A DNA stretch of 64,000 bases, taken from Candidatus Campbellbacteria bacterium (lineage in GTDB: Bacteria > Patescibacteriota > Minisyncoccia > Phycocordibacterales > EsbW-18). The position numbers were made by a program, and so were the translations under genes. Shown here one piece after another: positions 1-64,000 of the stretch (positions within the stretch are counted from its first letter, which is position 1; each line of letters opens with the position of its first letter). The notes beneath the pieces were generated by a model. It was not told where the DNA came from. It worked only from the letters and a program-made list of their open reading frames with translations, and made no database searches. The stretch covers positions 478,503 to 542,502 of the forward strand of contig CP064977.1 of NCBI GenBank assembly GCA_016699465.1, written 5' to 3'.

Positions 1-135
1 GAGTGCCAGTGAGATTAACACCGCCAATCCAAGAACGCCGAACTCTTCCACTGGCATCATTGTTTGCATGTAAGCCATCACCGCAAAGACACTCCACAAT
101 CTCCAGAACAACACCCGACTCGTCGTAGTTTTCAT
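1..135 (-). CDS. Partial hydrophobic membrane protein. Only the N-terminal about 45 aa are present and the gene continues beyond the left window edge.
   Basis: Reverse-complement reading from ATG at about 133-135 gives MKTTTSRVLFWRLWSVFAVMAYMQTMMPVEEFGVLGLAVLISLAL. It is not in the ORF track because it is truncated by the window edge. Confidence 0.3.
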   Translation of the reverse strand, partial: MKTTTSRVLFWRLWSVFAVMAYMQTMMPVEEFGVLGLAVLISLAL

Positions 136-290
136 GGCTTTCCTTTCCCCGTTCACAGACGGGCGTTATGTTCTGGTTGTTTTATACAGCAAAGAGTGTT
201 GGGTGTCAATGACACCCAACACTCTTCCAAAATATGCTTCCTACTTTCTACATACTACCTCCTACTTCCTACATACTACTTTCTACCCTC

Positions 291-608
291 CTACTCTTCC
301 TTCTTCGCATCAAACCGATCAATCTTCAATCCTTTAAACACAAAATACACCACAGCGGCGATGATGCCGAAATCGATGAGCGCCGAAATGAAACTTCCCA
401 ACTTCACGACCCCAATGGACATATCGGCAAGTCCTGCGACATTTCCGAATATCAATCCAATAAGTGGGTTCACTACGTCTGTCACTAGTGATGTAACTAC
501 TTTTCCAACAGCTCCCCCAAGAATAAACCCGATAGCCAAACCAATAACTCCTTGCTCTCGAATGAATGTAATAAATCCAGTCATAGTATGCATAAGCTCA
601 AAATCCAA
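291..608 (-). CDS. mscL: Large-conductance mechanosensitive channel MscL
   Basis: The GFITFIREQGVIGLAIGFILGGAVGKVV...DFGIIAAVVYFVFKGL region has an MscL-like N-terminal helix and TM pattern. The true start is probably the internal Met at MTGF; the MDFEL extension is translated from an intergenic repeat. Confidence 0.85.
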   Translation of the reverse strand: MDFELMHTMTGFITFIREQGVIGLAIGFILGGAVGKVVTSLVTDVVNPLIGLIFGNVAGLADMSIGVVKLGSFISALIDFGIIAAVVYFVFKGLKIDRFDAKKEE

Positions 609-680
609 AGTACAAAATCCAAAAAATTTCTTTCTTTTTTGAGCTTTGTGCTTTGAGCTTCTAATTTAAATTTTTAATAA

Positions 681-1103
681 TTATTTAAAATTTTTATTAT
701 CCATCGCTTCATTTGCAAGTGCATCGGCTTCAGCATTCTGCGCACGTGGAATATGTTTGAATGTAACATTTGGAAACGGCAAAATAAGCGCGCCGACTTT
801 TGCAAATTGGAGCTTGAGACCCGCATCTTTCACTTTGTATTCGCGGCGAAGCTGTTTGATAACGAGTTCGCTGTCCATGCGAACCTCAACATGCACGTCT
901 CCCCGCTTCTGCTGTGGAACAATACATTCAAGCTCTTGAAACGCGCGAATGAGCGCCTCGTATTCAGCCTGATTGTTTGTTGTTTCTCCAATATACGCGT
1001 GGCCACGCTTTATTGTTTTTCCGTCCTCAACAATAACAAAACCGATTCCCGCAGGTCCTGGGTTGCCTCGCGCTCCGCCGTCTGTGTATACGATGTATTT
1101 CAT
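681..1103 (-). CDS. rnhA: Ribonuclease HI
   Basis: The YTDGGARGNPGPAGIGFVI motif and the type 1 RNase H catalytic residue pattern are present. Confidence 0.85.
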   Translation of the reverse strand: MKYIVYTDGGARGNPGPAGIGFVIVEDGKTIKRGHAYIGETTNNQAEYEALIRAFQELECIVPQQKRGDVHVEVRMDSELVIKQLRREYKVKDAGLKLQFAKVGALILPFPNVTFKHIPRAQNAEADALANEAMDNKNFK

Positions 1104-1211
1104 TTTTCTATTTTAGCATGCCCAAAAACGTGAAACCGCCCTGTACAGCGATGCGCAGGGCGGGAGGACTATGTCCTAAGATTTTGAGGCCCAGGACTTA
1201 GTGATTGAGTA

Positions 1212-1817
1212 CTACTTGCGATATCGAAGGACCCACTCGTCGTCGAGGTTGAGCTCTTTGCTCGGGCTGTACCAGGAGTCGACGTGCCCGAGCCCGTCCC
1301 CGACGAGCTCGACGATGTGCACGAACGAAGCGCCCATCGAGATAATAATGCTCTTCGTCGCGACTCGAATCGACTCGCCCTTGGGCTGATCGTCGTAGGC
1401 CAGACGAAGTGCCGAACCGACTTCGGTCGGACAAGGCTCTAATCCGAGCTTCAGGATACGCACGATGAACATGTCGAAGCGTGGCGACTTGGTAAAGCCG
1501 ACACTCCGCGGAGTAACCCTTACGAGGTGGATGTCCTCCGCTCCATCATAGACACTCCGATCAGCAACACCGAGTGCATCGAGGTATCCCTTCACACCTA
1601 AGTGGTCGCCGATCCGGATGGTCTTCCAGACGGTAAAAACCTTCACCGCCTTCACCCCACACAGTTCACCGCGGTTGAACTTCTTGAGCTCCTCTATGAC
1701 GCGCACTCCTTCGGAGCCCGCAAGTTTCTCCGCGAGAGTCATGAGCGTGCCGAGGTACTCCTTCGGGACTCTCATGATCCATTCGATGAGACGGCCGAGC
1801 ATGTCATGATACGACAC
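1212..1817 (-). CDS. Hypothetical protein, GC-rich, compositionally atypical
   Basis: A 201 aa ORF with a GTG start preceded by AAAAGGAG at 6 nt spacing. Local GC is clearly above that of its neighbours. Confidence 0.5.
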   Translation of the reverse strand: MSYHDMLGRLIEWIMRVPKEYLGTLMTLAEKLAGSEGVRVIEELKKFNRGELCGVKAVKVFTVWKTIRIGDHLGVKGYLDALGVADRSVYDGAEDIHLVRVTPRSVGFTKSPRFDMFIVRILKLGLEPCPTEVGSALRLAYDDQPKGESIRVATKSIIISMGASFVHIVELVGDGLGHVDSWYSPSKELNLDDEWVLRYRK

Positions 1818-1882
1818 GGTCTGCTCCTTTTCTCTATCCCGAGAGCGGAACGCCGTCGGGTACTTCTGCAGAAAATCTACAT

Positions 1883-3664
1883 TTATTCTTTGTGGATGTC
1901 AACAATCCTCAATCGGATGCCGTTCGTGTATCCAAATGTTTCTTTTTCCATAGAAGCAAGAAGTGTAATGGACTGCCCTGCCGACACACGTTCCAAGGTT
2001 TCGTTTCCCTTTGCAAAAAACTTCACAGCAGAAATCATTTTTCCTCCCGAGGTCTTAAAGAGTAATTTGAGATGTTGTTTTTCTTTTCCAAACATTTCAA
2101 TCCTATCAACAAGTATGTTTTCAAATGCAAACACAGGCTTTGGATTACCTGCCCCAAATGGCGCAAGGTGAGAAATACTTTCGTATACTTCTCGTGTCAC
2201 ATCATCGAGAGAAAGCACTGCATCAACGGTCATTTTTTCCTCAGATACTTCCTTAGACGCCAATTTTGTATGTGCATCTGAAAGTGCGGCCTCCAGAAGC
2301 ATAAGATTTTCAACTGTAATAGAAAACCCGCCCGAGTATTTGTGTCCTCCAAATTCAAGAAACAAGTGTCGCACCTCACTCATTAATTCCATCGCACCAA
2401 CACGACCATCAGATCGTACTGAACCTTTAATCACTGACGCATCGCCTCGCCCCCACACAAAGGCACTTTTTCCATACGCTTCCACTACGTGTGTTGCAGC
2501 AAGCCCAAGCAATCCCGGACGCCAGTGTGTATTCCCCACGACAATAACCGGAAGTTCATGCGGTGTTTCTTCAAACTTTTGTTTTATCTCTTTACTCATC
2601 TGCGCCACCGCGCCCTTTCGTTCGTTGTTAATAGAATCCAAGTGGCGCACGAGATTTTCTGCCTCAGTGAGGTTCGTTGTTGAGAGAAGTTGAAAGGCCG
2701 CCTCAGGTTCGTCCATACGCGATGCAGCGTTAATACGCGGGGTAATCATAAATACAACGTCATCCTCAGTCAGTGAATACTGTTTCATTCGGAGGTGCGA
2801 CAACAGTGTGCGAATACCAAGGCGTGGTGATTTTTTTAGCACTAAAAGTCCGTAGTGCGCAAAGACACGATTTTCTCCTGTCAGTGACACCATGTCAGAG
2901 AGCGTTGCAATACCCACCATGTCGAGTAACCATTTCTCCCAACCAATAGGAATGTCTTTTTTTGCCTTCAATAAGAGCGCTTGCGCAATTTTGAAAGCAA
3001 CACCTGCTCCACAAAGGTTTTTGTTTGGATACTCGTCTCCCTCTTGGTTTGGATTTACAATCGCATACGCTTTTGGCACGTCGTGATTTTGCATGTGGTG
3101 ATCGGTAATGATGACATCAATACCCGCATCCATCGCCCGAGCAACGTGCACCACATCTCCCATTCCACAATCAAGTGTGATAACGAGCCCAACCTTCTTG
3201 TCAATGAATGTTGAAATAGCATCTTCATTGAGTCCAAACCCTTCTGTGTTGCGGTGTGGGATGGTGACAGAGAAATTTTCATATCCTATTTTCTTCAAGA
3301 GGTCATGCATCACCACAGCAGACGGAATACCGTCGGCATCAAAATCAGAAAAGAGAGCGATATGTTCGTTACGCTCTACAGCCGACAGAATACGCTCAAT
3401 CGCTTTTTTCATGTCTCGCAACAAAAATGGATCATGCCCATCGTGGTCATATCGCGGTGAAAGAAAAGCATGGGCACCCTCTTTTGTCCTAATACCACGG
3501 TGAAATAGGAGTTTTTGAATAAGCTCGGAATACTCAGCAAGTTGCCCCCGTGTCTCCTTGTCTGGATTTTCAGCAACTATATACTTCTGTACCTGTTGGT
3601 TATTCATGGAATTGTTAGTATACCACCCCACCACTCTAGACTTTGTACCGATATATCGGTACAA
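1883..3664 (-). CDS. recJ: Single-stranded-DNA-specific exonuclease RecJ
   Basis: The DHH/DHHA1 pattern DFDADGIPSAVVMHDLL...ITDHHM is present. The likely real start is the internal Met (MNNQQVQK) near 3607, because the first 19 codons are translated from the upstream palindrome. Confidence 0.9.
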   Translation of the reverse strand: MYRYIGTKSRVVGWYTNNSMNNQQVQKYIVAENPDKETRGQLAEYSELIQKLLFHRGIRTKEGAHAFLSPRYDHDGHDPFLLRDMKKAIERILSAVERNEHIALFSDFDADGIPSAVVMHDLLKKIGYENFSVTIPHRNTEGFGLNEDAISTFIDKKVGLVITLDCGMGDVVHVARAMDAGIDVIITDHHMQNHDVPKAYAIVNPNQEGDEYPNKNLCGAGVAFKIAQALLLKAKKDIPIGWEKWLLDMVGIATLSDMVSLTGENRVFAHYGLLVLKKSPRLGIRTLLSHLRMKQYSLTEDDVVFMITPRINAASRMDEPEAAFQLLSTTNLTEAENLVRHLDSINNERKGAVAQMSKEIKQKFEETPHELPVIVVGNTHWRPGLLGLAATHVVEAYGKSAFVWGRGDASVIKGSVRSDGRVGAMELMSEVRHLFLEFGGHKYSGGFSITVENLMLLEAALSDAHTKLASKEVSEEKMTVDAVLSLDDVTREVYESISHLAPFGAGNPKPVFAFENILVDRIEMFGKEKQHLKLLFKTSGGKMISAVKFFAKGNETLERVSAGQSITLLASMEKETFGYTNGIRLRIVDIHKE

Positions 3665-3666
3665 AG
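3639..3666. promoter_or_regulatory. 28 bp perfect palindrome ACTTTGTACCGATATATCGGTACAAAGT, a candidate operator
   Basis: A perfect inverted repeat sits between the TrpR-like gene stop and the recJ start. Its 20 bp core TGTACCGATATATCGGTACA is repeated exactly at 4081-4100 and 49141-49160. Confidence 0.55.
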
Positions 3667-4074
3667 TTATTTTTCAGTTAACCGGTATATTCTATGCCAT
3701 CGACCCCGACCTTGCGGTGGAAGACCTGCACGTAACATATATTCAATATCTTTCCAAAAATGCAAATTTCTCTTTTCAAGAAAGCAAACAAGTTGAGCGA
3801 TTCTTTTAAATTCCGTTGCTGCAGAAAACCGTTGGGCCGTTGAAATACTCAGACCAAGAATCTCACTCACCCTTCTCACCGGAACACCTTTTGATAACAA
3901 GTGAATTGCGGCAAGACGTTTTGCAAGCATAATTCGTTCGGTTTTTGTAAGCAGTCCGTGCACTAATAAAAGCGCATCCTTTGTTTCATTGGCACGAGAT
4001 ACGTTATGCACCAAATCACGAAAAATCGTTTGAAGAACTTTCTCGGAAATCTTTTTTCTTGAAACGTGCGGCAT
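3667..4074 (-). CDS. TrpR/YerC-family helix-turn-helix regulator
   Basis: The C-terminal part of the 218 aa track ORF starts at MPHVSRKK. It contains LLTKTERIMLAKRLAAIHLLSKGVPVRRVSEILGLSISTAQRFS, which fits the Trp-repressor/YerC HTH pattern. The upstream part of the ORF is low-complexity read-through. Confidence 0.6.
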   Translation of the reverse strand: MPHVSRKKISEKVLQTIFRDLVHNVSRANETKDALLLVHGLLTKTERIMLAKRLAAIHLLSKGVPVRRVSEILGLSISTAQRFSAATEFKRIAQLVCFLEKRNLHFWKDIEYMLRAGLPPQGRGRWHRIYRLTEK

Positions 4075-4080
4075 ACATAA

Positions 4081-4100
4081 TGTACCGATATATCGGTACA
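4081..4100. promoter_or_regulatory. 20 bp perfect palindrome TGTACCGATATATCGGTACA, a candidate autoregulatory operator
   Basis: It begins 7 bp upstream of the ATG of the TrpR/YerC-like gene, in the region divergent from the HIT gene. Confidence 0.55.
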
Positions 4101-4185
4101 GACTAATATAAAGTAGTAAACTAAAGGAAATATAAAGAACGTGGTCTTGTATTGAACCATATAAAAAGACTATACTAATCGGTAT

Positions 4186-4590
4186 ATGACAGACTGTATT
4201 TTTTGCAAAATCGTTTCGGGAGAGATTCCTGCAGAAAAAGTGTATGAGGACGAACACACTCTCGCCTTTTTGGACCTTCACCCGAGCAATCCAGGTCACA
4301 CACTTGTTGTACCAAAAGAACATTCACGCAACGTGTTGGATAGTCACCCAGATACCCTTACACACATGATTCATACTGCACAAAAAATTGCCGTGGTCTT
4401 AAAAAATATTGGAGCTGAAGGAGTCAATATCATTTCAAATAATGAAACCGCTGCAGGCCAGGTAATCTTTCACACACACCTGCATATCATTCCCCGCTAC
4501 ACAGATGACGGACTCGCACTATGGCATGGAAAACCATATCCTGAAGGTGAAATAGAAAAGATGGGAGAAAAAATACGGAATGCTCTCTAG
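4186..4590 (+). CDS. HIT-family (histidine triad) nucleotide hydrolase
   Basis: CIFCKI...FHTHLHIIP carries the HxHxHxx histidine triad. Confidence 0.85.
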   Translation: MTDCIFCKIVSGEIPAEKVYEDEHTLAFLDLHPSNPGHTLVVPKEHSRNVLDSHPDTLTHMIHTAQKIAVVLKNIGAEGVNIISNNETAAGQVIFHTHLHIIPRYTDDGLALWHGKPYPEGEIEKMGEKIRNAL

Positions 4591-4603
4591 GTAGGTACAA
4601 ACA

Positions 4604-4642
4604 AGCCCCGTTCCGCACGAATGCGGAACGGGGCTTTGTATT
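4604..4642. terminator. Bidirectional intrinsic terminator
   Basis: AGCCCCGTTCCGCA-cgaa-TGCGGAACGGGGCT is a 14 bp perfect stem followed by TTTGTATT. It lies between convergent genes. Confidence 0.6.
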
Positions 4643-4683
4643 CAACAGGTCTGGAATCTCGAAGGCAGGTCACCCAGAACCAC

Positions 4684-4968
4684 CTAAGGTTCCTTGGACA
4701 ACTCCCTGTTCGGCGAACCCCCATCGGAAAAAATGGGAGACCTCTCCGGAACCTCGACGCCGCAAATGGTATCGAGAACACTCTCGCCTGTCACCGGCTG
4801 CTCAACCTTCCGAAGCAGTCCCGGCGCATCGGCAAGAAGGACGCCGAGCTCCTCGCGACTCAGGCGGACAGTTCCACCATTGTCGTCCGCGATCACGAAG
4901 AAGCCTTCGTCATACGCGAGTGTCGGACAACAATCCGACGAATGACACAGGGTAATCGCGAATTTCAT
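4684..4968 (-). CDS. Hypothetical small protein, GC-rich, with a strong RBS
   Basis: A 94 aa ORF starting MKFAITL, preceded by AGAAAGGGGGTGGA before the ATG. GC is high and the gene is not conserved-looking. Confidence 0.45.
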   Translation of the reverse strand: MKFAITLCHSSDCCPTLAYDEGFFVIADDNGGTVRLSREELGVLLADAPGLLRKVEQPVTGESVLDTICGVEVPERSPIFSDGGSPNRELSKEP

Positions 4969-5177
4969 TCCACCCCCTTTCTGCACACCGCACTGGTGTG
5001 CGCTGTTGTATACGACTCTTCTGTTGCGGAGAATACCTGAAAAATAAAATCCTGTCAAAGCGAAAGGCCCCGAAGGGCCTTGAAACGGACATCTTCACGG
5101 GGCATAGCATGCTCCTTTCGTCGTACTCCACACCTGCCCTTCTTCCATAAAAGATACTACGCTCTCCTTTTTGTAAG

Positions 5178-6302
5178 TCAATCTTTGAGTGCGTCAATTC
5201 CGGGAAGTGTTCCTTGTGCCAAGAATTCCAACATGGCCCCACCCGCAGATGATGTAAATGTAAACGTTCCCGAAATATGCCCCTCAGCAAGTACTGCATC
5301 TGTGTCGCCACCACCAACAATACTTTCGGCGCGCGATGACGCAATAGCACGAGCACACTCTTGTGTTCCAACAGAAAATCCTTTTTCATACAATCCAAGT
5401 GGGCCATTCCACAATACAAATGCAGCACTAGAAACCACCTGTGCGAGGTGTGCGAGTGTTTCTGGGCCAGCATCCACAATGGTGTCATCTGGGCCAAGTG
5501 CTTCCGGCGTAAGCACGTGCTCTTTCCCATCTACACCAAGTGTGAGGACATCTGTGTACGTCGACACGTGCGGCATTGCCACAATAGTTCGAAGTACTTC
5601 CTCATTCACGGACGCAACTCGAGATGTTCCCACAGAAAATCCTTTTGTTTTAAGTAGCGAGTTTCCCGACACACCAAACACAAAAACACTATCCATATGT
5701 GGAGCAAGAGCGGTAATAATCGGAAGTTTTGTTTCAGGTTTTGCACCTCCCACAATAAGAACAGCTGGGTGCTGTGGATGAAATGCTTCAGAGAGGTGCT
5801 CATACTCTTCTGCAAAACGTATACCCATATAGCTTGGAATGTAGTGTGGAACGCCAACGATTGATGCGTGCACGCGATGCGCAGAGGTAAAATCATCATT
5901 TACAAATATATCAGCAAGCCCAGCAAGTTTTTGTGCAAACGCTTCATCATTTTTTTCTTCTTCTGGAAATTGACGAATATTTTCAAGACACACAATATCT
6001 CCATCCTGCATATGCTCCAGCTTCTCTTTTCCCACCTCATCAAATGGCGATTCCAGAAACGAGACCGGCACGTGTTGTGCAAGAATATCTGCGACTGGTT
6101 TTAATGATTCACCTTCTACAGACACGTGTCCTACGAGAATTGTTTTAGCACCCTTTCCTTTTAAAAAACGGAGTGTTGGAAGATTTCCTAAAGCTCGCGA
6201 CGTGTCAGCAACACTTCCCCGCTCCATGGGAACATTTAAATTTGCACGAACCAACACACGCGTGCCCGGTAAAATTGTTGCTTCGGTAATAGATTTCAAC
6301 AT
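5178..6302 (-). CDS. pgk: Phosphoglycerate kinase
   Basis: Full-length PGK signature, including the RANLNVP N-terminal region and the GGGDT..A..EG C-terminal motifs. Confidence 0.95.
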   Translation of the reverse strand: MLKSITEATILPGTRVLVRANLNVPMERGSVADTSRALGNLPTLRFLKGKGAKTILVGHVSVEGESLKPVADILAQHVPVSFLESPFDEVGKEKLEHMQDGDIVCLENIRQFPEEEKNDEAFAQKLAGLADIFVNDDFTSAHRVHASIVGVPHYIPSYMGIRFAEEYEHLSEAFHPQHPAVLIVGGAKPETKLPIITALAPHMDSVFVFGVSGNSLLKTKGFSVGTSRVASVNEEVLRTIVAMPHVSTYTDVLTLGVDGKEHVLTPEALGPDDTIVDAGPETLAHLAQVVSSAAFVLWNGPLGLYEKGFSVGTQECARAIASSRAESIVGGGDTDAVLAEGHISGTFTFTSSAGGAMLEFLAQGTLPGIDALKD

Positions 6303-6311
6303 ATGAATACT

Positions 6312-7073
6312 CTACAGTTCTAACGCGGCAAGCATATCCGCAACATTACGTGCAACAAGACTTGCTCGCCCAACAAGAACACCTTGTACCGTTCCCTCAT
6401 GAACAATACGTGCAATATTATGTGGCTCAACTGAACCGCCATACAAAATGGGAACCGTCATCCCAGTCGCACGACCATACATGCGTGAAAGTATTTTTCG
6501 TATAAACAGTGTTGATTCATGCACATCACTTGGATTCATGGCATACAATGAAGCCTTACCAATTGCCCATACTGGCTCGTACGCAATAATCACTTTTGCT
6601 ATTTTTGCCTTTGAAATACCTTTCAAGGATTCTCGGAGTTGCTCTTCAATAACGGCAAGATGCTCTCCATGTTCTCCGCGCTCATGTTCTCCAACGCACA
6701 CAATAGGCGTCAGTCCCGCAGCAAGTACTTCACGCGTCTTATGAGCAACCTGTGTGGGTGTCTCACCACCCGCGCGTCGTTCTGAATGCCCTACAATGAC
6801 GTATCGCACACCAACACTCTTCAGCATTGCCGTTGAAACTTCTCCTGTGTGTGCCCCATCAGAAAAAACAGAAACATCTTGTGCTCCAAGAAAAACAAAA
6901 CCGTCACTTTTATTCGAGCAACTCACACAAAACGGTGTTGGTGGACAGACAACAACACTTGTCTTTTTTATTTTTCGAGCATATTTTTTTGTTGCACTCC
7001 ATAGTGCAACTGCCTCACGCGCTGACGAAGGATTCATCTTCCAATTTGCTACAAAAAGTAATTTCATAGGCAC
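6312..7073 (-). CDS. tpiA: Triosephosphate isomerase
   Basis: FVANWKMN, the catalytic region VIVGHSERR and the AYEPVWAIG motifs are present. Confidence 0.95.
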   Translation of the reverse strand: MPMKLLFVANWKMNPSSAREAVALWSATKKYARKIKKTSVVVCPPTPFCVSCSNKSDGFVFLGAQDVSVFSDGAHTGEVSTAMLKSVGVRYVIVGHSERRAGGETPTQVAHKTREVLAAGLTPIVCVGEHERGEHGEHLAVIEEQLRESLKGISKAKIAKVIIAYEPVWAIGKASLYAMNPSDVHESTLFIRKILSRMYGRATGMTVPILYGGSVEPHNIARIVHEGTVQGVLVGRASLVARNVADMLAALEL

Positions 7074-7097
7074 TTATTGTACCACGAAGCCCACATC

Positions 7098-8498
7098 CTA
7101 CTCGATTTCCTCCCACGAAATAGTCACATATTGGTCGGCCGTCAATGGGAACGATGGTGGTGGTGCATAGAGAAGGTTTGCATCATAAATATAATTACGA
7201 GTCGCATACCCGTCAGGGTCATACCAAAAGCCCGAACGTTGGTTTGTTCCCAACATACCATACGTGGTAAGAAGTGTACGCGCGTGGTTTGGAGAACACC
7301 CTGTAGAATAACTATATCTACCAATTCTCCCGTTTTGAGCAATAATCGCAGCATCTATACGCAAATCATCTTCACTTACCAAACCAACATTGAAGTCTCC
7401 TTGTGCAATCAAACCAATGACATCAGATCCATCATAGCGAGTATACCGAATATCATTGGTAACATTAATATTTTTTCTTGTTGACGGATTATCTGGAAAA
7501 CGAGCAGCGCCAATAGTTAAACGCGCGCCATCAATTGTTCCATTTATCCACACATGATCTTCAACAAAAATGAGACCATTCGTTGGAAATGCATAATTGG
7601 CGACAAAGGTTTCTCCACCACTCTTAATACTCAATGTTCCACACCCTGTCCCCGTACACGAACAACCATTCTTTGAGTACATGGTATTTACCTTATACAA
7701 ATCAAACGTGTCATTTGTCTTGAGAACAATGTGATATCCCAACACCCCCGATGCTGCAAAATATCGTCCCGCTGATTGCGCTGCACTTTTTATTAGAGAC
7801 AAATCAGAAACAATTCCCGTAAAATCAACTGCAGGTACCGGAAACTGTCGTCCCGCCTTAAATACATCTGAACGATTTGGAACCGCCGACGGAGGAAGTG
7901 GGTCTACAGGCGTACTGTGGGTATGTACCCCAAACTCTTTTGCTCCCGTATGATCAGGGTCATCAAACGTCGACGTCGCACTCGTTACTAAGTTGTACGC
8001 GACACCGTCAAAACGAAGTCCTGTGTTTGAATGAATCGGGCCGTACACATTTGCCGTTGATCCAAAGTTTACAAAGCTATTCAGCACCCACGCGTACTTT
8101 GCAAATGATGGAATTGCAAAAAGAACTTCAACAGTTCGAGAAATTGTTGGTTCTGCAAGTGTAGACCCTGTCGAGCGCACCCGCACAATCGTCGAACCAA
8201 CTGTCGGCGGTGTAATGGTAAGTGAAAAATGCCCAATAACATCACCTTCTTTGTTACGAAATTCGTGTATGTACGGTCCTGATGTTGCCGTTCCGTCTCG
8301 ATAATCAGTAGGCGCATGTGCTAAATGCCAACGATAATAATCAATACCAGCTTCCGCAATATGAAAAGAAAGTTCTCGAGACGTTGCCGTTCGCAATACA
8401 CGCGCATTTGTTCCAGCCCACGAAACAAGTCCTGTGAGCATTACAATACCAAGAGACGCAAGAACCAAAACAGTCACCAGCATTTCTCCTTTTGACAT
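7098..8498 (-). CDS. Secreted or membrane-anchored protein in the pilus cluster, possibly a pilus-associated adhesin or minor pilin
   Basis: A large protein with an N-terminal TM/signal segment (MSKGEMLVTVLVLASLGIV). It sits in an operon with the prepilin genes. There is no clear GFxxxE prepilin motif, so the role is inferred from context. Confidence 0.45.
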   Translation of the reverse strand: MSKGEMLVTVLVLASLGIVMLTGLVSWAGTNARVLRTATSRELSFHIAEAGIDYYRWHLAHAPTDYRDGTATSGPYIHEFRNKEGDVIGHFSLTITPPTVGSTIVRVRSTGSTLAEPTISRTVEVLFAIPSFAKYAWVLNSFVNFGSTANVYGPIHSNTGLRFDGVAYNLVTSATSTFDDPDHTGAKEFGVHTHSTPVDPLPPSAVPNRSDVFKAGRQFPVPAVDFTGIVSDLSLIKSAAQSAGRYFAASGVLGYHIVLKTNDTFDLYKVNTMYSKNGCSCTGTGCGTLSIKSGGETFVANYAFPTNGLIFVEDHVWINGTIDGARLTIGAARFPDNPSTRKNINVTNDIRYTRYDGSDVIGLIAQGDFNVGLVSEDDLRIDAAIIAQNGRIGRYSYSTGCSPNHARTLLTTYGMLGTNQRSGFWYDPDGYATRNYIYDANLLYAPPPSFPLTADQYVTISWEEIE

Positions 8499-8547
8499 GT
8501 GGTGTAGAGCGCGACCTTTGTGCTGTGTAGAAAAAAAGTGCATCGTA

Positions 8548-9189
8548 TTATAAGTTATCTTTAATGGTCCGAACAGAAACCTGTGTGGTACCAACAAGTG
8601 GTGGCAACGCATCGTTGATATCATCATCCACCACAACAGTTATCTTTACAAGACGAATACTTGAAGCAGATACTGGTTGTGTAAGTGGTGTTGTTGTTCC
8701 CGCATAGTTTGTATCATAGTACGAAAAGATCGGTGTGCTTGTCGCTCGTACATTTTTGACCATAGTCCGCACCGTTTCACTACCCGTATATCCAAGCGGG
8801 GTCCCCGACGGCTTGAGTATTCCCTTCTTTAAATCTGTTCCCTGAAGAAAGTATCGTATTTGCTCTTTGAGCCCGTCGTTATCTCTATCAACATAAAACG
8901 ACAATGTAGAATCAGTCGTTGTAGCAAGCACGTATGATCCAACACTACTTGCTGACGCAGAACGAAGCTCCGCACTCACGCGTCTCAGTATCACCTGCAA
9001 CTCTTGCTGAATTTGTAACCGACCCTGTGCCGTTCGTGACGAAGAAAAAATATCAATAAACAGCGTCCACACTGAAATACCAATCACCACGCTAATAGCA
9101 ATAACCACGAGTATCTCAGGAAGACTGAATCCGGTACTAAACGATCGTCTTTTTCTGTAATATTTTTTTATAATGAAAGAAAGTACCAT
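8548..9189 (-). CDS. Prepilin-type N-terminal cleavage/methylation domain protein (type IV pilin or pseudopilin)
   Basis: The FSTGFSLPEILVVIAISVVIG class III signal is present. Confidence 0.75.
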   Translation of the reverse strand: MVLSFIIKKYYRKRRSFSTGFSLPEILVVIAISVVIGISVWTLFIDIFSSSRTAQGRLQIQQELQVILRRVSAELRSASASSVGSYVLATTTDSTLSFYVDRDNDGLKEQIRYFLQGTDLKKGILKPSGTPLGYTGSETVRTMVKNVRATSTPIFSYYDTNYAGTTTPLTQPVSASSIRLVKITVVVDDDINDALPPLVGTTQVSVRTIKDNL

Positions 9190-9248
9190 AGAAACATATT
9201 GCTTAATGCTGGATAACTTCTTTTGCAGTACGTGTGCTCATAGTCATA

Positions 9249-11096
9249 TCATTCTGGAGTAAGTGTTGCTTCATACGATACAAAATCACTAGTTACTGAA
9301 AGTGGTGCACTCGTGTACGGCTGATATCCCGATTTTGAAACAGATACGGTGTACACGCCGTCTGAAAGACCAGAAAATGTCACCTGACCAGGAGGAACGC
9401 ACTCTGAAGTAAACGTGAACGAGATATCAGAAATAGTCGGCGTAACCGAAACATCATCGGTTGCCAAAAAAACTTTATACCTAAAATACCTGTTCATGTT
9501 GTGTATTGGATTAATATTCTGATCCGCAAGCGTGTAGTACGTACCTGTTGTTCCGTCGGGACCCAAAAAATTCCACGTTGTCGTCGCCGCATCATTACTA
9601 GTGGCAACTTGTAACCGAACAGCATTTTGCCCTGCAAGAGGCGGCTGATCTTCGGACTGCCATGCAATTCGATAAAAATTACTTGGTGAAGCAACGTCAA
9701 AAATTGATGATGTTAAGTTTCCTGACGGTGTATATGTTCCCGCAAAACGTACGAGCGTTAACACGCCCGCGGGCGCACTTGTTTCTATACCAGCGTCATG
9801 TGAACTATAATTTGAACCCCCGGACCACAACTCTTCACCAGAACCACCCGACCAATCCGTCTGTCGCAAAAATCCACGACCAGTTGTCTGTGTTTCTCCT
9901 CCAGAAATTTCAACATCAGCTTCAGAAATTGGTAATCCCGTACCGCTATCTTTTACTGTCACCAACAACGCATTGGGGTCAGCTGGACCAACAACAACAC
10001 GAACGTCAAGATTTGAATTTGGGGCAATAATAGGAGGAAGAAGCGGGATAAGTCCGAGAAGTTGGTGAGTCCCATCATTAACCGAGAGTGTGTACGTGTC
10101 CCACTCAAGATCATTAATAACTTTTTCCCCAACATAATTTGTTGTGTGTGTCTGGTAGTATTTGTTCACGTCTGGACTTGTTCCTATTAATTTACTTCCC
10201 CGCACACCAACACTCACACTTGGAACAACCGTGCATGTTTGCGTAACACTTTGTATACTCAGCGAACTCAAAAGATCGATTGAAAAACTAATCTGCGTTA
10301 CCTGCTGTTGTGCAACTGTTGCAAAAGGTTTTGTTGGGTTTGGATTACCTGTTGTTCCTTCGTACGTTTGGTCCGAAGAGTACCCTTCTTTGCTCACAAA
10401 CACCTGGTATGCACCCGCACCAGGAGGAATATCCACAAGTTGGAGCACCCCATTGGCGTCCGTCACATCATCAATACGAATGTGTGGAGTTACTTGATTA
10501 TTTTCAACGCGCACATCAGCAGCTTGTACGGGTACCCCGTTGGCATCAAATACTCGAATAAAGAGCGCCCCGTTTGTTGACGCCATCTCAAGATTTTTTG
10601 GACTCACACGAGTCGTAAATATTGCTGAAGAAAAATTTCTACATGCCGCACACGTGATCTTTGCTTCAACGAGCTTATAGTCTGCAGGAGAAATATCATT
10701 GGGAGTTCCGCCGAGCACTCCATCAAACGGATCGTCAATGTTTCGAACTGTTGTCGTCACGGTAAACGTAATACCGTCACGCACAAGTGTTTGTATGTGT
10801 GGAACCAATCCTGAGGGAATACTGTTCACCACACCGACTTTTGCATATGGCATATTTCGAATAATTTCAAACTGCTCAGTTGCAAGTGACGACGCAACGA
10901 GGTTGACCCGCGATGAATCAATAACATTAAACAGTGTTATGTATGCTTGGTATAACCCAACTGCAATAATCAAAAAAAGTGCCGACGCAATGAGCGTTTC
11001 AACAAGTGTAAATCCTTTTTTTGTGTACCCCACAACACGTAACACGCAATATGTATTCGTACCTTTTTTTATTTTGTTACATGCTTCAAGTTTCAT
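9249..11096 (-). CDS. Large prepilin-type protein (pseudopilin or pilus tip protein)
   Basis: KKGFTLVETLIASALFLIIAVGL is a prepilin N-terminus, followed by a long beta-rich extracellular region. Confidence 0.7.
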   Translation of the reverse strand: MKLEACNKIKKGTNTYCVLRVVGYTKKGFTLVETLIASALFLIIAVGLYQAYITLFNVIDSSRVNLVASSLATEQFEIIRNMPYAKVGVVNSIPSGLVPHIQTLVRDGITFTVTTTVRNIDDPFDGVLGGTPNDISPADYKLVEAKITCAACRNFSSAIFTTRVSPKNLEMASTNGALFIRVFDANGVPVQAADVRVENNQVTPHIRIDDVTDANGVLQLVDIPPGAGAYQVFVSKEGYSSDQTYEGTTGNPNPTKPFATVAQQQVTQISFSIDLLSSLSIQSVTQTCTVVPSVSVGVRGSKLIGTSPDVNKYYQTHTTNYVGEKVINDLEWDTYTLSVNDGTHQLLGLIPLLPPIIAPNSNLDVRVVVGPADPNALLVTVKDSGTGLPISEADVEISGGETQTTGRGFLRQTDWSGGSGEELWSGGSNYSSHDAGIETSAPAGVLTLVRFAGTYTPSGNLTSSIFDVASPSNFYRIAWQSEDQPPLAGQNAVRLQVATSNDAATTTWNFLGPDGTTGTYYTLADQNINPIHNMNRYFRYKVFLATDDVSVTPTISDISFTFTSECVPPGQVTFSGLSDGVYTVSVSKSGYQPYTSAPLSVTSDFVSYEATLTPE

Positions 11097-11106
11097 GTAC
11101 TATTCT

Positions 11107-12315
11107 TTAAATTCCTGATGAAAGTGAGTAGATTGGTGAAATCATTGATATTGCAAAAAATCCAACCGCCGCACCAATGATAACCATCAGCACCGGTTCG
11201 ATAATTGTGGACATATCTTTTGTTCGCTGGTCCACTTCTGTTTCAAAAAAGGTGGCAATCTGCAAAAACATGTCTGGCACCTTTCCTGTTTCTTCTCCAA
11301 CCGCAACCATTTCAGTCACCATAGGTGGATACAGGTGTGGGTAGCGTGCAAAAACAGCAGAAAGCTGGGTTCCTTTTTGAATTTCTGTTTCCGCTTCCAA
11401 AAGCACCGCTTTGTAATAGGAATTTTGAAGCACTTCAGTTGTGATAGTAATTGCAGACACAACATCCACACCAGAAGAAAGGAGTGATGCAAATGTTCGC
11501 GACATACGCGCAGAGTTTGTTTGTTGAACAAGTCCCTTAATCACCGGCATGTGCATAATGGCGGTTTCAAATAGTCGTTTCCCTTTTTTCGTACGAAATA
11601 CTTGCACACACACAAGAACAAACCCAATCATTCCACCTATGTACAGAAGTGGGTGCGCAGCGAGCCCGTCTGAAACAGTAACGATAAATTGCGTTGTCAT
11701 TGGCAAATCAACATTCATTTCTTTAAATGTTGAGGTAAGTGTCGGCACAACGTACATGAGCATGAGAATACCGATGATTACCATGAGCGTCATGATAATC
11801 GTTGGGTACATCATTGCCCCACGAATACGTCGACGCAGAGCAAAACTTCTATCCATCTGTTCTGCAGTAATGCGCAACGACTCTCCGAGTTTTCCCGATT
11901 CTTCTCCTGCGCGAACCATTGCAATAAAGAGTGTTGAAAACACATCTGGAAATTTTTCAAAGGCTGCAGAAAGAGGTGTTCCTTTCTGAACTTCCGAGCT
12001 AATAACTGAGAGTGTCTCGCGAAACTTACGACTCTCTGATTGCTTCTCCATAATTGAAATGCCACGCGACACAGTGAGACCTGCATCAACCATTGTTGCA
12101 AGATTTTTTGCAAAGGTAATCTTTTCAGTAAGCTTGATACGACTAAAATCCAAATTGAATTTTTGAAGCCACGACTTCTCTTTTATTTCATTTGCAGAAA
12201 TAAGTGTTTCTCCCTCACTAGAAAGTTGTTTGGCAAGTGCAAATGAATCTTCCGCTTCTCCGGTTTTTTCGTACACTTCACCTGTTGTAGAAACCGCCTT
12301 GTACTTTAAATGCAT
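11107..12315 (-). CDS. pilC: Type IV pilus assembly platform protein PilC (GspF family)
   Basis: Two GspF-type repeats and a polytopic membrane topology. The likely start is the internal Met (MHLKYKAV). Confidence 0.85.
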   Translation of the reverse strand: MHLKYKAVSTTGEVYEKTGEAEDSFALAKQLSSEGETLISANEIKEKSWLQKFNLDFSRIKLTEKITFAKNLATMVDAGLTVSRGISIMEKQSESRKFRETLSVISSEVQKGTPLSAAFEKFPDVFSTLFIAMVRAGEESGKLGESLRITAEQMDRSFALRRRIRGAMMYPTIIMTLMVIIGILMLMYVVPTLTSTFKEMNVDLPMTTQFIVTVSDGLAAHPLLYIGGMIGFVLVCVQVFRTKKGKRLFETAIMHMPVIKGLVQQTNSARMSRTFASLLSSGVDVVSAITITTEVLQNSYYKAVLLEAETEIQKGTQLSAVFARYPHLYPPMVTEMVAVGEETGKVPDMFLQIATFFETEVDQRTKDMSTIIEPVLMVIIGAAVGFFAISMISPIYSLSSGI

Positions 12316-12381
12316 GTTTCTATTATCGCACACGTTTGCATAAAAAAATTCCACATGAAGTGGATTTGTGTGCATTTTAGA

Positions 12382-12405
12382 GAATTTTTGTAACAACAAA
12401 AATTC
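12382..12405. promoter_or_regulatory. Palindromic operator GAATTTTTGT-aaca-ACAAAAATTC upstream of pilC
   Basis: 10 bp perfect inverted arms. A second copy with one mismatch lies upstream of pilB at 14401-14424, with about 35 nt of conserved context. Confidence 0.5.
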
Positions 12406-12466
12406 GTGATACAGAGCGAGTCTCTATTTTGTAGAAGCTCCTGCAGGCACGACGGTGCCGGAAGAA

Positions 12467-12492
12467 GAAAACCGCCAACGGGCGGTTTTTGT
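12467..12492 (-). terminator. Intrinsic terminator after pilB, nested inside a 17 bp long-range inverted repeat
   Basis: AAACCGCC-aacg-GGCGGTTTTT. The outer arms CTCTATTTTGTAGAAGC (12422-12438) and GCTTCTACAAAATAGAG (12493-12509) enclose it. Confidence 0.55.
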
Positions 12493-12521
12493 GCTTCTAC
12501 AAAATAGAGGCGAGCGTAGAG

Positions 12522-14270
12522 CTACTCCGTGACCACACGCAACACCTCCTCAAGGGTTGTAAGTCCTTGCACGGCCTTGTACACACCGTCTTCAATCATC
12601 GTCATCATCCCCTCTTTCTTTGCTTGCTCTTCCATTTCTTCCATCGACGCACGCTTAATCATGAGTTCGCGTAGTGCGCTTGAAACCTTGAGTACTTCAT
12701 GAATACCGATACGCCCCTTATACCCATCATCTGTGTCTGTAACATCTTTTGGTCTATAAAACGGGACATCTTTCCATGTCGCATTCTTTGCAACCAATCC
12801 TTCTGTCTTCAAAAAGCCCATCATTCGATCAAGATCAACCGATCTTCCTAGTGCTTTCAACTCATCAGCCGAAAGTGTGTACTTCTCTTTTCGTGCAAGC
12901 ACTCGCACCAAACGCTGTCCAACAATAACCTTGAGTGTTGATGCAATGAGAAATGGCTCTGCACCCATGTCCAACATTCGTGGCACGGCACCCGCAGCCG
13001 AGTTGGTGTGAATTGTTGAGAGCACAAGGTGACCAGTAAGCGCCGCGTTAATCGCGAGCCCAATTGTTTCACCGTCACGAATTTCTCCAACCATAATAAT
13101 GTCAGGATCTTGTCGAACAAGCGCACGTAGTCCATTACCAAACGTCATACCTATTTCTGGTTTTACCTGCGTCTGATTTATTCGTGGCATCTGATACTCA
13201 ATCGGATCTTCAATAGTAGAAATATTGACATCGGGCGTATTCAAAATATCGAGAACAGTATACAGCGTCGTGGTCTTTCCTGAACCCGTTGGACCAGTTG
13301 CGAGAATTAATCCTGTTGCTTGCTTTGTTGCCCAGTGGAGTGCCTCAAGTCCTCCTCCATGAAATCCGAGCGTCTCCAACGTAAAGCCTGATGCTCCTTC
13401 ATGCAAAATACGCATCACAATTTTTTCACCGTAGTAAATTGGAAGGGTTGAAACACGAAAACTCACACGCTCGCTCTCAATATTCATTTTGAATCGCCCA
13501 TCTTGCGGAAGTCGTTTTTCGTCCAGTTTCAAATTTGAAAGCACTTTAATACGCGCAACGATTCCGGCCGTTACTTGTTTCGGAAGCGTCATCGCATCAT
13601 GTAGTAAGCCGTCAATGCGATACCGAATCAACAAATCTTTTTCCATTGGTTCAATGTGAATATCTGAAGCGTTTTCAACAACGGCGTGACGAATAAGTGT
13701 TTCAACAATACGAATCACCGGAAGATCTTCGGCCAATTTTTTGAGTGCTTCTCCAGACGCGTTCTCTCCCACATTTTCAGATGATACGGAAAGCGCAGTG
13801 GCTTCATTTTTGAGAATATCGCCAAATTCCAACTTCAAACTTCGCTGGTATTGAATGAGCGCATGCTTAATCGAGTCAACATCCGTTAATCGTGGAAGAA
13901 TGGTTAGCCCTGTTTTCTTTTTGACAAAATCAATTGCCTTCAAGTCCTGCACGTCAAGCATGGCAACTTCCAGATCTTTTTCTGTTACCCGAAACGCAAT
14001 AATATTATTTGAACGAGCAATCGGTTCGGGAATAAGTGAGAGTGTTTTAAAATCTATCGTTTCATTTTTTAAATCAATAAACGGAATGCCAATAACGTGC
14101 GCCTTCGCACGACGCAAATCGTCTTCGGGAATAATTCCTTCTGACACAATCAAATCCTCAAACGAGATTTTTTTCTTTGTCGCCTCAGCTTCAAGCTCTT
14201 GGGCTTTTCCAAGAGAGAGCATTTTGGTATCAACCAGAAACTGAATGAGTTGTTGTATGTCAAATTGCAT
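12522..14270 (-). CDS. pilB: Type IV pilus assembly ATPase PilB (GspE family)
   Basis: Walker A GPTGSGKTTTLY, the Asp box and the His box of GspE/PilB ATPases are present. Confidence 0.9.
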   Translation of the reverse strand: MQFDIQQLIQFLVDTKMLSLGKAQELEAEATKKKISFEDLIVSEGIIPEDDLRRAKAHVIGIPFIDLKNETIDFKTLSLIPEPIARSNNIIAFRVTEKDLEVAMLDVQDLKAIDFVKKKTGLTILPRLTDVDSIKHALIQYQRSLKLEFGDILKNEATALSVSSENVGENASGEALKKLAEDLPVIRIVETLIRHAVVENASDIHIEPMEKDLLIRYRIDGLLHDAMTLPKQVTAGIVARIKVLSNLKLDEKRLPQDGRFKMNIESERVSFRVSTLPIYYGEKIVMRILHEGASGFTLETLGFHGGGLEALHWATKQATGLILATGPTGSGKTTTLYTVLDILNTPDVNISTIEDPIEYQMPRINQTQVKPEIGMTFGNGLRALVRQDPDIIMVGEIRDGETIGLAINAALTGHLVLSTIHTNSAAGAVPRMLDMGAEPFLIASTLKVIVGQRLVRVLARKEKYTLSADELKALGRSVDLDRMMGFLKTEGLVAKNATWKDVPFYRPKDVTDTDDGYKGRIGIHEVLKVSSALRELMIKRASMEEMEEQAKKEGMMTMIEDGVYKAVQGLTTLEEVLRVVTE

Positions 14271-14400
14271 GTAACGTGGGAATTTGAAATTAGAAGTGAG
14301 ATGTTGGAAACGTGAGGAGTTGGTGATTAGAAAAGATGCAATACTTTAGATTCTATTGTAGCATTTTTTGTTCGCAAAAAAGTCATTTCTATATTTTACA

Positions 14401-14424
14401 GAATTTTTGTAACAACAAAAGTTC
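14401..14424. promoter_or_regulatory. Second copy of the pilus operator (GAATTTTTGTAACAACAAAAGTTC) upstream of pilB
   Basis: 23 of 24 nt match the 12382-12405 site, and the flanks are also conserved. Confidence 0.5.
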
Positions 14425-14451
14425 GGGTACGAAGCACACATACATACAAAA

Positions 14452-14484
14452 ACACCCAGCATGTTTGCTGGGTGTTTTCTTTTC
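14452..14484. terminator. Bidirectional hairpin ACACCCAGCA-tgtt-TGCTGGGTGT plus T tract
   Basis: Stem-loop followed by TTTCTTTTCC, downstream of the SIMPL gene and upstream of pilB. A related ACCCAGCA-armed hairpin lies upstream of the second pilB at 54155-54192. Confidence 0.5.
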
Positions 14485-14520
14485 CGCATAATTTTGCGTA
14501 TAGCCTGCGTCTGTCCGCGT

Positions 14521-15375
14521 CTAGCGAATTTCGTACGTAATAGACACATTCGCCGTAATAGTATTTTGTCCGACAGGGATTTGTGGAGAAACTGATGCGC
14601 TATCACTTGAAACAGTTGCTTCCATACCCTTGTACATGACCGGATAGTACCCACCACCATTTTCTGAGAAGCTCACAATGCGTACCAACTTCACGCCGAG
14701 ATCTTTTGCAAGTTGTTGTGCTTTTGTTTTTGCATCATCAATTGCTTTCTGTCGTGCCTCTCGTTGGAGTGCGACTTCGTCATCAATAGTAAACGTTGGC
14801 CCGTACATGTTTGTTGCACCCTTTGCGCCAATACCTGTAACCAATGCGCCTACTTTTTCTGTATCACGAACTTTTACCGTAATGGTCTGACTTACTTCAT
14901 ACCCAACAAGTACTTGATTCTGTGGAGGATAGTACACAGGCATCATTTCAATACCAGCAGAAGAACCCGCCGACATTCCTGAGGCTGCTGCTGGGACCGA
15001 TGTACCAGACGCGCGATATTCGTATTTTGGATTTGCACTGTAGTTTGCCGTTTGAATATCCTTCTCAGCAACCCCCTGTTCTTTGAGGTATGTCATGATT
15101 GCATTAATTTTTTCTGCCGATGCTGTTTGTGCTTCAGTCAATGTTTTTTTCTCAGCAACAACTGAAAAACCAATTTCCGCAATATCGGGAACAGCAAATA
15201 CTTTTCCTTCTCCGCTCACCGCGATAACGTTCGAGGCAGAAACACCGCCACCAATATATCGATTTTCTTTTAATGCATTAATCGCCAAAACAGCGACAAA
15301 AAGTATGAGAACGATGCAGAGCCATCCTACATACTGTATTGTTTTTTGTGTTACGTTTGTTTCCATAGAGTACAA
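14521..15375 (-). CDS. SIMPL-domain (DUF541 / YggE-like) periplasmic protein
   Basis: N-terminal TM segment plus the SIMPL-type repeat architecture (QQLAKDLGVKLVRIVSFSE). Confidence 0.7.
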   Translation of the reverse strand: MYSMETNVTQKTIQYVGWLCIVLILFVAVLAINALKENRYIGGGVSASNVIAVSGEGKVFAVPDIAEIGFSVVAEKKTLTEAQTASAEKINAIMTYLKEQGVAEKDIQTANYSANPKYEYRASGTSVPAAASGMSAGSSAGIEMMPVYYPPQNQVLVGYEVSQTITVKVRDTEKVGALVTGIGAKGATNMYGPTFTIDDEVALQREARQKAIDDAKTKAQQLAKDLGVKLVRIVSFSENGGGYYPVMYKGMEATVSSDSASVSPQIPVGQNTITANVSITYEIR

Positions 15376-15451
15376 TTATATTTGTAATACGAGGTACTAC
15401 TCCAGTATACGCCACCTACTAGAAAACGTTACACCGCAGCGAGTCAACGCA

Positions 15452-16048
15452 CTATGCTACGAACACTGACATGTTAGATACTTTTTTTGACCACGCCACT
15501 ATAAGGAGGAACACGAGCAGAGTTACTGACATAACAGGGATTGTTATGTACCCGAGCCCTTCAACATACTTTTCTAAACACGACGAAGCCGCACTACCCG
15601 GTTCACAAAATGCTGATGCTGTATTGAATGTTTGAATAAAGACGTTATACAGCGCAACGCTGAGTCCGAAAAAAGAAAGTGTACTTGTGTACAAAAATAC
15701 ATCACGACGATCATACCACCGTGCAAGGCCAAATATAATCACCTGAGGATAAATGAACACTCGCTGAACCCAACACAGCGAACACGCTGCAAACCCGGCA
15801 ACTTCAGAGTAATAGAGACTCCCCACAACTGACGCGAACAACACCAGAAAAGATATCGGAATCGCTTGACGACCAACAAATGGAATAAGTTTTGAAAAGG
15901 GAGAAACACGCACTATACCAAGAAGGAGTACCACACACGCAATCTGCAAGGCAAGAACGCTCCATATAATAAGCGGATTCATGAGCCAATAGAGTGGGAT
16001 TGTTTCCATAGGTAGGGAGAGTATATCACCAACACTCACCATCGTCAC
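15452..16048 (-). CDS. Disulfide bond formation protein (DsbB/BdbC family)
   Basis: Four TM segments with a CSLC redox pair in the first periplasmic loop and a second Cys pair (C..C) later. Confidence 0.65.
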   Translation of the reverse strand: MTMVSVGDILSLPMETIPLYWLMNPLIIWSVLALQIACVVLLLGIVRVSPFSKLIPFVGRQAIPISFLVLFASVVGSLYYSEVAGFAACSLCWVQRVFIYPQVIIFGLARWYDRRDVFLYTSTLSFFGLSVALYNVFIQTFNTASAFCEPGSAASSCLEKYVEGLGYITIPVMSVTLLVFLLIVAWSKKVSNMSVFVA

Positions 16049-16117
16049 TTACAAACGTAAAACACCCGACACACTGTCGGATGTTTTATTTTTACATAAT
16101 TAATTCTGCACGTTGCA

Positions 16118-16630
16118 CTACATTCCCATTTCCTGTTGTAATGGCTGCCCCTCAACAGGTGCTTGATACCCAAGAATTGTCGGATTTAGCATACCAAAGA
16201 TCATCGCGATGTGTGCAACAATCAAAAATACCCCAACCCACAGTGCGTGCCACTTCATTCTCGTTTCTTCATCATACTTCGCACCAACAACCCCAAGTTC
16301 AAGAAGTGTAATTGCTCCAAGAGGTACGACACCAAGAAGGTACGAACCTACCGCCACAACATCTGCAATTCCCCGCCATCCTCTAGATGTAGTGAGTGGA
16401 ATTACTGCGACCTGTAACAGATAGAGAGTTACCCCAAGAAAGTAAACACCAGCAATACCACCTGCGATGCGAGACAGTGTTTTTACCCACGTGTGCACAT
16501 TTCTAGTAAATAAGAGATACAGCTCAGTAATTGCAATTGTTTCCGCTAAGATAACCGGAACGGCCATAAAGATAAGAAGGTTCCATGGCTGATTAGTAGC
16601 CAGAAGTTCCATGTAATGAGTCATCAACAT
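16118..16630 (-). CDS. Polytopic membrane protein of unknown function
   Basis: A 170 aa ORF with 5-6 hydrophobic helices. Confidence 0.5.
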   Translation of the reverse strand: MLMTHYMELLATNQPWNLLIFMAVPVILAETIAITELYLLFTRNVHTWVKTLSRIAGGIAGVYFLGVTLYLLQVAVIPLTTSRGWRGIADVVAVGSYLLGVVPLGAITLLELGVVGAKYDEETRMKWHALWVGVFLIVAHIAMIFGMLNPTILGYQAPVEGQPLQQEMGM

Positions 16631-16658
16631 ATCAATAGTTTTTTAGTTACGAATAAAA

Positions 16659-17015
16659 CTAATGACGTTGATATGGAGGAGCGTGAAAAATATGCGACAA
16701 CCACACAAGTACAAAAGGCGGCGGCTGATCAAATACTTCTTCTAGAATTTGATAACTTAGTTTTTTCTGCAAAAGAAATACTCCGTGATACGCCCAAAGA
16801 AAAAAGAGTGCAACGAAGGTGTACACCAAAAAGAAAAAAATGGCCGAAGACAATTCAAAAACATTTTGTGTATGCAATGCAGCAGCGTCAAAACGATCGT
16901 GCATATGTTCCGTGTGAATCATCACCACAGGACACAAGAGAAGCACAAAAAGAAAAATACCTAGAAGAAACGGGGCTATTTTTTGCATACATTTGAAGTA
17001 TACCCCGAGCACCAT
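16659..17015 (-). CDS. Small membrane protein of unknown function
   Basis: A 118 aa hydrophobic ORF. Confidence 0.4.
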   Translation of the reverse strand: MVLGVYFKCMQKIAPFLLGIFLFVLLLCPVVMIHTEHMHDRFDAAALHTQNVFELSSAIFFFLVYTFVALFFLWAYHGVFLLQKKLSYQILEEVFDQPPPFVLVWLSHIFHAPPYQRH

Positions 17016-17094
17016 TTTTTCAAAAGCGTACTCACGTCATACTACAAACCCACCTCGTACGAAGTGGGCTTGTAGTGCCATACAATGAATGAAT

Positions 17095-17631
17095 TTATTG
17101 TACGTTTGTGGTGGCGTCTTTAAATACAACGAGCTTGAGGACGTCATCGTACGACAATGTGGTATCAATATTTTTCTTAACGTACATCAACACAGGGGTG
17201 ATGTTTGAACGTTCCTGAAGAACAACTGAAAAGTTTCGTAGTGTTGTTGCTCCGGCGAGTACTTCTACATCAGTTGTTAGATCTGGGTGTCGAGAAACAA
17301 CAATCTTTGTAATTCCTTGAGAAACTCCTGTGATCGTGCCAGTTACCACTTCAGCAGGTGATGTTTCTATATCCGCGCCAATTTTTTCTGTTGTCTCAAC
17401 GGTTGTCGTTGCTTCCGCACCGGTAGAGGATGGTGTGCTTCTACTGCGTTGAACAAACACAACAAGAGCAAGTACCACAACAATAACGACGGCCCATAGC
17501 ACAATATTCTTTTTATCCCCCTGATTTGCCGGAGATGCGCCAAACGGAGGAGTTGTTCCACCAAAATTCTGTGTGCCTGTTGAAGGATTGTTAGTAAAAC
17601 CCTTTTGGTTGTTTGCGTAAAAAGTATTCAT
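17095..17631 (-). CDS. Single-pass membrane protein with a Thr-rich extracellular domain
   Basis: A 178 aa ORF with one TM segment (IVLWAVVIVVVLALVVFV). Confidence 0.45.
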   Translation of the reverse strand: MNTFYANNQKGFTNNPSTGTQNFGGTTPPFGASPANQGDKKNIVLWAVVIVVVLALVVFVQRSRSTPSSTGAEATTTVETTEKIGADIETSPAEVVTGTITGVSQGITKIVVSRHPDLTTDVEVLAGATTLRNFSVVLQERSNITPVLMYVKKNIDTTLSYDDVLKLVVFKDATTNVQ

Positions 17632-17721
17632 AAAAACGAGCTACTATTAAATAACAATATCAAGAGTATATCACACTCAAAATACTGTAAAATGTCTCAA
17701 AAAAAGGGGCACAAAAGAGCC

Positions 17722-18294
17722 CTATTGTGCGTATCGCCGAATAACCGAACGAACAACTGCACCAATAGAAAGGTCTTCTTGAGGATAAATATTTTGATAT
17801 TTCTTATTTCCCGGCTGGAGGTAATATCCTTGTGCATTTTGACGAAGATATTTGAGCGTCCAGAGTCCATCGACATCGGCAACAACAATGTCCCCCGCCT
17901 TCCATTTGTTGGTACGTTCAACAAGTACAAAATCGCCTTCAAAAATTCCAGCATCAACCATAGAGTCGCCCTTCACCTTGAGAATAAATGTTGCATTGTG
18001 ATCGTTAATGAGCCACTCATCGAGAGTTAGTGAATCAAACTCGTGTTCTTCTGTTGGTGATGGGATACCCGCTTCAATAAACCCGAGCATCTTTACTTCA
18101 CCAAAGAGCGTTGTGGGGGTGAGGCGCCCGAGATGATCTTTTGTAATAGTACCCGCTTCAACAAGTTTTTCGACAACCTTAAATACTGCATTTTTTGATT
18201 TAAACCCAAAGAGTCCGGCCATCTCCGCGTATGTTGGCATGCGGTGATGACGTTCGTAAAACGTGTGCAGTTTTTGTGTGTAGGAAGTCAACAT
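17722..18294 (-). CDS. lexA: LexA repressor (S24 peptidase)
   Basis: Winged HTH (PTYAEMAGLFGFKSKNAVFKVVEKL) plus the S24 catalytic region VKGDSMVDAGIFEGDFVLV...K. The start could alternatively be the upstream Met at 18360. Confidence 0.85.
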   Translation of the reverse strand: MLTSYTQKLHTFYERHHRMPTYAEMAGLFGFKSKNAVFKVVEKLVEAGTITKDHLGRLTPTTLFGEVKMLGFIEAGIPSPTEEHEFDSLTLDEWLINDHNATFILKVKGDSMVDAGIFEGDFVLVERTNKWKAGDIVVADVDGLWTLKYLRQNAQGYYLQPGNKKYQNIYPQEDLSIGAVVRSVIRRYAQ

Positions 18295-18488
18295 TAGAAG
18301 AGTGCCATAACCGACCCCAACCTTTTGAAAAGTGACGGTCGTCGATTCCGTCGTGCCCATTGTATCAGCTCTTTGTGTCGCTTTGCTTCAGCGCGATATG
18401 AAATTCCTTGCATTATTTTTTCATCAATAACCCAGTTGAGATGATCAATCTCCTTGTCGATGTATTGTATGTACTCTTGGTACTTCAT
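18294..18488 (-). CDS. Possible small ORF (64 aa) forming the first gene of the lexA transcription unit
   Basis: The ORF ends where lexA begins. The LexA box lies 50 bp upstream of its ATG. There is no homology support. Confidence 0.25.
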   Translation of the reverse strand: MKYQEYIQYIDKEIDHLNWVIDEKIMQGISYRAEAKRHKELIQWARRNRRPSLFKRLGSVMALF

Positions 18489-18537
18489 ATAAATAGTTGT
18501 TAAAACGTATAACCCTTTTGATGGATATAAGTATAAG

Positions 18538-18551
18538 TGAACGACCGTTCA
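18538..18551. promoter_or_regulatory. LexA box (Cheo-type GAAC-N4-GTTC): TGAACGACCGTTCA
   Basis: A perfect GAAC/GTTC palindrome in the divergent region between the lexA unit and a DUF457-like membrane hydrolase gene. Confidence 0.5.
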
Positions 18552-18602
18552 CCTGTCAAACTATGTATGTGGAAAACTCACTTTTTGCTATACTCTACCT
18601 CA

Positions 18603-19085
18603 ATGAAAAGTCTCTTTGGACCATATAATCCGTACATAGATCTTGTGGGGCATCTCACAACAACAGCACTTCTCCTCTCCCCTATTATCTCAAAACTCAA
18701 CCTCACGGAAATTTTTTTGTGTGTCGTTATAACATACGCAGTTGACGTTGATCACCTACTCAACACATTTATCTGCAAGAGGATTCTAAAAGTGCCTGGA
18801 TACAACGGGACTATCACGAGAGCTGATAAAGGATACACACCAAAAATTCTCCACGGAATTGATGTTGCACTGCTCGTGGGTATTCTTGTAGCACTCTACA
18901 GCACCAACACAGTAGGACTTGCACTTGCTCTGACACTCATCGGACACACCTTGTGGGATTTCATTGTGTATCCACACAATGCATCCGAAATGTTTTTGGT
19001 AACACGTGTTTGGAAACGATTTAAGCCCGGAGAGCGGACGTACCTCACTGGACTTATTTTTGATACAAAGACACTGAAATATTAA
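18603..19085 (+). CDS. Membrane-bound metal-dependent hydrolase-like protein (YdjM/DUF457-like), probably SOS-regulated
   Basis: Polytopic membrane protein with conserved His/Asp residues (YAVDVDH, GHTLWD). It is divergent from lexA and shares the LexA box. The start was chosen at MKSLFGPY. Confidence 0.5.
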   Translation: MKSLFGPYNPYIDLVGHLTTTALLLSPIISKLNLTEIFLCVVITYAVDVDHLLNTFICKRILKVPGYNGTITRADKGYTPKILHGIDVALLVGILVALYSTNTVGLALALTLIGHTLWDFIVYPHNASEMFLVTRVWKRFKPGERTYLTGLIFDTKTLKY

Positions 19086-19144
19086 GTGAGTTTTAAGTAT
19101 ACACTCACTCTCTCGTTAAGCTTTTGTAGAAAAAATTTTGTGTT

Positions 19145-19492
19145 TTACAAAAAAAGAGTGCGAACAAAAAGACCAAGTCGTGTGATGACTACAAAACCAA
19201 TTCCCCACGCAAACGGCAACCAATATGGAATGCCTAGTAGAGATGCGCGTGACCATTTCTGTTGAGATCCAAGTTTTCGTAATCCAATTTCAATAATAAG
19301 ACCAAACGCAAGACCGAGTAGAAAAAGTGCCGTCTCCCCAGCGTTGTAATGCAATACAAAAATACCTCCACTGAGAAGTAGTATGGTAAGCGTCAGTGCT
19401 TTTTCACTTGTGCGGCCAGTCGCTTGTACAATAAAGAAGAGAACAAACCCAATAAAGGGCACCACAATATCTGAAGAAATAATTGTATTCAT
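19145..19492 (-). CDS. Small polytopic membrane protein of unknown function
   Basis: A 115 aa ORF with three hydrophobic helices. Confidence 0.45.
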   Translation of the reverse strand: MNTIISSDIVVPFIGFVLFFIVQATGRTSEKALTLTILLLSGGIFVLHYNAGETALFLLGLAFGLIIEIGLRKLGSQQKWSRASLLGIPYWLPFAWGIGFVVITRLGLFVRTLFL

Positions 19493-19521
19493 ACCTATAA
19501 TGAGTTTTTAAAAAATAATCC

Positions 19522-20193
19522 CTACCAAGGAAGTTGTTCCCCTTTAAACCAAAATTGCCCGGTCTCAGGCCGAGAGAGAGTAAAAGTATAAATTCCTTCC
19601 GCCGCTTGTTCTGGAGTAAGATCCGCCTCTTGTCCGCCCATGTCTGTTTTGACCCACCCAGGATGAACCGACGACACAACCACACTTCCCTCCAATCTTC
19701 GTGCAAGCGTTCGTGTGTACATATTGAGGGCAGCTTTTGAAATTTTGTATGCCGGATACTTTCCTGGAAAATGATCCCCATGGGCCGTCCCCTGAATAGA
19801 TCCAGCGGTTGAAGAAATATTGATGATATGTCCTCGGGTATTCACCAATGAAATCATGTGTTCTGTAAAATTGGCCGTTCCAATAAGATTAACCTCCAGA
19901 GTGTCTCGCAACTTACGCGGCACAACAACGCTTTCGTCTTCATCAAGAAGCACTCCGGCATTGTTGATGAGAATATCAATGGTATTTTCTGTTTTTTTAA
20001 TTTCTTCAACGCAGTGTTCAATGCTGTCTGCATCACGGAGATCGAGTTTGAACACAAAAAGATTTTGATGAGAAAAATCAACATTACCTGTAGTCGATGT
20101 GCCTATGACACGAAACCCCTCCGCAAGAAACTTCTGTGCGAGCGCCTTACCAATTCCTTTTCCTATTCCTGTAATGAGGGTCGTCTTTGACAT
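19522..20193 (-). CDS. Short-chain dehydrogenase/reductase (SDR) family oxidoreductase
   Basis: TGIGKGIG Rossmann motif, NNAG, and the catalytic Y..xK (YKISK). Confidence 0.85.
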   Translation of the reverse strand: MSKTTLITGIGKGIGKALAQKFLAEGFRVIGTSTTGNVDFSHQNLFVFKLDLRDADSIEHCVEEIKKTENTIDILINNAGVLLDEDESVVVPRKLRDTLEVNLIGTANFTEHMISLVNTRGHIINISSTAGSIQGTAHGDHFPGKYPAYKISKAALNMYTRTLARRLEGSVVVSSVHPGWVKTDMGGQEADLTPEQAAEGIYTFTLSRPETGQFWFKGEQLPW

Positions 20194-20194
20194 A

Positions 20195-20611
20195 TCAATA
20201 GATAAAAGATGTTTTATTCAAAAAAGCAGGAATGACCCGCCTGTGTCCAATAAAAATATTCTCCGGTAATACATCGAGTAAAAACCATTTCCATTCGTAG
20301 CATTTCTCAGGTTCCCTGACTTCCGGCTCACCCGATACATCGTGTGCCAAAAAATTTATGTGAACATAGTGTGTTCCATCTCCCACAGAATAGTCGTTTA
20401 CCATGTTTTCAAACATCGCCCGCGCCGTTAGTCCAGTTTCTTCCTCAAGCTCTCTCTTCGCCCCAACTACCAAAGACTCACCAAATTCCAAATGGCCCCC
20501 TAGCAGAGCCCAGAAACCATTTCCGGCTCCTTTCTTCCTTTTTCCAAGAAGGAGCATGCCATCTTTTATGACAAATACATTAACTGCGACTTTCGGCATT
20601 TGTTTTTCCAT
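20195..20611 (-). CDS. NUDIX hydrolase
   Basis: Nudix box GHLEFGESLVVGAKRELEEETG. Confidence 0.8.
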   Translation of the reverse strand: MEKQMPKVAVNVFVIKDGMLLLGKRKKGAGNGFWALLGGHLEFGESLVVGAKRELEEETGLTARAMFENMVNDYSVGDGTHYVHINFLAHDVSGEPEVREPEKCYEWKWFLLDVLPENIFIGHRRVIPAFLNKTSFIY

Positions 20612-20875
20612 ACCAAAAGTATACATGACTAAAACTATTTTTATAATCAACAAAAGAACGCTACCTGGCGTATGTTTTGTATATTCAATATACAAACTAC
20701 ACTCCAGAAAAAACATTTCTCTATCTTTTTTGAACAAAAATTCAGATATGTGATAAATGGTGTACGTGATGAGAAATACCACAAACCTTTATTTAAAAAC
20801 AATAGTAACTAGTCGCTATGCGCACTTTTAAATATGCTCTAACGTGTCGAACCTTGTCCACACAAACCTCCGCAC

Positions 20876-21397
20876 TTACAAATGAATTCCAAAAAGATTG
20901 AGGAGGATGAGTGCAAATGGGTCTTTTGATGTTCCATAAACAAGTACACCACCTAAAATGCCCGTCACTGAAATCGCAATGAGCCCTACGCCGGAAAGTA
21001 TGAACGCAACGCCACGCCTTTCGAGAAGCGCACCAATACGAAACAAGACTCGCTTGAGCGGATTCCAGCGGATATACCGTTCAATATATCTACGTCCAAC
21101 AGCAATACACTCGCCCAACAGCAACACTCCGTATATCCATGTTGCAGCACCGGCAAAGAGTGAATGCATTTCAACAAGTGCATGATTTGGTCGCATCAGG
21201 TGTTCAGCAGTTTCTCCTGTTCCACTCGCAACAACTGCACCAGCAAACCCAACAAGGAGCAGTGCTCGTTCAATATGTTTCCACGAAATATTTGGCATCC
21301 ACTTTTGAAACGGGAGTAGTGTCATGAGCGAATACAAAATAAGCATCGCTATAGGAAAGTGCACAACAATGGGATGAATGTCGTATGTCATATACAA
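20876..21397 (-). CDS. DUF2231-like membrane protein
   Basis: N-terminal HPIVVHFPIA motif and four TM segments. Confidence 0.45.
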   Translation of the reverse strand: MYMTYDIHPIVVHFPIAMLILYSLMTLLPFQKWMPNISWKHIERALLLVGFAGAVVASGTGETAEHLMRPNHALVEMHSLFAGAATWIYGVLLLGECIAVGRRYIERYIRWNPLKRVLFRIGALLERRGVAFILSGVGLIAISVTGILGGVLVYGTSKDPFALILLNLFGIHL

Positions 21398-21430
21398 ATA
21401 TATTTTCTAATACCAAGCCACCTTATTCTA

Positions 21431-23347
21431 CTATACAACCTTCCCTCGTCGATGACGCATAAACAACCCCGCAACTCGTGATGCGTTTCCAAGAGGAAGG
21501 AAGTCTGTCAAAAAGTTATACGCCGCTGCGCCGGTCGGAGCAAGTATGCCACCAAACACAAGTACAAGACCGATACAATTTACTATTCCCCATATCACAA
21601 AATTTTGGCGTGAGATTTTATTCACGTATCGCGCAATACGAATAAGTTCAGGAATTTTACTAAAATCATCTTTCATAAGCACCACATCCGCGGCCTCAAT
21701 TGCCGCATCATACCCAATTGCACCCATCGCAATTCCAACATCTGCAAGAGACAACGCCGCGGCGTCATTCACACCATCCCCCACCATAATTGTTTTGTAC
21801 TTTGGAGAAAGATACGCACGAAGTCGATCTAGTTTTTGTTCCGGCAACAGGTTGGCGTGAAATTCATCAACTCCCGTCATACGGGCAATACGACGCGCGA
21901 CGCGTTCATTATCTCCCGTAAGCATAACTACTTTTGTAATACCGAGTGATTTCAATTCAGCAATATCTTCTGCAATGTGTGACTTCAGCGCATCAGCAAG
22001 ACTAAAAATACCTTGCACTGTGCCACCAACGGCAATAACGTTATTACTCATTCCCTCGTCTTCTTCATGTACAATTCGTGCCATTATTTCTGTATCAATA
22101 GGAATCTGTAATTCATGGAAAAATGCCACCTTCCCCATAACAACTTCTACTCCGTTGTGCTGAGCGGTAACACCCTTTCCACTCCACGCCCTAAAGTTTT
22201 CAACTTGAACATGTGGTGCTTTTTTTTCTTCGGCATACGCCACAATTGCTTTTGACACAGGATGGTCTGACAGTGCTGATGTTGCCGCCGCAAGAGATAT
22301 GAGTTCTGTTTCGCGCATATCACCAAACAACGCAACATGCTCAATACGCAAATGTCCTTTTGTAAGCGTTCCCGTCTTATCAACAAGAACAATCTTTACG
22401 TGTTCCATCGCTTCTAAAAAATCGGCACCCTTAACGATAATACCTCGCTTCGCAGCATACCCAACACCTGTGATAAACGTAAGTGGTATCGCGATGGCAA
22501 TGTCATCAGCACACACGACAAGCGTTACCGCAAGAACGAGCGCCACGTCTCTTGAAAACCAATACACAAGTGCAACCCCGACAAACATGAGAATGATGTA
22601 CCACTGTGCAAATCGTTGAGCTGTTGTATTTATTTCTGCTTTATTAAGCTGTGCGTCTTCAACGAGTGCAATAATTTTTTCAAGTGTTGTCTCAGTACCG
22701 ATTCTCTCTGTTCGTATAACCACACCACCTGAAACAACGACGGTTGAGCAAAACGCCTGATCGCCACTCTTTTTTTCTACAGGGAGCGACTCACCGGTAA
22801 GCGACGACTGATCCAGACTACCCTCTCCTTCAACAATCATTCCATCTACGGGCACCATTTGTCCAAGCTCTACCACAACGAGATCTCCTCGCGCCACTTC
22901 GGAGAGTGGCACTTGCACAATATCGCTCCCACGACGCACGTGCGCATGCATTGGGCGCATTTTGAGTAAACTTGTAATGTTTCGTCGCGCTCGCGCATCA
23001 GCATGTGCAGAAATAATACGCGCAGAGGTGAGCATGAGATTGATAAAAAGTGCAGACGCCCACTGTCCACTTAGTAAAGAAAATACGAGCGCAAAACTTG
23101 CCAACAAATCAACAGATGCTTCTTTGTGTAGTAGTGCGTGCACCGCACTCACTACAACGGGAATCGTTGCGAGAATAGAAATAATCACCGAAAACGCAAT
23201 ACCTGCTTCTGATGAAAGGAGTCCTACGTAATACAATACGAGTGAAATAACCAAAACAGTAAGAAACCCGTAATCCATGTAGGGTAGCACGTTCGTCTTC
23301 ATTGCTTTAACCATCGATGATACGCCTATTGTTTTCATTACACACAA
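21431..23347 (-). CDS. P-type cation-transporting ATPase (P1B-like, no N-terminal metal-binding domain)
   Basis: DKTGTLT phosphorylation site, TGDN, and the GDGVNDAAAL hinge. The TM6 motif reads VVCADDIAI instead of the canonical CPC. Confidence 0.8.
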   Translation of the reverse strand: MCVMKTIGVSSMVKAMKTNVLPYMDYGFLTVLVISLVLYYVGLLSSEAGIAFSVIISILATIPVVVSAVHALLHKEASVDLLASFALVFSLLSGQWASALFINLMLTSARIISAHADARARRNITSLLKMRPMHAHVRRGSDIVQVPLSEVARGDLVVVELGQMVPVDGMIVEGEGSLDQSSLTGESLPVEKKSGDQAFCSTVVVSGGVVIRTERIGTETTLEKIIALVEDAQLNKAEINTTAQRFAQWYIILMFVGVALVYWFSRDVALVLAVTLVVCADDIAIAIPLTFITGVGYAAKRGIIVKGADFLEAMEHVKIVLVDKTGTLTKGHLRIEHVALFGDMRETELISLAAATSALSDHPVSKAIVAYAEEKKAPHVQVENFRAWSGKGVTAQHNGVEVVMGKVAFFHELQIPIDTEIMARIVHEEDEGMSNNVIAVGGTVQGIFSLADALKSHIAEDIAELKSLGITKVVMLTGDNERVARRIARMTGVDEFHANLLPEQKLDRLRAYLSPKYKTIMVGDGVNDAAALSLADVGIAMGAIGYDAAIEAADVVLMKDDFSKIPELIRIARYVNKISRQNFVIWGIVNCIGLVLVFGGILAPTGAAAYNFLTDFLPLGNASRVAGLFMRHRRGKVV

Positions 23348-23417
23348 TATACCCTATCTTCTAGAAATTTCGCTTGTCGGTACCTTAATATTTCACCCAC
23401 AACAGACACAATTTTTA

Positions 23418-24494
23418 TTATAAAGAGCCTGTAAAAAATTGCTTGATGAGTGCCGCGTGCGTTTTGTAATCAGGCGAACAGTGCATCTCACCATTGGTAT
23501 CATGGAAGTAGTAGTAACAATCTGTTTTTACAGGATTAAGGGCAGCGATCACTGCTGCAACAGACGGATTTGCAATTGGTGTTGGTGGCAACCCTTGGTA
23601 CTTGTATGTGTTGTACGGAGATTCGATAAATTTATCTTTTGAAAGAACTTTTGGCCACCACTGACCGTTCTGTACCTTTGATGCCTTGGCATATTGTAAT
23701 GTCGCATCCAGTTGTAATTTCTGTCCCGCAAAAATACGATTCCAAATGATACCTGACACAAGTCGCATATCCCGAGTGCCCACCGTCTCTTTCTGAATAA
23801 GTGACGCGATCGTGAGGGCGGTCGTGAGCGGTACAATCTCTTCAATTGTTGTACTGTACCGAGATGCAATATTTTCATTAAATTTTGTATCTACCACACC
23901 TCTCACCTCACTCGGTGACGCGTTTGCATTCACAATATACATTCCTGGAAATAAAAACCCTTCGTCTGCATTCAAAAATTCTTTTTTTTCTTCAGCACTC
24001 CACGAAAGCACTCGCGCAAAGGCGGCAGCAATTTCTTCCTTTCGAGCGCCGGGGGCAACCGTTATAATTTTTTCCTGCCCCGCAAGTGCCAAACTGTGCT
24101 CCATCGCAAAATTTGAGAATGATGCAACCGTCGAGGCGCCCAGTTCGCTCAATTTTGAAAACGCCACAAGAACACTCGCCTGCAGTGGTGATGTCTTACT
24201 TCGCAGATATGCCTCTACCCTCTTGTCATCAATGATTGTCTTCGTGCGCGGATTAACGGTCACCGGAAATTCTACAGCAAACGCAGGTCTGTGAGTTTGC
24301 TGAAATCGCACGTACCCCACAAACACGTACGGCATAATGAGTACGACTAGCGCACAGGAAAGAACTATTGTCCGCACCTGCCGATATGTGTTGTTACGTT
24401 CTGTGAGCGCCATTACTAGATAGTATATCGGAAATAGACTGTATGGCCAAAAAAGGCACATCACACTCATACTTCTTCCCTTTCTCATTACCAC
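23418..24494 (-). CDS. mltG: Endolytic murein transglycosylase MltG (YceG family)
   Basis: N-terminal TM segment and the YceG-like domain with the LQLDATLQY...YNTYKYQGLPPTPIANP signature. Confidence 0.8.
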   Translation of the reverse strand: MVMRKGRSMSVMCLFWPYSLFPIYYLVMALTERNNTYRQVRTIVLSCALVVLIMPYVFVGYVRFQQTHRPAFAVEFPVTVNPRTKTIIDDKRVEAYLRSKTSPLQASVLVAFSKLSELGASTVASFSNFAMEHSLALAGQEKIITVAPGARKEEIAAAFARVLSWSAEEKKEFLNADEGFLFPGMYIVNANASPSEVRGVVDTKFNENIASRYSTTIEEIVPLTTALTIASLIQKETVGTRDMRLVSGIIWNRIFAGQKLQLDATLQYAKASKVQNGQWWPKVLSKDKFIESPYNTYKYQGLPPTPIANPSVAAVIAALNPVKTDCYYYFHDTNGEMHCSPDYKTHAALIKQFFTGSL

Positions 24495-25019
24495 TCAAGA
24501 TATTCTTTGTATTAAAGCATTTATATACTCATCTTTGTATTTTCTATACGATGCATAATCATCAACATACTTTACATATAGCTCATTTTTTATAGCCGAA
24601 TATTTATGTACTTCATCAGGGTGGGACCGCAAGTAATCTCTCATGCGAATCATTTCCCTACCGTGTGAGTGTTCCTTAGGGAAAAAATGTATGTTAGCTA
24701 ACAGTGTATTATCTTTTACAACCCGAAAAAGTCGCGAATCATCCATAACAAATTGACCAGCATATTCAAAACCAACGTCCAACATTTCACGCATGTGGTC
24801 TTCAACAGTTTTTAAGCTGTCAACAAGAACGAGTATGTCTATGCAAGATTTGCCCGACATTCCAGGCACCGCGGTACTGCCTATGTGTTCTATTTGTACA
24901 CCCTCTCCGAATATTTTTCTTACCCTACCAGCGTATATCTCAAACTGAGTTGGCCATTTTGGGTCATATGAAACTACATCATATTTTCTATCTTTATACG
25001 GATATTTGTTTTCACTCAT
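24495..25019 (-). CDS. GrpB-family protein (UPF0157)
   Basis: IEHIGSTAVPGMSGKSCIDILV nucleotidyltransferase-like motif. The start was chosen at MSENKYPY. Confidence 0.65.
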   Translation of the reverse strand: MSENKYPYKDRKYDVVSYDPKWPTQFEIYAGRVRKIFGEGVQIEHIGSTAVPGMSGKSCIDILVLVDSLKTVEDHMREMLDVGFEYAGQFVMDDSRLFRVVKDNTLLANIHFFPKEHSHGREMIRMRDYLRSHPDEVHKYSAIKNELYVKYVDDYASYRKYKDEYINALIQRIS

Positions 25020-25292
25020 ACAAAAAGTATACCAGTTTAATAAAGCCGTGTCTGATTCCAAACAACGTACCTATATACATATTATTGACAAAATCCAGGT
25101 CTGATATATTGTGGGGATATGCAAAAACAGCATGCCACAACCGCAAACTATTATCGCTACAACACCTCTTTTTTCGTGGGGCTTGTTTAAGGCGCTGAAT
25201 CTTTTCTTCAACTTCTCAAAACCGACCCCATACAGGTCGGTTTTGTTCTTTACAACTACATCTACAACCTCTTACCAGAAAGGAGCTGTCTC

Positions 25293-25841
25293 ATGCAAAA
25301 ACAGTTAATACTCTTCTGTGGTCTGCCTGGAAGTGGAAAGACTACAATCTCGAGGGAGCTTTGTAGAATCACAGGGGGAAAACTCATCGATCTAGACGAG
25401 TTCAAGAAAACGGACGTGGACCCACTACTCGTGAAAAGCGAGATAGATCCGCCGGAGGTTCGATGGACCTACTACCAGAAGGGTCTGCGTGCGGCTCTTG
25501 CATTGTTTGCCACCGGCACACACACCATCATCATTGATGAAGTATTTCATCTGGCGGAACTACGGCGGAAGATAGCCAACTTCTGTCGCGAACAACACAT
25601 CACAATCACTTGGGTTGAAGTACGCTGCCCGTACGATGTTGTTGCACAGCGGTTGTCATCCAAGCCTCGTATCGGGCACATCCTGTCGACCGAAGAAGCA
25701 CTCGCGATGAATCGTCTGTTTGAAAACATCTTCGAACCATTTCCAACGCTCAGCGACGGACATATAGTGGTTGAGAACACAGGGTCTGGGAGGATTGAAG
25801 AAGTAGTTGTTTGTATCTTGGAAAAGATGCATCGGGGGTAA
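25293..25841 (+). CDS. P-loop NTPase / AAA-domain kinase-like protein
   Basis: Walker A GLPGSGKTT and a DEVF Walker B-like segment. Confidence 0.6.
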   Translation: MQKQLILFCGLPGSGKTTISRELCRITGGKLIDLDEFKKTDVDPLLVKSEIDPPEVRWTYYQKGLRAALALFATGTHTIIIDEVFHLAELRRKIANFCREQHITITWVEVRCPYDVVAQRLSSKPRIGHILSTEEALAMNRLFENIFEPFPTLSDGHIVVENTGSGRIEEVVVCILEKMHRG

Positions 25842-25846
25842 CTCTC

Positions 25847-25888
25847 CAAAAACTTCGGTGCCGGGCGGCACCGAAGTTTCCTTATTAT
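25847..25888 (+). terminator. Intrinsic terminator
   Basis: AAAAACTTCGGTGCC-gggc-GGCACCGAAGTTT followed by CCTTATTATC. Confidence 0.55.
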
Positions 25889-25906
25889 CGGTATAATTAT
25901 ATACAT

Positions 25907-26329
25907 ATGAGAATTTTATTTATCTGCAAAAACAACCAATTTCGAAGCCAGATGGCTGCGGCTCTTTACAACATACTGACCAACACCAACGATGCATCAT
26001 CTGCAGGTACCTACGTTGGTGCCCCTGACGCGCTTGAAAATGTTCCTATTGAAAAGTTTTTTCAAAGCGCAGACTTCTTTGAATTGATGGAGCACCACGG
26101 CATGTACATACGCGACATGCGCACAAAAAAACTCTTACCAGAAATGCTCAGTAAGGCAGACATTGCTGTCTCCATGGCCGAAGAACCATTTGTCCCCGAA
26201 TTCCTACGTACTGCAAAAAATGTTATTTGGTGGACAGTAGAAAATCCCCCAGTCGCGACAAAAGAAGTTTCGCAAAAAACATTCGACCAGATACTTCCTC
26301 TCATCCAAAATCTTATTGTTTCGTTATAA
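25907..26329 (+). CDS. Low-molecular-weight protein tyrosine phosphatase / ArsC-like
   Basis: CX5R P-loop ICKNNQFRS. A TATAAT sits about 10 nt upstream of the ATG. Confidence 0.75.
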   Translation: MRILFICKNNQFRSQMAAALYNILTNTNDASSAGTYVGAPDALENVPIEKFFQSADFFELMEHHGMYIRDMRTKKLLPEMLSKADIAVSMAEEPFVPEFLRTAKNVIWWTVENPPVATKEVSQKTFDQILPLIQNLIVSL

Positions 26330-26372
26330 GTGACAAGAAGGTATCTGGCTTTGTTTTTCTACACATCTACTT

Positions 26373-26693
26373 TCACGACGCCTCTATCTCATTCATCTTC
26401 CTCACAATCTGATCATAGAGATCGAGGAAATTCTCTTGTTGAGCTTGTAGCCGAGCATCGTCAAGACATTCAAGAGCTCCTTCAATGTCACTAATCGCAA
26501 CATATAAATCAGCACGTTCTATTTCAAAAAGTATGTGCCCTCTACTTGTTCCATCTTGTACAGCAAGTGCCTCCTGTTGTTGTGTCCATTGAAAAACGGC
26601 TTCCATTGTTTCAGAATCTTGAGGTCCTCTATCACGGAGCATTTCGAGAACCTTCTTCTTTTCTACCTTTTCGTTTTTTGGAGGTCCTTCCAT
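26373..26693 (-). CDS. Hypothetical protein
   Basis: A 106 aa acidic ORF. It shares a conserved 22 nt 5' motif with the GrpB gene. Confidence 0.4.
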   Translation of the reverse strand: MEGPPKNEKVEKKKVLEMLRDRGPQDSETMEAVFQWTQQQEALAVQDGTSRGHILFEIERADLYVAISDIEGALECLDDARLQAQQENFLDLYDQIVRKMNEIEAS

Positions 26694-26741
26694 GTCAAAA
26701 GTATGCCAGTTTAATAAAAAGGTATCTGACCTTGCTTTCTC

Positions 26742-27140
26742 TTAACGAAATCTAACAGGAATCTCTATTGTTTGGGTGGTTTCTCCATTTTTTGCACCCT
26801 TACTTGTGATTCGTATCACTCCTGTATCAGTTTGTATGTACGACATCATTTGTCTATCTCCCACAACAGCACTGAATTGTGTTGGTAATACAAGCCAATC
26901 AGTTGTTGCCTTAAGAATCTCTTTATTACTTAGTGATTTTCCATTTGCATCAGACACCTCAACAATTCCCGCCTCACTTTCATTTGCAAACCATCCATTT
27001 CCACTTCCAAGCTCAAGAACCTTTTTGCCCTTCACGGTCCCCAACAACTTCAAAAAGGCCGGCTCACCAACATATTTCTTCCCGTAGTTGATGACACTCG
27101 CGCTCTGTGTTTGTTTCTTTGTCCAGGTATGTTTTTTCAT
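26742..27140 (-). CDS. Hypothetical protein
   Basis: A 132 aa ORF with no clear family assignment. Confidence 0.4.
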   Translation of the reverse strand: MKKHTWTKKQTQSASVINYGKKYVGEPAFLKLLGTVKGKKVLELGSGNGWFANESEAGIVEVSDANGKSLSNKEILKATTDWLVLPTQFSAVVGDRQMMSYIQTDTGVIRITSKGAKNGETTQTIEIPVRFR

Positions 27141-27170
27141 TTTACTTCCTCCATTTACGCTTCCTGCTTT

Positions 27171-27962
27171 TTAAGATTTATTAATGATCGACAGCAATTC
27201 CTTGTGTAATTTTTCCGTAGTCACAAGAATCTTTTTTGAATCAAGTGTCCAGGGTTCCCCTTTTTCATTTGTAACTACACCACCAGCCTCACGCACAATA
27301 CACACCCCCGCCACCACGTCGTGCGGAACATTATCCAAAAAATAGATTTCAGCATCCCCCATGGCAATTTGCGCCAATTCATAGCTACTCGCGTCAATAA
27401 TTTTTATGATTCCAGATGTAGCAGCAAGGCCTGAGTGTATCTGATTAAAATGGTCCGATTTATATTTTCCACCCGAATAATAAAGGGCCTGTGAGAGACT
27501 CCTCTCCGAAACTGTAATCTGCTTGTTGTTTGCATATGCACCCTCCCCCAAAGACGCCTCGACGAGTAAATTGAGAGCAGGAAAATAGAGCACCCCACAC
27601 ACTGGGCTACCATCTTTTGTCACACCAATCGACACACCAAAAAGGGGAATGTTTCTGAGAAAATTAGAAGTACCATCGAGTGGGTCTATGTACCACACAT
27701 ACTCAGCAGACATATTCTCGTTGGTCCCTTCCTCTCCAAAAATTCCATGACCAGGAAAATTGGCATTGATGATTTTTACAATCACATCTTCGGATTCCCG
27801 GTCTGCCCTACTCACCATTGAAGCAGCGTCAAACCCTTGACCTTTAAATTCTGTGTCTACATTCCCGTAATAACGCATCAAAACATCACCTCCTGCTTTT
27901 ACTGCCATACTGGCGATATTCTTTATTTCTTTTTGCATCTCATTTTTCATTATCAAACACAT
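27171..27962 (-). CDS. Inositol monophosphatase family protein
   Basis: WYIDPLDGTSNF and the downstream GEEG/metal-binding motifs. Confidence 0.85.
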   Translation of the reverse strand: MCLIMKNEMQKEIKNIASMAVKAGGDVLMRYYGNVDTEFKGQGFDAASMVSRADRESEDVIVKIINANFPGHGIFGEEGTNENMSAEYVWYIDPLDGTSNFLRNIPLFGVSIGVTKDGSPVCGVLYFPALNLLVEASLGEGAYANNKQITVSERSLSQALYYSGGKYKSDHFNQIHSGLAATSGIIKIIDASSYELAQIAMGDAEIYFLDNVPHDVVAGVCIVREAGGVVTNEKGEPWTLDSKKILVTTEKLHKELLSIINKS

Positions 27963-28075
27963 GTTCCGACCCTTCTCGCGCTAAAACCTATCTCTCATTA
28001 GGGTGACGTAGTAAAGGATGTTAGAACTGTCTTCCAACACCTGAACGATACAAGCATCCATATTCCGACATTCTA

Positions 28076-28525
28076 CTAGCGATTTTCAACTAGCTTCCTC
28101 AATTCATCTACAACTGCCTTTTCCCAGAATTTCATTGAATACCATTTAATCAACGGTGTTGCAACAATACGCAACCACTTTTTATGAATTGTGACTTGGT
28201 ACGTGTAATCAATCAAAGTCCCCTCGGAATGTTCAGACAACATTAGTTCCTCGTGCCCAGAAGTTCCAAATTGATAGCTATCATTATCAGAAATAAATCC
28301 TTTTCCAGGCAATATCTGAGTTTTCATACGAACCTGGAAATTTCTACCGAAAGATTTTACCGTTGCTTCCATTTCCAAATTATTTCCATCCCGTTTATTA
28401 ACCACTACTTTTTCAGCAACCTTTGGAAAATACTTTGGTAACTTTTCAAAATCAGTCATTATTTCAGCAACATCCTTAACAGGTGCTTTAATGAGCCAGC
28501 TATTGTGAAGTGTGATTTCTTTCAT
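28076..28525 (-). CDS. SRPBCC (START/Bet v1-like) superfamily protein
   Basis: 149 aa with a polyketide-cyclase-like fold pattern. This is a weak call. Confidence 0.5.
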   Translation of the reverse strand: MKEITLHNSWLIKAPVKDVAEIMTDFEKLPKYFPKVAEKVVVNKRDGNNLEMEATVKSFGRNFQVRMKTQILPGKGFISDNDSYQFGTSGHEELMLSEHSEGTLIDYTYQVTIHKKWLRIVATPLIKWYSMKFWEKAVVDELRKLVENR

Positions 28526-28613
28526 ACAGCAAGTATATCAGTTCCAAATTCTCACTAGGGTACCACCTGGCTAGAACCAAAACATCGCCTGTTTAGAGGA
28601 TGTTTTGGTTCTT

Positions 28614-28685
28614 TTCTCGTTTGGGTGCCCATCGGGGATCGAACCCGAGATGACAGCTCCACAAGCTGCAGTGTTACCGCTACAC
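28614..28685 (-). tRNA. tRNA-His (GTG) with encoded G-1
   Basis: A cloverleaf was built by hand. The anticodon loop is TTGTGGA, with an extra 5' G that pairs with C73. Confidence 0.8.
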
Positions 28686-28743
28686 CATGGGCACCATGCG
28701 GAGATACTGTACCAAAAAAGTCCGAGTAAAGCGACAGAAGCAC

Positions 28744-29826
28744 TTACTTTTCAATAAGCGTCTGTGCTTCGGTTGTTCCAACATCAACAATATCAAAACG
28801 TACACGACCAATGACTTGGCCACGTGCAGTTTCAACCGACACACGCCAACTACCCGCTTGAAGATTTTCCTTCATGGAATATCCTCGATAGCCACCATCA
28901 CTTCCACCAGTAATCGGGAACGAGACACTGCTCATTGTTTTCCACGTGTTTCCTTCTTTGTATTGCCAGTTGTGAACGATTGCCGTGGAAAGCTTTGTGG
29001 GAGCAAATACCGACGTCCATACATACACAGGTTCTGCAGGTGTACGGTGGTATATTTCAGATAATCGAATGTAGTCAGAAAGAGTGTGTGGTTCAACGGA
29101 AAGTCTGTACCCGTCGTCAACACGAACCACACTATGTGCTACGGAAAAATCTTTCAATGCGAGTGGTACGGGAGGAATGATATTAGTAGCGTATGCAATC
29201 ATATACACAATCGTGACCATACCAATGCTCTGCATGAGCACATGGCGAACTTCATACACATGTTCTCGTGAAAAAAACGTGAGTAGTATGATGAAACAGT
29301 AGACAAGAATAATACTGATACACACACTCACCAAAAATTGAAACACTCCAATTGAGTGCAGAATAACAGGCACAAGAAGCACACTAAACGAAAGGAGTGC
29401 AATGAAGAAGATACTCACACGAAACACCATCCGCTCATATCGTGCGCGGAATGTTTCATTTCCGATAAGCATTCCTACAAGAAATAACATGAATGGCCAA
29501 CTTGCAGAAAACGAGGCACTGCGGAAGTAGAACACGACCAGTGCGCTAAACAAACCACCGAATACCACCTGCATTGTGAGCGGTGCAACTGTAACGGCCC
29601 ACTGCAATACCTTGTGCTGAGCAACCCGTGCTTCTTGTAGTGCGAGAACGATGATACAAAAACCAACAATACAGAGATACACAAAGAGAACAAGTTGGTT
29701 TGATAAGAGATCTATACGACTGAGCGTGAGTGAGTCCATAATAAAACCAAACACAAGCGCAACGGCCGACAGAGGTCGCTCATGCTGTTCAAGGTAGTTT
29801 TTTACTTTATGAAACGTTTCGCGCAT
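28744..29826 (-). CDS. Polytopic membrane protein with a C-terminal extracytoplasmic beta-rich domain
   Basis: 360 aa, about 8 TM segments, then a soluble domain. Confidence 0.5.
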   Translation of the reverse strand: MRETFHKVKNYLEQHERPLSAVALVFGFIMDSLTLSRIDLLSNQLVLFVYLCIVGFCIIVLALQEARVAQHKVLQWAVTVAPLTMQVVFGGLFSALVVFYFRSASFSASWPFMLFLVGMLIGNETFRARYERMVFRVSIFFIALLSFSVLLVPVILHSIGVFQFLVSVCISIILVYCFIILLTFFSREHVYEVRHVLMQSIGMVTIVYMIAYATNIIPPVPLALKDFSVAHSVVRVDDGYRLSVEPHTLSDYIRLSEIYHRTPAEPVYVWTSVFAPTKLSTAIVHNWQYKEGNTWKTMSSVSFPITGGSDGGYRGYSMKENLQAGSWRVSVETARGQVIGRVRFDIVDVGTTEAQTLIEK

Positions 29827-29917
29827 ATATGTAGAATAACACCAGAACTATGAACTACGCGACTTCGTTGCATTGTGTAAACGTAAGGTATAGAGTTGCC
29901 TTAGAAAGGAGGCGGCC

Positions 29918-30106
29918 ATGAAGCGCAAACTCTGTTGGGCAATCCTCAAGAACTTTGGACGCCTCCTCTCCTGGGATTTCTGGGAGAAGACTGTTCGAAA
30001 CCCGGACTTTCCGGCTTGGCTATTCGTCAAAATGACCGTGCTGTCGGCTCTCTACGACATCGTGCTCATGGCCACCAAGCCCGGGTACCCGTCTTCGACG
30101 GATTAG
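29918..30106 (+). CDS. Hypothetical small protein, GC-rich micro-gene
   Basis: 62 aa. AGAAAGGAGG precedes the ATG, and a TTGCAT-17-TAGAGT promoter-like sequence lies upstream. A GGTCCTA...TAGGACC hairpin follows at 30106-30132. Confidence 0.4.
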   Translation: MKRKLCWAILKNFGRLLSWDFWEKTVRNPDFPAWLFVKMTVLSALYDIVLMATKPGYPSSTD

Positions 30107-30232
30107 GTCCTATGCCGCAGTGGTGTAGGACCTTCTTCTTGTCTAACTTTACTCAGTAAGAGAGGATTTGGTCACGTGTAATTTTCTGCTGAAAATTCAC
30201 GCGACCCCGGCTCGGCCCGTCGGCCTCCGCCT

Positions 30233-30249
30233 TTCAAATCCTCTCCTGC
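30233..30249. repeat. 17 nt inverted copy of the tRNA-Leu 3' end (TTCAAATCCTCTCCTGC)
   Basis: It is the exact reverse complement of the T-loop-to-acceptor segment of the tRNA-Leu gene 56 bp away. Confidence 0.7.
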
Positions 30250-30304
30250 TCGTTACATACTGAATACAAAAAAGAATGGCATAGGCCATTCTTTTTTGAT
30301 TCTG

Positions 30305-30388
30305 TGCGCAGGAGAGGATTTGAACCTCCAAGCCCTTGCGGGCGCTACCACCTCAAGGTAGTGCGTCTACCAATTTCGCCACCTGCGC
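30305..30388 (-). tRNA. tRNA-Leu (GAG)
   Basis: Cloverleaf built by hand with a long variable arm. Anticodon loop CTTGAGGT/ TTGAGGT, with GAG in the centre. Confidence 0.85.
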
Positions 30389-30478
30389 GTGAGGGCAGTA
30401 TAAACCAAAGTTGTCATATAGAAAAGAGAATGGCACCCCCGCTTGCGCAGGAGTGCCATCGCACCGTGGGCGACGCCG

Positions 30479-30718
30479 TTAGAAGACGTTGCGGAGGCTC
30501 CACGAAGCGTTGTCGGCGCAGTCCAGACGAATGCCGACAGTAAAGGGGGTACCGGGACTGAGTCCCCTCTTGTTCCACTTCGCCTGGATAATCGGAGAGA
30601 GGTCATAGAAGACCATCCCACCGTGCTCCCTGCGGTCGATCACGACGCAGACGGCTTCGGTCCCAACCTCCTCGAAGATGGCCCAATCACCCCGTATGAA
30701 TCCGATTCCAACTTTCAT
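30479..30718 (-). CDS. Hypothetical small protein, GC-rich micro-gene
   Basis: 79 aa. CAGAAAGGAGCTGTAC precedes the ATG. GC is high. Confidence 0.4.
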   Translation of the reverse strand: MKVGIGFIRGDWAIFEEVGTEAVCVVIDRREHGGMVFYDLSPIIQAKWNKRGLSPGTPFTVGIRLDCADNASWSLRNVF

Positions 30719-30938
30719 GTACAGCTCCTTTCTGAACGGTTGGGTGGGTCGCGTTGTTTGCTACTCTGGGGTCATATTGCTCCAAAAAACATCTGTGGTC
30801 AACCACGTTAGAGAATCAGATTTTATCTGCCACAAAAGTGTATATCTTGAGATTAAATTATAAAAACATAACTATTTTGCAAAAACACACCATCTCTAAC
30901 GTGGTCAATGACTTCCCTAGCGAACGAAAAACAGCGGC

Positions 30939-31382
30939 TTATGCCGCTGTTTCTTGAGTTGTTGTTTCTTCTGCAACCACTTCGTCTGCGATTTCTTCCT
31001 TTGCATTTCCTGTTGAAATATTGACGGTGTGCATTTTACGCATCTGTCGGCGAATCTCACGTGCTGCCTTGTCACGGATGTGATAGAGCTTTGCACGACG
31101 TGTTTTTACACGACGAGTAATCTCAATTTTATCAATTGCAGGAGAGTAAAGTGGAAAAATTTTCTCAACACCGTATCCGCCAGATACTCGGCGAACAGTA
31201 AATGTTGCTCCTGGTGTTGTGCCACCTTTTCGGCCAAGAATAGTACCCTCAAATGCCTGAAGACGTACTTTTCCCTTTTCCTCAACCTTAACCCACACAC
31301 GAACAGTATCACCCGCCCGGAGAGGGAGTGCCTTTCGTTCGTCCATGTTTACCGGTGATATTTTTGTTGCTTTTTGTGCCAT
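30939..31382 (-). CDS. rplS: 50S ribosomal protein L19
   Basis: [26 protein letters not shown]19 signature. The start is at MAQKATK; the ORF may extend 6 codons further. Confidence 0.9.
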
Positions 31383-31471
31383 ATTTTGTGAAGAGACCAT
31401 ACTCTAGCACGATAAAATCGTATACGCAAACGGCCCGTCGGAGTGCCACCACTCCGACGGGCCTTGTTGTT

Positions 31472-31924
31472 CTACTGAGGAGAAACCCACTCCACAGACA
31501 GTTCCTTCTCGCCCACCTGAAACGAGATGAGTGTCGAGTGAGGATGTGGACCAATGCCCGTCTCGAAGATCTTGATCCCCTCTATGGTCGCAACTTCATG
31601 AACGTAGCGCCAAAAGCCTGGCCCGCCGATATGCGGCGAAAACATACCCGCCGCCTCGTCTAGAATCCTACAGACAAGTTTCTGCTCAGGTTCCATCGGT
31701 ATCTTCTCCTTTTTTTGGTTACCCGCATGAGACACCGCGTAGAGATACGCTTCCTCGAATGCGTCACCCTTTGGAGTCCGGTTTTTGTACCCGAGCTCCT
31801 TAGCCCGCTCACGAAGTGAAAGTCCGAGCGCGCCGGCAATAGCACCATTGAGCGCAGCATTCCAAATGCGAATATTTTCTGGATCTGCATCAAGCCACTC
31901 GAGTACTTGATCCGGAAGCGGCAT
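31472..31924 (-). CDS. Hypothetical protein, GC-rich, with a strong RBS
   Basis: 150 aa. TTAAGGAGGTCGTTT precedes the ATG. Confidence 0.45.
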   Translation of the reverse strand: MPLPDQVLEWLDADPENIRIWNAALNGAIAGALGLSLRERAKELGYKNRTPKGDAFEEAYLYAVSHAGNQKKEKIPMEPEQKLVCRILDEAAGMFSPHIGGPGFWRYVHEVATIEGIKIFETGIGPHPHSTLISFQVGEKELSVEWVSPQ

Positions 31925-32057
31925 AAACGACCTCCTTAAGAACTACCCCTGGTGCGAAAGATACCAAGCTCCTAAAACTTTGCAAGTATTTTAAAAGACA
32001 GGCCCCAATGTGACAGTCAACAATTGTCACACTGGGGCCTGTTACGTCGCTGAGTCT

Positions 32058-32192
32058 TCACTTGCCGCGCTGGAGAAAGTTGCCCTTGACCCAGGGCTTG
32101 ACCACAGTTTCGCCCGCGCACCTCATGAACACCCAGAGCGCAATGATGAGAAGAACGACAACTAACGCGAGACCGGCGATTACCCATTTCAC
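32058..32192 (-). CDS. Possible 44 aa membrane micro-protein (GTG start)
   Basis: AGGGAGAAACCTAAA precedes a GTG start. The product is VKWVIAGLALVVVLLIIALWVFMRC.... GC-rich, and below the ORF-track length cutoff. Confidence 0.3.
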   Translation of the reverse strand: MKWVIAGLALVVVLLIIALWVFMRCAGETVVKPWVKGNFLQRGK

Positions 32193-32278
32193 TTTAGGTT
32201 TCTCCCTTGTGGTTGGTCCGCGAAATTGCAACTACCAACGAGAATATTAAAGTAATACTTTGTATTTATCAATACCTC

Positions 32279-33004
32279 CTACTTTTCCTCTTTTTTGAGA
32301 AGTTTCTCCGCTTGGACAAAATCAGGTGGCAACGGAGCCTCCACAGTTATCTGTTTACCTGAAGGAAGGATGAGTGAGAGCGAACATGCGTGCAGCGCAA
32401 GACGCTCAAAGCCGAGTGCCCTTTCTTGTTTTGGTGCATAGAGACGATCACAGAGCACGGGATGATTAATTGCCTTGAGGTGTACACGAATTTGGTGTGT
32501 ACGTCCTGTTTTTGGACGTAATTCAAGATAGGTATGTTGCGCCCCACGTTCCAGTACGTTGTATTGTGTTATTGCGTCACGCATAACACCGCGCGCACCT
32601 CGTTGTGCAGACCACAAACGTGGATCAGTTCTACTTTTTCCAATCGGACGATTAATGACATCTGTTTCTTTTTTTACAATACCGTACACAAACGCACGGT
32701 AGATTTTTGTTGCCTCTCGTTCTTGAAAAACACACTTAAGATGCACGAATGCATCCTCTGTTTTTGCAATCACAAGTACACCAGATGTATCGGTATCAAG
32801 ACGGTGCACAATACCAGGTCTATCCACCATCATGCCGTTTGAAAGCATTTGTGGTTCACCTACCGTTGCACTTTCTGGATACTGTTCAATCACCCAATCG
32901 GTAAGTGTTTGCCCTTTTGTATACCCATCTTCATGCACCATGACACCACTCGGTTTGTTGACGAATACAACATCGTCGTCTTCGTATAGAATTTTTATGT
33001 TCAT
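32279..33004 (-). CDS. RluA-family pseudouridine synthase
   Basis: HRLDTDTSGVLVIAKT catalytic Asp motif. The start was chosen at MNIKILYEDDD, because the MDFELYTIIV extension is repeat-derived. Confidence 0.85.
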   Translation of the reverse strand: MNIKILYEDDDVVFVNKPSGVMVHEDGYTKGQTLTDWVIEQYPESATVGEPQMLSNGMMVDRPGIVHRLDTDTSGVLVIAKTEDAFVHLKCVFQEREATKIYRAFVYGIVKKETDVINRPIGKSRTDPRLWSAQRGARGVMRDAITQYNVLERGAQHTYLELRPKTGRTHQIRVHLKAINHPVLCDRLYAPKQERALGFERLALHACSLSLILPSGKQITVEAPLPPDFVQAEKLLKKEEK

Positions 33005-33108
33005 AACAATGATAGTGTAAAGCTCAAAGTCCAAAGCTTAAAAAATAAACTGGGTGTTCTGACTTTTTTGGATTTTGTGCTTTAGATTTTGGATTTTTTA
33101 CAGAGTTT

Positions 33109-33378
33109 TTACTGTATAGAAAACTCTGTAAGTTTTTCTGTTGCTTCTCTCCATTCTACCTGTACATCTCGAACATGCGCAAGAAATGGACCTTTGTGCA
33201 GGTGCTCAACGAGTCGTTTGAGCTTGTCTTCTGGTCCCTGTGCCACAACCTTTAATTCTCCAACACCTTGATTCTGTACAAAGCCTTGAAGCCAGAGGGC
33301 ACTTGCGTGCCTTTTAACAAATTCTCGGAATCCAACATTCTGGACCTTCCCTAACACCAATACCTCTATTTCATGCAT
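33109..33378 (-). CDS. acyP: Acylphosphatase
   Basis: VQNVGFREFV and GFVQNQGVGELKVVAQG acylphosphatase signatures. Start at MHEIEVLV. Confidence 0.8.
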   Translation of the reverse strand: MHEIEVLVLGKVQNVGFREFVKRHASALWLQGFVQNQGVGELKVVAQGPEDKLKRLVEHLHKGPFLAHVRDVQVEWREATEKLTEFSIQ

Positions 33379-33519
33379 ACCTCTATTGTGACTGTTGAAT
33401 ATGAAATGTAAATAAGGTATCGTGTACGGACACAGCAAGCATGTTGTGTCGTTGGACGCTTGGCCCCGCTTGCGCTAAAGCTTCGGCTGGGCACGTCAGT
33501 TGATAGAACAAGTATATTT

Positions 33520-33592
33520 GGGCGCTTAGCTCAGTTGGTAGAGCAACTCTTTTACACAGAGAAGGTCGGGGGTTCGAATCCCTCAGCGCCCA
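33520..33592 (+). tRNA. tRNA-Val (TAC)
   Basis: Cloverleaf built by hand. Anticodon loop TTTACAC. One A-A mismatch at the base of the anticodon stem. Confidence 0.7.
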
Positions 33593-33596
33593 CAGT

Positions 33597-33640
33597 GATA
33601 AAATCTGGTCGAGTTTACTCGGCCAGATTTTATTATTTTC
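33597..33640 (+). terminator. Intrinsic terminator after tRNA-Val
   Basis: AAAATCTGGTCGAG-tttact-CGGCCAGATTTT followed by ATTATTTT. Confidence 0.55.
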
Positions 33641-33898
33641 GTGCTAAGGGATTCAAAAGGCGCAGACACACCTCCTGTGAAAGATGAAATGCCGAGCCAT
33701 GGTCGCGAACACTTTACATTTTGGCGCGCATGCGACAAAAAGCTTAGTGATTCATAACCGAATCCCCCACACAAACAAAGAAACGAGGCATGCAGTGTTC
33801 TGCAACTATTGGTTTGTGTAGCGCTGAGGGATTCGACAAAGAAAATTTCTTTGAAACGAACAAAAAATATTGACCAGAAGCAGGTTTTTTGTTTTTTG

Positions 33899-33970
33899 TC
33901 CTCCCGGCAGGAATCGAACCTACATCAAGAGCTTAGAAGTCTCCTGTTTTATCCATTAAACTACGGGAGG
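33899..33970 (-). tRNA. tRNA-Arg (TCT)
   Basis: Cloverleaf built by hand. Anticodon loop CTTCTAA. Confidence 0.7.
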
Positions 33971-34273
33971 AATGCTTTTGCCAAAAAATTTAAACTCTTT
34001 GTACGTTTTTCTTCGATGACAATTTGCACAACGCACAGTGCACTTCTTTATTTCTTTCAAAACCGACTCCCAAGAATAGTGTCCTGAAAGCATTTTTGAT
34101 ACCGATTTAAACTTCTCTGCACGGTTTTTATGATCAAAATCCAATACTATAGGATCTTGTTCACCGCAGTCAACACACGACTTTGTAGACAAAAACTCAA
34201 ATAATTTTCTTCGCACACCAATTCGGTGACGTTTTTGTGCTTTATAGAGGTCTTCTCGATGCTTGTAAGGCAT
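33956..34273 (-). CDS. HNH endonuclease
   Basis: CVDCGEQDPIVLDFDHK...N...CANCHRRKT beta-beta-alpha-Me/zinc motif. The last 5 codons overlap the 5' end of tRNA-Arg. Confidence 0.65.
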   Translation of the reverse strand: MPYKHREDLYKAQKRHRIGVRRKLFEFLSTKSCVDCGEQDPIVLDFDHKNRAEKFKSVSKMLSGHYSWESVLKEIKKCTVRCANCHRRKTYKEFKFFGKSIPPVV

Positions 34274-34315
34274 ATGGAGGATTATACTACAAAGTTCTAA
34301 CCCTACCACTAGCGT

Positions 34316-34633
34316 CTATCTTGGTTCTGGAATGGCGACGCCATGTATTTTTCTGTATTCAAATTCAACCGCTCGACGAGAAAATACTTCGAGTGTTGTT
34401 CGAATGTTTGTTCTATCAACTTCTTCTGTCCTTGGAACATCCACGGGAGGTGTAATCGTTTTGTTCATATTTTTTACTTGGAGAAAAAATACTAACGAGA
34501 GTGCAATTCCTACGCTATCAACAAGTATCACACAACACAGAACACGCACCCACACGCTATCTGATGATTGCGTTGTAAAAAAGGTACGCGCCTTTTTTTC
34601 TATATGTTGTTCTAAGTCGTGAAGAGATGCCAT
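34316..34633 (-). CDS. Small membrane protein in the pilMNO cluster (possibly a PilP-like component)
   Basis: One TM segment plus a short periplasmic tail. The role is inferred from operon context only. Confidence 0.35.
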   Translation of the reverse strand: MASLHDLEQHIEKKARTFFTTQSSDSVWVRVLCCVILVDSVGIALSLVFFLQVKNMNKTITPPVDVPRTEEVDRTNIRTTLEVFSRRAVEFEYRKIHGVAIPEPR

Positions 34634-34635
34634 GA

Positions 34636-35190
34636 TTATTTCTTTAATGCTATTGAGAGTGCTGCACGCACAACCCACAACGGAGCACCTTTCGCTCCAT
34701 CTACACGCTCCACTGTTTCAAGTGTTGCCTGAGTCACCCGTGCATGAAACGGAAGCGAATCAAGAAGTCCAAGAAGTTGTGTCATTTGTTTCCACGATCC
34801 CTCAGAAAGAATGCTTGCCACAAACGTCCCCTCACGTGTGAGCGGGTCTTCCCCTTCTACTTGAACTTGTAGCACGGAAACGGGAGTTCCAACCACACGA
34901 CGAAGTCCTTCAATATCTTCAATAATTGAAATGATATCATTCGGCGTTTTAAAAAATGTATTTACCAACGCCCGCTCTTCTTTTAAACTCGAAAGAACTC
35001 CTGCGGTATCTCGTACGTTTCGTTCGCGCTCAACTTGCACTAACAGTTCTTCTTGGGTGAGAAGAATTTCAGCATGATACTGATTCGTACGAATAAGTAC
35101 CCACACGTACATACCGACACACACAACCGCCACAAGAGCTGCTGCATACACCGCGTAGTATCGTTTTATTTTTTGAACTACTGTTGTCAT
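34636..35190 (-). CDS. pilO: Type IV pilus assembly protein PilO-like
   Basis: N-terminal TM segment, a coiled-coil and a C-terminal domain, in the operon position after pilN. Confidence 0.55.
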   Translation of the reverse strand: MTTVVQKIKRYYAVYAAALVAVVCVGMYVWVLIRTNQYHAEILLTQEELLVQVERERNVRDTAGVLSSLKEERALVNTFFKTPNDIISIIEDIEGLRRVVGTPVSVLQVQVEGEDPLTREGTFVASILSEGSWKQMTQLLGLLDSLPFHARVTQATLETVERVDGAKGAPLWVVRAALSIALKK

Positions 35191-35885
35191 GGTGTTATAC
35201 GCTGCACCTCAGGGGACGTCGTACCACCCAGAGTCCCTTGTGTTGTCGACGACGTAAGAGTGCTCACTGTGCGCACCGACGAGGATGTTGCCGTTGTTGT
35301 AGATGATTCAAGATATTCAATAGGATTTCCTATTGCAGTAAGTACAAGTGTTATCACAAAATCAATATCTGCACTTCGTGCCAAACTTGAAACCGGAACA
35401 TCTACTCGAGAAAAAAGTGGTGATGAGCGAAGTGAATCACCAAGCGCAATGAGCGCCGTGCGAGTTTGGGCACGCCCCGTAAGTGTTACTGCGACTTCTG
35501 CCCCCTTGGCACCATACGATATATTGTGCACAGAAACGCCTGTAGGAATACGGGGCATAACATCTTGTAAAATAGATGTGAGAGACCTCTGAGAAAGCAC
35601 GCCTTGCAATAAGTCGGAGCGATCCTGTAAATCAGTAAGTACCTCTGTGCCACTCTGCTTACGCTGTAAATCAACAAGTGTTTTTGTCGCAGCAAGCTGG
35701 TCTTTTAAACCACCAATAGCTGATGTGGTGACTATCCACGAAGGAACCAAAAAAAGACCCAGAAGCACAAGTGAACAAATACCAAACACTAACACCACCA
35801 AAAGAATTCTTCTCCGGTGTTCCCATGCAACAGTGCGTTGATTTTTTATTGGGAGCAAATTAATCACATGTGTATTGTAACGCAT
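35187..35885 (-). CDS. pilN: Type IV pilus assembly protein PilN-like
   Basis: INLLP motif at the N-terminus, a TM segment, and a periplasmic domain with a Ser/Thr-rich tail. Confidence 0.6.
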   Translation of the reverse strand: MRYNTHVINLLPIKNQRTVAWEHRRRILLVVLVFGICSLVLLGLFLVPSWIVTTSAIGGLKDQLAATKTLVDLQRKQSGTEVLTDLQDRSDLLQGVLSQRSLTSILQDVMPRIPTGVSVHNISYGAKGAEVAVTLTGRAQTRTALIALGDSLRSSPLFSRVDVPVSSLARSADIDFVITLVLTAIGNPIEYLESSTTTATSSSVRTVSTLTSSTTQGTLGGTTSPEVQRITP

Positions 35886-35938
35886 CGCACACTTTCTGAA
35901 ATACCCCGCGCACGTGGAATACTTTTTTGTAACAAACG

Positions 35939-37033
35939 CTATTCGTGAAGTGCGAGACCTATTGCGGACGCATATCCCAACGATTCAGCAAACGACATTT
36001 CCGGAACATACCCCTCCAAAGAAAAAGCATTCACCCACACATTTCCAACTTCAACAGGAATGTGCAACTGAGCAGAGAGATAATCCGCAAGACCGTGCAT
36101 ATTTGCATTCCCCCCAGAAAGAAATACTCGCTCAATAGGAATACGCGGGGCACTGGCATCTTTACTATCTTTGTGCGTCTGCCAATAGACGATGTACCGA
36201 TCTAATTCCGTGGTTATATTTTTTACGAACGTATCAAGTCCTCCACGAATGGCCGCATCTCCTGCAAAACGCATTCCTTCTTCATTTTTTATTCGCACTA
36301 TTTCTTCTTCTGTCATTTCTGGACGCGCCATACGCATCGCATCATCAACACTGTCTCCTCCAATTGCAACGGTCGCGGTAAAACGCACAGATTGTCCACG
36401 AACAACCGAGATACCAGAACGCGTTTTACCAATATCAACAACCATACATGCTCCCATAAAAGATTTTGGGACAATGGCACGTGCAATTGCTTGTGCCTCT
36501 ATTTCAAGGGACAGTGGTTCAAGACCTGCTGACATAAGAAGATCTGTGTACTCCTGTGAAGCGGTTTGTGGATACGCAGATACAGATACCAAACGCTGAT
36601 CTCCAACAGGTGGCGTATTTTGCACTACATCAAAATCAAATACCGCCTCTGCTGGAGCGAGTGGCACATTTTCTGCCAACTTAAACTCGAGAACATCTCG
36701 CACCTCTTTGTCGGAAATGTTTGCCGGAACGTACGCAGGAAAAATGTACCCCTCTTCCTCAGGAAGTGATGCTCGCACAAAGTGAAGCACGTGCTCTTCT
36801 CGAAAACGTGATAATACCTCAATGAGTTTTAGTGCATCAACCACCCTTCCATTAACAACAACTCCCTTTGGAATAGTTGCCGCTCCATAGCCACTCACTC
36901 GTCTGCCGTGCGTATGACTTTTTGAAAATGTTAAAAATTTTACAGAGTGATCAGATACATCAATACCAGCAGCTGGCGTTGTGAGATACGCTGGTGTTGG
37001 AAAAAGAGAAAGAACTCGTGACGAAAAGGTCAT
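35939..37033 (-). CDS. pilM: Type IV pilus assembly ATPase-like protein PilM (actin-like fold)
   Basis: FtsA/PilM-like architecture with ATP-binding motifs (GIDVSDHSVKF, DIGKTRSGISV). Confidence 0.75.
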   Translation of the reverse strand: MTFSSRVLSLFPTPAYLTTPAAGIDVSDHSVKFLTFSKSHTHGRRVSGYGAATIPKGVVVNGRVVDALKLIEVLSRFREEHVLHFVRASLPEEEGYIFPAYVPANISDKEVRDVLEFKLAENVPLAPAEAVFDFDVVQNTPPVGDQRLVSVSAYPQTASQEYTDLLMSAGLEPLSLEIEAQAIARAIVPKSFMGACMVVDIGKTRSGISVVRGQSVRFTATVAIGGDSVDDAMRMARPEMTEEEIVRIKNEEGMRFAGDAAIRGGLDTFVKNITTELDRYIVYWQTHKDSKDASAPRIPIERVFLSGGNANMHGLADYLSAQLHIPVEVGNVWVNAFSLEGYVPEMSFAESLGYASAIGLALHE

Positions 37034-37119
37034 GCCTCTATTCTACTCACGACAGAGAACAAGCGCAATAAAAAATGTGTTATTGTCGAACAAAAAGAGA
37101 AAGGTTTCGAAACACAGAC

Positions 37120-37458
37120 TTATCCTAAACGGGCTCCTGGCGGTATGTCTGTATCAGGAATAATGAAAGAAAACTTTCGTTCTTCACCCTCGCCCATAGA
37201 CGCGGCAAATAACATACCATTACTCTCAAGTCCTTTAATGATGCGCGGTTCAAGGTTTACTACAAACGCCGTTTTCTTTCCGACGAGTGTCTGAATATCA
37301 GAAACGTACTGTTTAATTCCAGAAACAATTTGTCGTGGTGAACCCTCTCCAAAATCAACAGACAATTTTAGAAGCTTGTCTGTTTCAGGAACTTCCTCAA
37401 CAGAAAGAATCTGCCCGATACGAATGTCTGCTTCGTGTAGTTGGTCGATAGTAATCAT
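37120..37458 (-). CDS. tRNA-binding domain protein (CsaA/Trbp111-like)
   Basis: LDIRIGQILSVEEVP..DKLLKLSVDFG OB-fold tRNA-binding signature. The MDFELILIY extension is repeat-derived. Confidence 0.75.
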   Translation of the reverse strand: MITIDQLHEADIRIGQILSVEEVPETDKLLKLSVDFGEGSPRQIVSGIKQYVSDIQTLVGKKTAFVVNLEPRIIKGLESNGMLFAASMGEGEERKFSFIIPDTDIPPGARLG

Positions 37459-37522
37459 ATATATAAGTATAAGTTCAAAATCCAAATATCAAAATCCAAA
37501 AAATTATTTTTCTTTCTACTTT

Positions 37523-37909
37523 CTACTTGCTCGCTCGTTTTCTATCTAAAAATCTCTGTAAAATAATTGCAGCTGCAGATGCGTCTATCATACTATTTGC
37601 TCCCGTAAATCGTGTTGCTTCCTGTGAGGAAAACCACTCGTGTTCAAACACCACTGGCACAGTAGTTTCTTTTTCAAGATTTTTTTTAAAATTCTGAATT
37701 TCAGGCATAATCACATTATCGTTTCCTTTCGTATCTGCTGAATATCCAAGCACAATAATATTCACATGCTCTTTTTGCGCAATCGCAACAATATCCGACA
37801 CAAGCGTGTGTGTGTTTTGCAAAACCTCCCGTGGAAACGCGAGCGTTTCACTGGTGTCCGACAGCGCGATACCTACGCGTTTTGTTCCATAATCAATGCC
37901 GAGGATCAT
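37523..37909 (-). CDS. ruvX: Putative pre-16S rRNA nuclease / Holliday junction resolvase-like RuvX (YqgF)
   Basis: MILGIDYGTKRVGIALSD N-terminal motif. Confidence 0.85.
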   Translation of the reverse strand: MILGIDYGTKRVGIALSDTSETLAFPREVLQNTHTLVSDIVAIAQKEHVNIIVLGYSADTKGNDNVIMPEIQNFKKNLEKETTVPVVFEHEWFSSQEATRFTGANSMIDASAAAIILQRFLDRKRASK

Positions 37910-38010
37910 GACAATATAACTATAATATACGACCACACATTCTAATAATTCACCTTTATAAAAACTTAGAGGGGTCGCGCATAGCGACCCCTTTCAAAAC
38001 CCATCTCTCA

Positions 38011-38532
38011 CTAATAACACTGAACGACAAAACCGACGATTTCGTAGTTCGAATCACCATCCACATCGTCTGTGAGCCAACGTGTTTGTGGTCCAACATA
38101 GTTGCACTTCAGACCAGGAGGACTCTTGGAAAGAAATGCGACCAACGAATCTCGATACCTGCAACCCGCCACACCGTCATACCAAGTGCATTCCTCTTTC
38201 GGGAGATAGTTCGGAACTGCTTGGATTCCACGGTCCTCACACTGGAGTGTATTTCCTTCAATGTCTCGTGGCGGAACCCCATCACTCTCTATCCATTCAC
38301 TACCAAGATTGATGAAGTTGCACAGCAGCTTGGGATTCTGTCTGCTGAAGGCAACAAACGAGGAGAAGAAGTCCCCATCAGCTGTTGGAAAAAAGTACAG
38401 ACTGTTTCCGTAGCTGATTGGAGCCTTCTCCTGTCGTACCAAATGGTTTCTGTGAATACTCTTCCCTTGTAATCCAACAAGAAGCATTAGAGCCATAAGG
38501 ATACTGGCAGCTAGAGCTGTTTTTTTTAACAC
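38011..38532 (-). CDS. Secreted cysteine-rich protein of unknown function
   Basis: Signal peptide MLKKTALAASILMALMLLVGLQG plus at least 8 Cys. It lies inside a segment flanked by a 96 bp duplication of the ruvX 5' end. Confidence 0.45.
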   Translation of the reverse strand: MLKKTALAASILMALMLLVGLQGKSIHRNHLVRQEKAPISYGNSLYFFPTADGDFFSSFVAFSRQNPKLLCNFINLGSEWIESDGVPPRDIEGNTLQCEDRGIQAVPNYLPKEECTWYDGVAGCRYRDSLVAFLSKSPPGLKCNYVGPQTRWLTDDVDGDSNYEIVGFVVQCY

Positions 38533-38573
38533 GACCTATTCCCCCTTGAGGTTTATGAAACGATCCAAAAGAA

Positions 38574-38729
38574 CTATACAATAAAAAAATACTGTTGCAA
38601 GTTAACCACCGGACCAAAAACACACCGGCCAATGTTTTGCAAAACCTCCCGTGGAAACGCGAGCGTTTCACTGGTGTCCGACAGCGCGATACCTACGCGT
38701 TTTGTTCCATAATCAATACCAAGAATCAT
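38574..38729 (-). pseudogene. Duplicated 5' fragment of ruvX, a truncated 51-codon reading frame
   Basis: 38634-38729 matches 37814-37909 at 92 of 96 nt and encodes MILGIDYGTKRVGIALSDTSETLAFPREVLQN before diverging. Its ATG overlaps the stop of the upstream gene as ATGA. Confidence 0.6.
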
Positions 38730-39034
38730 GTACGTGGAGGTTCCTCAACAGGTATATGGAGTAGTGCAATGACTTCAGCGGCAACTTCTTCGTAGTCACC
38801 TTTTCGGGCGCGTTCACGAATATCTTCACGTTCGGGAGAGTCGAGGGCTTCACTTATACGCCCTAAGTAATTTTGTCCCCATTCGTAGACAGCATTTGAG
38901 TTTGATGCAGCTGCACCAAGCGAGCGTTGAATGATACACCGCCGAAGCATGTTGCGATGAACAAGCTCGAGACGTCTCTCGGGTAATTCTGGTGTCACTG
39001 GCACCTCTGATGCATGATGTTCAAAACCTTCCAT
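38726..39034 (-). CDS. Hypothetical protein, GC-rich
   Basis: 102 aa. Translationally coupled (ATGA) to the ruvX 5' fragment. No RBS. Confidence 0.4.
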   Translation of the reverse strand: MEGFEHHASEVPVTPELPERRLELVHRNMLRRCIIQRSLGAAASNSNAVYEWGQNYLGRISEALDSPEREDIRERARKGDYEEVAAEVIALLHIPVEEPPRT

Positions 39035-39040
39035 ATATAT

Positions 39041-39502
39041 TTAGAGTGAAAAAGACTTATACATACCTAACCCAACTCCTATCGAACCAAACTTTTGATC
39101 CTCTGAAACTTTCCAATGTTGAAGTTCTCCATCAACACTTACAAATACATCGTATCCAGGATATACCCCACCCACACACGAAGACGGCATTGTTTCCGTC
39201 CAAAAAGTGAGGCAGTCGTTCGGCCATACAATTTTTTCCGAGCTTACAAGCTGAACACTTCTAATATATGAACCTGGACCAATTCTTCCTTCGTTTTCAT
39301 TATCTTTACGAACGGTTTCTTGAATACCTTTCACAGCATCGGGTTCATTTTCAAAACCAGAAAAAAGTATTTCTCCTGGTTCGTTAGTATCCACAGAAGA
39401 AGAGATTTCTTCGTTTTTTACTAAACCACCCAACACATAATAACCAAAAACCCCAATGAGTATTCCAACAACCAAACCTATACTAAGAGACTTTGTATCC
39501 AT
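39041..39502 (-). CDS. Membrane-anchored hypothetical protein
   Basis: N-terminal TM segment (LSIGLVVGILIGVFGYYVLGG) and a 130 aa extracytoplasmic domain. Confidence 0.45.
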   Translation of the reverse strand: MDTKSLSIGLVVGILIGVFGYYVLGGLVKNEEISSSVDTNEPGEILFSGFENEPDAVKGIQETVRKDNENEGRIGPGSYIRSVQLVSSEKIVWPNDCLTFWTETMPSSCVGGVYPGYDVFVSVDGELQHWKVSEDQKFGSIGVGLGMYKSFSL

Positions 39503-39508
39503 ACAGTG

Positions 39509-39580
39509 TGCCCTCGGTAGGAATCGAACCTACATCAGCAGCTCCGCAAGCTGCCGTCCTATCCGTTGAACGACGAGAGC
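39509..39580 (-). tRNA. tRNA-Arg (GCG)
   Basis: Cloverleaf built by hand. Anticodon loop TTGCGGA. The GCG anticodon is uncommon in bacteria. Confidence 0.65.
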
Positions 39581-39722
39581 ATAAAAAGGGTTGTACGCGG
39601 GCGCGAGAATGAAGTCGTTGAGACGGAAATTCGAGCGGCCATGTTCCCCGACTGAGCTTTTATATGATACCCCATACGAAACTCAACAGGCACACTCTAG
39701 CAAACTTGCGTGTTCTGCGCCA

Positions 39723-40181
39723 CTAAAAACCAGCAAGTTCTACAATTCGATCAGAGAATGTTTCGTGCACCTCCTCTTCATCAAGGTAGTCCAACAAAAT
39801 ATCACGAACATCGTCTGCCGAGACATCGGCAAGAGGCACAATAATGTGCGGCATAAACATCTTTTGTGATTTAAGAAGAAGTCGATTTGGCAACACGCGT
39901 TCATCTACCCAAAAAGATTCCAAGGTACGATAGGGAAAAAGAGTATCATCAATACGCACTCCCCTTTCTTGAATTTCATACTGAATTATTTTTGGATGAC
40001 GTAGGGCATGAAGACCAAGTGCCACAGCACCAATACCAATCACAAGCCCGAACAAAAAATTTCCTAGAAACGTCGCAAGAATAACTCCAGCGATTGCAAT
40101 AATACCAAGCCCCCAAAACCAATCGGAGCTTCGTGCTTTGTGTTCGTATTCGTACGTCTCCCACGTAAGGTGTGTTTGCAT
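39723..40181 (-). CDS. Membrane protein of unknown function
   Basis: 152 aa with two TM helices near the N-terminus. Confidence 0.5.
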   Translation of the reverse strand: MQTHLTWETYEYEHKARSSDWFWGLGIIAIAGVILATFLGNFLFGLVIGIGAVALGLHALRHPKIIQYEIQERGVRIDDTLFPYRTLESFWVDERVLPNRLLLKSQKMFMPHIIVPLADVSADDVRDILLDYLDEEEVHETFSDRIVELAGF

Positions 40182-40361
40182 AGTAATAGAAGTTGGAAGT
40201 TAGTGGTGAAAGTTAGAGATTAGTTTGGAACTTGGTCAGGGGAAATACAAAAAGTGTACACATATACGATAGCACATTTACTCCTTGCTCAAAGTCCACT
40301 TTGTTAGTATCTTCTTGGTACCAGTGGAGCAAAAGACCCATTATTGCTACACTAGGTTTAC

Positions 40362-40447
40362 GGAGGAGTCGGATAGTGGTTTATTCCAGCGCACTTGAAA
40401 TGCGCCGTGCCCACAAGGCACCGTGAGTTCGAATCTCACCTCCTCCG
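40362..40447 (+). tRNA. tRNA-Ser (TGA)
   Basis: Cloverleaf built by hand. Anticodon loop CTTGAAA and a long variable arm. Confidence 0.85.
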
Positions 40448-40449
40448 CA

Positions 40450-40491
40450 ACGATTCACAAGAAGTGCCCTTCGGCACTTCTTGTGAATCGT
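40450..40491. repeat. Perfect 19 bp stem hairpin with a CTTC loop immediately 3' of tRNA-Ser
   Basis: ACGATTCACAAGAAGTGCC-cttc-GGCACTTCTTGTGAATCGT. No U tract follows. Confidence 0.7.
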
Positions 40492-40502
40492 CTACTAGGG
40501 CG

Positions 40503-40518
40503 AGGTGAGATTCGAACG
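40503..40518. repeat. Inverted copy of the tRNA-Ser T-arm/acceptor segment (GAGGTGAGATTCGAAC)
   Basis: It is the exact reverse complement of GTTCGAATCTCACCTC from the tRNA-Ser gene. Confidence 0.65.
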
Positions 40519-40617
40519 ACGGAGCGATATTTTGTCAGTAGACAAAATCGCGAGTCGGTGCCCAGACAAATTTTTTTGACGACAAAATTTAGTCGCGGGA
40601 GAAAAACGTACTCGTGG

Positions 40618-40633
40618 TCTCACCTCCTCCGCA
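40618..40633 (+). repeat. Direct 16 nt copy of the tRNA-Ser 3' end (TCTCACCTCCTCCGCA), a candidate att-site scar
   Basis: It is identical to the last 16 nt of tRNA-Ser, 171 bp downstream. An intrinsic terminator follows at 40648-40668. Confidence 0.65.
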
Positions 40634-40765
40634 CCTGATGCAAAAATGCCCCGCAAGGGGTATTTTTTGTGTCAGGAGGACGAGATTCGAAAGTCGGACC
40701 GAGCAAAGCGAGGGAGACGGGGTCGAGAACACTTAGGATTTTTGATTCCAATGGAAGCAAAAATA

Positions 40766-40802
40766 CTTAGTGATTCGTGACCGAATCTCACCCCTACCGC
40801 CA
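40766..40802 (+). repeat. Degenerate second copy of the tRNA-Ser 3' end with a conserved CTTAGTGATTC arm
   Basis: CTTAGTGATTCGTGACCGAATCTCACCCCTACCGCCA. A homologous unit follows tRNA-Val at 33746-33775 (CTTAGTGATTCATAACCGAATCCCCCAC). Confidence 0.5.
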
Positions 40803-40807
40803 AAATT

Positions 40808-41125
40808 ATGAAGTGGCTCATACCCATCAGTATCCTCGTATTGTTTGAACTCATTGCAGATGTTCTTGCAAAAAACTGGTCCCTACGAGGAGGTTGGCTA
40901 CTTGCCGGAGGAGCGCTAATCGCATATTTTCTTGCAAACACCTTTTGGCTTTTTGCCCTTCAGAACGGCGCCGGTCTTGCTCGGGGTGCCGTAATTTTTT
41001 CTGTAGCTTCTGCCATTCTTGCCGTCGCACTCGGACTTTTTGTATATCACGAACCACTTACGTACTACGAGATAGCCGGCGTCCTGCTTGGTCTCCTTGC
41101 CATAACCCTCATTTTTTGGAAATGA
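40808..41125 (+). CDS. Small 4-TM transporter of the DMT/SMR superfamily (EamA-like half)
   Basis: 105 aa with four hydrophobic helices. Confidence 0.55.
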   Translation: MKWLIPISILVLFELIADVLAKNWSLRGGWLLAGGALIAYFLANTFWLFALQNGAGLARGAVIFSVASAILAVALGLFVYHEPLTYYEIAGVLLGLLAITLIFWK

Positions 41126-41155
41126 GCTTATAATAAAAAGGCCTGAACACTTACC

Positions 41156-41731
41156 ATGCACGCTTTATTTTTTCAGTATCTTGAAACCTACCGCCTATTT
41201 GCGTACGCAGTTATTTTTATTGGTCTTCTTCTCGAGGGAGAAGTCACCCTCTTTCTTGCGGCGTTGTTGGTGCACCAAGGTTTTTTAAATTTATATGACA
41301 CCCTTGCTCTGACATTGCTTGGGGTTTTTCTCGGGGATCTTCTGTGGTTTACCTTGGGAGAGCACCTCTCGTTATATAAAAAAATCAGTGCATGGGTTGA
41401 AAGAGAGGCGGGACGATTTGATCACATCTTCCAAGCACACACATTCAAATCACTTTTGGTTACGCGTTTTTTGTACGGGCTCAGTCGACCAACACTCATT
41501 CGTATGGGCATGCTTCGCATCCCAATTAAAAAATTTCTTGAAGCAAATATAGTCACAACGCTCGTATGGTCCTCTCTTGTGTGGATTATTGCCTACGCAT
41601 TGAGCGCCTCTATCCTTTCAACACGACATTTCATACCACGCCTCGAAGCAGGTATTGCGCTCATCATTATTGCCATCATTGTTCTCAACAAACTCGCCCG
41701 ACGGTTTATTGAAAAAGGACTTCTTGAATAA
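41156..41731 (+). CDS. DedA-family (SNARE-associated / TVP38) membrane protein
   Basis: YAVIFIGLLLEGEVTLFLAALLV DedA signature. Confidence 0.8.
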   Translation: MHALFFQYLETYRLFAYAVIFIGLLLEGEVTLFLAALLVHQGFLNLYDTLALTLLGVFLGDLLWFTLGEHLSLYKKISAWVEREAGRFDHIFQAHTFKSLLVTRFLYGLSRPTLIRMGMLRIPIKKFLEANIVTTLVWSSLVWIIAYALSASILSTRHFIPRLEAGIALIIIAIIVLNKLARRFIEKGLLE

Positions 41732-41742
41732 GAAGCGACCGC

Positions 41743-42069
41743 TCATTTCTGAGCGGCCTTGCGCGCCTTCTGCTTGGCGAGCCACGTACGTGCCTGAGCC
41801 TTGGGGAGCTCGGATCCGGCGAACACCTTTCGCGGATTGAAAGGGGTTGGGAGACTGGTTCCACGCTGTCTCCAGACATCGAAGTGAAGATGGATGTTCT
41901 CTGCCGAACCCATGGCGGTCTCGAGAACCCCCCACACACAGCGGTAGAGGTTCCTTCTCTTCCCGTCCGAGCACTTCACTTCGTAACACAGATCCTCGTC
42001 GGCGGTCACCCTCCCGATCACTTCCGAAGTGTGTCCGGGCTTCGCTCTGATGTACCACACAGTACTCAT
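41743..42069 (-). CDS. Hypothetical basic protein, GC-rich micro-gene
   Basis: 108 aa. GAAAGGAGGAAGGAC precedes the ATG. Lys/Arg-rich C-terminus. Confidence 0.45.
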   Translation of the reverse strand: MSTVWYIRAKPGHTSEVIGRVTADEDLCYEVKCSDGKRRNLYRCVWGVLETAMGSAENIHLHFDVWRQRGTSLPTPFNPRKVFAGSELPKAQARTWLAKQKARKAAQK

Positions 42070-42152
42070 GTCCTTCCTCCTTTCACGATCGAATCTGGCG
42101 AGACAATACCACCGCACAAACAAAAACACCAGCGTGACGCTGGTGCCTTTTG

Positions 42153-42419
42153 TTATTTTGCTGTTTTTTTAAGAAGTTGCGCGAGACGTGACTTCTTTCG
42201 GGAAGCGGCATTTTTTTTGATAATACCGAGCTTTGCAGCCTTGTCGATAGCCTGGTAGGCATTCGCAAGTTTTGCTTGTGCATCCTTGGCACTACCTTTT
42301 CCTGTAAGATCTCGAATATCCTTAACCACTTCTTTCATTGCACGTGTGCGGCGCAAGTTAACCACACGTTTTCGTGCTGAACTGCGAAGTGCTTTTTTTG
42401 CTGCTTTAATTATTGGCAT
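42153..42419 (-). CDS. rpsT: 30S ribosomal protein S20
   Basis: MPIIKAAKKALRSSARKRVVNLRRTRAMK S20 N-terminus. Confidence 0.85.
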   Translation of the reverse strand: MPIIKAAKKALRSSARKRVVNLRRTRAMKEVVKDIRDLTGKGSAKDAQAKLANAYQAIDKAAKLGIIKKNAASRKKSRLAQLLKKTAK

Positions 42420-42476
42420 ATGTGAGGACAGAATAGCAGATTTTTTATGCACGTCAACGTGCGGTATACTGACACC

Positions 42477-43049
42477 ATGATTTCACAGCTCACAGGAACT
42501 ATCAGCTATACAGAACCTGGACTCATTATTCTACAGGTTGGCGGTGTCGGATACGCAGTAAATATAGCGAAAGATACGGGTGCAGGGCTCCATACAAGCG
42601 ATACACTCACCCTCTGGACACACTTAGCGGTCCGAGAAACGTCTATGGAACTTTTTGGATTCACCACCAAAGATGAACTTTCTCTTTTTGAAATGCTTTT
42701 AGCGGTTCCTGGAATTGGCCCTCGGTCAGCACTCGCTGTGCTTTCTCTTGCAAGTGCCGATACACTTAGAAAAGCAATCTCTGAAGAAAATATCACATAT
42801 CTTACGAAAGTCTCCGGGATTGGAAAGAAAACCGCAGAGCGCATTGTTATTACACTCAAAGATAAACTTGGAAGTAAGGGTGAACTTAGTGGAGAACTTA
42901 AAGAAGACGCTGATGTTGTTGAAGTACTTGTCTCACTTGGATATTCACAAACAGAGGCGCGAGATACCGTCAAAAAAATTGACCCAACAAAAAACGGCAC
43001 CAACGAACGCACCAAAGAAGCATTGAAAATTCTTGGATCCCGATTGTAG
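42477..43049 (+). CDS. ruvA: Holliday junction DNA helicase RuvA
   Basis: MISQLTGTI...VPGIGPRSALAVL HhH motifs and the C-terminal domain III. Confidence 0.9.
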   Translation: MISQLTGTISYTEPGLIILQVGGVGYAVNIAKDTGAGLHTSDTLTLWTHLAVRETSMELFGFTTKDELSLFEMLLAVPGIGPRSALAVLSLASADTLRKAISEENITYLTKVSGIGKKTAERIVITLKDKLGSKGELSGELKEDADVVEVLVSLGYSQTEARDTVKKIDPTKNGTNERTKEALKILGSRL

Positions 43050-43058
43050 ATACAATAA

Positions 43059-43086
43059 GGCCCGCGCGAAGTACTTCGCGCGGGCC
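43059..43086. terminator. GC-rich palindromic hairpin GGCCCGCGCGAAGTACTTCGCGCGGGCC
   Basis: A 13-14 bp perfect stem between convergent ruvA and the GC-rich ORF. A T-rich flank is present on the minus strand. Confidence 0.5.
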
Positions 43087-43092
43087 AAAATC

Positions 43093-43416
43093 TCAGGCCA
43101 GCCACTGCTTGTGGCGACGAGTGTGGAGTTCCCACTCCCTGTAAATTCCGGGGAGTTTTTCTTTCACCGTTGCAACGAACGCTCCCCGCAGAAAAATTCG
43201 CGGATAGCGCTCCACCACCTTTTTCCACAGACCGTTCGCGCCGTCGAGGGGGTCGAGAAACTGCGCTTCCGACGCGCCTGAAATCGCCCCTTCTTCAAGA
43301 GAGAGGACCACACTCCCCCAAATCTCTTGGAAAATTTTCATTCCCTCCTTTGCGATTGCCACTTCATCCGGCCCAACACGTTCGAGCCGGTCCAAACACT
43401 CTTTAGGTGTCAGCAC
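43093..43416 (-). CDS. Hypothetical protein, GC-rich micro-gene
   Basis: 107 aa with a GTG start. CAAAGGAGGAACATC precedes it, and a TTGACT-16-TACAAT promoter lies at 43458-43485 on the minus strand. Confidence 0.45.
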   Translation of the reverse strand: MLTPKECLDRLERVGPDEVAIAKEGMKIFQEIWGSVVLSLEEGAISGASEAQFLDPLDGANGLWKKVVERYPRIFLRGAFVATVKEKLPGIYREWELHTRRHKQWLA

Positions 43417-43528
43417 GATGTTCCTCCTTTGGCTTTACTGAGATTATTCTGAGAGAAATTGTACCAATAAAAAATAAGAAGTCAATATGACCGTTTTTCT
43501 TGGATTGTGCCTCTAAACGAAGGAGATA

Positions 43529-44401
43529 TTACCAGCTTCCAGATGAACCTCCCCCACCAGAACTTCCTCCACCAAATCCTCCGAAGCCCCCTCCACTACT
43601 CCCACCACTTCCAGAACCGCCAATCCACCACGGAATAGTAGAACCTGTTGCTTTATGTTGTGTGTATTTTTTTGATACAAGAAAATCAAACAGGAGACCG
43701 AACGGTACTAAGAGTACGAAGGCGATGAGACCTGCAAACATAAAACCAAAGAAAAGCCAGATAATGCTTGCGATAACCCCGCCGATGATTCCACCCGCCC
43801 ACCACGACTTTGAGCGCGCGAGAACACTCGCAATATACACAAGGATAAAATAAAAAAAGAAAGACAAATCAACTGAAAACCCACCATTTGTTTCAGGGGA
43901 AGCTTCAGGTAGTGCCTCTCCTCCGGAAAGTGCTCCTATAATTGCATCCACCGCACCGTTAATACCACCAGCATAGTCGCCGTTCTTGAATGCAGGCGTC
44001 ATCACGTCATTAATAATCCAAGAACTTTGCGCATCGGTAATGTCTCCCTCAAGCCCATACCCAACCTCAATCCGCATTTTTCGTTCTGTTGGTGCAACAA
44101 GAATAAGGAGTCCGTTGTCTTTTCCCTTCTTTCCGATTCCCCACTCAGCAAAAAGTTCTACAGCATAGTTTTCAATAGTATCTTCTCCAAGTGAGGAAAT
44201 GGTAACAACCGCAATTTCATTTGTTGTTGCTTTTTGGAATGCATCGAGTTTTGTTTCGAGTTCCGTCTTTTGATCCACGGTAAGAATCCCTGCAAAATCA
44301 TTTACAAATCCTGACGGAGCGCCTGGACTTGTATATGCATACGCACATATAGCGCTCGTTAGAAACAAGACACTAAAACAAAATGAGGCAAATCGACGCA
44401 T
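43529..44401 (-). CDS. TPM-domain protein (TLP18.3/Psb32/MOLO-1 family) with a Gly/Ser-rich C-terminal tail
   Basis: Signal peptide, the GFVNDFAGILTVDQKTELETKLDAFQKATTNEIAVVTI TPM motif, a TM region and a GS-rich tail. Confidence 0.7.
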   Translation of the reverse strand: MRRFASFCFSVLFLTSAICAYAYTSPGAPSGFVNDFAGILTVDQKTELETKLDAFQKATTNEIAVVTISSLGEDTIENYAVELFAEWGIGKKGKDNGLLILVAPTERKMRIEVGYGLEGDITDAQSSWIINDVMTPAFKNGDYAGGINGAVDAIIGALSGGEALPEASPETNGGFSVDLSFFFYFILVYIASVLARSKSWWAGGIIGGVIASIIWLFFGFMFAGLIAFVLLVPFGLLFDFLVSKKYTQHKATGSTIPWWIGGSGSGGSSGGGFGGFGGGSSGGGGSSGSW

Positions 44402-44404
44402 GGA

Positions 44405-44959
44405 TTAAAGTTGTACTTCTGGTGCTTGTGCCGCTGCATCTACCGACTCAAAGTACGCTCGTTCAGAAAATCCAAACAAGCCAGCAATGAAGTTTCCTGG
44501 AAAACGTTTTACACGGAGATTAAATTCTTTGAGAATATCGTTAAACCTCTTTCGCTCAACACTAATTCTATTTTCAGATCCCTCTAATTGAGACATGAGT
44601 GTTTGTACCGTATCTGCAGATTTAAGTTGTGGGTAGTTCTCCATAACAACAAGGAGGCGTCCGAGCGCGCCTTCAACCTGTGTTGCTGCGGCTGCTTTTT
44701 CATCAGGTGTTAGCGCACCAGAATACTTTGTACGCGCATCCGCAAGATCACCGAACACTTTTTGCTCTTGTGCCATAACCCCCTTCACTGAATTAACAAG
44801 GTTTGGAATAAGATCAAAACGACGTTGGTATTGTGTTTCAACTTGCGCCCATTGGCCATCCGCCTGCTCATTGAGTGTTACAAGTGAGTTGTATGTTGAC
44901 CACAAAAAACCGCCGAGAATAACGACAACCGCAAGAATAATAAGCCATGTTTTTTTCAT
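44405..44959 (-). CDS. LemA-family protein
   Basis: N-terminal TM segment plus the LemA signature LVTLNEQADGQWAQVETQYQRRFDLIPNLV. Confidence 0.8.
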   Translation of the reverse strand: MKKTWLIILAVVVILGGFLWSTYNSLVTLNEQADGQWAQVETQYQRRFDLIPNLVNSVKGVMAQEQKVFGDLADARTKYSGALTPDEKAAAATQVEGALGRLLVVMENYPQLKSADTVQTLMSQLEGSENRISVERKRFNDILKEFNLRVKRFPGNFIAGLFGFSERAYFESVDAAAQAPEVQL

Positions 44960-45054
44960 ATGTGTAGTACCTAAGAGGTTTGTAATACCTTGTAGTATAT
45001 CGCCGACACCTCACAAAATCAAAATAATGTTTTTTAACACAAATACGGTATGAT

Positions 45055-46374
45055 TTGGGTATGCTCAATACAATACTTCGTTTCATTAAGCAATTCATCC
45101 CTTCTCAGCTCTTCCAGAAGCTTCAACCTACGTACCACTACCTTCTCTCACTTGTAGGGGCTGTTATATATCGATTTCCTTCACGCCACATACACGTCGT
45201 GGGCATTACCGGCACGAAAGGTAAATCATCAACCGCAGAACTTGTAAACGCGGTTCTCGAAGCAAGCGGACACAAAACCGCCGTACTCGGCACCATTCGA
45301 TTTAAAATTGCCGACACCGAAACACGCAACCTCTACAAAATGACCATGCCCGGACGATTCTTTGTTCAAAAATTTCTCCGAGATGCCGTCAACGCACAGT
45401 GTGATTGGGCAATTATAGAAATGACCAGTGAGGGCGCAAAACAATTTCGCCAAAAGTGGATCGACATGGACGCTCTCATTTTTACCAATCTTGCACCAGA
45501 ACACCTTGAATCACACGGTTCATTTGAAAAATATAAAGACGCAAAACTTTCTATTGCGCGCCAACTTGCACGGTCACACAAAAAAAATACTGCGATTATC
45601 GCTAATGCAGACGACCTTGAGGGGCACCTCTTTTTGGAATGTGGTGCTGACCGCGCAATTCCGTTTCGACTTACTGACGCAAAACCATACACCCAAACAA
45701 CCAGCGGATACGAGTTTGGGTTCGAGGGCACGCGTATTCACCTTTCTATACCAGGACTTTTTAATGTATACAATGCACTCGCAGCTGCCGCATTTGCGCG
45801 TAGTCAAAACATTCTAGCTCGACACATCAAAGAAGGACTCGAGCACGTAACGCGCATTCCCGGACGTGCAGAATTTATTCGCGAAGGTCAAGCGTTTGAT
45901 GTTGTCGTCGATTACGCCCACACACCTGATTCACTCAAGAGTGTGTACGAAGCATTTTCTCTTGCACGAGTTATTGGCGTTCTTGGAAACACCGGTGGTG
46001 GACGTGATACATGGAAACGTCCCGAGATGGCACGTATAGCCGAACGTTCCTGTGAACATATCATTCTCACCAATGAAGATCCGTATGACGAGGATCCTGA
46101 AAAAATTCTTGAAGAAATGTCGGCAGGTATTCAAGACAAAACAAAACTCTCTATAATTCTTGATAGACGACAGGCGCTCCGCGAGGCACTCAACATGGCT
46201 CAAACAATGTCATCTGCAAACACCCGCCAACGCGTTGTTGTTCTTATTACCGGAAAAGGCACCGACCCATTTATTATGGGACCAAACGGAAGTAAGCAGG
46301 CTTGGGACGATGCCACAGTTGTCCGCGAAGAATTACAAAACTCACTAAACCAACCACCAAACTCCAACCCCTAA
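45055..46374 (+). CDS. Mur ligase family protein (MurE/MurF-like UDP-N-acetylmuramoyl-peptide ligase)
   Basis: VVGITGTKGKSST P-loop and Mur ligase middle and C-terminal domains. The C-terminal 11 codons are encoded by a low-complexity repeat inserted before a duplicated, displaced original 3' end. Confidence 0.75.
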   Translation: MGMLNTILRFIKQFIPSQLFQKLQPTYHYLLSLVGAVIYRFPSRHIHVVGITGTKGKSSTAELVNAVLEASGHKTAVLGTIRFKIADTETRNLYKMTMPGRFFVQKFLRDAVNAQCDWAIIEMTSEGAKQFRQKWIDMDALIFTNLAPEHLESHGSFEKYKDAKLSIARQLARSHKKNTAIIANADDLEGHLFLECGADRAIPFRLTDAKPYTQTTSGYEFGFEGTRIHLSIPGLFNVYNALAAAAFARSQNILARHIKEGLEHVTRIPGRAEFIREGQAFDVVVDYAHTPDSLKSVYEAFSLARVIGVLGNTGGGRDTWKRPEMARIAERSCEHIILTNEDPYDEDPEKILEEMSAGIQDKTKLSIILDRRQALREALNMAQTMSSANTRQRVVVLITGKGTDPFIMGPNGSKQAWDDATVVREELQNSLNQPPNSNP

Positions 46375-46639
46375 CCCTATTACTTTGGGATGATGCCACT
46401 ATTGTGAGAGAGGAACTGAAGAATATGCTGAAATAGGCATATTAAAAAATCCGAATATCGAAACCCGAAACAATATCAAATAGCCAAACCAAAACTAATC
46501 ACTAACTCCCAACTTCCAACCTCCAACCCTCCATTATTTATGAATCCCGTTAGAGATTCTTCGATTATGCGTTCCACTTCTTTTTTGGGTAAAAAGAGCT
46601 ACTATACATGTATTATTTCAATAGCAATGAAAACACGTT

Positions 46640-47629
46640 GTGTTTTCTATCTCTAACGGGATGAACGACTTCATTAAATTTATTTTCTTCATCGTCGCGG
46701 CAATCTTTTTTGTTTCCTATGTTCAAGACAGTGGCCCTCTCCTTGGAAACCCTGGATCATTTAGTCTTCTCGGCGGCACAAATCAAGGTCCTGCAGCATA
46801 CACACGATCATACGATAGCAATAATGACGGCACTATTAGCGACGCCGAATACAAACAAGGTGAACTCGATCGCATTGCGCAAGAACTCTTAAGTATTTCA
46901 CAAGCCACACAAAAAGCACTCGACGAAAAAAATCGTTCACCTTATTACGGCATGGTGAATCTTGAGTACGGCAACACCTATACCGACAGTTCGCGCGAAG
47001 AATACGTCGTTGTCGCAGCATCGAGCAACAACCCAGCGCCTATTGTTATTTCTGGATGGAAACTTGAAAGTATCATTTCAGGAACACGTGTTTCAATTCC
47101 ACAAGGTGTTGCCCTTCTTGAGGGTGCCTATCCACAGCGACACGAACAAAATGTATTTCTTGCGCCAGGAGAGCGCGCCATCATCAACTCACGATACGCC
47201 GTTGGTATCAACACAGGATTTTTGGAAAATAAATGCACGGGCTACATTGATCCGAGATACACCATTTCACCACCACTTACCCGCTCATGCCCCTCTCTTA
47301 AAAACGAGAATCTTTCCACTTTTGGTATTACGCCGAGTGCCTTTCACAATACCGATGCGTACGACACATGTATGGACGGAATAGAAAGCGCTCGCTCATG
47401 TGAACGTGGATCATACGCAAGTACAACACCAAGTATCTGTAAAGCATTCATAAAAAAATATTCCACATACGACGGATGTCTCGAACTCCATAAAACAGAT
47501 AGTGATTTTTTTGGAGACACGTGGCGTTTGTTCTTAGGATCAAATAAAGACGTGTGGAGAAATGAGCGCGAAGCAATTGCCCTCATCGATGACTCCGGAA
47601 AAGTGGTAGACATACTCAAACTCTACTAA
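46640..47629 (+). CDS. Secreted lamin-tail-domain (LTD) protein
   Basis: N-terminal TM/signal segment. The EYVVVAASSNNPAPIVISGWKLES...SGTRVSIPQGVALLEG region is LTD-like. The probable start is at MNDFIKF (46661). Confidence 0.55.
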   Translation: MFSISNGMNDFIKFIFFIVAAIFFVSYVQDSGPLLGNPGSFSLLGGTNQGPAAYTRSYDSNNDGTISDAEYKQGELDRIAQELLSISQATQKALDEKNRSPYYGMVNLEYGNTYTDSSREEYVVVAASSNNPAPIVISGWKLESIISGTRVSIPQGVALLEGAYPQRHEQNVFLAPGERAIINSRYAVGINTGFLENKCTGYIDPRYTISPPLTRSCPSLKNENLSTFGITPSAFHNTDAYDTCMDGIESARSCERGSYASTTPSICKAFIKKYSTYDGCLELHKTDSDFFGDTWRLFLGSNKDVWRNEREAIALIDDSGKVVDILKLY

Positions 47630-47713
47630 TCTTCCCCCAAAAGCTATCTACTGACAAAACTATATTTGCGTGGTATCGTGCCACCAGACACACCCAAACA
47701 ACAGGAGGGGCTC

Positions 47714-48112
47714 ATGCCCACCACGTCTGAAAAGTGCTTTGATGGACAGTTTATCGGAGAAATCCGCAGTGGAAGTTCGCTACTGATAACTGTCAATAGG
47801 AACCCGGCCTTTTACGGTGTGATCAAGAGTGTCACTCCGGGGACGCGGGTCACAGGACTACCCTCTCATGCGACCTTTGAATTTTTCTGGGGAGCACGCA
47901 TGGGAAACGGAACCAACTCTGAATCATGGCGATCGGTTGGTAAGATCGTTCGCCAAAAAGCGATCCGCTTTGAACTCCCGATGAAGCACGGGAGGAGTCA
48001 TCTCGGGGCATACGTTATAATCGAGGACGGAAACACTACATATACAGTGTTCCTTGGCTACAGCCACCTCAACCCACGAGACGTGCTTGGGCTCCCCGAA
48101 TGGTTCATGTAG
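47714..48112 (+). CDS. Hypothetical protein, GC-rich micro-gene
   Basis: 133 aa. ACAGGAGGGGCTC precedes the ATG. A terminator follows at 48128-48158. Confidence 0.45.
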   Translation: MPTTSEKCFDGQFIGEIRSGSSLLITVNRNPAFYGVIKSVTPGTRVTGLPSHATFEFFWGARMGNGTNSESWRSVGKIVRQKAIRFELPMKHGRSHLGAYVIIEDGNTTYTVFLGYSHLNPRDVLGLPEWFM

Positions 48113-48159
48113 GACGCAGCATTGCACAAGAAGAGGGTCCGCCCTCTTCTTTTCTATTA

Positions 48160-48188
48160 TTGACAAGAGCGCCACTTTCAAGTATTAA
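48160..48188 (+). promoter_or_regulatory. Sigma70-type promoter TTGACA-17-TATTAA
   Basis: Near-consensus hexamers with 17 nt spacing, 40 nt upstream of the 48228 ORF. Confidence 0.45.
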
Positions 48189-48227
48189 TGACGTCGGACG
48201 TGCAACAAACCAACCAAAGGAGGCACC

Positions 48228-48506
48228 ATGAAAATCGAAGCGCTCAAGGGACTGCCACTGAAACTCAAACTGGTTTCCTACGAAGTTCTGACGGACATGC
48301 TTGAGGGAGAGGTCGCCACCCTCAAAGCAAATCTGGAAGAGGCCCACAGAGAGCTGGTTCGACTCAAAGAAGCCAGCAATAACTCTGAGTCAGCCCTCAA
48401 GATGCAACACGACACGGCACTGGAGCAAGCCCGAACGGCAGAGGCGCGACTCGAAGAATCGCGTCGGTCGTTTGACACACTCATCGGCAAGATGTTCTCA
48501 GAATGA
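48228..48506 (+). CDS. Hypothetical coiled-coil protein, GC-rich micro-gene
   Basis: 92 aa with a heptad-rich sequence. CAAAGGAGGCACC precedes the ATG. A terminator follows at 48513-48545. Confidence 0.5.
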   Translation: MKIEALKGLPLKLKLVSYEVLTDMLEGEVATLKANLEEAHRELVRLKEASNNSESALKMQHDTALEQARTAEARLEESRRSFDTLIGKMFSE

Positions 48507-48512
48507 CATCCC

Positions 48513-48545
48513 AGGCCGCCCCACAAAGGCGGCCTTTTCTTTATA
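48513..48545 (+). terminator. Intrinsic terminator
   Basis: AGGCCGCC-ccacaaa-GGCGGCCT followed by TTTCTTTAT. Confidence 0.6.
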
Positions 48546-48619
48546 AAAATTGACGATGGAAAAATAACGTTCTACATGATACGCTCGTTCCAGATGCACT
48601 ATCACCAAAAGGAGTTCGT

Positions 48620-48877
48620 ATGAAAATACCACGTGTCTCTTTGGAAAATGGTGACTTAGGGAGAATCATGACTGCCGAAGAAATCCTAGCGCTCCAGACA
48701 GATCTTCCCGCCCTCCACCTCAACGAAGGAGGTAACCGGCCACCGAGGGGAGAAGGCTACGCCGATCTACGCTTGAGGTTAAAGCCTCACAACCAACTCG
48801 TTCCTCCACCTGCCCTGACGCCGGAAGAGGAGGTTGCGCTGGAGAAGCAGATCGGCGAACTCTTCGGAGGCGAATAG
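48620..48877 (+). CDS. Hypothetical protein, GC-rich micro-gene
   Basis: 85 aa. CAAAAGGAGTTCGT precedes the ATG. The CGGCCCGC-acgcaac-GCGGGCCG terminator lies at 48902-48932. Confidence 0.5.
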   Translation: MKIPRVSLENGDLGRIMTAEEILALQTDLPALHLNEGGNRPPRGEGYADLRLRLKPHNQLVPPPALTPEEEVALEKQIGELFGGE

Positions 48878-48989
48878 AAAGATTCGTCCAACAAGCCACA
48901 AGCGGCCCGCACGCAACGCGGGCCGTATTCTTACCTGACAAAAAATAAGCACCGCACACGATACTCACGATCGTAAGTATCGTGGACAG

Positions 48990-49445
48990 TTACCGAAACA
49001 AAATAATTCCCACGGCTACCGATACATTGAGTGATTCCTTTTTTCCTTTCATTGGAATTTCAATCACTTCGTCACATTCTGCAAGAACGTCATGGGATAC
49101 TCCGCCAACCTCATTACCAAACACAAACGCAACAGGCCCTTGTACCGATATATCGGTACAAGGTTTTGAACGCGGGTCTTGCTCAACGGCAATAACCCGC
49201 ACACCGTCTTTTGTAAGTTTTTGTATGACGTCATTTGTTTCCTCGGCATATTCCCACGCTACACAATCTTGCGCACCAAGAGCAACTTTTGCTAGGTCTT
49301 TTCGATTGCGCCCGAAACGGTCAACGGGTGTTGGTGTCACGCCACACAGATACAACTTTGAAACACCCGCAGCGTCACACGTACGAAAAATAGATCCCAC
49401 ATTGTGCACGCTTCGGATGTTATCGAGAATGACGTACGTATTCAT
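48990..49445 (-). CDS. TrmH/SpoU-family tRNA/rRNA 2'-O-methyltransferase
   Basis: SpoU motifs NVGSIFRTCDAAG and VAFVFGNEVGGVS...IPMKG...SLNVSVAVGI. It contains the 20-26 bp perfect palindrome at 49135-49166 in frame (KPCTDISVQG). Confidence 0.8.
   Translation of the reverse strand: MNTYVILDNIRSVHNVGSIFRTCDAAGVSKLYLCGVTPTPVDRFGRNRKDLAKVALGAQDCVAWEYAEETNDVIQKLTKDGVRVIAVEQDPRSKPCTDISVQGPVAFVFGNEVGGVSHDVLAECDEVIEIPMKGKKESLNVSVAVGIILFR
49141..49160. promoter_or_regulatory. Third copy of the palindrome TGTACCGATATATCGGTACA, extended to 26 bp (CCTTGTACC...GGTACAAGG), inside the trmH CDS
   Basis: An exact match to the operator-like sites at 3639-3666 and 4081-4100. Confidence 0.45.
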
Positions 49446-49574
49446 GTAGCGTGTAGCATACAACACGAAACACAAAACATGTAGGATGTAGCAAAAAACA
49501 TGCGGCAATAAAACATATCCTACTATTGATACAGAAACCGTTCCCTAATTAATGACAGTGATCTACCGCATAGC

Positions 49575-49603
49575 TTGACTATTTATATTATATCTTATAT
49601 AAT
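49575..49603 (+). promoter_or_regulatory. Consensus sigma70 promoter TTGACT-17-TATAAT
   Basis: A perfect -10 and a 5 of 6 -35 with 17 nt spacing, 30 nt upstream of the 49633 ORF. Confidence 0.5.
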
Positions 49604-49632
49604 GTAAAATAGAAAACAACAAAGGGGGTCCT

Positions 49633-49863
49633 ATGGACCATAGAATTACCGCCGACGATGGACAGGGTGGCGTCACTCACGTCATCATGTCGCGAGAACT
49701 GCTTTCCAAGATGGTTGGAAACGCCATTCTTGAATCTGTTCTTGCGTCAATGCAGATCGAGGGTGAAGAATTTCCCCCAGGAGTTCACGTCGAACTCCAA
49801 GAACCCGTCATCCTGCCGGAAGCGCTACTGAACACCGACAAGTCAGCTCCGCGGAAGCGTTAG
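49633..49863 (+). CDS. Hypothetical protein, GC-rich micro-gene
   Basis: 76 aa. ACAAAGGGGGTCCT precedes the ATG. A hairpin terminator with a T tract lies at about 49880-49915. Confidence 0.5.
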   Translation: MDHRITADDGQGGVTHVIMSRELLSKMVGNAILESVLASMQIEGEEFPPGVHVELQEPVILPEALLNTDKSAPRKR

Positions 49864-50005
49864 CAACACCGCGGTTCACGTATTATCCACCCCGTCACTC
49901 GAAAGTGTGATGGGGTGTTATCTTTTTACCCAAACAGTAAAAAACGTTTGTCTGAAAACGCATTTTGTTGTACAGTGTCTCTGTTTCCACTAGTAATAGA
50001 TATAT

Positions 50006-50082
50006 CCGCCCGTAGCTCAGCCTGGTAGAGCACCTCCCTTTTAAGGAGTGGGTCGTTGGTCCGAATCCAACCGGGCGGACCA
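50006..50082 (+). tRNA. tRNA-Lys (TTT), CCA encoded
   Basis: Cloverleaf built by hand. Anticodon loop CTTTTAA. Followed by the bidirectional terminator AAAAACAGCAC-acag-GTGCTGTTTTT. Confidence 0.85.
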
Positions 50083-50111
50083 TTCGTAAAAACAGCACAC
50101 AGGTGCTGTTT

Positions 50112-50816
50112 TTACAAAGCTAAAATCCATTTCTCCAGAGCAATTTCAAGTGGGGGGCCGTCACGTCGTGCCTCGTGGTAGAGTGTCACAAGTTCGTGTG
50201 TAAGCTTATGCAATTCTTCGTGAGAAAAACGAGTAAGCGCACTTCGTGCCTTGGTAATTGAAAATGATTTCATTCCTTCAGTGTCCCCCATTTCCACAAG
50301 AGCAAGTGTTTTGAATTGCCACCATATAATTCCGTGAATTTCTTCAGAGGCCTTGCCTTCACGAAATGCCTGCTGTAATAGCACCCACGCATTTTTTTTA
50401 TCACGACGCGCACATGCATCTGCTATAGCAAATGCATTAAACTTTTTTTCTTCTTCTTTTGGCACATCAAATACCTGTACTTTTGTTGCGTGCTCCTCAA
50501 GTGCTTTGCGAAGTGGTGTAGAAAGTTTTTCCTCGAGAATAACAAATATGTGCTCAGATTCTGCGAGTGCTTGCGCTAGTTTTACAACAGCGTCGCTAAA
50601 CGCCTCGATGCCGAGAGCAAACTCTACAATGACAATATATTTTTCTTCAAAAAGCCCTTTACTTTCTACAAGCTCCCGGAGGCGATCTGGTGTTGCTCCT
50701 TCATCCACAAGCCGAAACACCTGCGCGTGTGGGCGCTTAAGAGCAAGAGCGCTGAGAATCTCATGCGACCTCTCTCTCACTTTTTTTCTATCTGTTCCGT
50801 GAAGGACGTATAACAT
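50112..50816 (-). CDS. holA: DNA polymerase III delta subunit-like (HolA-like, short form)
   Basis: MLYVLHGTD N-terminus and the clamp-loader delta architecture. This is a weak, length-atypical call. Confidence 0.45.
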   Translation of the reverse strand: MLYVLHGTDRKKVRERSHEILSALALKRPHAQVFRLVDEGATPDRLRELVESKGLFEEKYIVIVEFALGIEAFSDAVVKLAQALAESEHIFVILEEKLSTPLRKALEEHATKVQVFDVPKEEEKKFNAFAIADACARRDKKNAWVLLQQAFREGKASEEIHGIIWWQFKTLALVEMGDTEGMKSFSITKARSALTRFSHEELHKLTHELVTLYHEARRDGPPLEIALEKWILAL

Positions 50817-50887
50817 AAATAATAGGTGTTGGAAGTTAGGAGTGAGAAGTTGGTGATTGGTTTGGAACGTTGGTTATTTTTTGAGCT

Positions 50888-53293
50888 TTATACTTTGAGC
50901 TTTGTGCTTACTCTCTTCATCTCACTCCAACGTTTTCCTGACGATGCTTCTGTGAGAACAGGAACGCCTCCTGCCTTCTCTGGTGAAAGTGCCGTCTCCA
51001 TAATCTCTTTCATCACAGGAACAATTGTTGAGACACTGTCTTCACGTACTTCAAAAATAAGTTCATCATGAATTTGCAACACTAACCGCACATCTGGTGA
51101 GAGATTATTTTTTGTAATGTACTCGTCTGCGCGAATCATCGCAACTTTAATAATATCTGCGGACGTTCCCTGAATTGGTGCGTTCACCGCCTGACGCTCT
51201 GCTTCGGCCTGCATAAATGGCAACGGTGAACGAATGGCGGAGAGTTGCCGTCGGCGCCCAAAAAGTGTTTCTGTATAACCTTTTTTACGCACCTCGCCCT
51301 TTGCTCGAGAAATGTATTCCCGCAACCCAACAAATGTTTTTTCATATTCCGCGAGATATTTTTGTGCGTCACTGCGCGACATCTTTGCTGTGGCGGCGAG
51401 TGCGTTTGCACCCATGCCATAAATAATACCGAAGTTAATCACCTTTGCTGTCCGTCGCATATCCACGGTGACATCTTCTGGGGCAACACCAAAAATTTCT
51501 GCCGCAACCGTTGTGTGAATGTCTCCACCTTCGTGAAACGTCTTCACCAATTTTTCATCGCGCGACATGATTGCGGCAATGCGCAATTCAATCTGCGAGT
51601 AATCAAATGCCACGAGTGCATATCCTTTTTCAGCGACAAATGCTCCACGCACTGCGCGACCGAGTTCTGTTCGTATTGGAATATTTTGTAAATTTGGATT
51701 TTGCGAAGAGAGTCGTCCTGTTGTTGTTCCCATCTGCATGAACGTTGTATGTAAGCGCCCATCTTCACCAATTAGAGACGGGAACGCATCAATGTATGTT
51801 GAAAGTAGTTTTTGCAATTCTCGATACTCTAAAATTTCGTTGATAATCGGATGTGCATCAACAAGCTTCTGTAACTCCGACTCTCGCGTAGAGCGTTGTC
51901 CTGTTGATGTTTTTTTGCCACCCTTCAATCCCATTTTTTCAAACAAGACATCCCCGAGTTGTCGAGGTGAGTTTATGTTAAATTCACCCCCCGCATGCTG
52001 GTAAATTCTACGAGCAAGCGCGTCCAATTCACTGTGATAATCTCGCGACAACTCCTTGAGATACTCAACGTCGAGACGAATACCCACATCGGTCATTTTT
52101 GTGAGTACGGGCGTCAGCGGTTTTTCAATTGTTTCCAAAAGGGGTGTGAGTCCCTCCTTGTGAAGATCTGCGACAATTTTTGTGTGTGCAACCTTAAGTG
52201 ATTCTGTTTTTGCATACGCGAGAATATCTTCTTCAGAGGGCGATGTCATATCTGAATTGAGCAACCACAACCCGAGGCGTGCTTCTTCAAGATCGCGTGC
52301 TGAAATTATTTCTTTTACTGGCTCTGGTGCATCTTCAAAAAGTTTTTCACTACGACCAAAATGCTCCTTGAGACGCGCTGTGAGCGACCGAAACCCGAGT
52401 TCGGTAAAAAGTGTCGTAACCACAGATGTGTCCACACTCTCGCTCCATGTTTTTTCTGGCAACACAAACGAAATCGGCACATCACGACGAATCGTTGCAA
52501 GCATTTTTGAAAATTCAGCATCTTCTTTCCCTTCTTGTAGGAGTTTTACTGTGCGTGCAGTAACTCCAGATGCAATAACTTTTTGCTCATCTTTTTTGAG
52601 TGCGGTGTATATATCCTTAAGCGAACCGAATGTGGTGACAAGTGTTGTTGCTGTTTTTTCACCAATACCTGCAATGCCTGGAATATTATCGGATGGATCC
52701 CCGCGAAGACCTTTGTAATCTGGGAGCAATTTTGGACCAAATCCAAAACGAGCCTGCACATCTTTTTCTCCGTATAAAATAGTGTCATGCATTCCTTTGC
52801 GAAGCGTAAACACACGAACCCGATTTCCATCCACGAGCTGAAGCGTATCCATATCACCCGAGGTGATAACAATTTCAATATCATCCCGTTTTTTCATTTG
52901 CTCAACAATCGTGCCCAACACATCGTCCGCCTCAAATCCTTCACACTCATACAGTGGTATTGAAAGTGCCTTGAGCACATCACGGCTACGTTCAATTTGT
53001 CGTACCAAATCATCTTCAATTTTTGCGCGCGTTCCTTTGTATCCAACAAACGCTTCGTGCCGATACGTTGGTTTTGGTAAATCGTACGCAGCAACAATGT
53101 AATCCGGCTTGAGTTCTGCCACCATTTTTAACAACATTGCCGAGAGACCATAGAGCGCACCTGTTGGCTCTCCTGTAGGAGATGCAAAATCAGGAAGTGC
53201 GTGATATGCACGGTGAATAATGGCATGCGTATCAAGAAGCACAAGACGTTTTGTTTCTTTTTTTACAGTTTTTTTTGTTGGAACTTTTGCCAT
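50888..53293 (-). CDS. polA: DNA polymerase I
   Basis: N-terminal 5'-3' exonuclease (LLDTHAIIHRAYHA) and C-terminal family A polymerase motifs (DYSQIELR, QIHDELIFE). 801 aa. Confidence 0.9.
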   Translation of the reverse strand: MAKVPTKKTVKKETKRLVLLDTHAIIHRAYHALPDFASPTGEPTGALYGLSAMLLKMVAELKPDYIVAAYDLPKPTYRHEAFVGYKGTRAKIEDDLVRQIERSRDVLKALSIPLYECEGFEADDVLGTIVEQMKKRDDIEIVITSGDMDTLQLVDGNRVRVFTLRKGMHDTILYGEKDVQARFGFGPKLLPDYKGLRGDPSDNIPGIAGIGEKTATTLVTTFGSLKDIYTALKKDEQKVIASGVTARTVKLLQEGKEDAEFSKMLATIRRDVPISFVLPEKTWSESVDTSVVTTLFTELGFRSLTARLKEHFGRSEKLFEDAPEPVKEIISARDLEEARLGLWLLNSDMTSPSEEDILAYAKTESLKVAHTKIVADLHKEGLTPLLETIEKPLTPVLTKMTDVGIRLDVEYLKELSRDYHSELDALARRIYQHAGGEFNINSPRQLGDVLFEKMGLKGGKKTSTGQRSTRESELQKLVDAHPIINEILEYRELQKLLSTYIDAFPSLIGEDGRLHTTFMQMGTTTGRLSSQNPNLQNIPIRTELGRAVRGAFVAEKGYALVAFDYSQIELRIAAIMSRDEKLVKTFHEGGDIHTTVAAEIFGVAPEDVTVDMRRTAKVINFGIIYGMGANALAATAKMSRSDAQKYLAEYEKTFVGLREYISRAKGEVRKKGYTETLFGRRRQLSAIRSPLPFMQAEAERQAVNAPIQGTSADIIKVAMIRADEYITKNNLSPDVRLVLQIHDELIFEVREDSVSTIVPVMKEIMETALSPEKAGGVPVLTEASSGKRWSEMKRVSTKLKV

Positions 53294-53295
53294 AC

Positions 53296-53748
53296 TTACA
53301 GTGTAAACGCGCGCGTTGTTTCATCTACAAACTCGCACACAACAACGCGCGCTCCCTCAGGAATACTTTCTGCAACTCGTTCAGGCCACTCGACCATCAC
53401 TAATGTTTTTCCTTCACGAAGGAGCTCCTGCCACCCCAACACTTCAAGCTCATGTGCGCTTTCCATTCTATACGCATCAATGTGAACGAGCGATTTGAAA
53501 TTTGATATTTGATATTGGTCATTGGAATTAAGTCCATATCGTTTTTCAATGACAAACGTTGGACTCGTTACGTGTTCAGTTACACCAAGCACCCGCGCGA
53601 CCTCTTTTACAAATGCCGTCTTCCCTGCGCCAAGATCACCCTTCAAAACAACGAGTGTCGCACCACCGTCCAGACATTCGAGCGTCTCTACAAAAGCCCG
53701 CGCAAGCGTACTCACCTCTTCAAGTGACCGACATTCTACCCTTTTCAT
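53296..53748 (-). CDS. tsaE: tRNA threonylcarbamoyladenosine biosynthesis ATPase TsaE
   Basis: VLKGDLGAGKTAFVKEVAR...SPTF motif. Start at MKRVECRSL. The upstream part of the track ORF is read-through. Confidence 0.75.
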   Translation of the reverse strand: MKRVECRSLEEVSTLARAFVETLECLDGGATLVVLKGDLGAGKTAFVKEVARVLGVTEHVTSPTFVIEKRYGLNSNDQYQISNFKSLVHIDAYRMESAHELEVLGWQELLREGKTLVMVEWPERVAESIPEGARVVVCEFVDETTRAFTL

Positions 53749-53773
53749 ATGGACATTGTAGCACCTCATTGGT

Positions 53774-54118
53774 GTGTCGTTTATTGATGAAATGGTGGCA
53801 TGTGGTATGCTCACACGTAGACAAGAACTAATCTGGAGGAACCTACTTGTGGAACGGATACCCGGCGACAAAGACCCCATCCACGTCGCGTTTGGACTAC
53901 GCACCCTTGGGTGGAACCGCGAGATTCTCATCTGCATGTCCCAGAAAGAGCCTGTGTTCGAGAAACTCATGCTCCTCAAAGAGGTTGCCGTAGCCGGTCG
54001 ATGGAAGTCCGCTATCGCCAAGATGCGCAGTGCAGCACTTCGAGGCAAGCGGCCTCCGTCGCACACACACGTTGCCCTCGAGATTTTTTCGAGGATTTCT
54101 CACAAGGTCGCCCCGTAG
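53774..54118 (+). CDS. Hypothetical protein, GC-rich
   Basis: About 100-114 aa. No RBS. The GGTCGCC-ccgta-GGCGACC terminator with a T tract lies at 54106-54137. Confidence 0.35.
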   Translation: MSFIDEMVACGMLTRRQELIWRNLLVERIPGDKDPIHVAFGLRTLGWNREILICMSQKEPVFEKLMLLKEVAVAGRWKSAIAKMRSAALRGKRPPSHTHVALEIFSRISHKVAP

Positions 54119-54203
54119 GCGACCTTCTTCTTTTTTCTTCACTTTATTTGCTACACCCAGCACGTAGCTTTCAAAAAAGCTAAGTGCTGGGTACACTATA
54201 GGT

Positions 54204-55928
54204 ATGGTTATTTTTGACGAAGACAAACAAAATAAAAAATTTCAACAACTACGCGAACAAGAAGAAGAGGAGTTAATGCAGGTGCTTTCGCAAAAATATA
54301 CTCTTCCCTACGTTGACCTCTCGGCAACCCCCATTAACCCAGACGCACTCATTCTTGTTCCTGAAGCATTAGCTCGTGAGGGCATGCTTGCTGCTTTTGG
54401 AATAACTGGAAAAGTTGTCTCTGTTGCTGTACACGCACCAGAAAATACAGCCACAAAGTCCGCTCTTGCCGAGCTGGAAAATCGCGGATACAAAACAACT
54501 CTCTTTCTCACTTCAACAAAAAGTTTGGAATTTATTTGGGATAGATACAAAGACCTCTCCTACAGTGCCGGAAGCAAAAAAGGAATGCTTGATGTGGGTA
54601 GCGAAGACATGACTGAGCTCGTTTCCAAAGTTCGCCACCTTGAAGATATTAAAAAACTCTTTGAAGAGGCGCTTGGCATGCAAAAAACGCACCGCATTTC
54701 TCGTATCATTGAGGTGCTCCTTTCCAGTGCCCTTGCCACCAAAGCATCCGACATTCACATAGAACCCGAAGAAACCAGCGTGCGTATTCGTATGCGTCTG
54801 GACGGTGTGCTTGCTGACGTTGCAAATATTGACGCAGAAACATATCATCTCGTACTCTCTCGTTTCAAATTACTTTCTGCACTTAAACTCAACGTACAAA
54901 GTGAGGCGCAGGACGGACGATTCAGTATCAACTTCAAAGATGTCAGCATTGAAATTCGTACCTCTATTCTCCCAGGACAGTACGGCGAGTCTATTGTGAT
55001 GCGTATTCTCAACCCTGATTCTATTTCTGTGTCCATCGAAAAACTCGGCATGCGCGATGATTTGTTTGCGGTAGTAAATCAAGCGATTGCAAAACCAAAC
55101 GGACTCATTCTCACCACGGGTCCAACCGGTTCAGGAAAAACGACGACACTCTACGCGTTTCTCAAAAAAGTGCACACGCCCGACATTAAAATCATCACCA
55201 TCGAAGATCCAATTGAGTACCACTTGAAAGGTGTCGTACAAACACAAGTGGACAGCAATCACGACTACACATTCCAAAGCGGATTGCGCGCCGCACTTCG
55301 ACAAGACCCTGACATCATCATGGTGGGTGAAATTCGAGACAATGAAACGGCCGAAATTGCGATTCACGCCGCACTCACTGGTCACCTTGTGTTCTCAACA
55401 CTCCACACCAACTCCGCAGCGGGTGCATTCACTCGACTCATCGACGTTGGTATTAATCCCCGCATCCTTGGCTCTGCGCTCTCACTCGCACTTGCACAAC
55501 GACTTGTACGAAAACTATGCGAAACCTGCAAACAAGAAGTACCACTTGAGGGCGATGAGAAAGAAAAAATCGAACGCGTACTTGGTACGGTTGTGGATAC
55601 AACAAAAATTGCAGGACTTCAGCGAGAACGGGTGTGGCACGCAAGCGAAAAAGGATGTGAAGCCTGCAATGGTCTTGGCTACAAGGGACGCATGGGGTTG
55701 TATGAAGGAATTGTGGTGAACTCAGCAATCGAAGAAATTGTTGAATCATCACCGAGCGAGCGCGAGATTAGAAAAGTTGCCGACGCACAGGGATTGCTCA
55801 CTATGACCCAAGACGCAGTGATCAAAGTACTCGAAGGAAAAACAACCACGGACGAAATTATGCGCGTGGTTGATTTGAGCGTTGAAACAACAACCCCAGA
55901 AACTCCAACACCACTTCCTGAAATCTAA
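54204..55928 (+). CDS. Second type IV pilus / type II secretion ATPase paralog (GspE/PilB family)
   Basis: Walker A GPTGSGKTTTLY and GspE Asp/His boxes. The C-terminal zinc-finger-like CETC...CEAC motif is present. Confidence 0.85.
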   Translation: MVIFDEDKQNKKFQQLREQEEEELMQVLSQKYTLPYVDLSATPINPDALILVPEALAREGMLAAFGITGKVVSVAVHAPENTATKSALAELENRGYKTTLFLTSTKSLEFIWDRYKDLSYSAGSKKGMLDVGSEDMTELVSKVRHLEDIKKLFEEALGMQKTHRISRIIEVLLSSALATKASDIHIEPEETSVRIRMRLDGVLADVANIDAETYHLVLSRFKLLSALKLNVQSEAQDGRFSINFKDVSIEIRTSILPGQYGESIVMRILNPDSISVSIEKLGMRDDLFAVVNQAIAKPNGLILTTGPTGSGKTTTLYAFLKKVHTPDIKIITIEDPIEYHLKGVVQTQVDSNHDYTFQSGLRAALRQDPDIIMVGEIRDNETAEIAIHAALTGHLVFSTLHTNSAAGAFTRLIDVGINPRILGSALSLALAQRLVRKLCETCKQEVPLEGDEKEKIERVLGTVVDTTKIAGLQRERVWHASEKGCEACNGLGYKGRMGLYEGIVVNSAIEEIVESSPSEREIRKVADAQGLLTMTQDAVIKVLEGKTTTDEIMRVVDLSVETTTPETPTPLPEI

Positions 55929-56021
55929 AATACGTAGACAAAACGCAAAAGAAGCGTTCTAACGTACTAGAAGTTAGTGGTTAGTAGTTAAAAATTGGAA
56001 GTTAAAAAAACAAAAACTTTA

Positions 56022-56058
56022 CAAAACAAGAAAGCCACACTCCAGTGCATAGTGTGGC
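56022..56058 (+). terminator. Intrinsic terminator after the pilB paralog
   Basis: AAAGCCACAC-tccagtgcatag-TGTGGCTTT followed by CTTTATT. Confidence 0.55.
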
Positions 56059-56374
56059 TTTCTTTATTCATTAAAACGGGTACTATTGAGTGTAGGTAAA
56101 TTCAACAGAAGAGAAATCTCTAAGCAAAACCACATTGTTTGTTAAGGAGACTGTTCGCTATCTCGATGCGAGATCGAGACAACCAACGGATCCTCACCCA
56201 CTATGTGCATGTGACCATGACGTTTGCTTAGAGGTTTCTCGCCTGTTTGCTGTGTTAGCAAACAAAATTCTTTCAGCGAAACAAAAATCCCTCGTACGAG
56301 GACTTTTTGTGCGCCTACCCCTACCACATCTATTTCTTAAAAGAACAACAGTATCCTAGCATACCCACTCTGAT

Positions 56375-57400
56375 ATGTCAAGCCCCTCTCAAAAACCCGC
56401 CCGAGAGACTACGCCAGAGGTTCATGATGTCTTTTTGGATGCGTCATTACGCCCAACTCGTTGGGATGATTACGTGGGACAGGCGCAAACAAAAAATAAT
56501 TTGCATATTTTACTTTCAGCGGCAAAAGAGCGCGGACACGCACCTGAACACATCCTTTTTTATGGCCCCGCAGGTCTTGGAAAGACAACATTGGCACACC
56601 TTATTTCACACGAACTCGATGCTGCAATAAAAATTACGTCAGGACCTGCAATTGAACGCGTTGGTGACCTTGCTTCCCTACTCACCAACCTCTCCGCAAA
56701 TGATATTTTATTTATTGATGAAATTCACCGGCTCAATCCTGCAATTGAAGAAGTGCTATACCCTGCGATGGAGTCCGGACGTCTTGATATCATCATTGGA
56801 AAAGGTCCTTCCGCGCGCACAGTGCAACTAGATCTTCCTCCGTTCACACTTATTGCAGCAACGACACGCATTGCGCTTCTTTCCGCGCCGCTTCGTTCAC
56901 GTTTTTCTGGCGGGATGTTTCGACTCGAGTTTTATACTGACGAAGAAATTTTTACTATCCTCACACGTTCAGCACACTTACTTGGCGTTGAGGCTGATGC
57001 CGATGCACTCCATGAAATTGCACAACGAAGTCGCAGTACACCACGCACAGCAAACTATTTACTCAAACGTGCTCGTGATTATGCTCAGGTACACAAGAAA
57101 AAACTGTCCCTCCCCATTGTGCACGACGCACTCACACTCCTCGGCATCGATGATAAGGGACTGACACCCACTGATCAAAAACTCTTAGAACTCATTGTGA
57201 CGACGTTCAATGGTGGACCAGTTGGACTCTCAACACTCGCTGCTTCCCTTTCAGAAGACCCTGCAACCATTGAAGAGGTGTACGAACCCTACCTCATGCA
57301 ACTTGGCTTTATTGAACGCTCACCTCGCGGACGACTCATTACAAGCAAAGGTCGTGCCCACATTGATAAAGACAATTCATCTCAAGATTCGTTACTGTAA
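56375..57400 (+). CDS. ruvB: Holliday junction DNA helicase RuvB
   Basis: AAA+ motifs GPAGLGKTTLA and DEIHRL plus the RuvB C-terminal winged helix. Confidence 0.95.
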   Translation: MSSPSQKPARETTPEVHDVFLDASLRPTRWDDYVGQAQTKNNLHILLSAAKERGHAPEHILFYGPAGLGKTTLAHLISHELDAAIKITSGPAIERVGDLASLLTNLSANDILFIDEIHRLNPAIEEVLYPAMESGRLDIIIGKGPSARTVQLDLPPFTLIAATTRIALLSAPLRSRFSGGMFRLEFYTDEEIFTILTRSAHLLGVEADADALHEIAQRSRSTPRTANYLLKRARDYAQVHKKKLSLPIVHDALTLLGIDDKGLTPTDQKLLELIVTTFNGGPVGLSTLAASLSEDPATIEEVYEPYLMQLGFIERSPRGRLITSKGRAHIDKDNSSQDSLL

Positions 57401-57633
57401 CAGTGTGGGCGAGGTTAAATCTCGCCGCTACAGTTATCCACCGTAGAGATTGACCTAAAGAAACATCGCCTTTATCATAACCAATGGAAGTTCTTTGGGG
57501 AATGCCATCCTTAATTCCTAGGGGGATATGAAGCGTGCGCGAACGCAAGTTTGCGGTCATTGACCTGTTCGATGACACACAGGAAACACGCGGAAGCTGT
57601 CCCATGCGCCCGACGGACCAAAGGATTTCCACC

Positions 57634-57660
57634 AGCCGGACCACGTCCGGCTTTTTCTTA
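57634..57660 (+). terminator. Intrinsic terminator
   Basis: AGCCGGAC-cac-GTCCGGCT followed by TTTTCTTATC. Confidence 0.6.
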
Positions 57661-57674
57661 TCTAGCGATAACTA

Positions 57675-57703
57675 TTGACATACTCAAAAAAGTTAAGTAT
57701 TAT
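57675..57703 (+). promoter_or_regulatory. Consensus sigma70 promoter TTGACA-17-TATTAT
   Basis: A perfect -35 and a 5 of 6 -10 with 17 nt spacing, about 95 nt upstream of the 57800 ORF. Confidence 0.5.
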
Positions 57704-57799
57704 CCTACCAGAAGCTCTTCAGTGGACGCAATCTGTTTCTGTCATCACCCCTCGCGTCGTTCTAGTCAAAATGCAGGTCTACCGAGCAAGGAGCCCGCC

Positions 57800-58030
57800 A
57801 TGACCGCACCACCCAGCGCATCTGCTTCCGTCAACCACGCAGTCAACTGCACACTCACCGTGCTCCGTGGCAACATGAACCCAATCGCCACTTCGAACGT
57901 TGTCATCACACTCACGATGTACATGCGCGACCGAACAATGACGCCGTCTGAACAGCAAGAAGCATGGGGTCTCCTCCTCGCCCGCGTCCAGGAGGAAGGA
58001 CGGGAATACGAGAAGCAGCTCCATCCGTAA
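57800..58030 (+). CDS. Hypothetical protein, GC-rich micro-gene
   Basis: 76 aa. GAGCAAGGAGCCCGCC precedes the ATG. The CCCCGCC...GGCGGGG terminator with T7 lies at 58053-58088. Confidence 0.5.
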   Translation: MTAPPSASASVNHAVNCTLTVLRGNMNPIATSNVVITLTMYMRDRTMTPSEQQEAWGLLLARVQEEGREYEKQLHP

Positions 58031-58137
58031 AAATAGTCGCCTCTTCCCCAGGCCCCGCCCGGCTTACGCCGCGGCGGGGATTTTTTTGGTATACTCTCTA
58101 TGTCCCAACCACATTCTATATTCAATATTCTATTCAT

Positions 58138-58662
58138 ATGTCCGGCCACAATAAATGGAGTCAAATAAAAGAAAAAAAAGGAGCTACTGACGCAAAGCGC
58201 GGTAAGTTGTTTACCAAATTAGTAAAATTAATTAAGACTGAGGCCCGCATCACAAAGGGTGACCTCAATGCGCCAACGCTTAAAGCGGCAATAGAAAAAG
58301 CACGTACGGCGAATATGCCAAAAGATAACATCGACCGCGCAATACAAAGTGCGCAAAATACAGCCGCTGATGAAAAAGTTGTGTACGAAGCATTTGGTCC
58401 AGGTGGATGTGCGCTCATTATTGAAGGACTTACCGATAGTAAAAACCGGACTTCCCAGGAAATGAAACATCTTCTTTCAGAACACGATCTTGCACTCGCA
58501 GCCCCAGGTTCTGCAAGTTGGGCATTTACAAAAACACATGAGGGTTGGACACCAACAACCACCGTTCCCCTTTCAGAAGAAGATGGCGCAAAACTTTCTG
58601 CACTTATTGAAGAACTTGAAAACAACGACGATGTGCAGGAGGTGTATACAAATGCAGAATGA
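58138..58662 (+). CDS. yebC: YebC/PmpR-family transcriptional regulatory protein
   Basis: MSGHNKWSQIKEKKGATDAKRGKLFTKL N-terminus with full-length conservation. Confidence 0.9.
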   Translation: MSGHNKWSQIKEKKGATDAKRGKLFTKLVKLIKTEARITKGDLNAPTLKAAIEKARTANMPKDNIDRAIQSAQNTAADEKVVYEAFGPGGCALIIEGLTDSKNRTSQEMKHLLSEHDLALAAPGSASWAFTKTHEGWTPTTTVPLSEEDGAKLSALIEELENNDDVQEVYTNAE

Positions 58663-58761
58663 TGCAAAAACTCAAAATCCAAAATTTAAAGCTCAAAAAA
58701 TTATGAAATTATTACACTTTGAAACATTTTTTGGATTTTGTGCTTTGAACTTTGTGCTTTT

Positions 58762-59232
58762 ATGATTACTCTTGGTATTGATCCCGGCTACGACCGACTT
58801 GGTATTGCACTCCTTGAAGGCGACCGACAAAAACAAGTGATTATTTTTTCTGAGTGTTTTGAAACATGTTCAGCAGACGATTTTGAAACTCGCCTCCACG
58901 CCGCCGTGTCTCATGTGCGAGATATTTTACACACCTATACACCTGACAACGTTGCACTTGAAACACTTTTTTTTAGTAACAATCAAAAAACAGCTATGCA
59001 CGTGGCCGAAACACGTGGAGCACTTTTGTTTGCGATAACCGATGCTCACATTTCCGCCCATCAGTATGCACCACAGGCAATAAAGGTTGCTGTTGCAGGA
59101 AGCGGTCGTGGAAGTAAAGATGATATTGCCCGTATGCTCCACAAACTTCTTTCAATTCCAAATAAAAAAATACGCGATGATGAATACGATGCTATTGCTG
59201 TAGCCCTTACACACATGGTGAGTTGCAAGTAG
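58762..59232 (+). CDS. ruvC: Crossover junction endodeoxyribonuclease RuvC
   Basis: MITLGIDPGYDRLGIALLEG and the downstream acidic catalytic residues. The MCFELCAF extension is repeat-derived. Confidence 0.85.
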   Translation: MITLGIDPGYDRLGIALLEGDRQKQVIIFSECFETCSADDFETRLHAAVSHVRDILHTYTPDNVALETLFFSNNQKTAMHVAETRGALLFAITDAHISAHQYAPQAIKVAVAGSGRGSKDDIARMLHKLLSIPNKKIRDDEYDAIAVALTHMVSCK

Positions 59233-59270
59233 TATGTGGTAGCTAGTATGTGGTATGTGGTGTGTGGGTT
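59222..59270. repeat. Left flank: GTAGTATGTGG-unit low-complexity repeat, the inverted partner of 59683-59760
   Basis: (GTATGTGGT)n-like units, with the reverse complement present downstream of the four-helix-bundle gene. Confidence 0.6.
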
Positions 59271-59307
59271 TAGAAAAATTTTATGTACATGATGTATAGC
59301 GTTTGTT

Positions 59308-59682
59308 ATGAACACCATAAAAGATTTTACCGATCTCCGTGTCTGGCAATCGGCACACCAACTTGCCATTTTGTTATATAAAACAAGAGCACCTTTTCCA
59401 AAAGAAGAGGTGTTTGGTTTGGCCGGTCAACTACGACGAGCAGGAGTTTCTGTTTCATCAAATATTACTGAAGGTTTCGGGAGAAATTTTTCAAAAGAAA
59501 AGGTCCTGTTTTACCACATTGCACAATCTTCATTACGTGAAGTTTATTCACAAGTGTTGCTCGCAAAAGATATTGGATATGTACCCGAGCAAAATACCCA
59601 GCTCATTTTTGAACAAATTGTTTCAATAGGAAAAATGCTAACGGCACTCATCAAAACCGTTTCTTCCCGTCCGATTTCATAA
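59308..59682 (+). CDS. Four-helix-bundle protein (23S rRNA intervening-sequence protein family, TIGR02436-like)
   Basis: FDLRVWQSAHQLAILLYKTRAPFPKEEVFGLAGQLRRAGVSVSSNITEG signature. Flanked by imperfect inverted repeats of about 45-75 bp. Confidence 0.8.
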   Translation: MNTIKDFTDLRVWQSAHQLAILLYKTRAPFPKEEVFGLAGQLRRAGVSVSSNITEGFGRNFSKEKVLFYHIAQSSLREVYSQVLLAKDIGYVPEQNTQLIFEQIVSIGKMLTALIKTVSSRPIS

Positions 59683-59760
59683 CCCACATGCCACCCCCAC
59701 ATACCAACTACCACATACCACCCCTTGCATACCAACTACTACATACTTCCCCATATCGTT
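59683..59760. repeat. Right flank: CCACATACC-unit repeat, the inverted partner of 59222-59270
   Basis: Reverse complement of the GTATGTGG units. Related units occur at 240-300. Confidence 0.6.
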
Positions 59761-59882
59761 GTCCCCATATTATCCACGGTGGCCACATTGACCACTTGAA
59801 CTCTTGCGCATGATTTGATACAACAGTACTCACTTCTGCACTCACACTATTTTTGCAGGAGATTATCACATAACAGCAACCT

Positions 59883-60110
59883 ATGTTTGATGCAGACACA
59901 ACCTTGTCACCAACCATTACGGATGATGACGACCTGCTCTCTCCGTGGGACGACACCGACGATACCGCTCTTCCTGTAGAACCAGACGAAGAGGGGGGCG
60001 ACCTTGTCCCACCAAAACCACTCGATCCACTCAGTGAAGAGGACGAGGATGATGAGGAGGCCGATGAATTTGGCCTTTCTTCAGATGATTTTGGGGACGA
60101 AGAACTATAG
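59883..60110 (+). CDS. Possible highly acidic small protein (Asp/Glu about 40%)
   Basis: 75 aa. No RBS. GC-rich. It shares the bidirectional terminator AAAAACCACCC-ctca-GGGTGGTTTTT (60122-60150) with tyrS. The antisense strand has a Ser-rich ORF, so the coding strand is uncertain. Confidence 0.3.
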   Translation: MFDADTTLSPTITDDDDLLSPWDDTDDTALPVEPDEEGGDLVPPKPLDPLSEEDEDDEEADEFGLSSDDFGDEEL

Positions 60111-60148
60111 CGTTCTCTACCAAAAACCACCCCTCAGGGTGGTTTTTG

Positions 60149-61402
60149 TTATTCCTTCTTTTTTAGAACGCGTTTGACAGTAATTTTGAGAAATTTTTTC
60201 TTTCCTATACGAAGAATGACTGACTTAGCTATCGGCATTTTTACTTCCTGAATTTTTTCTCCCGTTTCTGCATCACGCAACCCTCCCCCTTCAACAAGGC
60301 GTCGTATTTCTGACTTTGAAGGAACAACACCTTCTTGTACAAGAACATCTTCTAGTGATGTTGAATCGCCAACAGATGCTTCTGGTATTGTTGTAGGAAG
60401 TTCTCTATTACTAAACACCTTTACAAACTCCTCTTCGGCTTTCTGTGCAGCATCAGGAGAGTGGTACATCGTTACAATTTCTCGAGCAAGACGCATTTTT
60501 AATTCTCGTGGACGAGATACGAATTCCTTTTGGAGGCATGCAACATCTTCTCCTGGTACGCGAGTACAAATTTCAAAATACTTCATCATCAAATCATCGT
60601 GCACACGCATTGTGTTCGCATACATGGTATTTGGTGTATCAAAAATATTGATAGTATTTCCCAAACTTTTACTCATTTTTCGCCCGTCTGTTCCAGGGAG
60701 AAGCTCCATAATCATGATGTCTTGTGGTTCTTGTTTGTAGTGTTGTTGTAACACTCGTCCTGAAAGCATATTAAACCGCTGGTCGGTCCCTCCAAGTTCT
60801 ACGTCGGCCTTAATTGCGACACTATCGTATCCTTGCATTAGTGGGTAGAGTGTTTCGCGTAGTGAAACGCGTCTTCCTGCAACTAATCGACGCTTAATAA
60901 TGTCTCGGGCAATAAAATCAGAAATTGAAAACTGGTCTGCTTGTTCACCAATCTCTGCAAACGATAATGTATTAAGCCATTTTGAGTTGTGATGCACTTC
61001 TGCTCGCGAGAGATCAATAATTTTTCCAATTTGCTTAAGATATGTTTTTTCATTTGCCTTCACTTCTTTTTGGGAAAGCATGGGGCGCTCCGACTCTTTA
61101 TCTGACGTGTCACCAATAACACCCGTCGCGTCCCCAATAATAAGTACTGGAATATGTCCAAGTTGTTGAAAATCACGTAATTTTAAGAGATTGTTAGCAT
61201 GACCAATGTGGAGATTTGAGCCTGTGGGATCAATACCGAGCTTTATACGAAGACGTTTCCCCGATTCGAGCTTCTTTTTAAGATTGTCTGCTGAAATTAT
61301 TTCAACAACACCTCGCAACAACACCTCTTGAATTCGTTGAGGGTCAGTTATAACAGCCGTGTGTGCTTTTTTTACTGCCATACATGTAGTAGTGTACCCC
61401 AA
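60149..61402 (-). CDS. tyrS: Tyrosine--tRNA ligase with a C-terminal S4 domain
   Basis: HIGH-like HIGHANN and KMSKS motifs. The start may be the internal Met (MAVKK, about 61381). Confidence 0.9.
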   Translation of the reverse strand: MGYTTTCMAVKKAHTAVITDPQRIQEVLLRGVVEIISADNLKKKLESGKRLRIKLGIDPTGSNLHIGHANNLLKLRDFQQLGHIPVLIIGDATGVIGDTSDKESERPMLSQKEVKANEKTYLKQIGKIIDLSRAEVHHNSKWLNTLSFAEIGEQADQFSISDFIARDIIKRRLVAGRRVSLRETLYPLMQGYDSVAIKADVELGGTDQRFNMLSGRVLQQHYKQEPQDIMIMELLPGTDGRKMSKSLGNTINIFDTPNTMYANTMRVHDDLMMKYFEICTRVPGEDVACLQKEFVSRPRELKMRLAREIVTMYHSPDAAQKAEEEFVKVFSNRELPTTIPEASVGDSTSLEDVLVQEGVVPSKSEIRRLVEGGGLRDAETGEKIQEVKMPIAKSVILRIGKKKFLKITVKRVLKKKE

Positions 61403-61513
61403 ATACTGGCGGGTTGGAAGTTTAGAGGTAAGAAACTTGAGGTAAGAAGCTATTGAACAAATTATAATGACTCCCTATACAAATAGAGCTATACTTGGTG
61501 TTATACATCACAT

Positions 61514-63994
61514 ATGAAACATACAAAACATAACCCTTATTACACAGCAACACTTTTTATTCTTGGCCTTGGTGCGTTTATCGGCGGAATTGTATTACTA
61601 TGGGCAGCAACACTCCGTCTTCCCAATTTTGATGTGTTTGAGGAACGAAAAGTAGAACAATCAACAAAGATTTACGACCGAACAGGTGAAGTGCTCCTCT
61701 ACGACTTGCATGAAAACGCACAACGAACAGTGATTCCCTTTGATTCAATTTCTCGACATATAAAAAATGCGACAGTTGCTATTGAAGACGCCGAATTCTA
61801 TCAGCACCACGGTATTAAATGGAGTTCGTTTTTCCGAGCAGTTCTCGTTAACATTCTTTCATTGCAATACAGTCAAGGTGGTTCAACTATCACCCAACAA
61901 GTGGTAAAAAACTCTCTTCTTACTCAGGAAAAAACAATCTCGCGAAAAATAAAAGAGTGGGTACTCGCACTTAAGCTAGAAAAAAATCTTTCGAAAGATG
62001 AAATTCTTAACCTATATCTCAATGAAGCGCCCTACGGAGGAAGTTTGTACGGTGTTGAAGAAGCAAGTCAGGGCTTTTTTCATAAAAGTGCCAAGGATGT
62101 GACTCTCGCTGAAGCTGCCTATATTGCTGCACTACCACAAGCGCCGACATTCTATTCTCCATACGGCAACAATGTAGACAAACTCGAGAGCCGAAAAAAT
62201 CTTGTGTTGAGTCGTATGCTCGAAGACAAATTTATTACTCAAGAAGAGTACGACGCGGCAAAAAAAGAGGTTGTTGCGTTCAAACCTCGACCAGAAAAAG
62301 GACTTCTTGCTCCTCACTTTGTATTTTATGTTCGCCAATACTTGGAACAAAAATATGGACAGACTGCACTTGAAGAAGATGGTCTACGTGTCATCACAAC
62401 TCTTGATTACGAACTACAAGAACAAGCTGAAAAAATTGTAAAGGAAGGCGCGTTTGAAAACGAAGCAAAATTTAAAGCAGAAAATGCTGGACTTGTAGCA
62501 ACTGACCCAAAAACAGGACAAATTCTTGTAATGGTTGGTTCGCGTGATTACTTTGACACAAAAATTGACGGTAATGTAAATATTGCAACCGCAAAACGAC
62601 AGCCTGGTTCTGCGTTTAAACCGTTTGTGTATGCAACCGCATTTAAAAAGGGACTTACACCCGCAACGGTTCTCTTTGATCTTCCTACACAATTCTCAAC
62701 ATCGTGTTCTGTACAAAGCACTCAAAGTGCCTCTCCGTGTTATTACCCAGAAAACTACGATGGAAAGTATCGTGGACCAATGAGTATTCGTGACGCACTC
62801 GCACAATCGGTAAACATTCCAGCAGTTAAAGCTCTCTATATTGCCGGAATTTCTAATTCTATTAAAACCGCGCGCGATATGGGTATTTCAACTCTTACAG
62901 ATGCATCGCGTTATGGACTTACCCTCGTTCTTGGAGGAGGAGAAGTTACACTCCTCGATCTCACAAGTGCCTACGGTGTTTTTGCAAACGAAGGCGTGCG
63001 CAACGAAACAACGGCTATTCTTAAAGTAGAAAAATCTGATGGAACTATCTTGGAAGAATTTACCGCACACCCTTCTCGTGTCCTTGATCAAAATATTGCA
63101 CTGCAACTATCAGATGTCTTGTCTGACAACGTTGCTCGTACTCCCGCATTTGGTTCTGCGTCTGGGTTATATTTTCCAAGTACTGATGTTGCGGTAAAAA
63201 CAGGAACAACGAACGATTATCGCGACGTGTGGATTATTGGATATACACCCAATATCTCTGTTGGTGCGTGGGGAGGAAATAATGACAACACCTCTATCGA
63301 CAAAAAAGTTGCTGGTTTTGTTATTGCGCCACTCTGGCATCGTTTTATGGAAGTTGCTCTACAAAAATATCCTGATACCTCATTCCCTACTCCTACAGTA
63401 TCAAAAACAACAAAACCAATTCTCAATGGAATTTGGCAAGGGGGTGTCGCTCATGAAATTGATTCACGAACCGGTGCAACCGCAACACAAAGCACACCTG
63501 ACGTATTTCGTAAAACAGAAGTAGTACAAAATGTTCACTCTATTTTGTATTGGATAGACAAAGATGATCCAACAGGTCCTGTTCCAAGTAACCCTGGTTC
63601 TGACCCTCAATACGCATACTGGGAATATCCCATTCGATCATGGGCCGCACAACATGGATATGTATCTGGCGCAAAAACTATTGTTACTAGCCCCCTATCT
63701 TCTTCACAAACAAGCACTAATTCAACCTCTATAGGTATTTCAGGGCTCGCATCGTCGTATGAAAAAAATGACACTATTTCTCTTAAACTTACACTACCCG
63801 CTGACTACACAAATACAACCACCGACGTATTTATAGATTCTACTCAGTTGTCTGATGTTACTCGAGGGTCATATTCTCTTTCATTTCCTATTCAATTTCT
63901 TTCACCATCTGAAACAGTACACGCACTATATCTCGTCTTCTACAAAAAAGACGGTTCAAAAGTAGGTATCTCAAAAACATTTACCGTTAAGTAG
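61514..63994 (+). CDS. Penicillin-binding protein 1A (bifunctional glycosyltransferase/transpeptidase)
   Basis: N-terminal TM segment, GT51 motifs (EDAEFYQHHG, GGSTITQQ) and the transpeptidase SxxK/SxN/KTG pattern. Confidence 0.9.
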   Translation: MKHTKHNPYYTATLFILGLGAFIGGIVLLWAATLRLPNFDVFEERKVEQSTKIYDRTGEVLLYDLHENAQRTVIPFDSISRHIKNATVAIEDAEFYQHHGIKWSSFFRAVLVNILSLQYSQGGSTITQQVVKNSLLTQEKTISRKIKEWVLALKLEKNLSKDEILNLYLNEAPYGGSLYGVEEASQGFFHKSAKDVTLAEAAYIAALPQAPTFYSPYGNNVDKLESRKNLVLSRMLEDKFITQEEYDAAKKEVVAFKPRPEKGLLAPHFVFYVRQYLEQKYGQTALEEDGLRVITTLDYELQEQAEKIVKEGAFENEAKFKAENAGLVATDPKTGQILVMVGSRDYFDTKIDGNVNIATAKRQPGSAFKPFVYATAFKKGLTPATVLFDLPTQFSTSCSVQSTQSASPCYYPENYDGKYRGPMSIRDALAQSVNIPAVKALYIAGISNSIKTARDMGISTLTDASRYGLTLVLGGGEVTLLDLTSAYGVFANEGVRNETTAILKVEKSDGTILEEFTAHPSRVLDQNIALQLSDVLSDNVARTPAFGSASGLYFPSTDVAVKTGTTNDYRDVWIIGYTPNISVGAWGGNNDNTSIDKKVAGFVIAPLWHRFMEVALQKYPDTSFPTPTVSKTTKPILNGIWQGGVAHEIDSRTGATATQSTPDVFRKTEVVQNVHSILYWIDKDDPTGPVPSNPGSDPQYAYWEYPIRSWAAQHGYVSGAKTIVTSPLSSSQTSTNSTSIGISGLASSYEKNDTISLKLTLPADYTNTTTDVFIDSTQLSDVTRGSYSLSFPIQFLSPSETVHALYLVFYKKDGSKVGISKTFTVK

Positions 63995-64000
63995 TACTAT

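Follow-up and report, generated by a model that had tools for sequence, protein, structure and literature searches.

The junction between a membrane-anchored lamin-tail-domain (LTD)-like protein gene and a SpoU/TrmH-family methyltransferase gene in a Candidatus Campbellbacteria chromosome probably carries (we put the probability at about 0.6) a flexible, moron-like accessory islet of autonomous orphan genes that is spread by recombination. The source is a CPR genome of ~0.8 Mb; genomes of the CPR/Patescibacteria are very small and usually called streamlined, with no known function for about half of the genes. In the window (the whole stretch of 64,000 nt that was analysed), the genes designated A (47714–48112, 132 aa when read from the RBS-proximal ATG), B (48228–48506, 92 aa) and C (48620–48877, 85 aa) follow one another on the plus strand. 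The initial annotation had proposed three such consecutive units; they are present, and the lengths given for B and C were right, but A encodes 132 rather than 133 aa and a fourth unit, D (49575–49917, plus strand), had been overlooked.

The left flank of A–C is the LTD-like gene (46661–47629, plus strand), which gave a weak Pfam LTD match, and the right flank is the convergent SpoU gene (48990–49445, minus strand; Pfam PF00588, E = 1.7e-38), which has a terminator hairpin of its own (48945–48988, minus strand; −25.1 kcal/mol, z = −6.1). Unit D lies on the opposite side of the SpoU gene and is of like build, with a candidate promoter (TTGACT-17-TATAAT, 49575–49603), an RBS (49622–49628), a 76-aa ORF (49633–49863) and a terminator (49888–49917). 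The surroundings of A–D consist of genes for a MurE-like ligase, the LTD-domain protein, the SpoU methyltransferase, tRNA-Lys, holA and polA. The tRNA-Lys gene adjoins the second site, beyond SpoU, with unit D on its 5' side; it was the only hit in an Rfam scan of 46400–50200. No paralogues of A–D were found within the window, and no signal peptide or transmembrane segment was found in the four proteins.

Each of the three ORFs had been described as having its own RBS, and Shine–Dalgarno-type sites were indeed read from the sequence 5–6 nt upstream of every ATG: AGGAGG for A (47703–47708, 5 nt from the ATG), AAGGAGG for B (48216–48222) and AAAGGAG for C (48607–48613, 5–6 nt before the ATG), all on the plus strand. 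The candidate promoter of A (CTGACA-17-TATCGT with TG before the −10, 47651–47679, plus strand) was returned by a promoter scan as a motif-level match of 9/12, and the motif TGnTAyyGT also precedes A in the close relative L001 and the A homologue (A') in genome L083. Promoters of the form TTGAC(A/G)-17-N6 had been claimed for B and C. That of B stands at 10/12 (TTGACA-17-TATTAA, 48160–48188, plus strand, with TTGACA at 48160–48165; read from the sequence, since its last base is not T and the scan therefore missed it), but the pair in the candidate promoter region of C (48550–48585, plus strand) is weak (TTGACG-17-TACATG, 8/12). An extended −10 in the same region, TGATACGCT at 48577–48585, corresponds to TGGTATTCT in front of the C homologue (C') in genome L004, and this TGnTACGCT element is probably the better promoter candidate for C.

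A stable hairpin was found 3' of every stop codon in A–D. Terminator T1 after A (48128–48158, hairpin 48128–48151) combines a 10-bp stem with a T tract (−17.0 kcal/mol, z = −3.5) and is kept in L001; T2 after B (48513–48544, hairpin 48513–48535) has a T-rich tail (−16.3 kcal/mol, z = −3.8). Both are on the plus strand and were called in a terminator scan. T3 after C (48902–48926, plus strand) has a 9-bp GC stem and a weak T tract, and the 68-nt stretch that contains it (48878–48945) folds at −20.7 kcal/mol (z = −3.0); it went uncalled because its tail, GTATTCTTACC, falls short of the T-tract criterion. In L004, C' is followed by a related hairpin that has a full T tract. The description of three GC-rich hairpins with T tracts was thus correct for the hairpins but not for the tail of T3. 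Terminator-like sites were not enriched overall in 46000–50500 (eight found against 5.1±2.2 expected); what is non-random is the position of the hairpins, 15–25 nt past each stop codon. A stable terminator hairpin and a promoter-like site lie in the 115-bp spacer between A and B, and likewise in the 113-bp spacer between B and C. Motif and folding signals for an own promoter and terminator were positive for A, B and D, with the promoter and the T tract of C weak; all of these elements are best treated as motif-level candidates. Read-through transcripts spanning A–B–C are possible, because T3 is without a proper T tract and the −35/−10 pair of C is weak.

The SpoU gene was used as the anchor for a scan of the corresponding junctions in relatives. 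The convergent LTD–SpoU pair was recovered in 19 other genomes, in 10 of which, including the next-closest one (L003), the two 3' ends are separated by only 1–25 bp; in the other nine the gap is 110–1367 bp and holds differing cargo. Comparison of these junctions shows the ancestral state to be an empty one. In L001, A is present, and both the 727-bp segment from the B RBS through T3 (48216–48942, with B and C) and a segment of ~446 bp with unit D (49490–49945) are missing; the latter is bounded by an imperfect 10-bp direct repeat (AGCAAAAAAC / AGTAAAAAAC). Genome L083 has the order LTD end, A', terminator, SpoU end, and L004 has C' and a D homologue (D') with A and B missing. Unrelated Pfam-less ORFs occupy the junction in L005 and L007, and the gap in a distant genome, L033, holds an IS200-like Y1 transposase. 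The orphan cargo is always co-oriented with the upstream LTD gene. Judged by this pattern of presence and absence, the units are shown to be distributed independently of one another, and the modular insulation that had been proposed for them is supported by their single gain or loss among relatives and by their foreign GC3.

Two details of the alignments bear on how units come and go. The promoter region of B persists in L001, where there is no B and the −35 is mutated to TTGATG, which suggests a deletion in that genome. The T2 sequence is unique in the window, and a copy of it stands directly after A' in L083, with a one-base difference (C/T in the loop) over the 21-nt stem-loop; this suggests that T1, the B promoter and B were inserted between A and T2. 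Since a T2-type terminator (GGCCGCCCCAYAAAGGCGGCC plus T tract) closes B here and the unrelated A' in another species, and since GC-rich orphan ORFs with strong hairpins dot the window, the units might also be mobile micro-cassettes of CPR bacteria that recombine at terminator hairpins without a dedicated recombinase nearby; no recombinase ORF was found within ±5 kb. We consider this very unlikely; were it true, the terminator hairpins would mark the ends of cassettes and play a part like that of attC sites.

Aligned with L001, the region 47400–49500 mostly has 4–11 mismatches per 100 bp aligned, with a peak of 26, compared with 0–2 in most flanking bins; the backbone around this block of ~2 kb is ~99 % identical. 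The alignment thus shows that, within the species, A-[B-C]-SpoU-[D] behaves as a divergent haplotype block in a near-identical backbone. Homologous recombination within the conserved flanks would distribute alternative versions of the islet in the population. C and D occur together in the window and in L004 and are jointly absent elsewhere, which could reflect functional linkage or one shared haplotype block.

The initial annotation had further suggested a toxin/immunity or anti-defence locus; such a locus would be a module in which the products of A, B and C act jointly. The genes are small, adjacent and co-oriented, A is basic (pI 9.5) with B and C acidic, and the locus is strain-variable, all as such a module would have it. 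The reading is disfavoured because it needs the partners to co-occur, which they do not: L001 and L083 have A on its own, and L004 has C' without A and B. The spacers with their terminator hairpins speak against coupling, no defence genes lie close by among the housekeeping neighbours, and the scans with PADLOC, Pfam and NCBIfam gave no match. A joint module is therefore highly improbable.

Sequence divergence between homologues shows A, C and D to be real protein-coding genes under purifying selection. For A compared with its copy in L001, dN/dS was 0.09 (23 synonymous and eight non-synonymous changes), and off-frame controls gave 1.7 and 2.8. C' and D', at the corresponding sites in L004, are 65 and 44 % identical to C and D, with dN/dS of 0.24 and 0.35, respectively; off-frame controls exceeded 1 for A, C and D alike. 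D' also has a terminator and the same TTGACT / TATAAT promoter as D, despite the divergence of the surrounding sequence. The start of C is best placed at the ATG at 48620 rather than at that of a 78-aa call, since the N-terminal IPRV is conserved in the L004 homologue; for A, other annotations take an upstream start that gives 144 aa. The three genes A–C are neither fragments of one disrupted gene nor core genes, the two findings that would have spoken against the proposal of separate accessory units.

Gene B differs from the others in having no diverged homologue. Its only database match among 5.8 billion clusters was itself (IPJ70_02970); further searches gave only weak matches to coiled-coil segments. 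It is conceivable that not all of the ORFs are functional genes, B being the most doubtful: chance ORFs in a GC-rich insert, or young de novo genes in the read-through region 3' of the LTD gene. GC-rich DNA in an AT-rich genome gives long ORFs by chance (by estimate, ~1 % of 104-codon stretches at 53 % GC would be stop-free), the orphan cargo shares the orientation of the LTD gene, and the AlphaFold2 confidence for A was low. The clear purifying selection on A, C and D opposes this explanation, as do the consensus Shine–Dalgarno site of B at ideal spacing and its dedicated terminator. Among the reading frames, the annotated one gives B its best codon score; GC1 is 0.64 and GC2 0.35, with a periodicity of GC1 > GC3 > GC2. 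We think it unlikely that any of the ORFs is non-functional; for B, a putative coding ORF, the case is made by its RBS, by codon bias specific to its frame and by the length of the ORF.

The predicted coiled coil in the B product was only partly upheld: the protein is acidic and rich in helix formers (64 % AELKMQR, one Pro), which makes such a fold plausible, but a heptad test scored it no better than shuffles (859/2000). The A protein is predicted to be all-beta; its AlphaFold2 models (pLDDT of 37 with the sequence alone, 44 with a three-sequence alignment) were of too low quality for a fold search. C is acidic with a Pro-rich centre, and D is acidic. An exhaustive HMMER search of 1.84 billion protein representatives returned two relatives of A, P0001 (94 %) and P0004 (50 %); a third match, to a repeat protein, was spurious. 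The 155-aa cargo of L007 was considered as a distant homologue of A and rejected (hhalign probability of 1.7 %).

The composition of the units sets them apart from the host. GC3 was 0.57 for A, 0.60 for B, 0.57 for C and 0.56 for D; for 23 long genes in the window it was 0.369±0.049, with no value above 0.49. Cargo GC3 likewise exceeds host GC3 in L001, L005 and L007. The source of the genes may be GC-richer relatives or an unsampled mobile pool. Alternatively, GC-biased gene conversion, if the site is a hot spot of recombination, could have produced the high GC3 without any foreign origin. GC-rich orphan ORFs with strong hairpins also occur scattered over the window.

All four proteins are orphans. 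As the initial annotation had noted by eye for A–C, no conserved domain was recognized: scans of A–D and of the cargo of relatives against Pfam, PHROGs, NCBIfam and PADLOC gave no significant match, with no PADLOC family for A–D or for the L005 and L007 cargo. Word-indexed searches with A, B and C returned only copies at 94–100 % identity, and sequence and profile searches of the PDB only chance matches or matches owed to coiled-coil composition. No relatives of A, B, C or D were present in 2.9 million viral contigs; no match was obtained in 50,697 phage records, searched at the DNA level with the 1.3-kb region and at the protein level with A, B and C, nor in plasmid records, searched at the DNA level; metagenome scans anchored on the LTD alignment or the C alignment retrieved nothing.

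These searches bear on the possibility that a phage or mobile element, since decayed, delivered the units as morons or other cargo and that self-contained expression units are all that is left of such a prophage or integrative element. Their promoter-ORF-terminator build, atypical GC and presence/absence polymorphism would all be accounted for, as would the tRNA-Lys gene beside one site and the IS200-like transposase in the corresponding gap of a distant genome. Against this, the surrounding ±5 kb hold no genes for an integrase, for structural proteins or for replication, neither PHROGs nor the viral-contig, phage and plasmid data yielded a relative, and integrases usually use the 3' side of a tRNA gene, whereas D is found 5' of it. 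Nothing convincing in the way of att-like repeats or target duplications was found around A–C, the sole flanking repeat being the 10-bp one at D. A phage or mobile-element context, as first suggested, is not supported, given the housekeeping flanks and the lack of viral, phage or plasmid matches, and a mobile origin of this kind seems unlikely. The islet is best read as neither a toxin/immunity array nor a prophage or an integron; 'moron-like' is a fair description that fits the architecture, membership of that class not being demonstrated.

The reading that we favour, a recombination-spread accessory islet, would work as follows. The convergent LTD–SpoU junction would serve as a landing site in the clade, with a second site past SpoU, by the tRNA-Lys gene, and the cargo would be small lineage-restricted orphan genes, each with its own promoter-like site, Shine–Dalgarno site and terminator hairpin. 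Because each unit carries its own signals, its expression, gain or loss would leave the neighbouring genes undisturbed. The units do not form a system, because they occur independently, and their products are probably small soluble cytoplasmic factors that act singly. As to their role, we would hazard a guess, held at low confidence, at strain-specific conflict or interaction, for example in modulating interaction with phages or host cells, with frequency-dependent selection maintaining the variability. The locus would be a clean, small example of a strain-variable accessory compartment in a CPR genome: individual orphan genes, each with expression signals of its own, sit where two convergent genes meet and would be exchanged as haplotype blocks. 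With A, C and D, it further offers three small protein families under selection that are testable for roles in phage or host interaction. A literature search turned up nothing on this locus type in Campbellbacteria.

Among known systems, type II toxin–antitoxin pairs resemble the islet in that small neighbouring genes at a variable locus encode products of opposite charge; A–C differ from them in having no translational or transcriptional coupling, no co-occurrence and no family homology. Integron cassettes share the tandem short single-ORF units ending in an inverted repeat and the unit-wise variation between strains. Here, however, the hairpins have stems of 8–10 bp, loops of 4–7 nt and T tracts and, judged by geometry, are not attC sites; no IntI or attI lies nearby; and each unit has a promoter-like site, whereas cassettes are usually promoterless. 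With phage morons, said to go back to Juhala et al. in 2000, the units have in common a putative self-contained promoter-ORF-terminator build between genes that are adjacent in relatives and a deviant base composition, being absent from otherwise collinear relatives and having a GC3 of 0.56–0.60 compared with 0.37. Unlike morons, A–D do not lie inside a phage or prophage genome; they sit among housekeeping genes of a cellular chromosome, and no phage homologues were found.

The closest likeness is to flexible islets and hot spots of horizontal gene transfer, such as the chromosomal hot spots reportedly described by Oliveira et al. in 2017 and the 'flexible genomic islands' attributed to Rodriguez-Valera. 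As in these, conserved core flanks enclose variable content with an empty site in relatives, a divergent block holds cargo of atypical GC3, and versions would be exchanged via homologous recombination in the flanks. This islet differs from them in being very small (0.1–1.4 kb, with one to three orphan genes of 76–155 aa), in the lack of any integrase or mobility gene in the clade with A–D, and in its host, a CPR genome of ~0.8 Mb; to our knowledge, such hot spots have been little described in CPR genomes. The islet is an ordinary accessory-gene hot spot and no new type of genetic system.

The region at 47630–48940 contains three small plus-strand ORFs, A (47714–48112, 132 aa counted from the ATG after AGGAGG), B (48228–48506, 92 aa) and C (48620–48877, 85 aa); the array proposed in the initial annotation and two of its lengths were thus recovered, the 133 aa given for A being off by one. 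As had been stated, each ORF has its own ribosome-binding site, an SD-like sequence 5–6 nt before the ATG, and a stable GC-rich hairpin lies within 15–25 nt of each stop codon (−17.0, −16.3 and −20.7 kcal/mol after A, B and C; z = −3.5, −3.8 and −3.0, respectively). The T tracts described for all three hairpins were found after A and B, both called by the terminator scan, but not after C, where the tail is only GTATTCTT and no terminator was called. Terminator-like sites in the wider region did not exceed chance (eight found vs 5.1 ± 2.2 expected); their placement, not their number, is the non-random feature. Folding analysis revealed no hairpin between A and the upstream gene, which encodes a protein with a weak lamin-tail-domain match (LTD).

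Promoters of the form TTGAC(A/G)-17-N6 had been proposed for B and C. The candidate for B (TTGACA-17-TATTAA) is a good match, but that for C (TTGACG-17-TACATG) is poor; an extended −10 (TGnTACGCT, 48577–48585), whose counterpart precedes the C homologue in the related GTDB genome L004 (another species), would be a better candidate. For A, the promoter scan gave CTGACA-17-TATCGT with an upstream TG. The three units are real, but their number was incomplete: a fourth of the same build, D (49575–49917), lies between the SpoU gene and tRNA-Lys and comprises a 76 aa ORF (49633–49863) with an RBS, a near-consensus promoter-like site (TTGACT-17-TATAAT, 11/12 matches) and a strong terminator (49888–49917). 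Its L004 homologue keeps the promoter too.

Substitution patterns indicate that A, C and D are real protein-coding genes. A shares 94 % amino acid identity with its copy in L001, a Logan assembly of a close relative (23 synonymous and eight non-synonymous differences), with a dN/dS of 0.09 compared with 1.7 and 2.8 in two off-frame controls; the L004 homologues of C and D (65 and 44 % identity) gave values of 0.24 and 0.35. ORF B matches the NCBI protein IPJ70_02970, encoded on an 811-kb contig of Candidatus Campbellbacteria, at every residue, and no homologues beyond identical copies were found in the word-indexed cluster search or in the SpoU-anchored species scan; it is predicted to be coding from its SD sequence, its frame-specific codon bias with GC1 > GC3 > GC2 periodicity, and its length.

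In keeping with the reported lack of an obvious conserved domain, Pfam, PHROGs, NCBIfam and PADLOC gave no significant match to the orphan proteins, nor did PDB sequence searches, and the matches from three word-indexed searches of 5.8 billion clusters were all copies at 94–100 % identity. With A as query, exhaustive HMMER searching of 1.84 billion representatives recovered two relatives, P0001 (94 %) and P0004 (50 %); a third match, to a repeat protein, was spurious. AlphaFold2 gave an all-beta model of A with pLDDT 37 (single sequence) or 44 (three sequences), neither of them good enough for comparing folds. A is basic (pI 9.5) and B, C and D are acidic, and none of the four has a hydrophobic segment fit for a signal peptide or transmembrane helix. 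B, previously predicted to be a coiled coil, does have a high content of helix-forming residues, but in a heptad test it did not outperform shuffled sequences.

The LTD gene (46661–47629, +), whose product is membrane-anchored, is convergent with the SpoU/TrmH methyltransferase gene (48990–49445, −), and the two are syntenic across many Parcubacteria. At its N-terminus the conserved LTD protein (322 aa) carries a TM helix; its C-terminal region is Cys-rich, and it also contains a DxNxDG motif resembling a calcium loop. In a scan anchored on SpoU with one genome per species, in which the LTD homologue was then located in the returned loci, 19 other genomes had the genes in convergent orientation. 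Only 1–25 bp separate the 3′ ends in 10 of them, L003 (the next-closest relative; LTD protein 63 % identical) among these, which makes the empty junction the ancestral state. In the window's clade the gap is filled, each time with other content: A-B-C in the window, A only in L001, an A homologue only in L083 (a 741-bp ENA contig with the LTD end, this gene, a terminator and the SpoU end), a C homologue only in L004 (with that of D across SpoU), an unrelated 155-aa orphan in L007, and two unrelated orphans of 118 and 117 aa in L005. Every orphan cargo gene in the gap has the same orientation as LTD. In L033, a distant Parcubacteria genome with the same convergent junction, the gap holds an IS200-like Y1 transposase (6523–7191; Pfam E = 8.7e-9), so the junction also receives bona fide mobile elements.

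These varied contents show that A, B and C are neither fragments of one disrupted gene nor ubiquitous core genes, and that they behave as independent units rather than as an obligate system. A occurs without B and C in L001 (as does its homologue in L083), and the C homologue without A or B in L004; the co-occurrence needed for the suggested toxin/immunity pair is thus absent. Nor was an anti-defence locus borne out, PADLOC giving no defence-system matches. A phage or mobile-element context had also been proposed; no phage, plasmid or viral relatives of the units were found in the collections searched, mobility genes are absent within 5 kb, and no att-like repeats surround A–C. Integron cassettes were excluded by the terminator-type hairpins and the absence of any recombinase nearby.

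Throughout most of 45.2–47.4 and 49.9–50.6 kb the backbone nearly matches L001, at 0–2 mismatches per 100 bp, compared with 4–11 mismatches (peak 26) in most aligned 100-bp bins of a block at ~47.4–49.5 kb, which contains A, a 727-bp B–C indel (48216–48942), SpoU and one end of a ~446-bp D indel. Most simply, homologous recombination in the conserved flanks would swap alternative versions of the entire block. D is missing from L001, and an imperfect 10-bp direct repeat marks the ends of the indel. Because L001 retains the B promoter region (−35 mutated to TTGATG) and the 5′ leader to the base before the B RBS, the absence of B–C looks like a deletion there. In L083, a different species, the A homologue, which is unrelated to B, is directly followed by a terminator (582–602) that differs from the one after B (48514–48534) at one loop position (C/T) of the 21-nt stem-loop; the T tract is shared too, as are some of the neighbouring bases (31 nt, 90 % identity). 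The stem-loop after B is unique in the window and otherwise occurs, among the fetched loci, only in L002, an identical copy of the window. This hints that an older terminator once followed A directly, the present hairpin after A, a promoter and B having been inserted between the two.

Elsewhere in a backbone otherwise 95–100 % identical to L001, patches at 42477–42700 and 43600–44100 share 58–74 % identity, the latter overlapping a TPM-domain protein gene (43529–44401, −), which suggests further recombination or hypervariable tracts such as the Gly/Ser-rich end of that protein. Gene content also differs between 40450–42010 (EamA-like and VTT-domain genes) and L001 2509–3660 (a Lipoprotein_15 gene and a 194-aa ORF); this apparent second variable locus adjoins tRNA-Ser.

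The GC3 of A–D is 0.56–0.60, compared with 0.369 ± 0.049 (maximum 0.49) for the window's 23 long genes, and cargo GC3 also exceeds that of flanking genes in L001, L005 and L007. The composition of C would be native at ~53 % GC, the locus value in relatives such as L004 and L007; this would fit import from a relative of higher GC content. Other Pfam-less small ORFs have a GC3 of 0.54–0.73 (genome gene mean 0.37): 1212–1817 (−), 4621–5040 (+), 30443–30811 (+), 31472–31924 (−), 32062–32250 (+) and 57551–58030 (+). Very stable hairpins (−21 to −28 kcal/mol) follow the fourth and sixth, as well as an AAA_33 kinase-like gene (25293–25841). GC-rich orphan genes with strong terminators seem scattered through the genome.

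The feature is real and its initial description essentially right. We favour, with a probability of roughly 0.6, a structural and evolutionary account in which it is a flexible, moron-like islet at a recombination hot spot, made up of orphan genes with predicted independent transcription. Given strain-level turnover and purifying selection, our guess would be that the proteins act singly to modulate interactions with phages or host cells. The biology is of a known kind, an accessory-gene hot spot with orphan cargo; what differs is the setting, an unusual host (Candidatus Campbellbacteria, CPR/Patescibacteria) and an unusually small scale.

Follow-up and report, generated by a model that had tools for sequence, protein, structure and literature searches.

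Repressors bound at palindromic operators inside coding sequences can stop an elongating polymerase or contribute to looping. Intragenic or auxiliary operators of this kind include lac O2 in lacZ and gal OI in galE, and roadblock repression is exerted by CcpA, CodY and PurR. In Escherichia coli, TrpR acts at trpO and aroH and autoregulates trpR, and trpO overlaps its -10. To our knowledge, the transcription factors of the Patescibacteria (CPR) have remained almost uncharacterised. The operators of TrpR and of HisR/YerC, the histidine repressor of Firmicutes, are 20-bp palindromes with lineage-specific sequences, and the trpO consensus is TGTAcTnGTnnACnAgTACA (PMC9413887).

We analysed a 64-kb stretch of DNA from uncultured Campbellbacteria (the window, by which we mean the whole stretch) in which a long palindrome lies within the coding sequence of a SpoU/TrmH-family methyltransferase gene (hereafter trmH). 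Its core occurs twice more, on either side of a gene encoding a TrpR/YerC-like protein. By analogy, the whole system would resemble an autoregulated repressor of the TrpR/HisR type combined with intragenic operators such as lacO2 and galOI. Four traits appear to set it apart: a longer protein with an RGRGRW tail, a bracketing pair of operators, AT-centred sites and an overwritten protein loop. With moderate confidence, we read the trmH palindrome as a solo operator of the protein encoded at 3667-4074, kept by selection on the DNA and probably serving as a roadblock or auxiliary site.

The likeness to E. coli TrpR would include the fold of the protein and a predicted operator position over the core promoter of the regulator itself. 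The palindrome in the window also shares with trpO its length of 20 bp and the outer TGTAC...GTACA. In contrast to TrpR, the CPR proteins have 130-145 aa, an extra C-terminal helix and a PPxGRGRW tail; the centre of their operators is ATATAT, and this family has a further putative operator just beyond the stop codon of the regulator gene. HisR/YerC was the closest relative by sequence profile and likewise combines lineage-specific 20-bp palindromic motifs with frequent autoregulation (PMC9413887). However, its consensus is cacTTTAnnnnnnTAAAgtg, and HisR proteins, at fewer than 100 aa, have neither the MPHVS nor the RGRGRW motif. HisR also controls his genes, whereas no his gene was found near the CPR gene, for which the predicted targets are the regulator itself, probably recJ, and the intragenic site.

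Copies of the palindrome in the window

The palindrome within trmH was perfect over 26 bp (49138-49163, CCTTGTACCGATATATCGGTACAAGG; Table 1). A first-pass annotation of the sequence had already recognised it as a perfect 26-bp palindrome lying in frame in a SpoU-family gene. The span given there (49135-49166) does contain it, the remainder representing the 30-nt codon block plus margins. By our own arithmetic (64000 x 4^-13), perfect palindromes of 26 bp are expected about 0.001 times per 64 kb. The 20-bp core, TGTACCGATATATCGGTACA, was present as three exact copies in the window (3644-3663, 4081-4100 and 49141-49160) and had no match in 100 dinucleotide-preserving shuffles of it. Searching the window with shorter cores and with half-sites yielded no convincing further, weaker copies. 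The three perfect palindromes measured 28, 20 and 26 bp, respectively. The annotation had also taken the trmH palindrome to be identical to the sites at 3.6-4.1 kb; this holds exactly for the 20-bp core, but positions 3641-3666 of the downstream copy (3640-3667) mismatch the 26-mer at the two outermost symmetric positions.

Table 1 Positions of the genes and sequence elements discussed, numbered from the first letter of the 64-kb window
Feature	Position	Strand	Description
recJ, directly downstream of the module	1883..3607	-	Pfam DHH, DHHA1, RecJ_OB
recJ -10-like hexamer TATACT	3617..3622	-	About 10 nt upstream of ATG 3607; read from the sequence, putative promoter element
Downstream operator copy, 28-bp perfect palindrome (putative)	3640..3667	.	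Shares one base with the TrpR-like gene, the last of its stop codon
TrpR/YerC-like HTH regulator gene, 135 aa	3667..4074	-	N-terminus MPHVS, recognition helix LSISTAQRF, C-terminal tail LPPQGRGRW
Upstream operator copy (putative)	4081..4100	.	End lies 6 nt upstream of ATG 4074 of the regulator gene; presumed autoregulatory
SpoU/TrmH-family RNA 2'-O-methyltransferase gene, 151 aa, palindrome at codons 95-103	48990..49445	-	Pfam SpoU_methylase E=1e-38, full-length domain
Solo intragenic palindrome, 26 bp; conserved unit is the 20-bp core 49141-49160	49138..49163	.	Core 100% identical in orthologs L001 and L002

No sequence beyond the palindrome was found to be shared among the copies in the window. 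Outside the 20-bp core the flanks were self-complementary far above chance, and they were unlike between copies. This is not accounted for by a model of protein contacts alone. An Rfam scan of the window returned tRNAs only, so the palindrome corresponds to no known RNA family. The GC skew was flat and negative throughout the window, which excludes an origin or terminus nearby, and we rejected a role as origin or terminus marker for this reason. The palindrome also differs from parS/ParB, matS/MatP and NBS/Noc sites, as its associated protein has a predicted TrpR fold and no origin or terminus is near.

The TrpR-like regulator

The protein encoded between the first two copies narrowly passed the Pfam cut-off for Trp_repressor (PF01371; 28.3 bits against 27). 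It scored 26 bits against the 67 needed for TIGR01321, the TrpR equivalog model of NCBIfam, and so is not a TrpR equivalog. The family profile matched the YerC-like PDB entries 3kor, 3frw and 3g1c with E-values of 1e-8 to 4e-7, compared to about 0.02 for E. coli TrpR. An AF2 model of the 135-aa protein had nine helices (pLDDT 79, pTM 0.72), and the top 15 PDB matches of this model in Foldseek were all E. coli TrpR, with a probability of up to 0.99, a target TM of 0.70-0.72 and weak E-values (>=0.2). Together, the profile scores and the predicted structure argue for membership of the TrpR/YerC fold family. We found no HUH/Y1 or other catalytic domain in the protein by Pfam, fold or profile comparison, and no further member of the family was encoded within the window.

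Conservation within the family extended to the MPHVS at the N-terminus and to the helices other than those of the HTH. The C-terminal PPxGRGRW tail had low pLDDT in the model and is probably an AT-hook-like element that would read the ATATAT centre of the palindrome through the minor groove.

Paired putative operators around the regulator gene

Two of the three core copies bracket the TrpR-like gene, and we refer to the gene and these two palindromes as the module. The downstream copy lies about 17 nt upstream of the -10 box of recJ and, judged from this spacing, would overlap the recJ -35 region. At the putative recJ promoter, GGTATACT was conserved in four related loci (L100, L101, L104 and L105), and the corresponding sequence in L106 was GATATACT. 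It is likely that recJ is a second target of the regulator in the lineage of the window. The TATACT -10 hexamer also precedes HIT in this lineage.

The gene order HIT/TrpR-like/recJ was kept in the window and in loci L100 and L101. In the sister organism, to which L100 and the trmH ortholog L001 from the same sample belong, all three copies of the core were exact. The upstream operator was identical in L100, the ~30 nt immediately upstream of it having diverged, and the downstream operator was identical at 28/28 positions. Across the TrpR-like gene itself, the window and L100 differed by 29 synonymous and 14 nonsynonymous codon changes.

We then compared the module with its relatives. The family comprises at least 216 clusters at 50% identity (E<=1e-30) and has the signature MPHVSxKKL...LLTKTEKIMLAKRLA...S.ST..R...LPPRGRGRW. 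Eighty metagenomic loci were retrieved, with both flanks available in 72. Bracketing was scored where the 90 nt before the ATG and the 100 nt after the stop codon shared a word of at least 12 nt. This was the case in 61/72 loci, compared to 1/354 control windows. The shared word contained ATATAT or TATA in 65/72 loci; examples are TATCATATATGATA, GATACGATATATCGTATC, CTTGCGATATATCGCAAG and ACTACAGTATACTGTAGT. The median distance was 15 nt from the end of the upstream site to the ATG and 23 nt from the stop codon to the start of the downstream site. In upstream sites of the main class, the hexamer TATACT lay in the half nearer the gene, and because this is a -10 hexamer, the upstream operator would overlap the core promoter. 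A regulator gene lying between two operators is thus a conserved, if unusual, layout in most of the family members sampled. In an incomplete search of the literature, we found no account of such bracketing in CPR, which is weak evidence of novelty.

The half-sites co-varied with the recognition helix. Helix SIST was associated with GTACCGATAT (window, L100 and L015), SPST with TACGATAT, SPAT with TATCATAT, SYPT with TAACATAT, SYTT with TACAATAT, VT.QT with TATGATAT, ..ISKY with CAGTATAC, and SDST with GGGCGATAT (L101). L015, a Zambryskibacteria homolog that is 36% identical and has the helix VSISTVTRM, was bracketed by ATACCGATATATCGGTAT plus the exact 20-mer. The outer half-sites varied, but two parts were largely constant: the PPxGRGRW tail of the protein and the AT-rich centre of the site, which reads ATATAT in most classes and GTATAC in one.

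On comparative grounds, the family-wide bracketing and a half-site that follows the helix argue strongly that the TrpR-like protein has the palindrome as its cognate DNA site, and we consider binding of this protein likely. The first-pass annotation had supposed that the sites at 3.6-4.1 kb are bound by one and the same regulator. This is still their best explanation, and the putative binder can now be named. Comparative evidence thereby assigns a cognate site to a widespread family of CPR regulators, and the pairing of recognition helices with half-sites forms a natural table that is directly testable in vitro.

Two other origins for the palindrome were weighed against these loci. The first is that a site-specific nuclease, such as a restriction or homing enzyme, recognises or cleaves it; the annotation had put forward an HNH endonuclease. 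The ORF concerned (33956-34309) does have a CxxC...DH...N...CxxCH pattern typical of HNH proteins, and long palindromes are possible nuclease targets. However, Pfam detected no HNH domain in it at E<0.01, it adjoins no copy of the palindrome and is 15 kb from the trmH site, and the trmH site contains no intron, intein or insertion. Moreover, in the window and in related loci the palindromes accompany the TrpR-like gene (61/72 loci) and not a nuclease, which makes this explanation extremely improbable. The second, a phage origin, was rejected. No family member was found in IMG/VR viral contigs, and the eight matches of an 18-mer to viral sequences, on contigs of 1.3-7.1 kb that were mostly of begomovirus/betasatellite size, had an unrelated context.

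Presence and apparent loss of the module

Among close relatives the module was present at some HIT/recJ junctions and missing from others. In L104, L105 and L106 the junction comprised only about 30 nt and contained neither module nor palindrome. In a recJ tree, L101, which has the module, fell in the sister clade, so the module appears to be ancestral at HIT/recJ and to have been lost at least two or three times. Site-specific integration of the module at a solo palindrome was rejected, since the empty HIT/recJ junctions are without a palindrome.

The site within trmH

Matches of the 151-aa protein to the NCBIfam models of RlmB and TrmH were all under the equivalog cut-offs. The in-frame codons over the palindrome specify K-P-C-T-D-I-S-V-Q-G (residues 94-103), the peptide read in the first-pass annotation, which had suggested an alignment of orthologs as a check. 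In such an alignment of 32 orthologs the loop was free of gaps, in agreement with the earlier view that its length is not anomalous. CTDISVQ was limited to the four closest orthologs (78-100% identity), and the others had unrelated loop peptides of equal length, such as TDYKKLSTKK. From this alignment, the loop is hypervariable and seems to tolerate any sequence at constant length. It sits between a conserved VEQ strand and the FGNExxG motif. In our reading of the SpoU nomenclature FGNExxG is motif 2, which would place the loop before motif 2 and not, as annotated, between motifs 2 and 3.

This constancy of length bears on the comparison with Rickettsia palindromic elements, which also lie in frame within tolerant surface regions of protein genes. 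Whereas those elements insert about 100-150 bp and add residues, the trmH palindrome occupies 20-26 bp at unchanged length. An in-frame insertion of this type was rejected, as no indel was found among the 32 orthologs and no residues were added.

We compared the DNA of three trmH sequences, from the window, L001 and L002, whose proteins were 78-80% identical to that of the window; a 93%-identical ortholog (P0002) was left out of this comparison. About 65% of third codon positions varied among the three. The longest invariant run in the gene was the 20-nt core, followed by a run of 11 nt, and the core was unchanged across about 20% nucleotide divergence. Synonymous third positions within the core were conserved in 6/6 cases, compared to a background of 0.34 at codons for conserved residues elsewhere in the gene (P=0.0016, three sequences). 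The codons beside the core varied: CCT/CTT/CTC flanked it at one end and CAA/CAA/CAG at the opposite end. The first pair outside the core was T:A in the window and L001 and C:G in L002. In L103, from a sister lineage (72% identity), unrelated DNA of the same length occupied the site.

As the loop varies elsewhere, while the core is invariant and its synonymous positions are conserved, one subclade apparently acquired the site in a tolerant loop and then kept it through selection at the DNA level. It follows that the site dictates the peptide CTDISVQ, and not the reverse. trmH would therefore be a clean case of selection on a DNA site dictating protein sequence. The converse explanation, in which coding constraints on a conserved peptide happened to produce the palindrome, accounts for its being in frame and for nothing more. 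It is refuted by the confinement of CTDISVQ to four close orthologs in an otherwise hypervariable loop, by the conserved synonymous positions, by the rarity of a 26-bp perfect palindrome in 64 kb, and by the recurrence of the same 20-mer twice in non-coding DNA. The alignment thus disposes of the strictly conserved peptide that the annotation itself had named as the outcome that would undo its proposal.

Other readings offered in the annotation fared less well. An internal promoter was rejected because no sigma-70-like match was found at the trmH site. Control of a downstream micro-gene finds no support in the sequence 3' of trmH, where the gene has its own terminator-like hairpin and is followed by a convergent gene.

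The arrangement otherwise has the makings of an intragenic operator, with a putative operator in the coding sequence of trmH and the gene for its regulator in the same window. As at lac O2 and gal OI, the palindromic operator of a repressor would lie within a coding sequence. Unlike those systems, trmH has no partner operator near its promoter, where a search for a second site found none, the regulator gene is 45 kb away, and a protein loop was overwritten, its amino acids now being set by the site.

The palindrome might also act through nucleic-acid structure independently of any regulator, either as a hairpin in the trmH transcript, with an influence on translation, pausing or decay, or as a cruciform of the AT-centred palindrome in supercoiled DNA. 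The predicted RNA hairpin is stable (-21.4 kcal/mol, z=-5.6). Perfect palindromes reach 22-40 bp with self-complementary flanks that are specific to each copy, and the change from T:A to C:G at the first flanking pair of the trmH site is compensatory. Downstream module copies also had somewhat longer arms than upstream ones (p=0.01). Furthermore, the trmH site was intact in L002, on the same contig of GCA_024653945.1 as L104, where the module is missing from the ancestral HIT/recJ locus. Examination of 34 kb of this contig revealed no member of the family. This is also the chief caveat to the operator reading. It may be that the site outlives its regulator; alternatively, the regulator gene could have relocated, or its loss could be recent.

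However, structure alone would not predict that the 20-nt core remains without any change, compensatory changes included, at about 20% nucleotide divergence. Nor does it explain the covariation of core and recognition helix across lineages, and the identity of the trmH core with both sites that bracket the regulator gene points to sequence-specific recognition. We regard a purely structural role as unlikely. The copy-specific self-complementary flanks, the compensatory pair in trmH and the stability of the predicted fold nevertheless suggest that hairpin or cruciform formation may also matter, and roles as structure and as operator are compatible and not mutually exclusive.

Proposed mechanism

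In the reading that we prefer, with the trmH palindrome as an operator of the TrpR-like protein, this protein would bind the 20-bp dyad TGTACCGATATATCGGTACA as a dimer, by analogy with its relatives, and its recognition helix would read the variable outer half-sites. Occupancy of the upstream copy, over the core promoter of the regulator's own gene, would lead to autorepression. At the downstream copy, over the recJ promoter, it would lead to repression of recJ in the lineage of the window. The trmH copy would have arisen by replacement of sequence in the hypervariable surface loop, in the ancestor of a small subclade of Campbellbacteria, and would since have been retained by selection on the DNA. 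Once occupied, it could act as an intragenic roadblock or auxiliary operator and reduce the transcription of full-length trmH. We put forward this last effect, a roadblock at trmH specifically, tentatively and as somewhat doubtful, because the trmH promoter has no partner site close by and nothing resembling a promoter was found at the palindrome. The scheme implies that recJ, through a promoter-overlapping site, and perhaps trmH, through an intragenic site, are tied to the regulator in one lineage of Campbellbacteria.

Scattered copies and the nature of the module

A related MAG, LejiaA_42_15, had eight exact copies on seven contigs, with perfect palindromes of 22, 28, 22, 28, 30, 22, 26 and 40 bp. 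These copies were mostly intergenic. Some lay between convergent genes, and several lay in mosaic repeats, including one of 109 bp shared at 97% identity by two of the loci (L004 and L014).

Such copies would fit a neutral or selfish dispersed repeat, either of the REP/MITE kind or copied out of the module by gene conversion, that landed by chance in the tolerant trmH loop and has not yet decayed. The module itself behaves as an indel among close relatives, and the loop accepts any sequence. Against this, the loop length is unchanged and the copies in the window are alike only within the palindrome, two observations that also count against the miniature-element footprint suggested in the annotation. 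In addition, the core is perfect in three lineages in which about two-thirds of other synonymous sites have changed, solo copies near the module are rare in other lineages (one in about 250 kb of module flanks), and no transposase or recombinase is associated. Decay-prone spread of this kind is therefore an improbable origin for the trmH site.

A related possibility is that the TrpR-like gene and its two palindromes form a self-contained module that is repeatedly gained and lost, either an HTH-based analogue of RAYT/REP systems or a site-specific nucleoid protein particular to CPR. As in REP/RAYT systems, the gene for the protein lies between two copies of its palindrome, the palindromes are lineage-specific and track the protein, and in at least one genome extra copies occur in intergenic mosaic repeats. 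The differences are that the protein here is a small HTH protein without the HUH/Y1 (IS200/IS605-like) domain of RAYTs, that copies, as counted in the 64-kb window and in one MAG, appear to number about 3-8 or more and not hundreds, and that the gene has a recurrent neighbourhood. We think a module of this sort rather unlikely. If it were real, cognate palindromes would multiply through the genome, as the eight copies of LejiaA_42_15 might illustrate, and could overwrite tolerant parts of coding sequences. The spread of sites, and not classical regulon logic, would then explain the trmH copy.

The neighbourhood of the regulator gene suggests that it is resident and not obviously mobile. Within two ORFs of it, 29/82 loci had a thrS-like gene on the upstream side and 24 a gyrB-like gene on the downstream side, the latter mostly in convergent orientation.

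Presence and gene starts of the TrpR-like module

The entire TrpR-like module (about 560 nt), comprising the regulator gene and its two bracketing palindromes, was variably present between HIT and recJ among relatives whose RecJ proteins are 81-89% identical. Three relatives (L104, L105 and L106) had empty junctions of about 30 nt, in which divergent -10 boxes overlap and no palindrome was found. In the window, a TATACT hexamer lies about 10 nt 5' of the ATG of both recJ and HIT, a spacing suggesting that mRNAs of this lineage have very short leaders or lack them altogether.

The longest ORF or called gene for the TrpR-like regulator extends upstream over the operator(s), both in the window (218 aa) and in the more distant relative L101 (153 aa). 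As the MPHVS start is conserved, the true start lies downstream of these positions. The best protein match to the window's TrpR-like gene was 90% identical, with none at 100%, so the source record may lack an annotation for this gene or give it the wrong start.

Coordinates of palindromes, junctions and ORFs
Feature	Location	Strand	Context
Empty HIT/recJ junctions	L104:5970-6001; L105:5970-6001; L106:9970-10001		Compared with window 3608-4185
TATACT hexamers	window 3617-3622; 4171-4176		5' of recJ; 5' of HIT
Longest ORF/called gene, TrpR-like	window 3667-4323; L101:1410-1871		Over operator(s)
Solo cognate site ACCTATCATATATGATATAC	L043:426-445		Intergenic, 792 nt upstream of regulator gene
Perfect palindrome ATCAAGGTTAAACCTCGATATATCGAGGTTTAACCTTGAT, 40 bp	L002:13265-13304		Between ruvA and Mur-ligase gene
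Palindrome AAAGAGTACCGATATATCGGTACTCTTT	L003:6-23; L016:6-23; L019:1577-1594		Scaffold termini, Megasphaera hutchinsoni
GC-rich perfect palindrome GGCCCGCGCGAAGTACTTCGCGCGGGCC, 28 bp	window 43059-43086
117-aa ORF, CxxC...DH...N...CxxCH (HNH-like) pattern	window 33956-34309	-	3' end overlaps tRNA-Arg (33898-33970)

Palindromes beyond the module

In other lineages, the surroundings of the module yielded a single solo copy of a cognate site (L043). It is of the 'upstream-type', TATACT-bearing form, and for this reason may control another promoter. The genome of the relative L002 carries, together with the trmH palindrome, a 40-bp palindrome whose centre (CGATATATCG) is identical to that of the trmH copy but whose arms differ. 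A second member of the family may bind there, or the palindrome may be composite, incorporating the AGGTTWAACCT motif, which was absent from the window. In the Paceibacterota MAG LejiaA_42_15, palindrome copies (L004, L009, L013, L014 and L018) sit inside mosaic intergenic repeats; GAGGTTWAACCTC hairpins and GC-rich hairpins resembling terminators occur there too, up to about 250 nt away from the palindrome. Two of these (L004 and L014) have 109 bp in common at 97% identity.

An 18-mer core shared with the window palindrome recurred in the termini of three Megasphaera hutchinsoni scaffolds, where it is probably part of an assembly-breaking repeat. The same core occurred in eight viral contigs (IMG/VR, L107-L114; 1.3-7.1 kb), 6/8 of them begomovirus- or betasatellite-sized, where it adjoins iteron-like repeats of GGTAC/GAGTACC. 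The resemblance appears to be convergent and unrelated to the bacterial system.

The HNH-like ORF, named in the first-pass annotation as a candidate nuclease recognising the palindrome, had a single Pfam match, a weak one to Integrase_H2C2 (E=0.005). The window's only other long perfect palindrome, GGCCCGCGCGAAGTACTTCGCGCGGGCC, is probably a bidirectional terminator.

Follow-up and report, generated by a model that had tools for sequence, protein, structure and literature searches.

An apparent lineage-specific insertion between ruvB and yebC with two tandem segments and a predicted small-protein gene

Introduction

Patescibacteria genomes are small and contain many unexplained short ORFs. In the window—the 64,000-nt stretch of DNA analysed here—two such ORFs lie in the gap between the housekeeping genes ruvB and yebC: an 11-codon sORF followed by a hairpin with a T tract and, behind a promoter, an ORF of 76 codons (ORF76) that ends in a second hairpin. 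An earlier note on this DNA had likened the layout to an attenuator or leader-peptide-controlled unit or, alternatively, to two stacked mini-cassettes. Does the gap hold one regulatory module or independent units in tandem, and how might it have acquired them?

Results

The ruvB–yebC gap in the window and its relatives

Upstream of the gap lies ruvB (56375..57400, + strand; 341 aa; Pfam RuvB_N, AAA_lid_4, and RuvB_C, E 2e-69); downstream follow yebC (58138..58662, + strand; 174 aa; Pfam TACO1_YebC_N and Transcrip_reg) and, 3′ of it, ruvC (58762–59232; Pfam RuvC). When window positions 54000–62500 were compared by blastn with L082, the closest relative found (YebC 97.7% [~98%], RuvB 92%, and flanks 84% nt identical), the alignment stopped at 57426 and restarted at 58137, leaving 710 nt here (57427..58136, no strand) versus 67 nt in L082. 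Given that the whole ruvB–yebC gap of L082 measures only 94 nt, we interpret 57427–58136 as a ~710-bp lineage-specific insertion in a hypervariable, normally short spacer of this Paceibacteria-like member of the Patescibacteria; the gap spans 54 nt in L087 (RuvB 82%) and ~10–60 nt in most GTDB relatives.

Conserved synteny on both flanks delimits the insertion to within a few bases. Its left edge coincides with a ruvB-proximal 8-bp hairpin without a T tract, GGCGAGGT-taa-ATCTCGCC (57408..57426, + strand; fold ΔG −12.2 kcal/mol), which is kept in L082 and L083 as GGGCGAGGTTAAACCTCGCCC and constitutes the last stretch common to the window and L082. Near the right edge, TGGTATACT (58087..58095, + strand), a putative extended −10-like element for yebC that overlaps the T tract of the second terminator, sits within the interval unaligned to L082, yet is common to L084. 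The window and L084 (5332–5346) have TTTTTTTGGTATACT in common, and the inserts of both are otherwise unrelated.

The cargo at this junction differs between relatives: L084 carries an unrelated 314-nt element without an ORF, L090 a 191-aa orphan, and L081 an ORF83 cassette plus a 187-aa orphan, with other cargo present in L002, L003, L012, and L017. In the window, the insertion is composed of two tandem segments, each closed by a predicted intrinsic terminator, and is no single regulatory module. The image of two stacked mini-cassettes fits this arrangement, the second segment being a promoter–Shine-Dalgarno–ORF–terminator gene.

Segment 2 as a predicted autonomous gene

On consensus predictions of its promoter, start site, and terminator, segment 2 (57675–58087) is an autonomous monocistronic gene. 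It opens with a predicted near-consensus sigma-70-type promoter, TTGACA-17-TATTAT (57675..57703, + strand). This promoter had been called perfect; it is present, but matches 11 of 12 consensus positions, with the −10 box one position off TATAAT. In the 64 kb, sites with 11/12 matches and a spacer of 17 nt number three, as compared to 0.47 expected; none of 100 shuffles gave as many. The Shine-Dalgarno motif AAGGAG (57788..57793, + strand) ends 6 nt 5′ of the ATG at 57800, a region in which the + strand has unusually little structure (z +2.0 to +2.4). We confirmed the earlier reading of 57800..58030 (+ strand, stop included; GC 0.58) as an SD-bearing, GC-rich ORF of 76 aa, as well as that of the strong terminator behind it: terminator 2, CCCCGCCCGGC-ttac-GCCGcGGCGGGG at 58053–58079 followed by A and T7 (58053..58087, + strand), has 11 G-C pairs and a ΔG of −24.7 kcal/mol. 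Terminator-like sites number eight within 55800–59400, versus 3.5 expected. Transcription from the ORF76 promoter would yield a ~90-nt leader, with AAGGAG and then the 76-aa ORF, and the 11-bp GC hairpin with U7 would end it ahead of yebC.

The ORF76 frame stays open for 83 more codons upstream, and in one public assembly a 152-aa product (P0001) is called at this place. We rejected this extended form: it would have to cross both terminator 1 and the promoter, and the corresponding frame in L081 is closed 10 codons upstream. ORF76 is thus an unannotated or mis-annotated gene for a 76-aa protein with textbook, albeit predicted, expression signals.

ORF76 and its single homologue

An exhaustive HMMER search of 1.84 billion representative proteins—the only search that recovered it—returned one homologue of ORF76, P0002 (83 aa; E 4e-5; 41% identity). 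P0002 is encoded in the distant relative L081 at the same ruvB|yebC junction. Its cassette has a 12/12 promoter (TTGACA-16-TGaTATAAT) that begins 5 nt past the ruvB stop, with no leader segment, and also possesses its own terminator and the same AAGGAG-6 nt-ATG arrangement as the window, here at the second ATG (348).

Could ORF76 instead be a frame left open by chance, or belong to a structured RNA? Long frames readily stay open where GC is high, this one is overlapped by antisense ORFs of 81 and 132 codons, and it lacks any family, fold, or name match. The comparison with P0002, however, makes it scarcely conceivable that ORF76 is not a protein gene. Identity by codon position (0.56/0.61/0.37, versus ~0.3 expected from composition) drops at the third position, different codons are used for 16 of the 30 identical residues, and the amino-acid alignment contains one single-codon gap only. 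Both genomes have the canonical SD at 6 nt, and the ORF76 mRNA is without excess structure (z −0.30). The codon-position pattern shows that the ORF76 protein is under purifying selection.

Searches for known relatives gave 0 matches in Pfam, a best E of 0.12 in PHROGs and of 0.053 in NCBIfam (both short of the cut-off), a best E of 0.44 against PDB sequences, and, with the structural model, nothing at E ≤ 0.001 in PDB and BFVD by Foldseek. Word-indexed searches with ORF76, alone or as a profile with P0002, retrieved no homologues, and neither did two scans of metagenomes and one of viruses; the whole ruvB–yebC gap had no match in phage and plasmid DNA. Exact-protein look-ups (ORF76, YebC, RuvB, RuvC, and PilB of the window; P0001; and P0003, a RuvB at 99%) found none on record. 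A tblastn match of ORF76 at window positions 31991–32044 (E 0.12) was discarded as it lies outside any coherent ORF. Judged by sequence, ORF76 and P0002 make up a new, almost unsampled protein family of two members.

The AF2 model of the ORF76 protein—weak, because the family has only two members—places helices at residues 7–25, 28–42, and 49–74 (pLDDT 71, pTM 0.42). We infer that the protein is an abundant cytoplasmic three-helix bundle. The conserved patch, Y41-M-x-D-R-T-M-T48 plus Q53-E-A-W56, is located where helix 2, the loop, and helix 3 meet in the model, and probably binds a partner.

Composition and origin of ORF76

The third-position GC content (GC3) of ORF76 is 0.68 versus 0.32–0.37 in its neighbours, and in L081 that of the P0002 gene is 0.87 versus 0.53–0.63. 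Codon optimisation for high expression was ruled out as the cause, since the gene for ribosomal protein L19 has a GC3 of 0.30. The high GC3, the patchy distribution, and the heterogeneous junction cargo speak for ORF76 as accessory cargo that is exchanged horizontally, and against a partnership with the Ruv proteins. Horizontal transfer has been reported to be frequent in Patescibacteria, with genomic islands and transferred genes making up as much as 13% of genome length in a set of 125 genomes (PMC12455944). If the ancestor that the window genome shares with L081 already had ORF76, vertical inheritance plus three or four losses accounts for the distribution no less well than two gains. Such inheritance leaves the persistent GC3 excess without an explanation.

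Segment 1 as a structured, ORF-less stretch

Segment 1 (57428–57659) is without credible coding capacity. A UCCACCA just 5′ of its hairpin and the G+C-rich island around it had raised the suspicion of an RNA gene; ARAGORN and Rfam detected no tmRNA, 6S, SRP, or RNase P RNA in the gap. A possible promoter of a small RNA, TTGACC-17-TATCAT (57450..57478, + strand; 10/12), belongs to a class of sites that is not above chance in the window (8 observed, 8.06 expected). The start predicted from it, near 57485, falls on the first base of a 14-bp closing helix (57485–57498 / 57618–57631; pair probability 0.56–1.0) that surrounds a multibranch core. The GC-rich stretch closed by this helix (57485..57631, + strand) may represent a candidate sRNA of ~170 nt or the 3′ tail of ruvB. 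Two G·U pairs make the helix specific to the + strand, and its 14-nt arms match at 12 of 14 positions as DNA. This stretch folded at −56.4 kcal/mol on the + strand versus −46.1 kcal/mol on the − strand, and together with terminator 1 its minimum free energy was −70.2 kcal/mol (z −3.99 versus shuffles, for boundaries set after the helix had been seen); relative to genome windows of equal GC, its stability is only about z −1.8.

Directly behind the helix, intrinsic terminator 1, AGCCGGAC-cac-GTCCGGCT at 57634–57652 followed by T5 (57634..57659, + strand; ΔG −13.8 kcal/mol), has an 8-bp stem with six G-C pairs and a CAC loop and was the top terminator-like match. It would end ruvB transcription or read-through and insulate the strong promoter that follows.

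Neither blastn, nhmmer, nor a single-sequence covariance model found a homologue of segment 1 in 90 related loci, where the best partial matches reached ≤14.5 bits and were located elsewhere; L082, L084, and L087 lack the segment. Several other origins were considered and dismissed. The two segments are unlikely to be duplicates of each other, as the weak alignment of their starts (p about 0.02) was driven by pre-selected promoter hexamers and their ends do not align (p 0.15); an 18-nt repeat linking both terminators (78% identical) was treated as chance. The ORF-less gap elements of L084 and L012 have no similarity to segment 1, tblastx gave no match in favour of a pseudogene of the relatives' cargo, and neither the 64-kb window nor the related loci contain the second copy that a MITE- or IS-type element would call for. 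No direct repeat flanks the segment.

We tentatively consider, at somewhat below an even chance, that segment 1 is transcribed from about 57485 as a structured sRNA of ~170 nt; otherwise, it may be the 3′ tail of ruvB or a decayed cassette. The latter would make it functionless, the remnant of a promoter–SD–ORF–terminator unit or an insertion scar, with its terminator now serving ruvB. In line with this, the promoter-like site, an SD-like AGGGGGA 8 nt 5′ of a GTG at 57535, and the terminator reproduce the layout of the genome's intact cassettes; the 47-codon GTG 57535 frame crosses the terminator and stops about 20 nt past the T tract, as in a broken gene; and the segment combines lack of homologues with modest stability relative to genome windows. 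A decayed unit, however, does not readily account for a strand-specific 14-bp closing helix that begins exactly at the predicted transcript start, nor for the z of −4.0 against shuffles, and segment 1 has no translated similarity to any junction cargo. We regard loss of function as somewhat unlikely, though it deserves serious weight.

The 11-codon sORF and the attenuator reading

The elements on which the leader-peptide reading was built do exist. The sORF (MKRARTQVCGH) runs from the ATG at 57528 to the TGA at 57563 on the + strand, AGGGGGAT lies directly upstream (57520–57527), and the first hairpin carries its T tract. Were this an attenuator or a riboswitch-like leader, sORF translation or a ligand would set terminator 1 and thereby control ORF76, and possibly yebC–ruvC; consistent with this, the structured RNA directly adjoins the terminator, and the sORF is inside the structured part. 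Yet only 0–2 nt separate the SD-like AGGGGGAT from the ATG, both are mostly base-paired (unpaired probability 0.01–0.6), and the peptide has no repeated codon and no run of regulatory codons. The sORF is absent from all relatives compared, and we judge it a chance ORF; conservation, at issue for both ORFs in the earlier note, thus holds for ORF76 through its one homologue in L081, but not for the sORF.

RNA folding gave no sign of alternative terminator/antiterminator pairing. The terminator 1 stem formed with a pair probability of 0.87–1.00 and, in two contexts, its 5′ arm paired with upstream sequence at ≤0.001, from which we conclude that there is no antiterminator. Moreover, terminator 1 lies upstream of the predicted, near-consensus ORF76 promoter and is therefore unable to attenuate the ORF76 transcript. 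Rfam 15 contained no family matching the interval at gathering score, or even at E ≤ 1, and a permissive search of 321 nt produced only noise (E ≥ 6.4). The homologous L081 cassette has no such leader, and the segment is missing from the three relatives named above. Poor SD spacing and pairing of the sORF, the missing antiterminator, and a promoter between terminator and ORF76 led us to reject the attenuator, which retains only a minimal probability.

A regulatory role in the opposite sense would have segment 1 act in trans or in cis as an sRNA that represses ORF76, in the manner of an RNA antitoxin. Positions 57552–57560 (UGCGGUCAU) would then pair with the ORF76 start at 57800–57808 (AUGACCGCA). 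This complementarity is a perfect 9 nt and spans the start codon, the two units are adjacent, and the candidate RNA has a promoter-like site, a terminator, and a stable structure. However, chance alone is calculated to yield about one 9-nt inverted repeat per 781 nt, and the search detected a single one; the predicted fold puts the 9-mer in helices and not in a loop; and in L081 the RNA is missing although the protein cassette is there. The ORF76 protein is neither hydrophobic nor toxin-like, and ToxI-type repeats are lacking. A repressor function would thus appear highly improbable.

Discussion

Taken together, the gap is probably best explained as an inserted autonomous ORF76 gene plus a segment 1 that lacks credible coding capacity and is no attenuator. 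The locus is a good target for studies of expression and interaction, but no new mechanism of regulation. More generally, the delimited insertion shows that accessory units, self-contained and foreign in composition, find slots in housekeeping spacers such as ruvB|yebC.

One may go further and ask whether the ORF76 unit exemplifies small, G+C-rich mini-cassettes with an inbound promoter and an outbound terminator that move between Patescibacteria genomes and insert by hairpins or gene ends, through a short-homology or hairpin-targeted (Campbell-type) mechanism. Their insertion sites would lie downstream of housekeeping genes. The window holds at least five similarly built orphan cassettes; the ruvB-junction cargo of L090 is flanked by two perfect copies of a 26-nt palindrome overlapping the ruvB stop; and an 820-nt insert of the window, with a secreted orphan, lies between the two copies of a 98-nt duplication that covers the beginning of a ruvX-like gene. 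In addition, the ORF76 family occupies one and the same junction in two genomes, neither being the other's closest relative, with a GC3 excess of ~0.3 in both. We nevertheless consider this mobility quite unlikely; if true, it would be a way in which reduced Patescibacteria genomes sample new small proteins.

How does the locus compare with known systems? Leader-peptide attenuators have a translatable leader ORF equipped with a functional RBS and with consecutive codons that specify the regulating amino acid, form mutually exclusive terminator and antiterminator structures, and place the terminator between promoter and regulated gene on one transcript. As in the trp, his, leu, and pheA type, a short ORF here lies 5′ of a G+C-rich, T-tract hairpin, with a structural ORF 3′ of it. 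In contrast, this terminator is upstream of the ORF76 promoter and has no antiterminator alternative, and the sORF, with its SD 0–2 nt from the ATG, has no codon runs and is not conserved.

Segment 1 resembles stand-alone or 3′ UTR-derived sRNA genes in being ORF-less, G+C-rich relative to the genome, and stably folded on the + strand only, in the coincidence between the start from its promoter-like site and the closing helix, and in a canonical predicted terminator at the 3′ end. It differs from them in having no homologue, covariation, or Rfam family, and a promoter-like site at chance frequency. A small structured RNA candidate beside a small protein gene, with a terminator in between as in ToxIN, also recalls type I and type III toxin–antitoxin systems. 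Unlike type III loci, however, the interval has no tandem RNA repeats—tandem or direct repeats were limited to short chance matches—and the ORF76 protein is not ToxN-like, not hydrophobic, and has its own promoter. It matched no toxin family, its model is a soluble three-helix one, and no minus-strand promoter-like site was found within the interval. Moreover, complementarity is restricted to 9 nt, at chance level, and the partner RNA is absent in L081.

Integron gene cassettes are likewise small single-ORF units arranged in tandem, with boundary hairpins and heterogeneous cargo at one site. They are usually promoterless, end in attC, and adjoin intI, whereas the units here have their own predicted promoter and a Rho-independent T-tract terminator; no integrase domain appeared among the Pfam annotations in the gene tables for L081–L090.

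Genomic islets, variable hot spots between genes that house orphan or accessory small-protein genes, offer a further comparison. At about 0.4 kb, the ORF76 unit is very small; neither an integrase nor a transposase nor a flanking repeat was found at the window copy of the cassette; and its donor pool is unsampled, 1.84e9 proteins having yielded only two members of the family. What the locus has in common with islets is a patchy distribution, atypical composition, a self-contained unit inserted between housekeeping genes, and, at the ruvB|yebC junction, cargo that varies by lineage.

Variable cargo in the ruvB–yebC gap

The source genome belongs to the Patescibacteria (CPR), Paceibacteria type; its RuvB (56375–57400) shares at most 72% identity with any GTDB species representative, the best matches all being CPR MAGs. 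The gene order reads pilB, ruvB, a 737-nt gap that contains the interval studied here, yebC (58138–58662), ruvC (58762–59232), a 23S-rRNA-intervening-sequence-protein gene, an acidic 75-aa ORF and, on the minus strand, tyrS. A RuvB search retrieved relatives closer than those of the GTDB set, on whose contigs synteny is kept (polA-tsaE-x-pilB-ruvB-[ ]-yebC-ruvC-x-tyrS-PBP). In the closest of them (L082; YebC 97.7%, RuvB 92%, flanks 84% at the nucleotide level), ruvB and yebC lie just 94 nt apart: the blastn alignment with the window ends at 57426 and restarts at 58137, and the shared part of the gap is only a hairpin directly after the ruvB stop (57408–57426). Other relatives have a 54-nt gap (L087; RuvB 82%), an unrelated, G+C-rich, ORF-less element of 314 nt with its own terminator at the end (L084; RuvB 87%) or a gene for a 191-aa orphan (L090; RuvB 80%), and more distant ones mostly have gaps of 10–60 nt, or else other cargo. 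With short gaps or unrelated cargo in the relatives, 57427–58136 is thus cargo specific to this lineage, and the slot is one that gets refilled repeatedly. Since other lineages have unrelated cargo there, the position beside ruvB, yebC and ruvC is no evidence of a functional link to recombination.

The L084 element (L084:5027–5340, also in L085 and L086) is 60% G+C, has a fold closed by a long-range helix (z −2.8) and matches no Rfam family; it is a possible novel ncRNA. In a GTDB MAG labelled Saccharibacteria, whose RuvB (68% identity) is among the window's closest GTDB matches, the ruvB–yebC gap is an ORF-less 680 nt (L012:4931–5611) with a 17-nt long-range inverted repeat (GCCCGCACACTTACTTT / ACAGTAAGTGTGCGGGT) and nothing in Rfam at gathering score. 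The 23S-rRNA-intervening-sequence-protein gene (59308–59682; Pfam PF05635) is an insertion as well when compared with L082, which has about 5 nt in place of region 59259–59735, and the acidic ORF (59883–60110) has a 78-aa counterpart in the relative L081. Within the pilB–ruvB spacer, 56002–56061 gave a sub-threshold Rfam match to the Enterococcus sRNA RefA9 (33.3 bits vs a gathering score of 49, E 0.015)—essentially a terminator-like hairpin downstream of pilB—and 56101–56250 folds stably on the minus strand (z −4.1).

Two stacked cassettes

All elements that an earlier note had read from the sequence of this gap were found: an 11-codon sORF (57528–57563); a first terminator, with its hairpin at 57634–57652 followed by T5 (−13.8 kcal/mol); the promoter TTGACA-17-TATTAT (57675–57703); the SD AAGGAG, 6 nt before the ATG at 57800; the 76-codon ORF itself (ORF76), ending at 58030; and a second terminator (58053–58087), an 11-bp hairpin of G-C pairs only with T7 (−24.7 kcal/mol). 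The promoter, described there as perfect, is near-consensus (11/12); with a 17-nt spacer, the 64 kb contain three matches of this quality, versus 0.47 expected, and terminator-like sites near the locus are at twice their expected frequency. An additional, weaker promoter-like site (TTGACC-17-TATCAT, 57450–57478) is of a quality found at chance frequency (8 vs 8.06).

The note had proposed either two stacked cassettes or an attenuator or leader-peptide-controlled unit. The former stands, whereas each defining feature of the latter that we tested failed. The first terminator lies upstream of the promoter of its supposed target gene, and the homologous cassette of L081 lacks it. No alternative terminator/antiterminator pairing was found: the first terminator forms with a probability of 0.87–1.00, and nothing upstream pairs with its 5′ arm (probability ≤0.001). 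A 9-nt complementarity between 57552–57560 and the ORF76 start codon region equals the chance expectation in 781 nt and is kept as a low-probability lead.

The upstream segment

Segment 1 (57428–57659) contains no credible ORF. The SD-like motif of the sORF sits merely 0–2 nt before its ATG, and both lie inside helices (unpaired probability mostly 0.01–0.6); a GTG-initiated frame of 47 codons, more favourably spaced from its SD, reads through the first terminator (57634–57659) and stops about 20 nt past the T tract. The RNA folds into a multibranch core enclosed by a 14-bp closing helix (57485–57498 / 57618–57631; probability 0.56–1.0), with the terminator two nt further on. This fold is more stable than shuffles (z −3.99), has an MFE of −56.4 kcal/mol on the plus strand vs −46.1 kcal/mol on the minus strand, and its closing helix is plus-strand-specific through two G.U pairs. 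That the helix begins exactly where the 57450–57478 site would place the transcript start speaks for a genuine sRNA of ~170 nt, but the site itself is at chance level, the fold is just ~1.8 sd more stable than equal-GC genome windows, Rfam gave no match, and blastn, nhmmer, tblastx and a single-sequence covariance model returned no homologue in 90 related loci. We therefore regard the sRNA as a tentative candidate, at somewhat below an even chance, and segment 1 as probably the 3′ tail of ruvB or what is left of a cassette. As a tail or remnant, its terminator would end ruvB transcription and insulate the strong promoter behind it.

ORF76 encodes a small protein of a two-member family

Segment 2 (57675–58087) is a real gene. 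Its 76-aa product had no match in Pfam, PHROGs, NCBIfam or PDB sequences, nor in a word-indexed protein search; an exhaustive HMMER search of 1.84 billion cluster representatives returned two matches. The first (P0001) is the ORF76 gene itself in another assembly (public, Logan, 45-kb contig), called as 152 aa from the ATG at 57572 and so spanning the first terminator, the promoter and the SD. This call is an annotation over-extension caused by 83 stop-free codons upstream (frame 57551–58030); because the extension crosses terminator and promoter and is closed in L081, we rejected it as an N-terminus and retain the 76-aa form.

The second match (P0002) has 83 aa and 41% identity across 69 residues. 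Its gene occupies the same junction in L081, the farthest of five compared relatives within the clade (YebC 71%, TyrS 59%), with ruvB directly before it and yebC-ruvC-acidic ORF-tyrS downstream. The cassette architecture is also the same: a TTGACA-16-TGaTATAAT promoter (12/12 plus TG) beginning 5 nt past the ruvB stop, AAGGAG 6 nt before the second ATG, and a terminator downstream. In the codon alignment, identity is 0.56/0.61/0.37 at positions 1/2/3 (~0.3 expected from composition), and 16 of 30 identical residues use different codons; this pattern shows purifying selection on a protein. The predicted mRNA (57708–58090) has no excess structure (z −0.30), and its start-codon region is unusually open on the plus strand (z +2.0 to +2.4), not on the minus strand.

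From the two-sequence alignment, AlphaFold predicted a three-helix bundle (7–25, 28–42, 49–74; pLDDT 71, pTM 0.42), in which the conserved residues (Y41 M42 D44 R45 T46 M47 T48; Q53 E54 A55 W56) form a cluster spanning the last part of helix 2, the loop and the first part of helix 3. The best E in a Foldseek comparison with PDB and BFVD was only about 1.5.

Similar cassettes and traces of insertion

The window holds about twelve G+C-rich islands, several of them orphan ORFs of like build, with a TTGACA-type promoter, SD, short high-GC3 ORF and strong terminator (49575–49920, 48160–48535 and, on the minus strand, 43485–43059 and 42247–41737); these are not ORF76 paralogues. Three further G+C-rich orphan ORFs lie on the minus strand (1212–1902, 31433–31924, 32000–32231). 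All seven encode 57–196 aa with GC3 of 0.56–0.73 (genome mean 0.38); a strong terminator of its own follows most of these ORFs, several also have a TTGACA-type promoter or strong SD, and none has a Pfam family or is paralogous to another.

At the ruvB junction of L090 (L090:4052–4888), the 191-aa orphan cassette, with a TTGACA-17-TATTGT promoter and a 12-bp GC terminator, is flanked on each side by the same 26-nt palindrome (TTCTCTAATTCGCGCGAATTAGAGAA), both copies being perfect and the first overlapping the ruvB stop; it looks like an insertion with duplicated hairpin target. At 37813–38730 of the window, a 98-nt direct repeat (97% identical), corresponding to the initial 98 nt of a ruvX/yqgF-like gene, brackets an 820-nt insert, which carries a 173-aa orphan (38011–38532, minus strand) with a signal-peptide-like N-terminus, the SD AAGGGGGA and its own terminator. 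This bracketing and this duplication hint at a cassette-insertion process behind such units; as no flanking duplication was found around the ORF76 insert, that reading stays speculative and, in our estimate, improbable.

Elsewhere, the 3′ end of tRNA-Ser (TCTCACCTCCTCCGCA) is repeated at 40618 (100%) and 40782 (77%), which may represent att-like duplications from integration at the tRNA (region 40362–40810); among all 150-nt stretches of the window, the most stable folding is that of region 40376–40575, on either strand (z about −6.7). A 900-nt G+C-rich island (29901–30800) lacks convincing ORFs, gives only a tRNA in Rfam at gathering score (tRNA-Leu, 30304–30388) and folds very stably at 30151–30375, overlapping that tRNA (z down to −5.2). 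A 33-nt hairpin-bearing repeat (GAATTTTTGTaacaACAAAAATTC; 12374–12406 and 14393–14425, 94% identical) flanks a minus-strand gene (12522–14270), and 12376–12525 is among the window's most stable folds.

Composition and origin of ORF76

GC3 is 0.68 in ORF76, compared with an average of 0.379 (sd 0.076) over 49 long window ORFs and 0.32–0.37 in its neighbours; P0002 reaches 0.87, with neighbours at 0.53–0.63. We rejected high GC3 as a high-expression signature here, because ribosomal protein L19 has just 0.30. The same GC3 excess in two hosts, the absence from four closer lineages and the heterogeneous slot cargo favour ORF76 being accessory, exchanged DNA. Its distribution could alternatively reflect a single ancestral gain followed by several losses. 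Exchange is the reading we favour, and horizontal transfer has been reported as common in Patescibacteria (PMC12455944). ORF76 and P0002 form a new small-protein family of two members, and the genetic unit that carries it is of an ordinary type.
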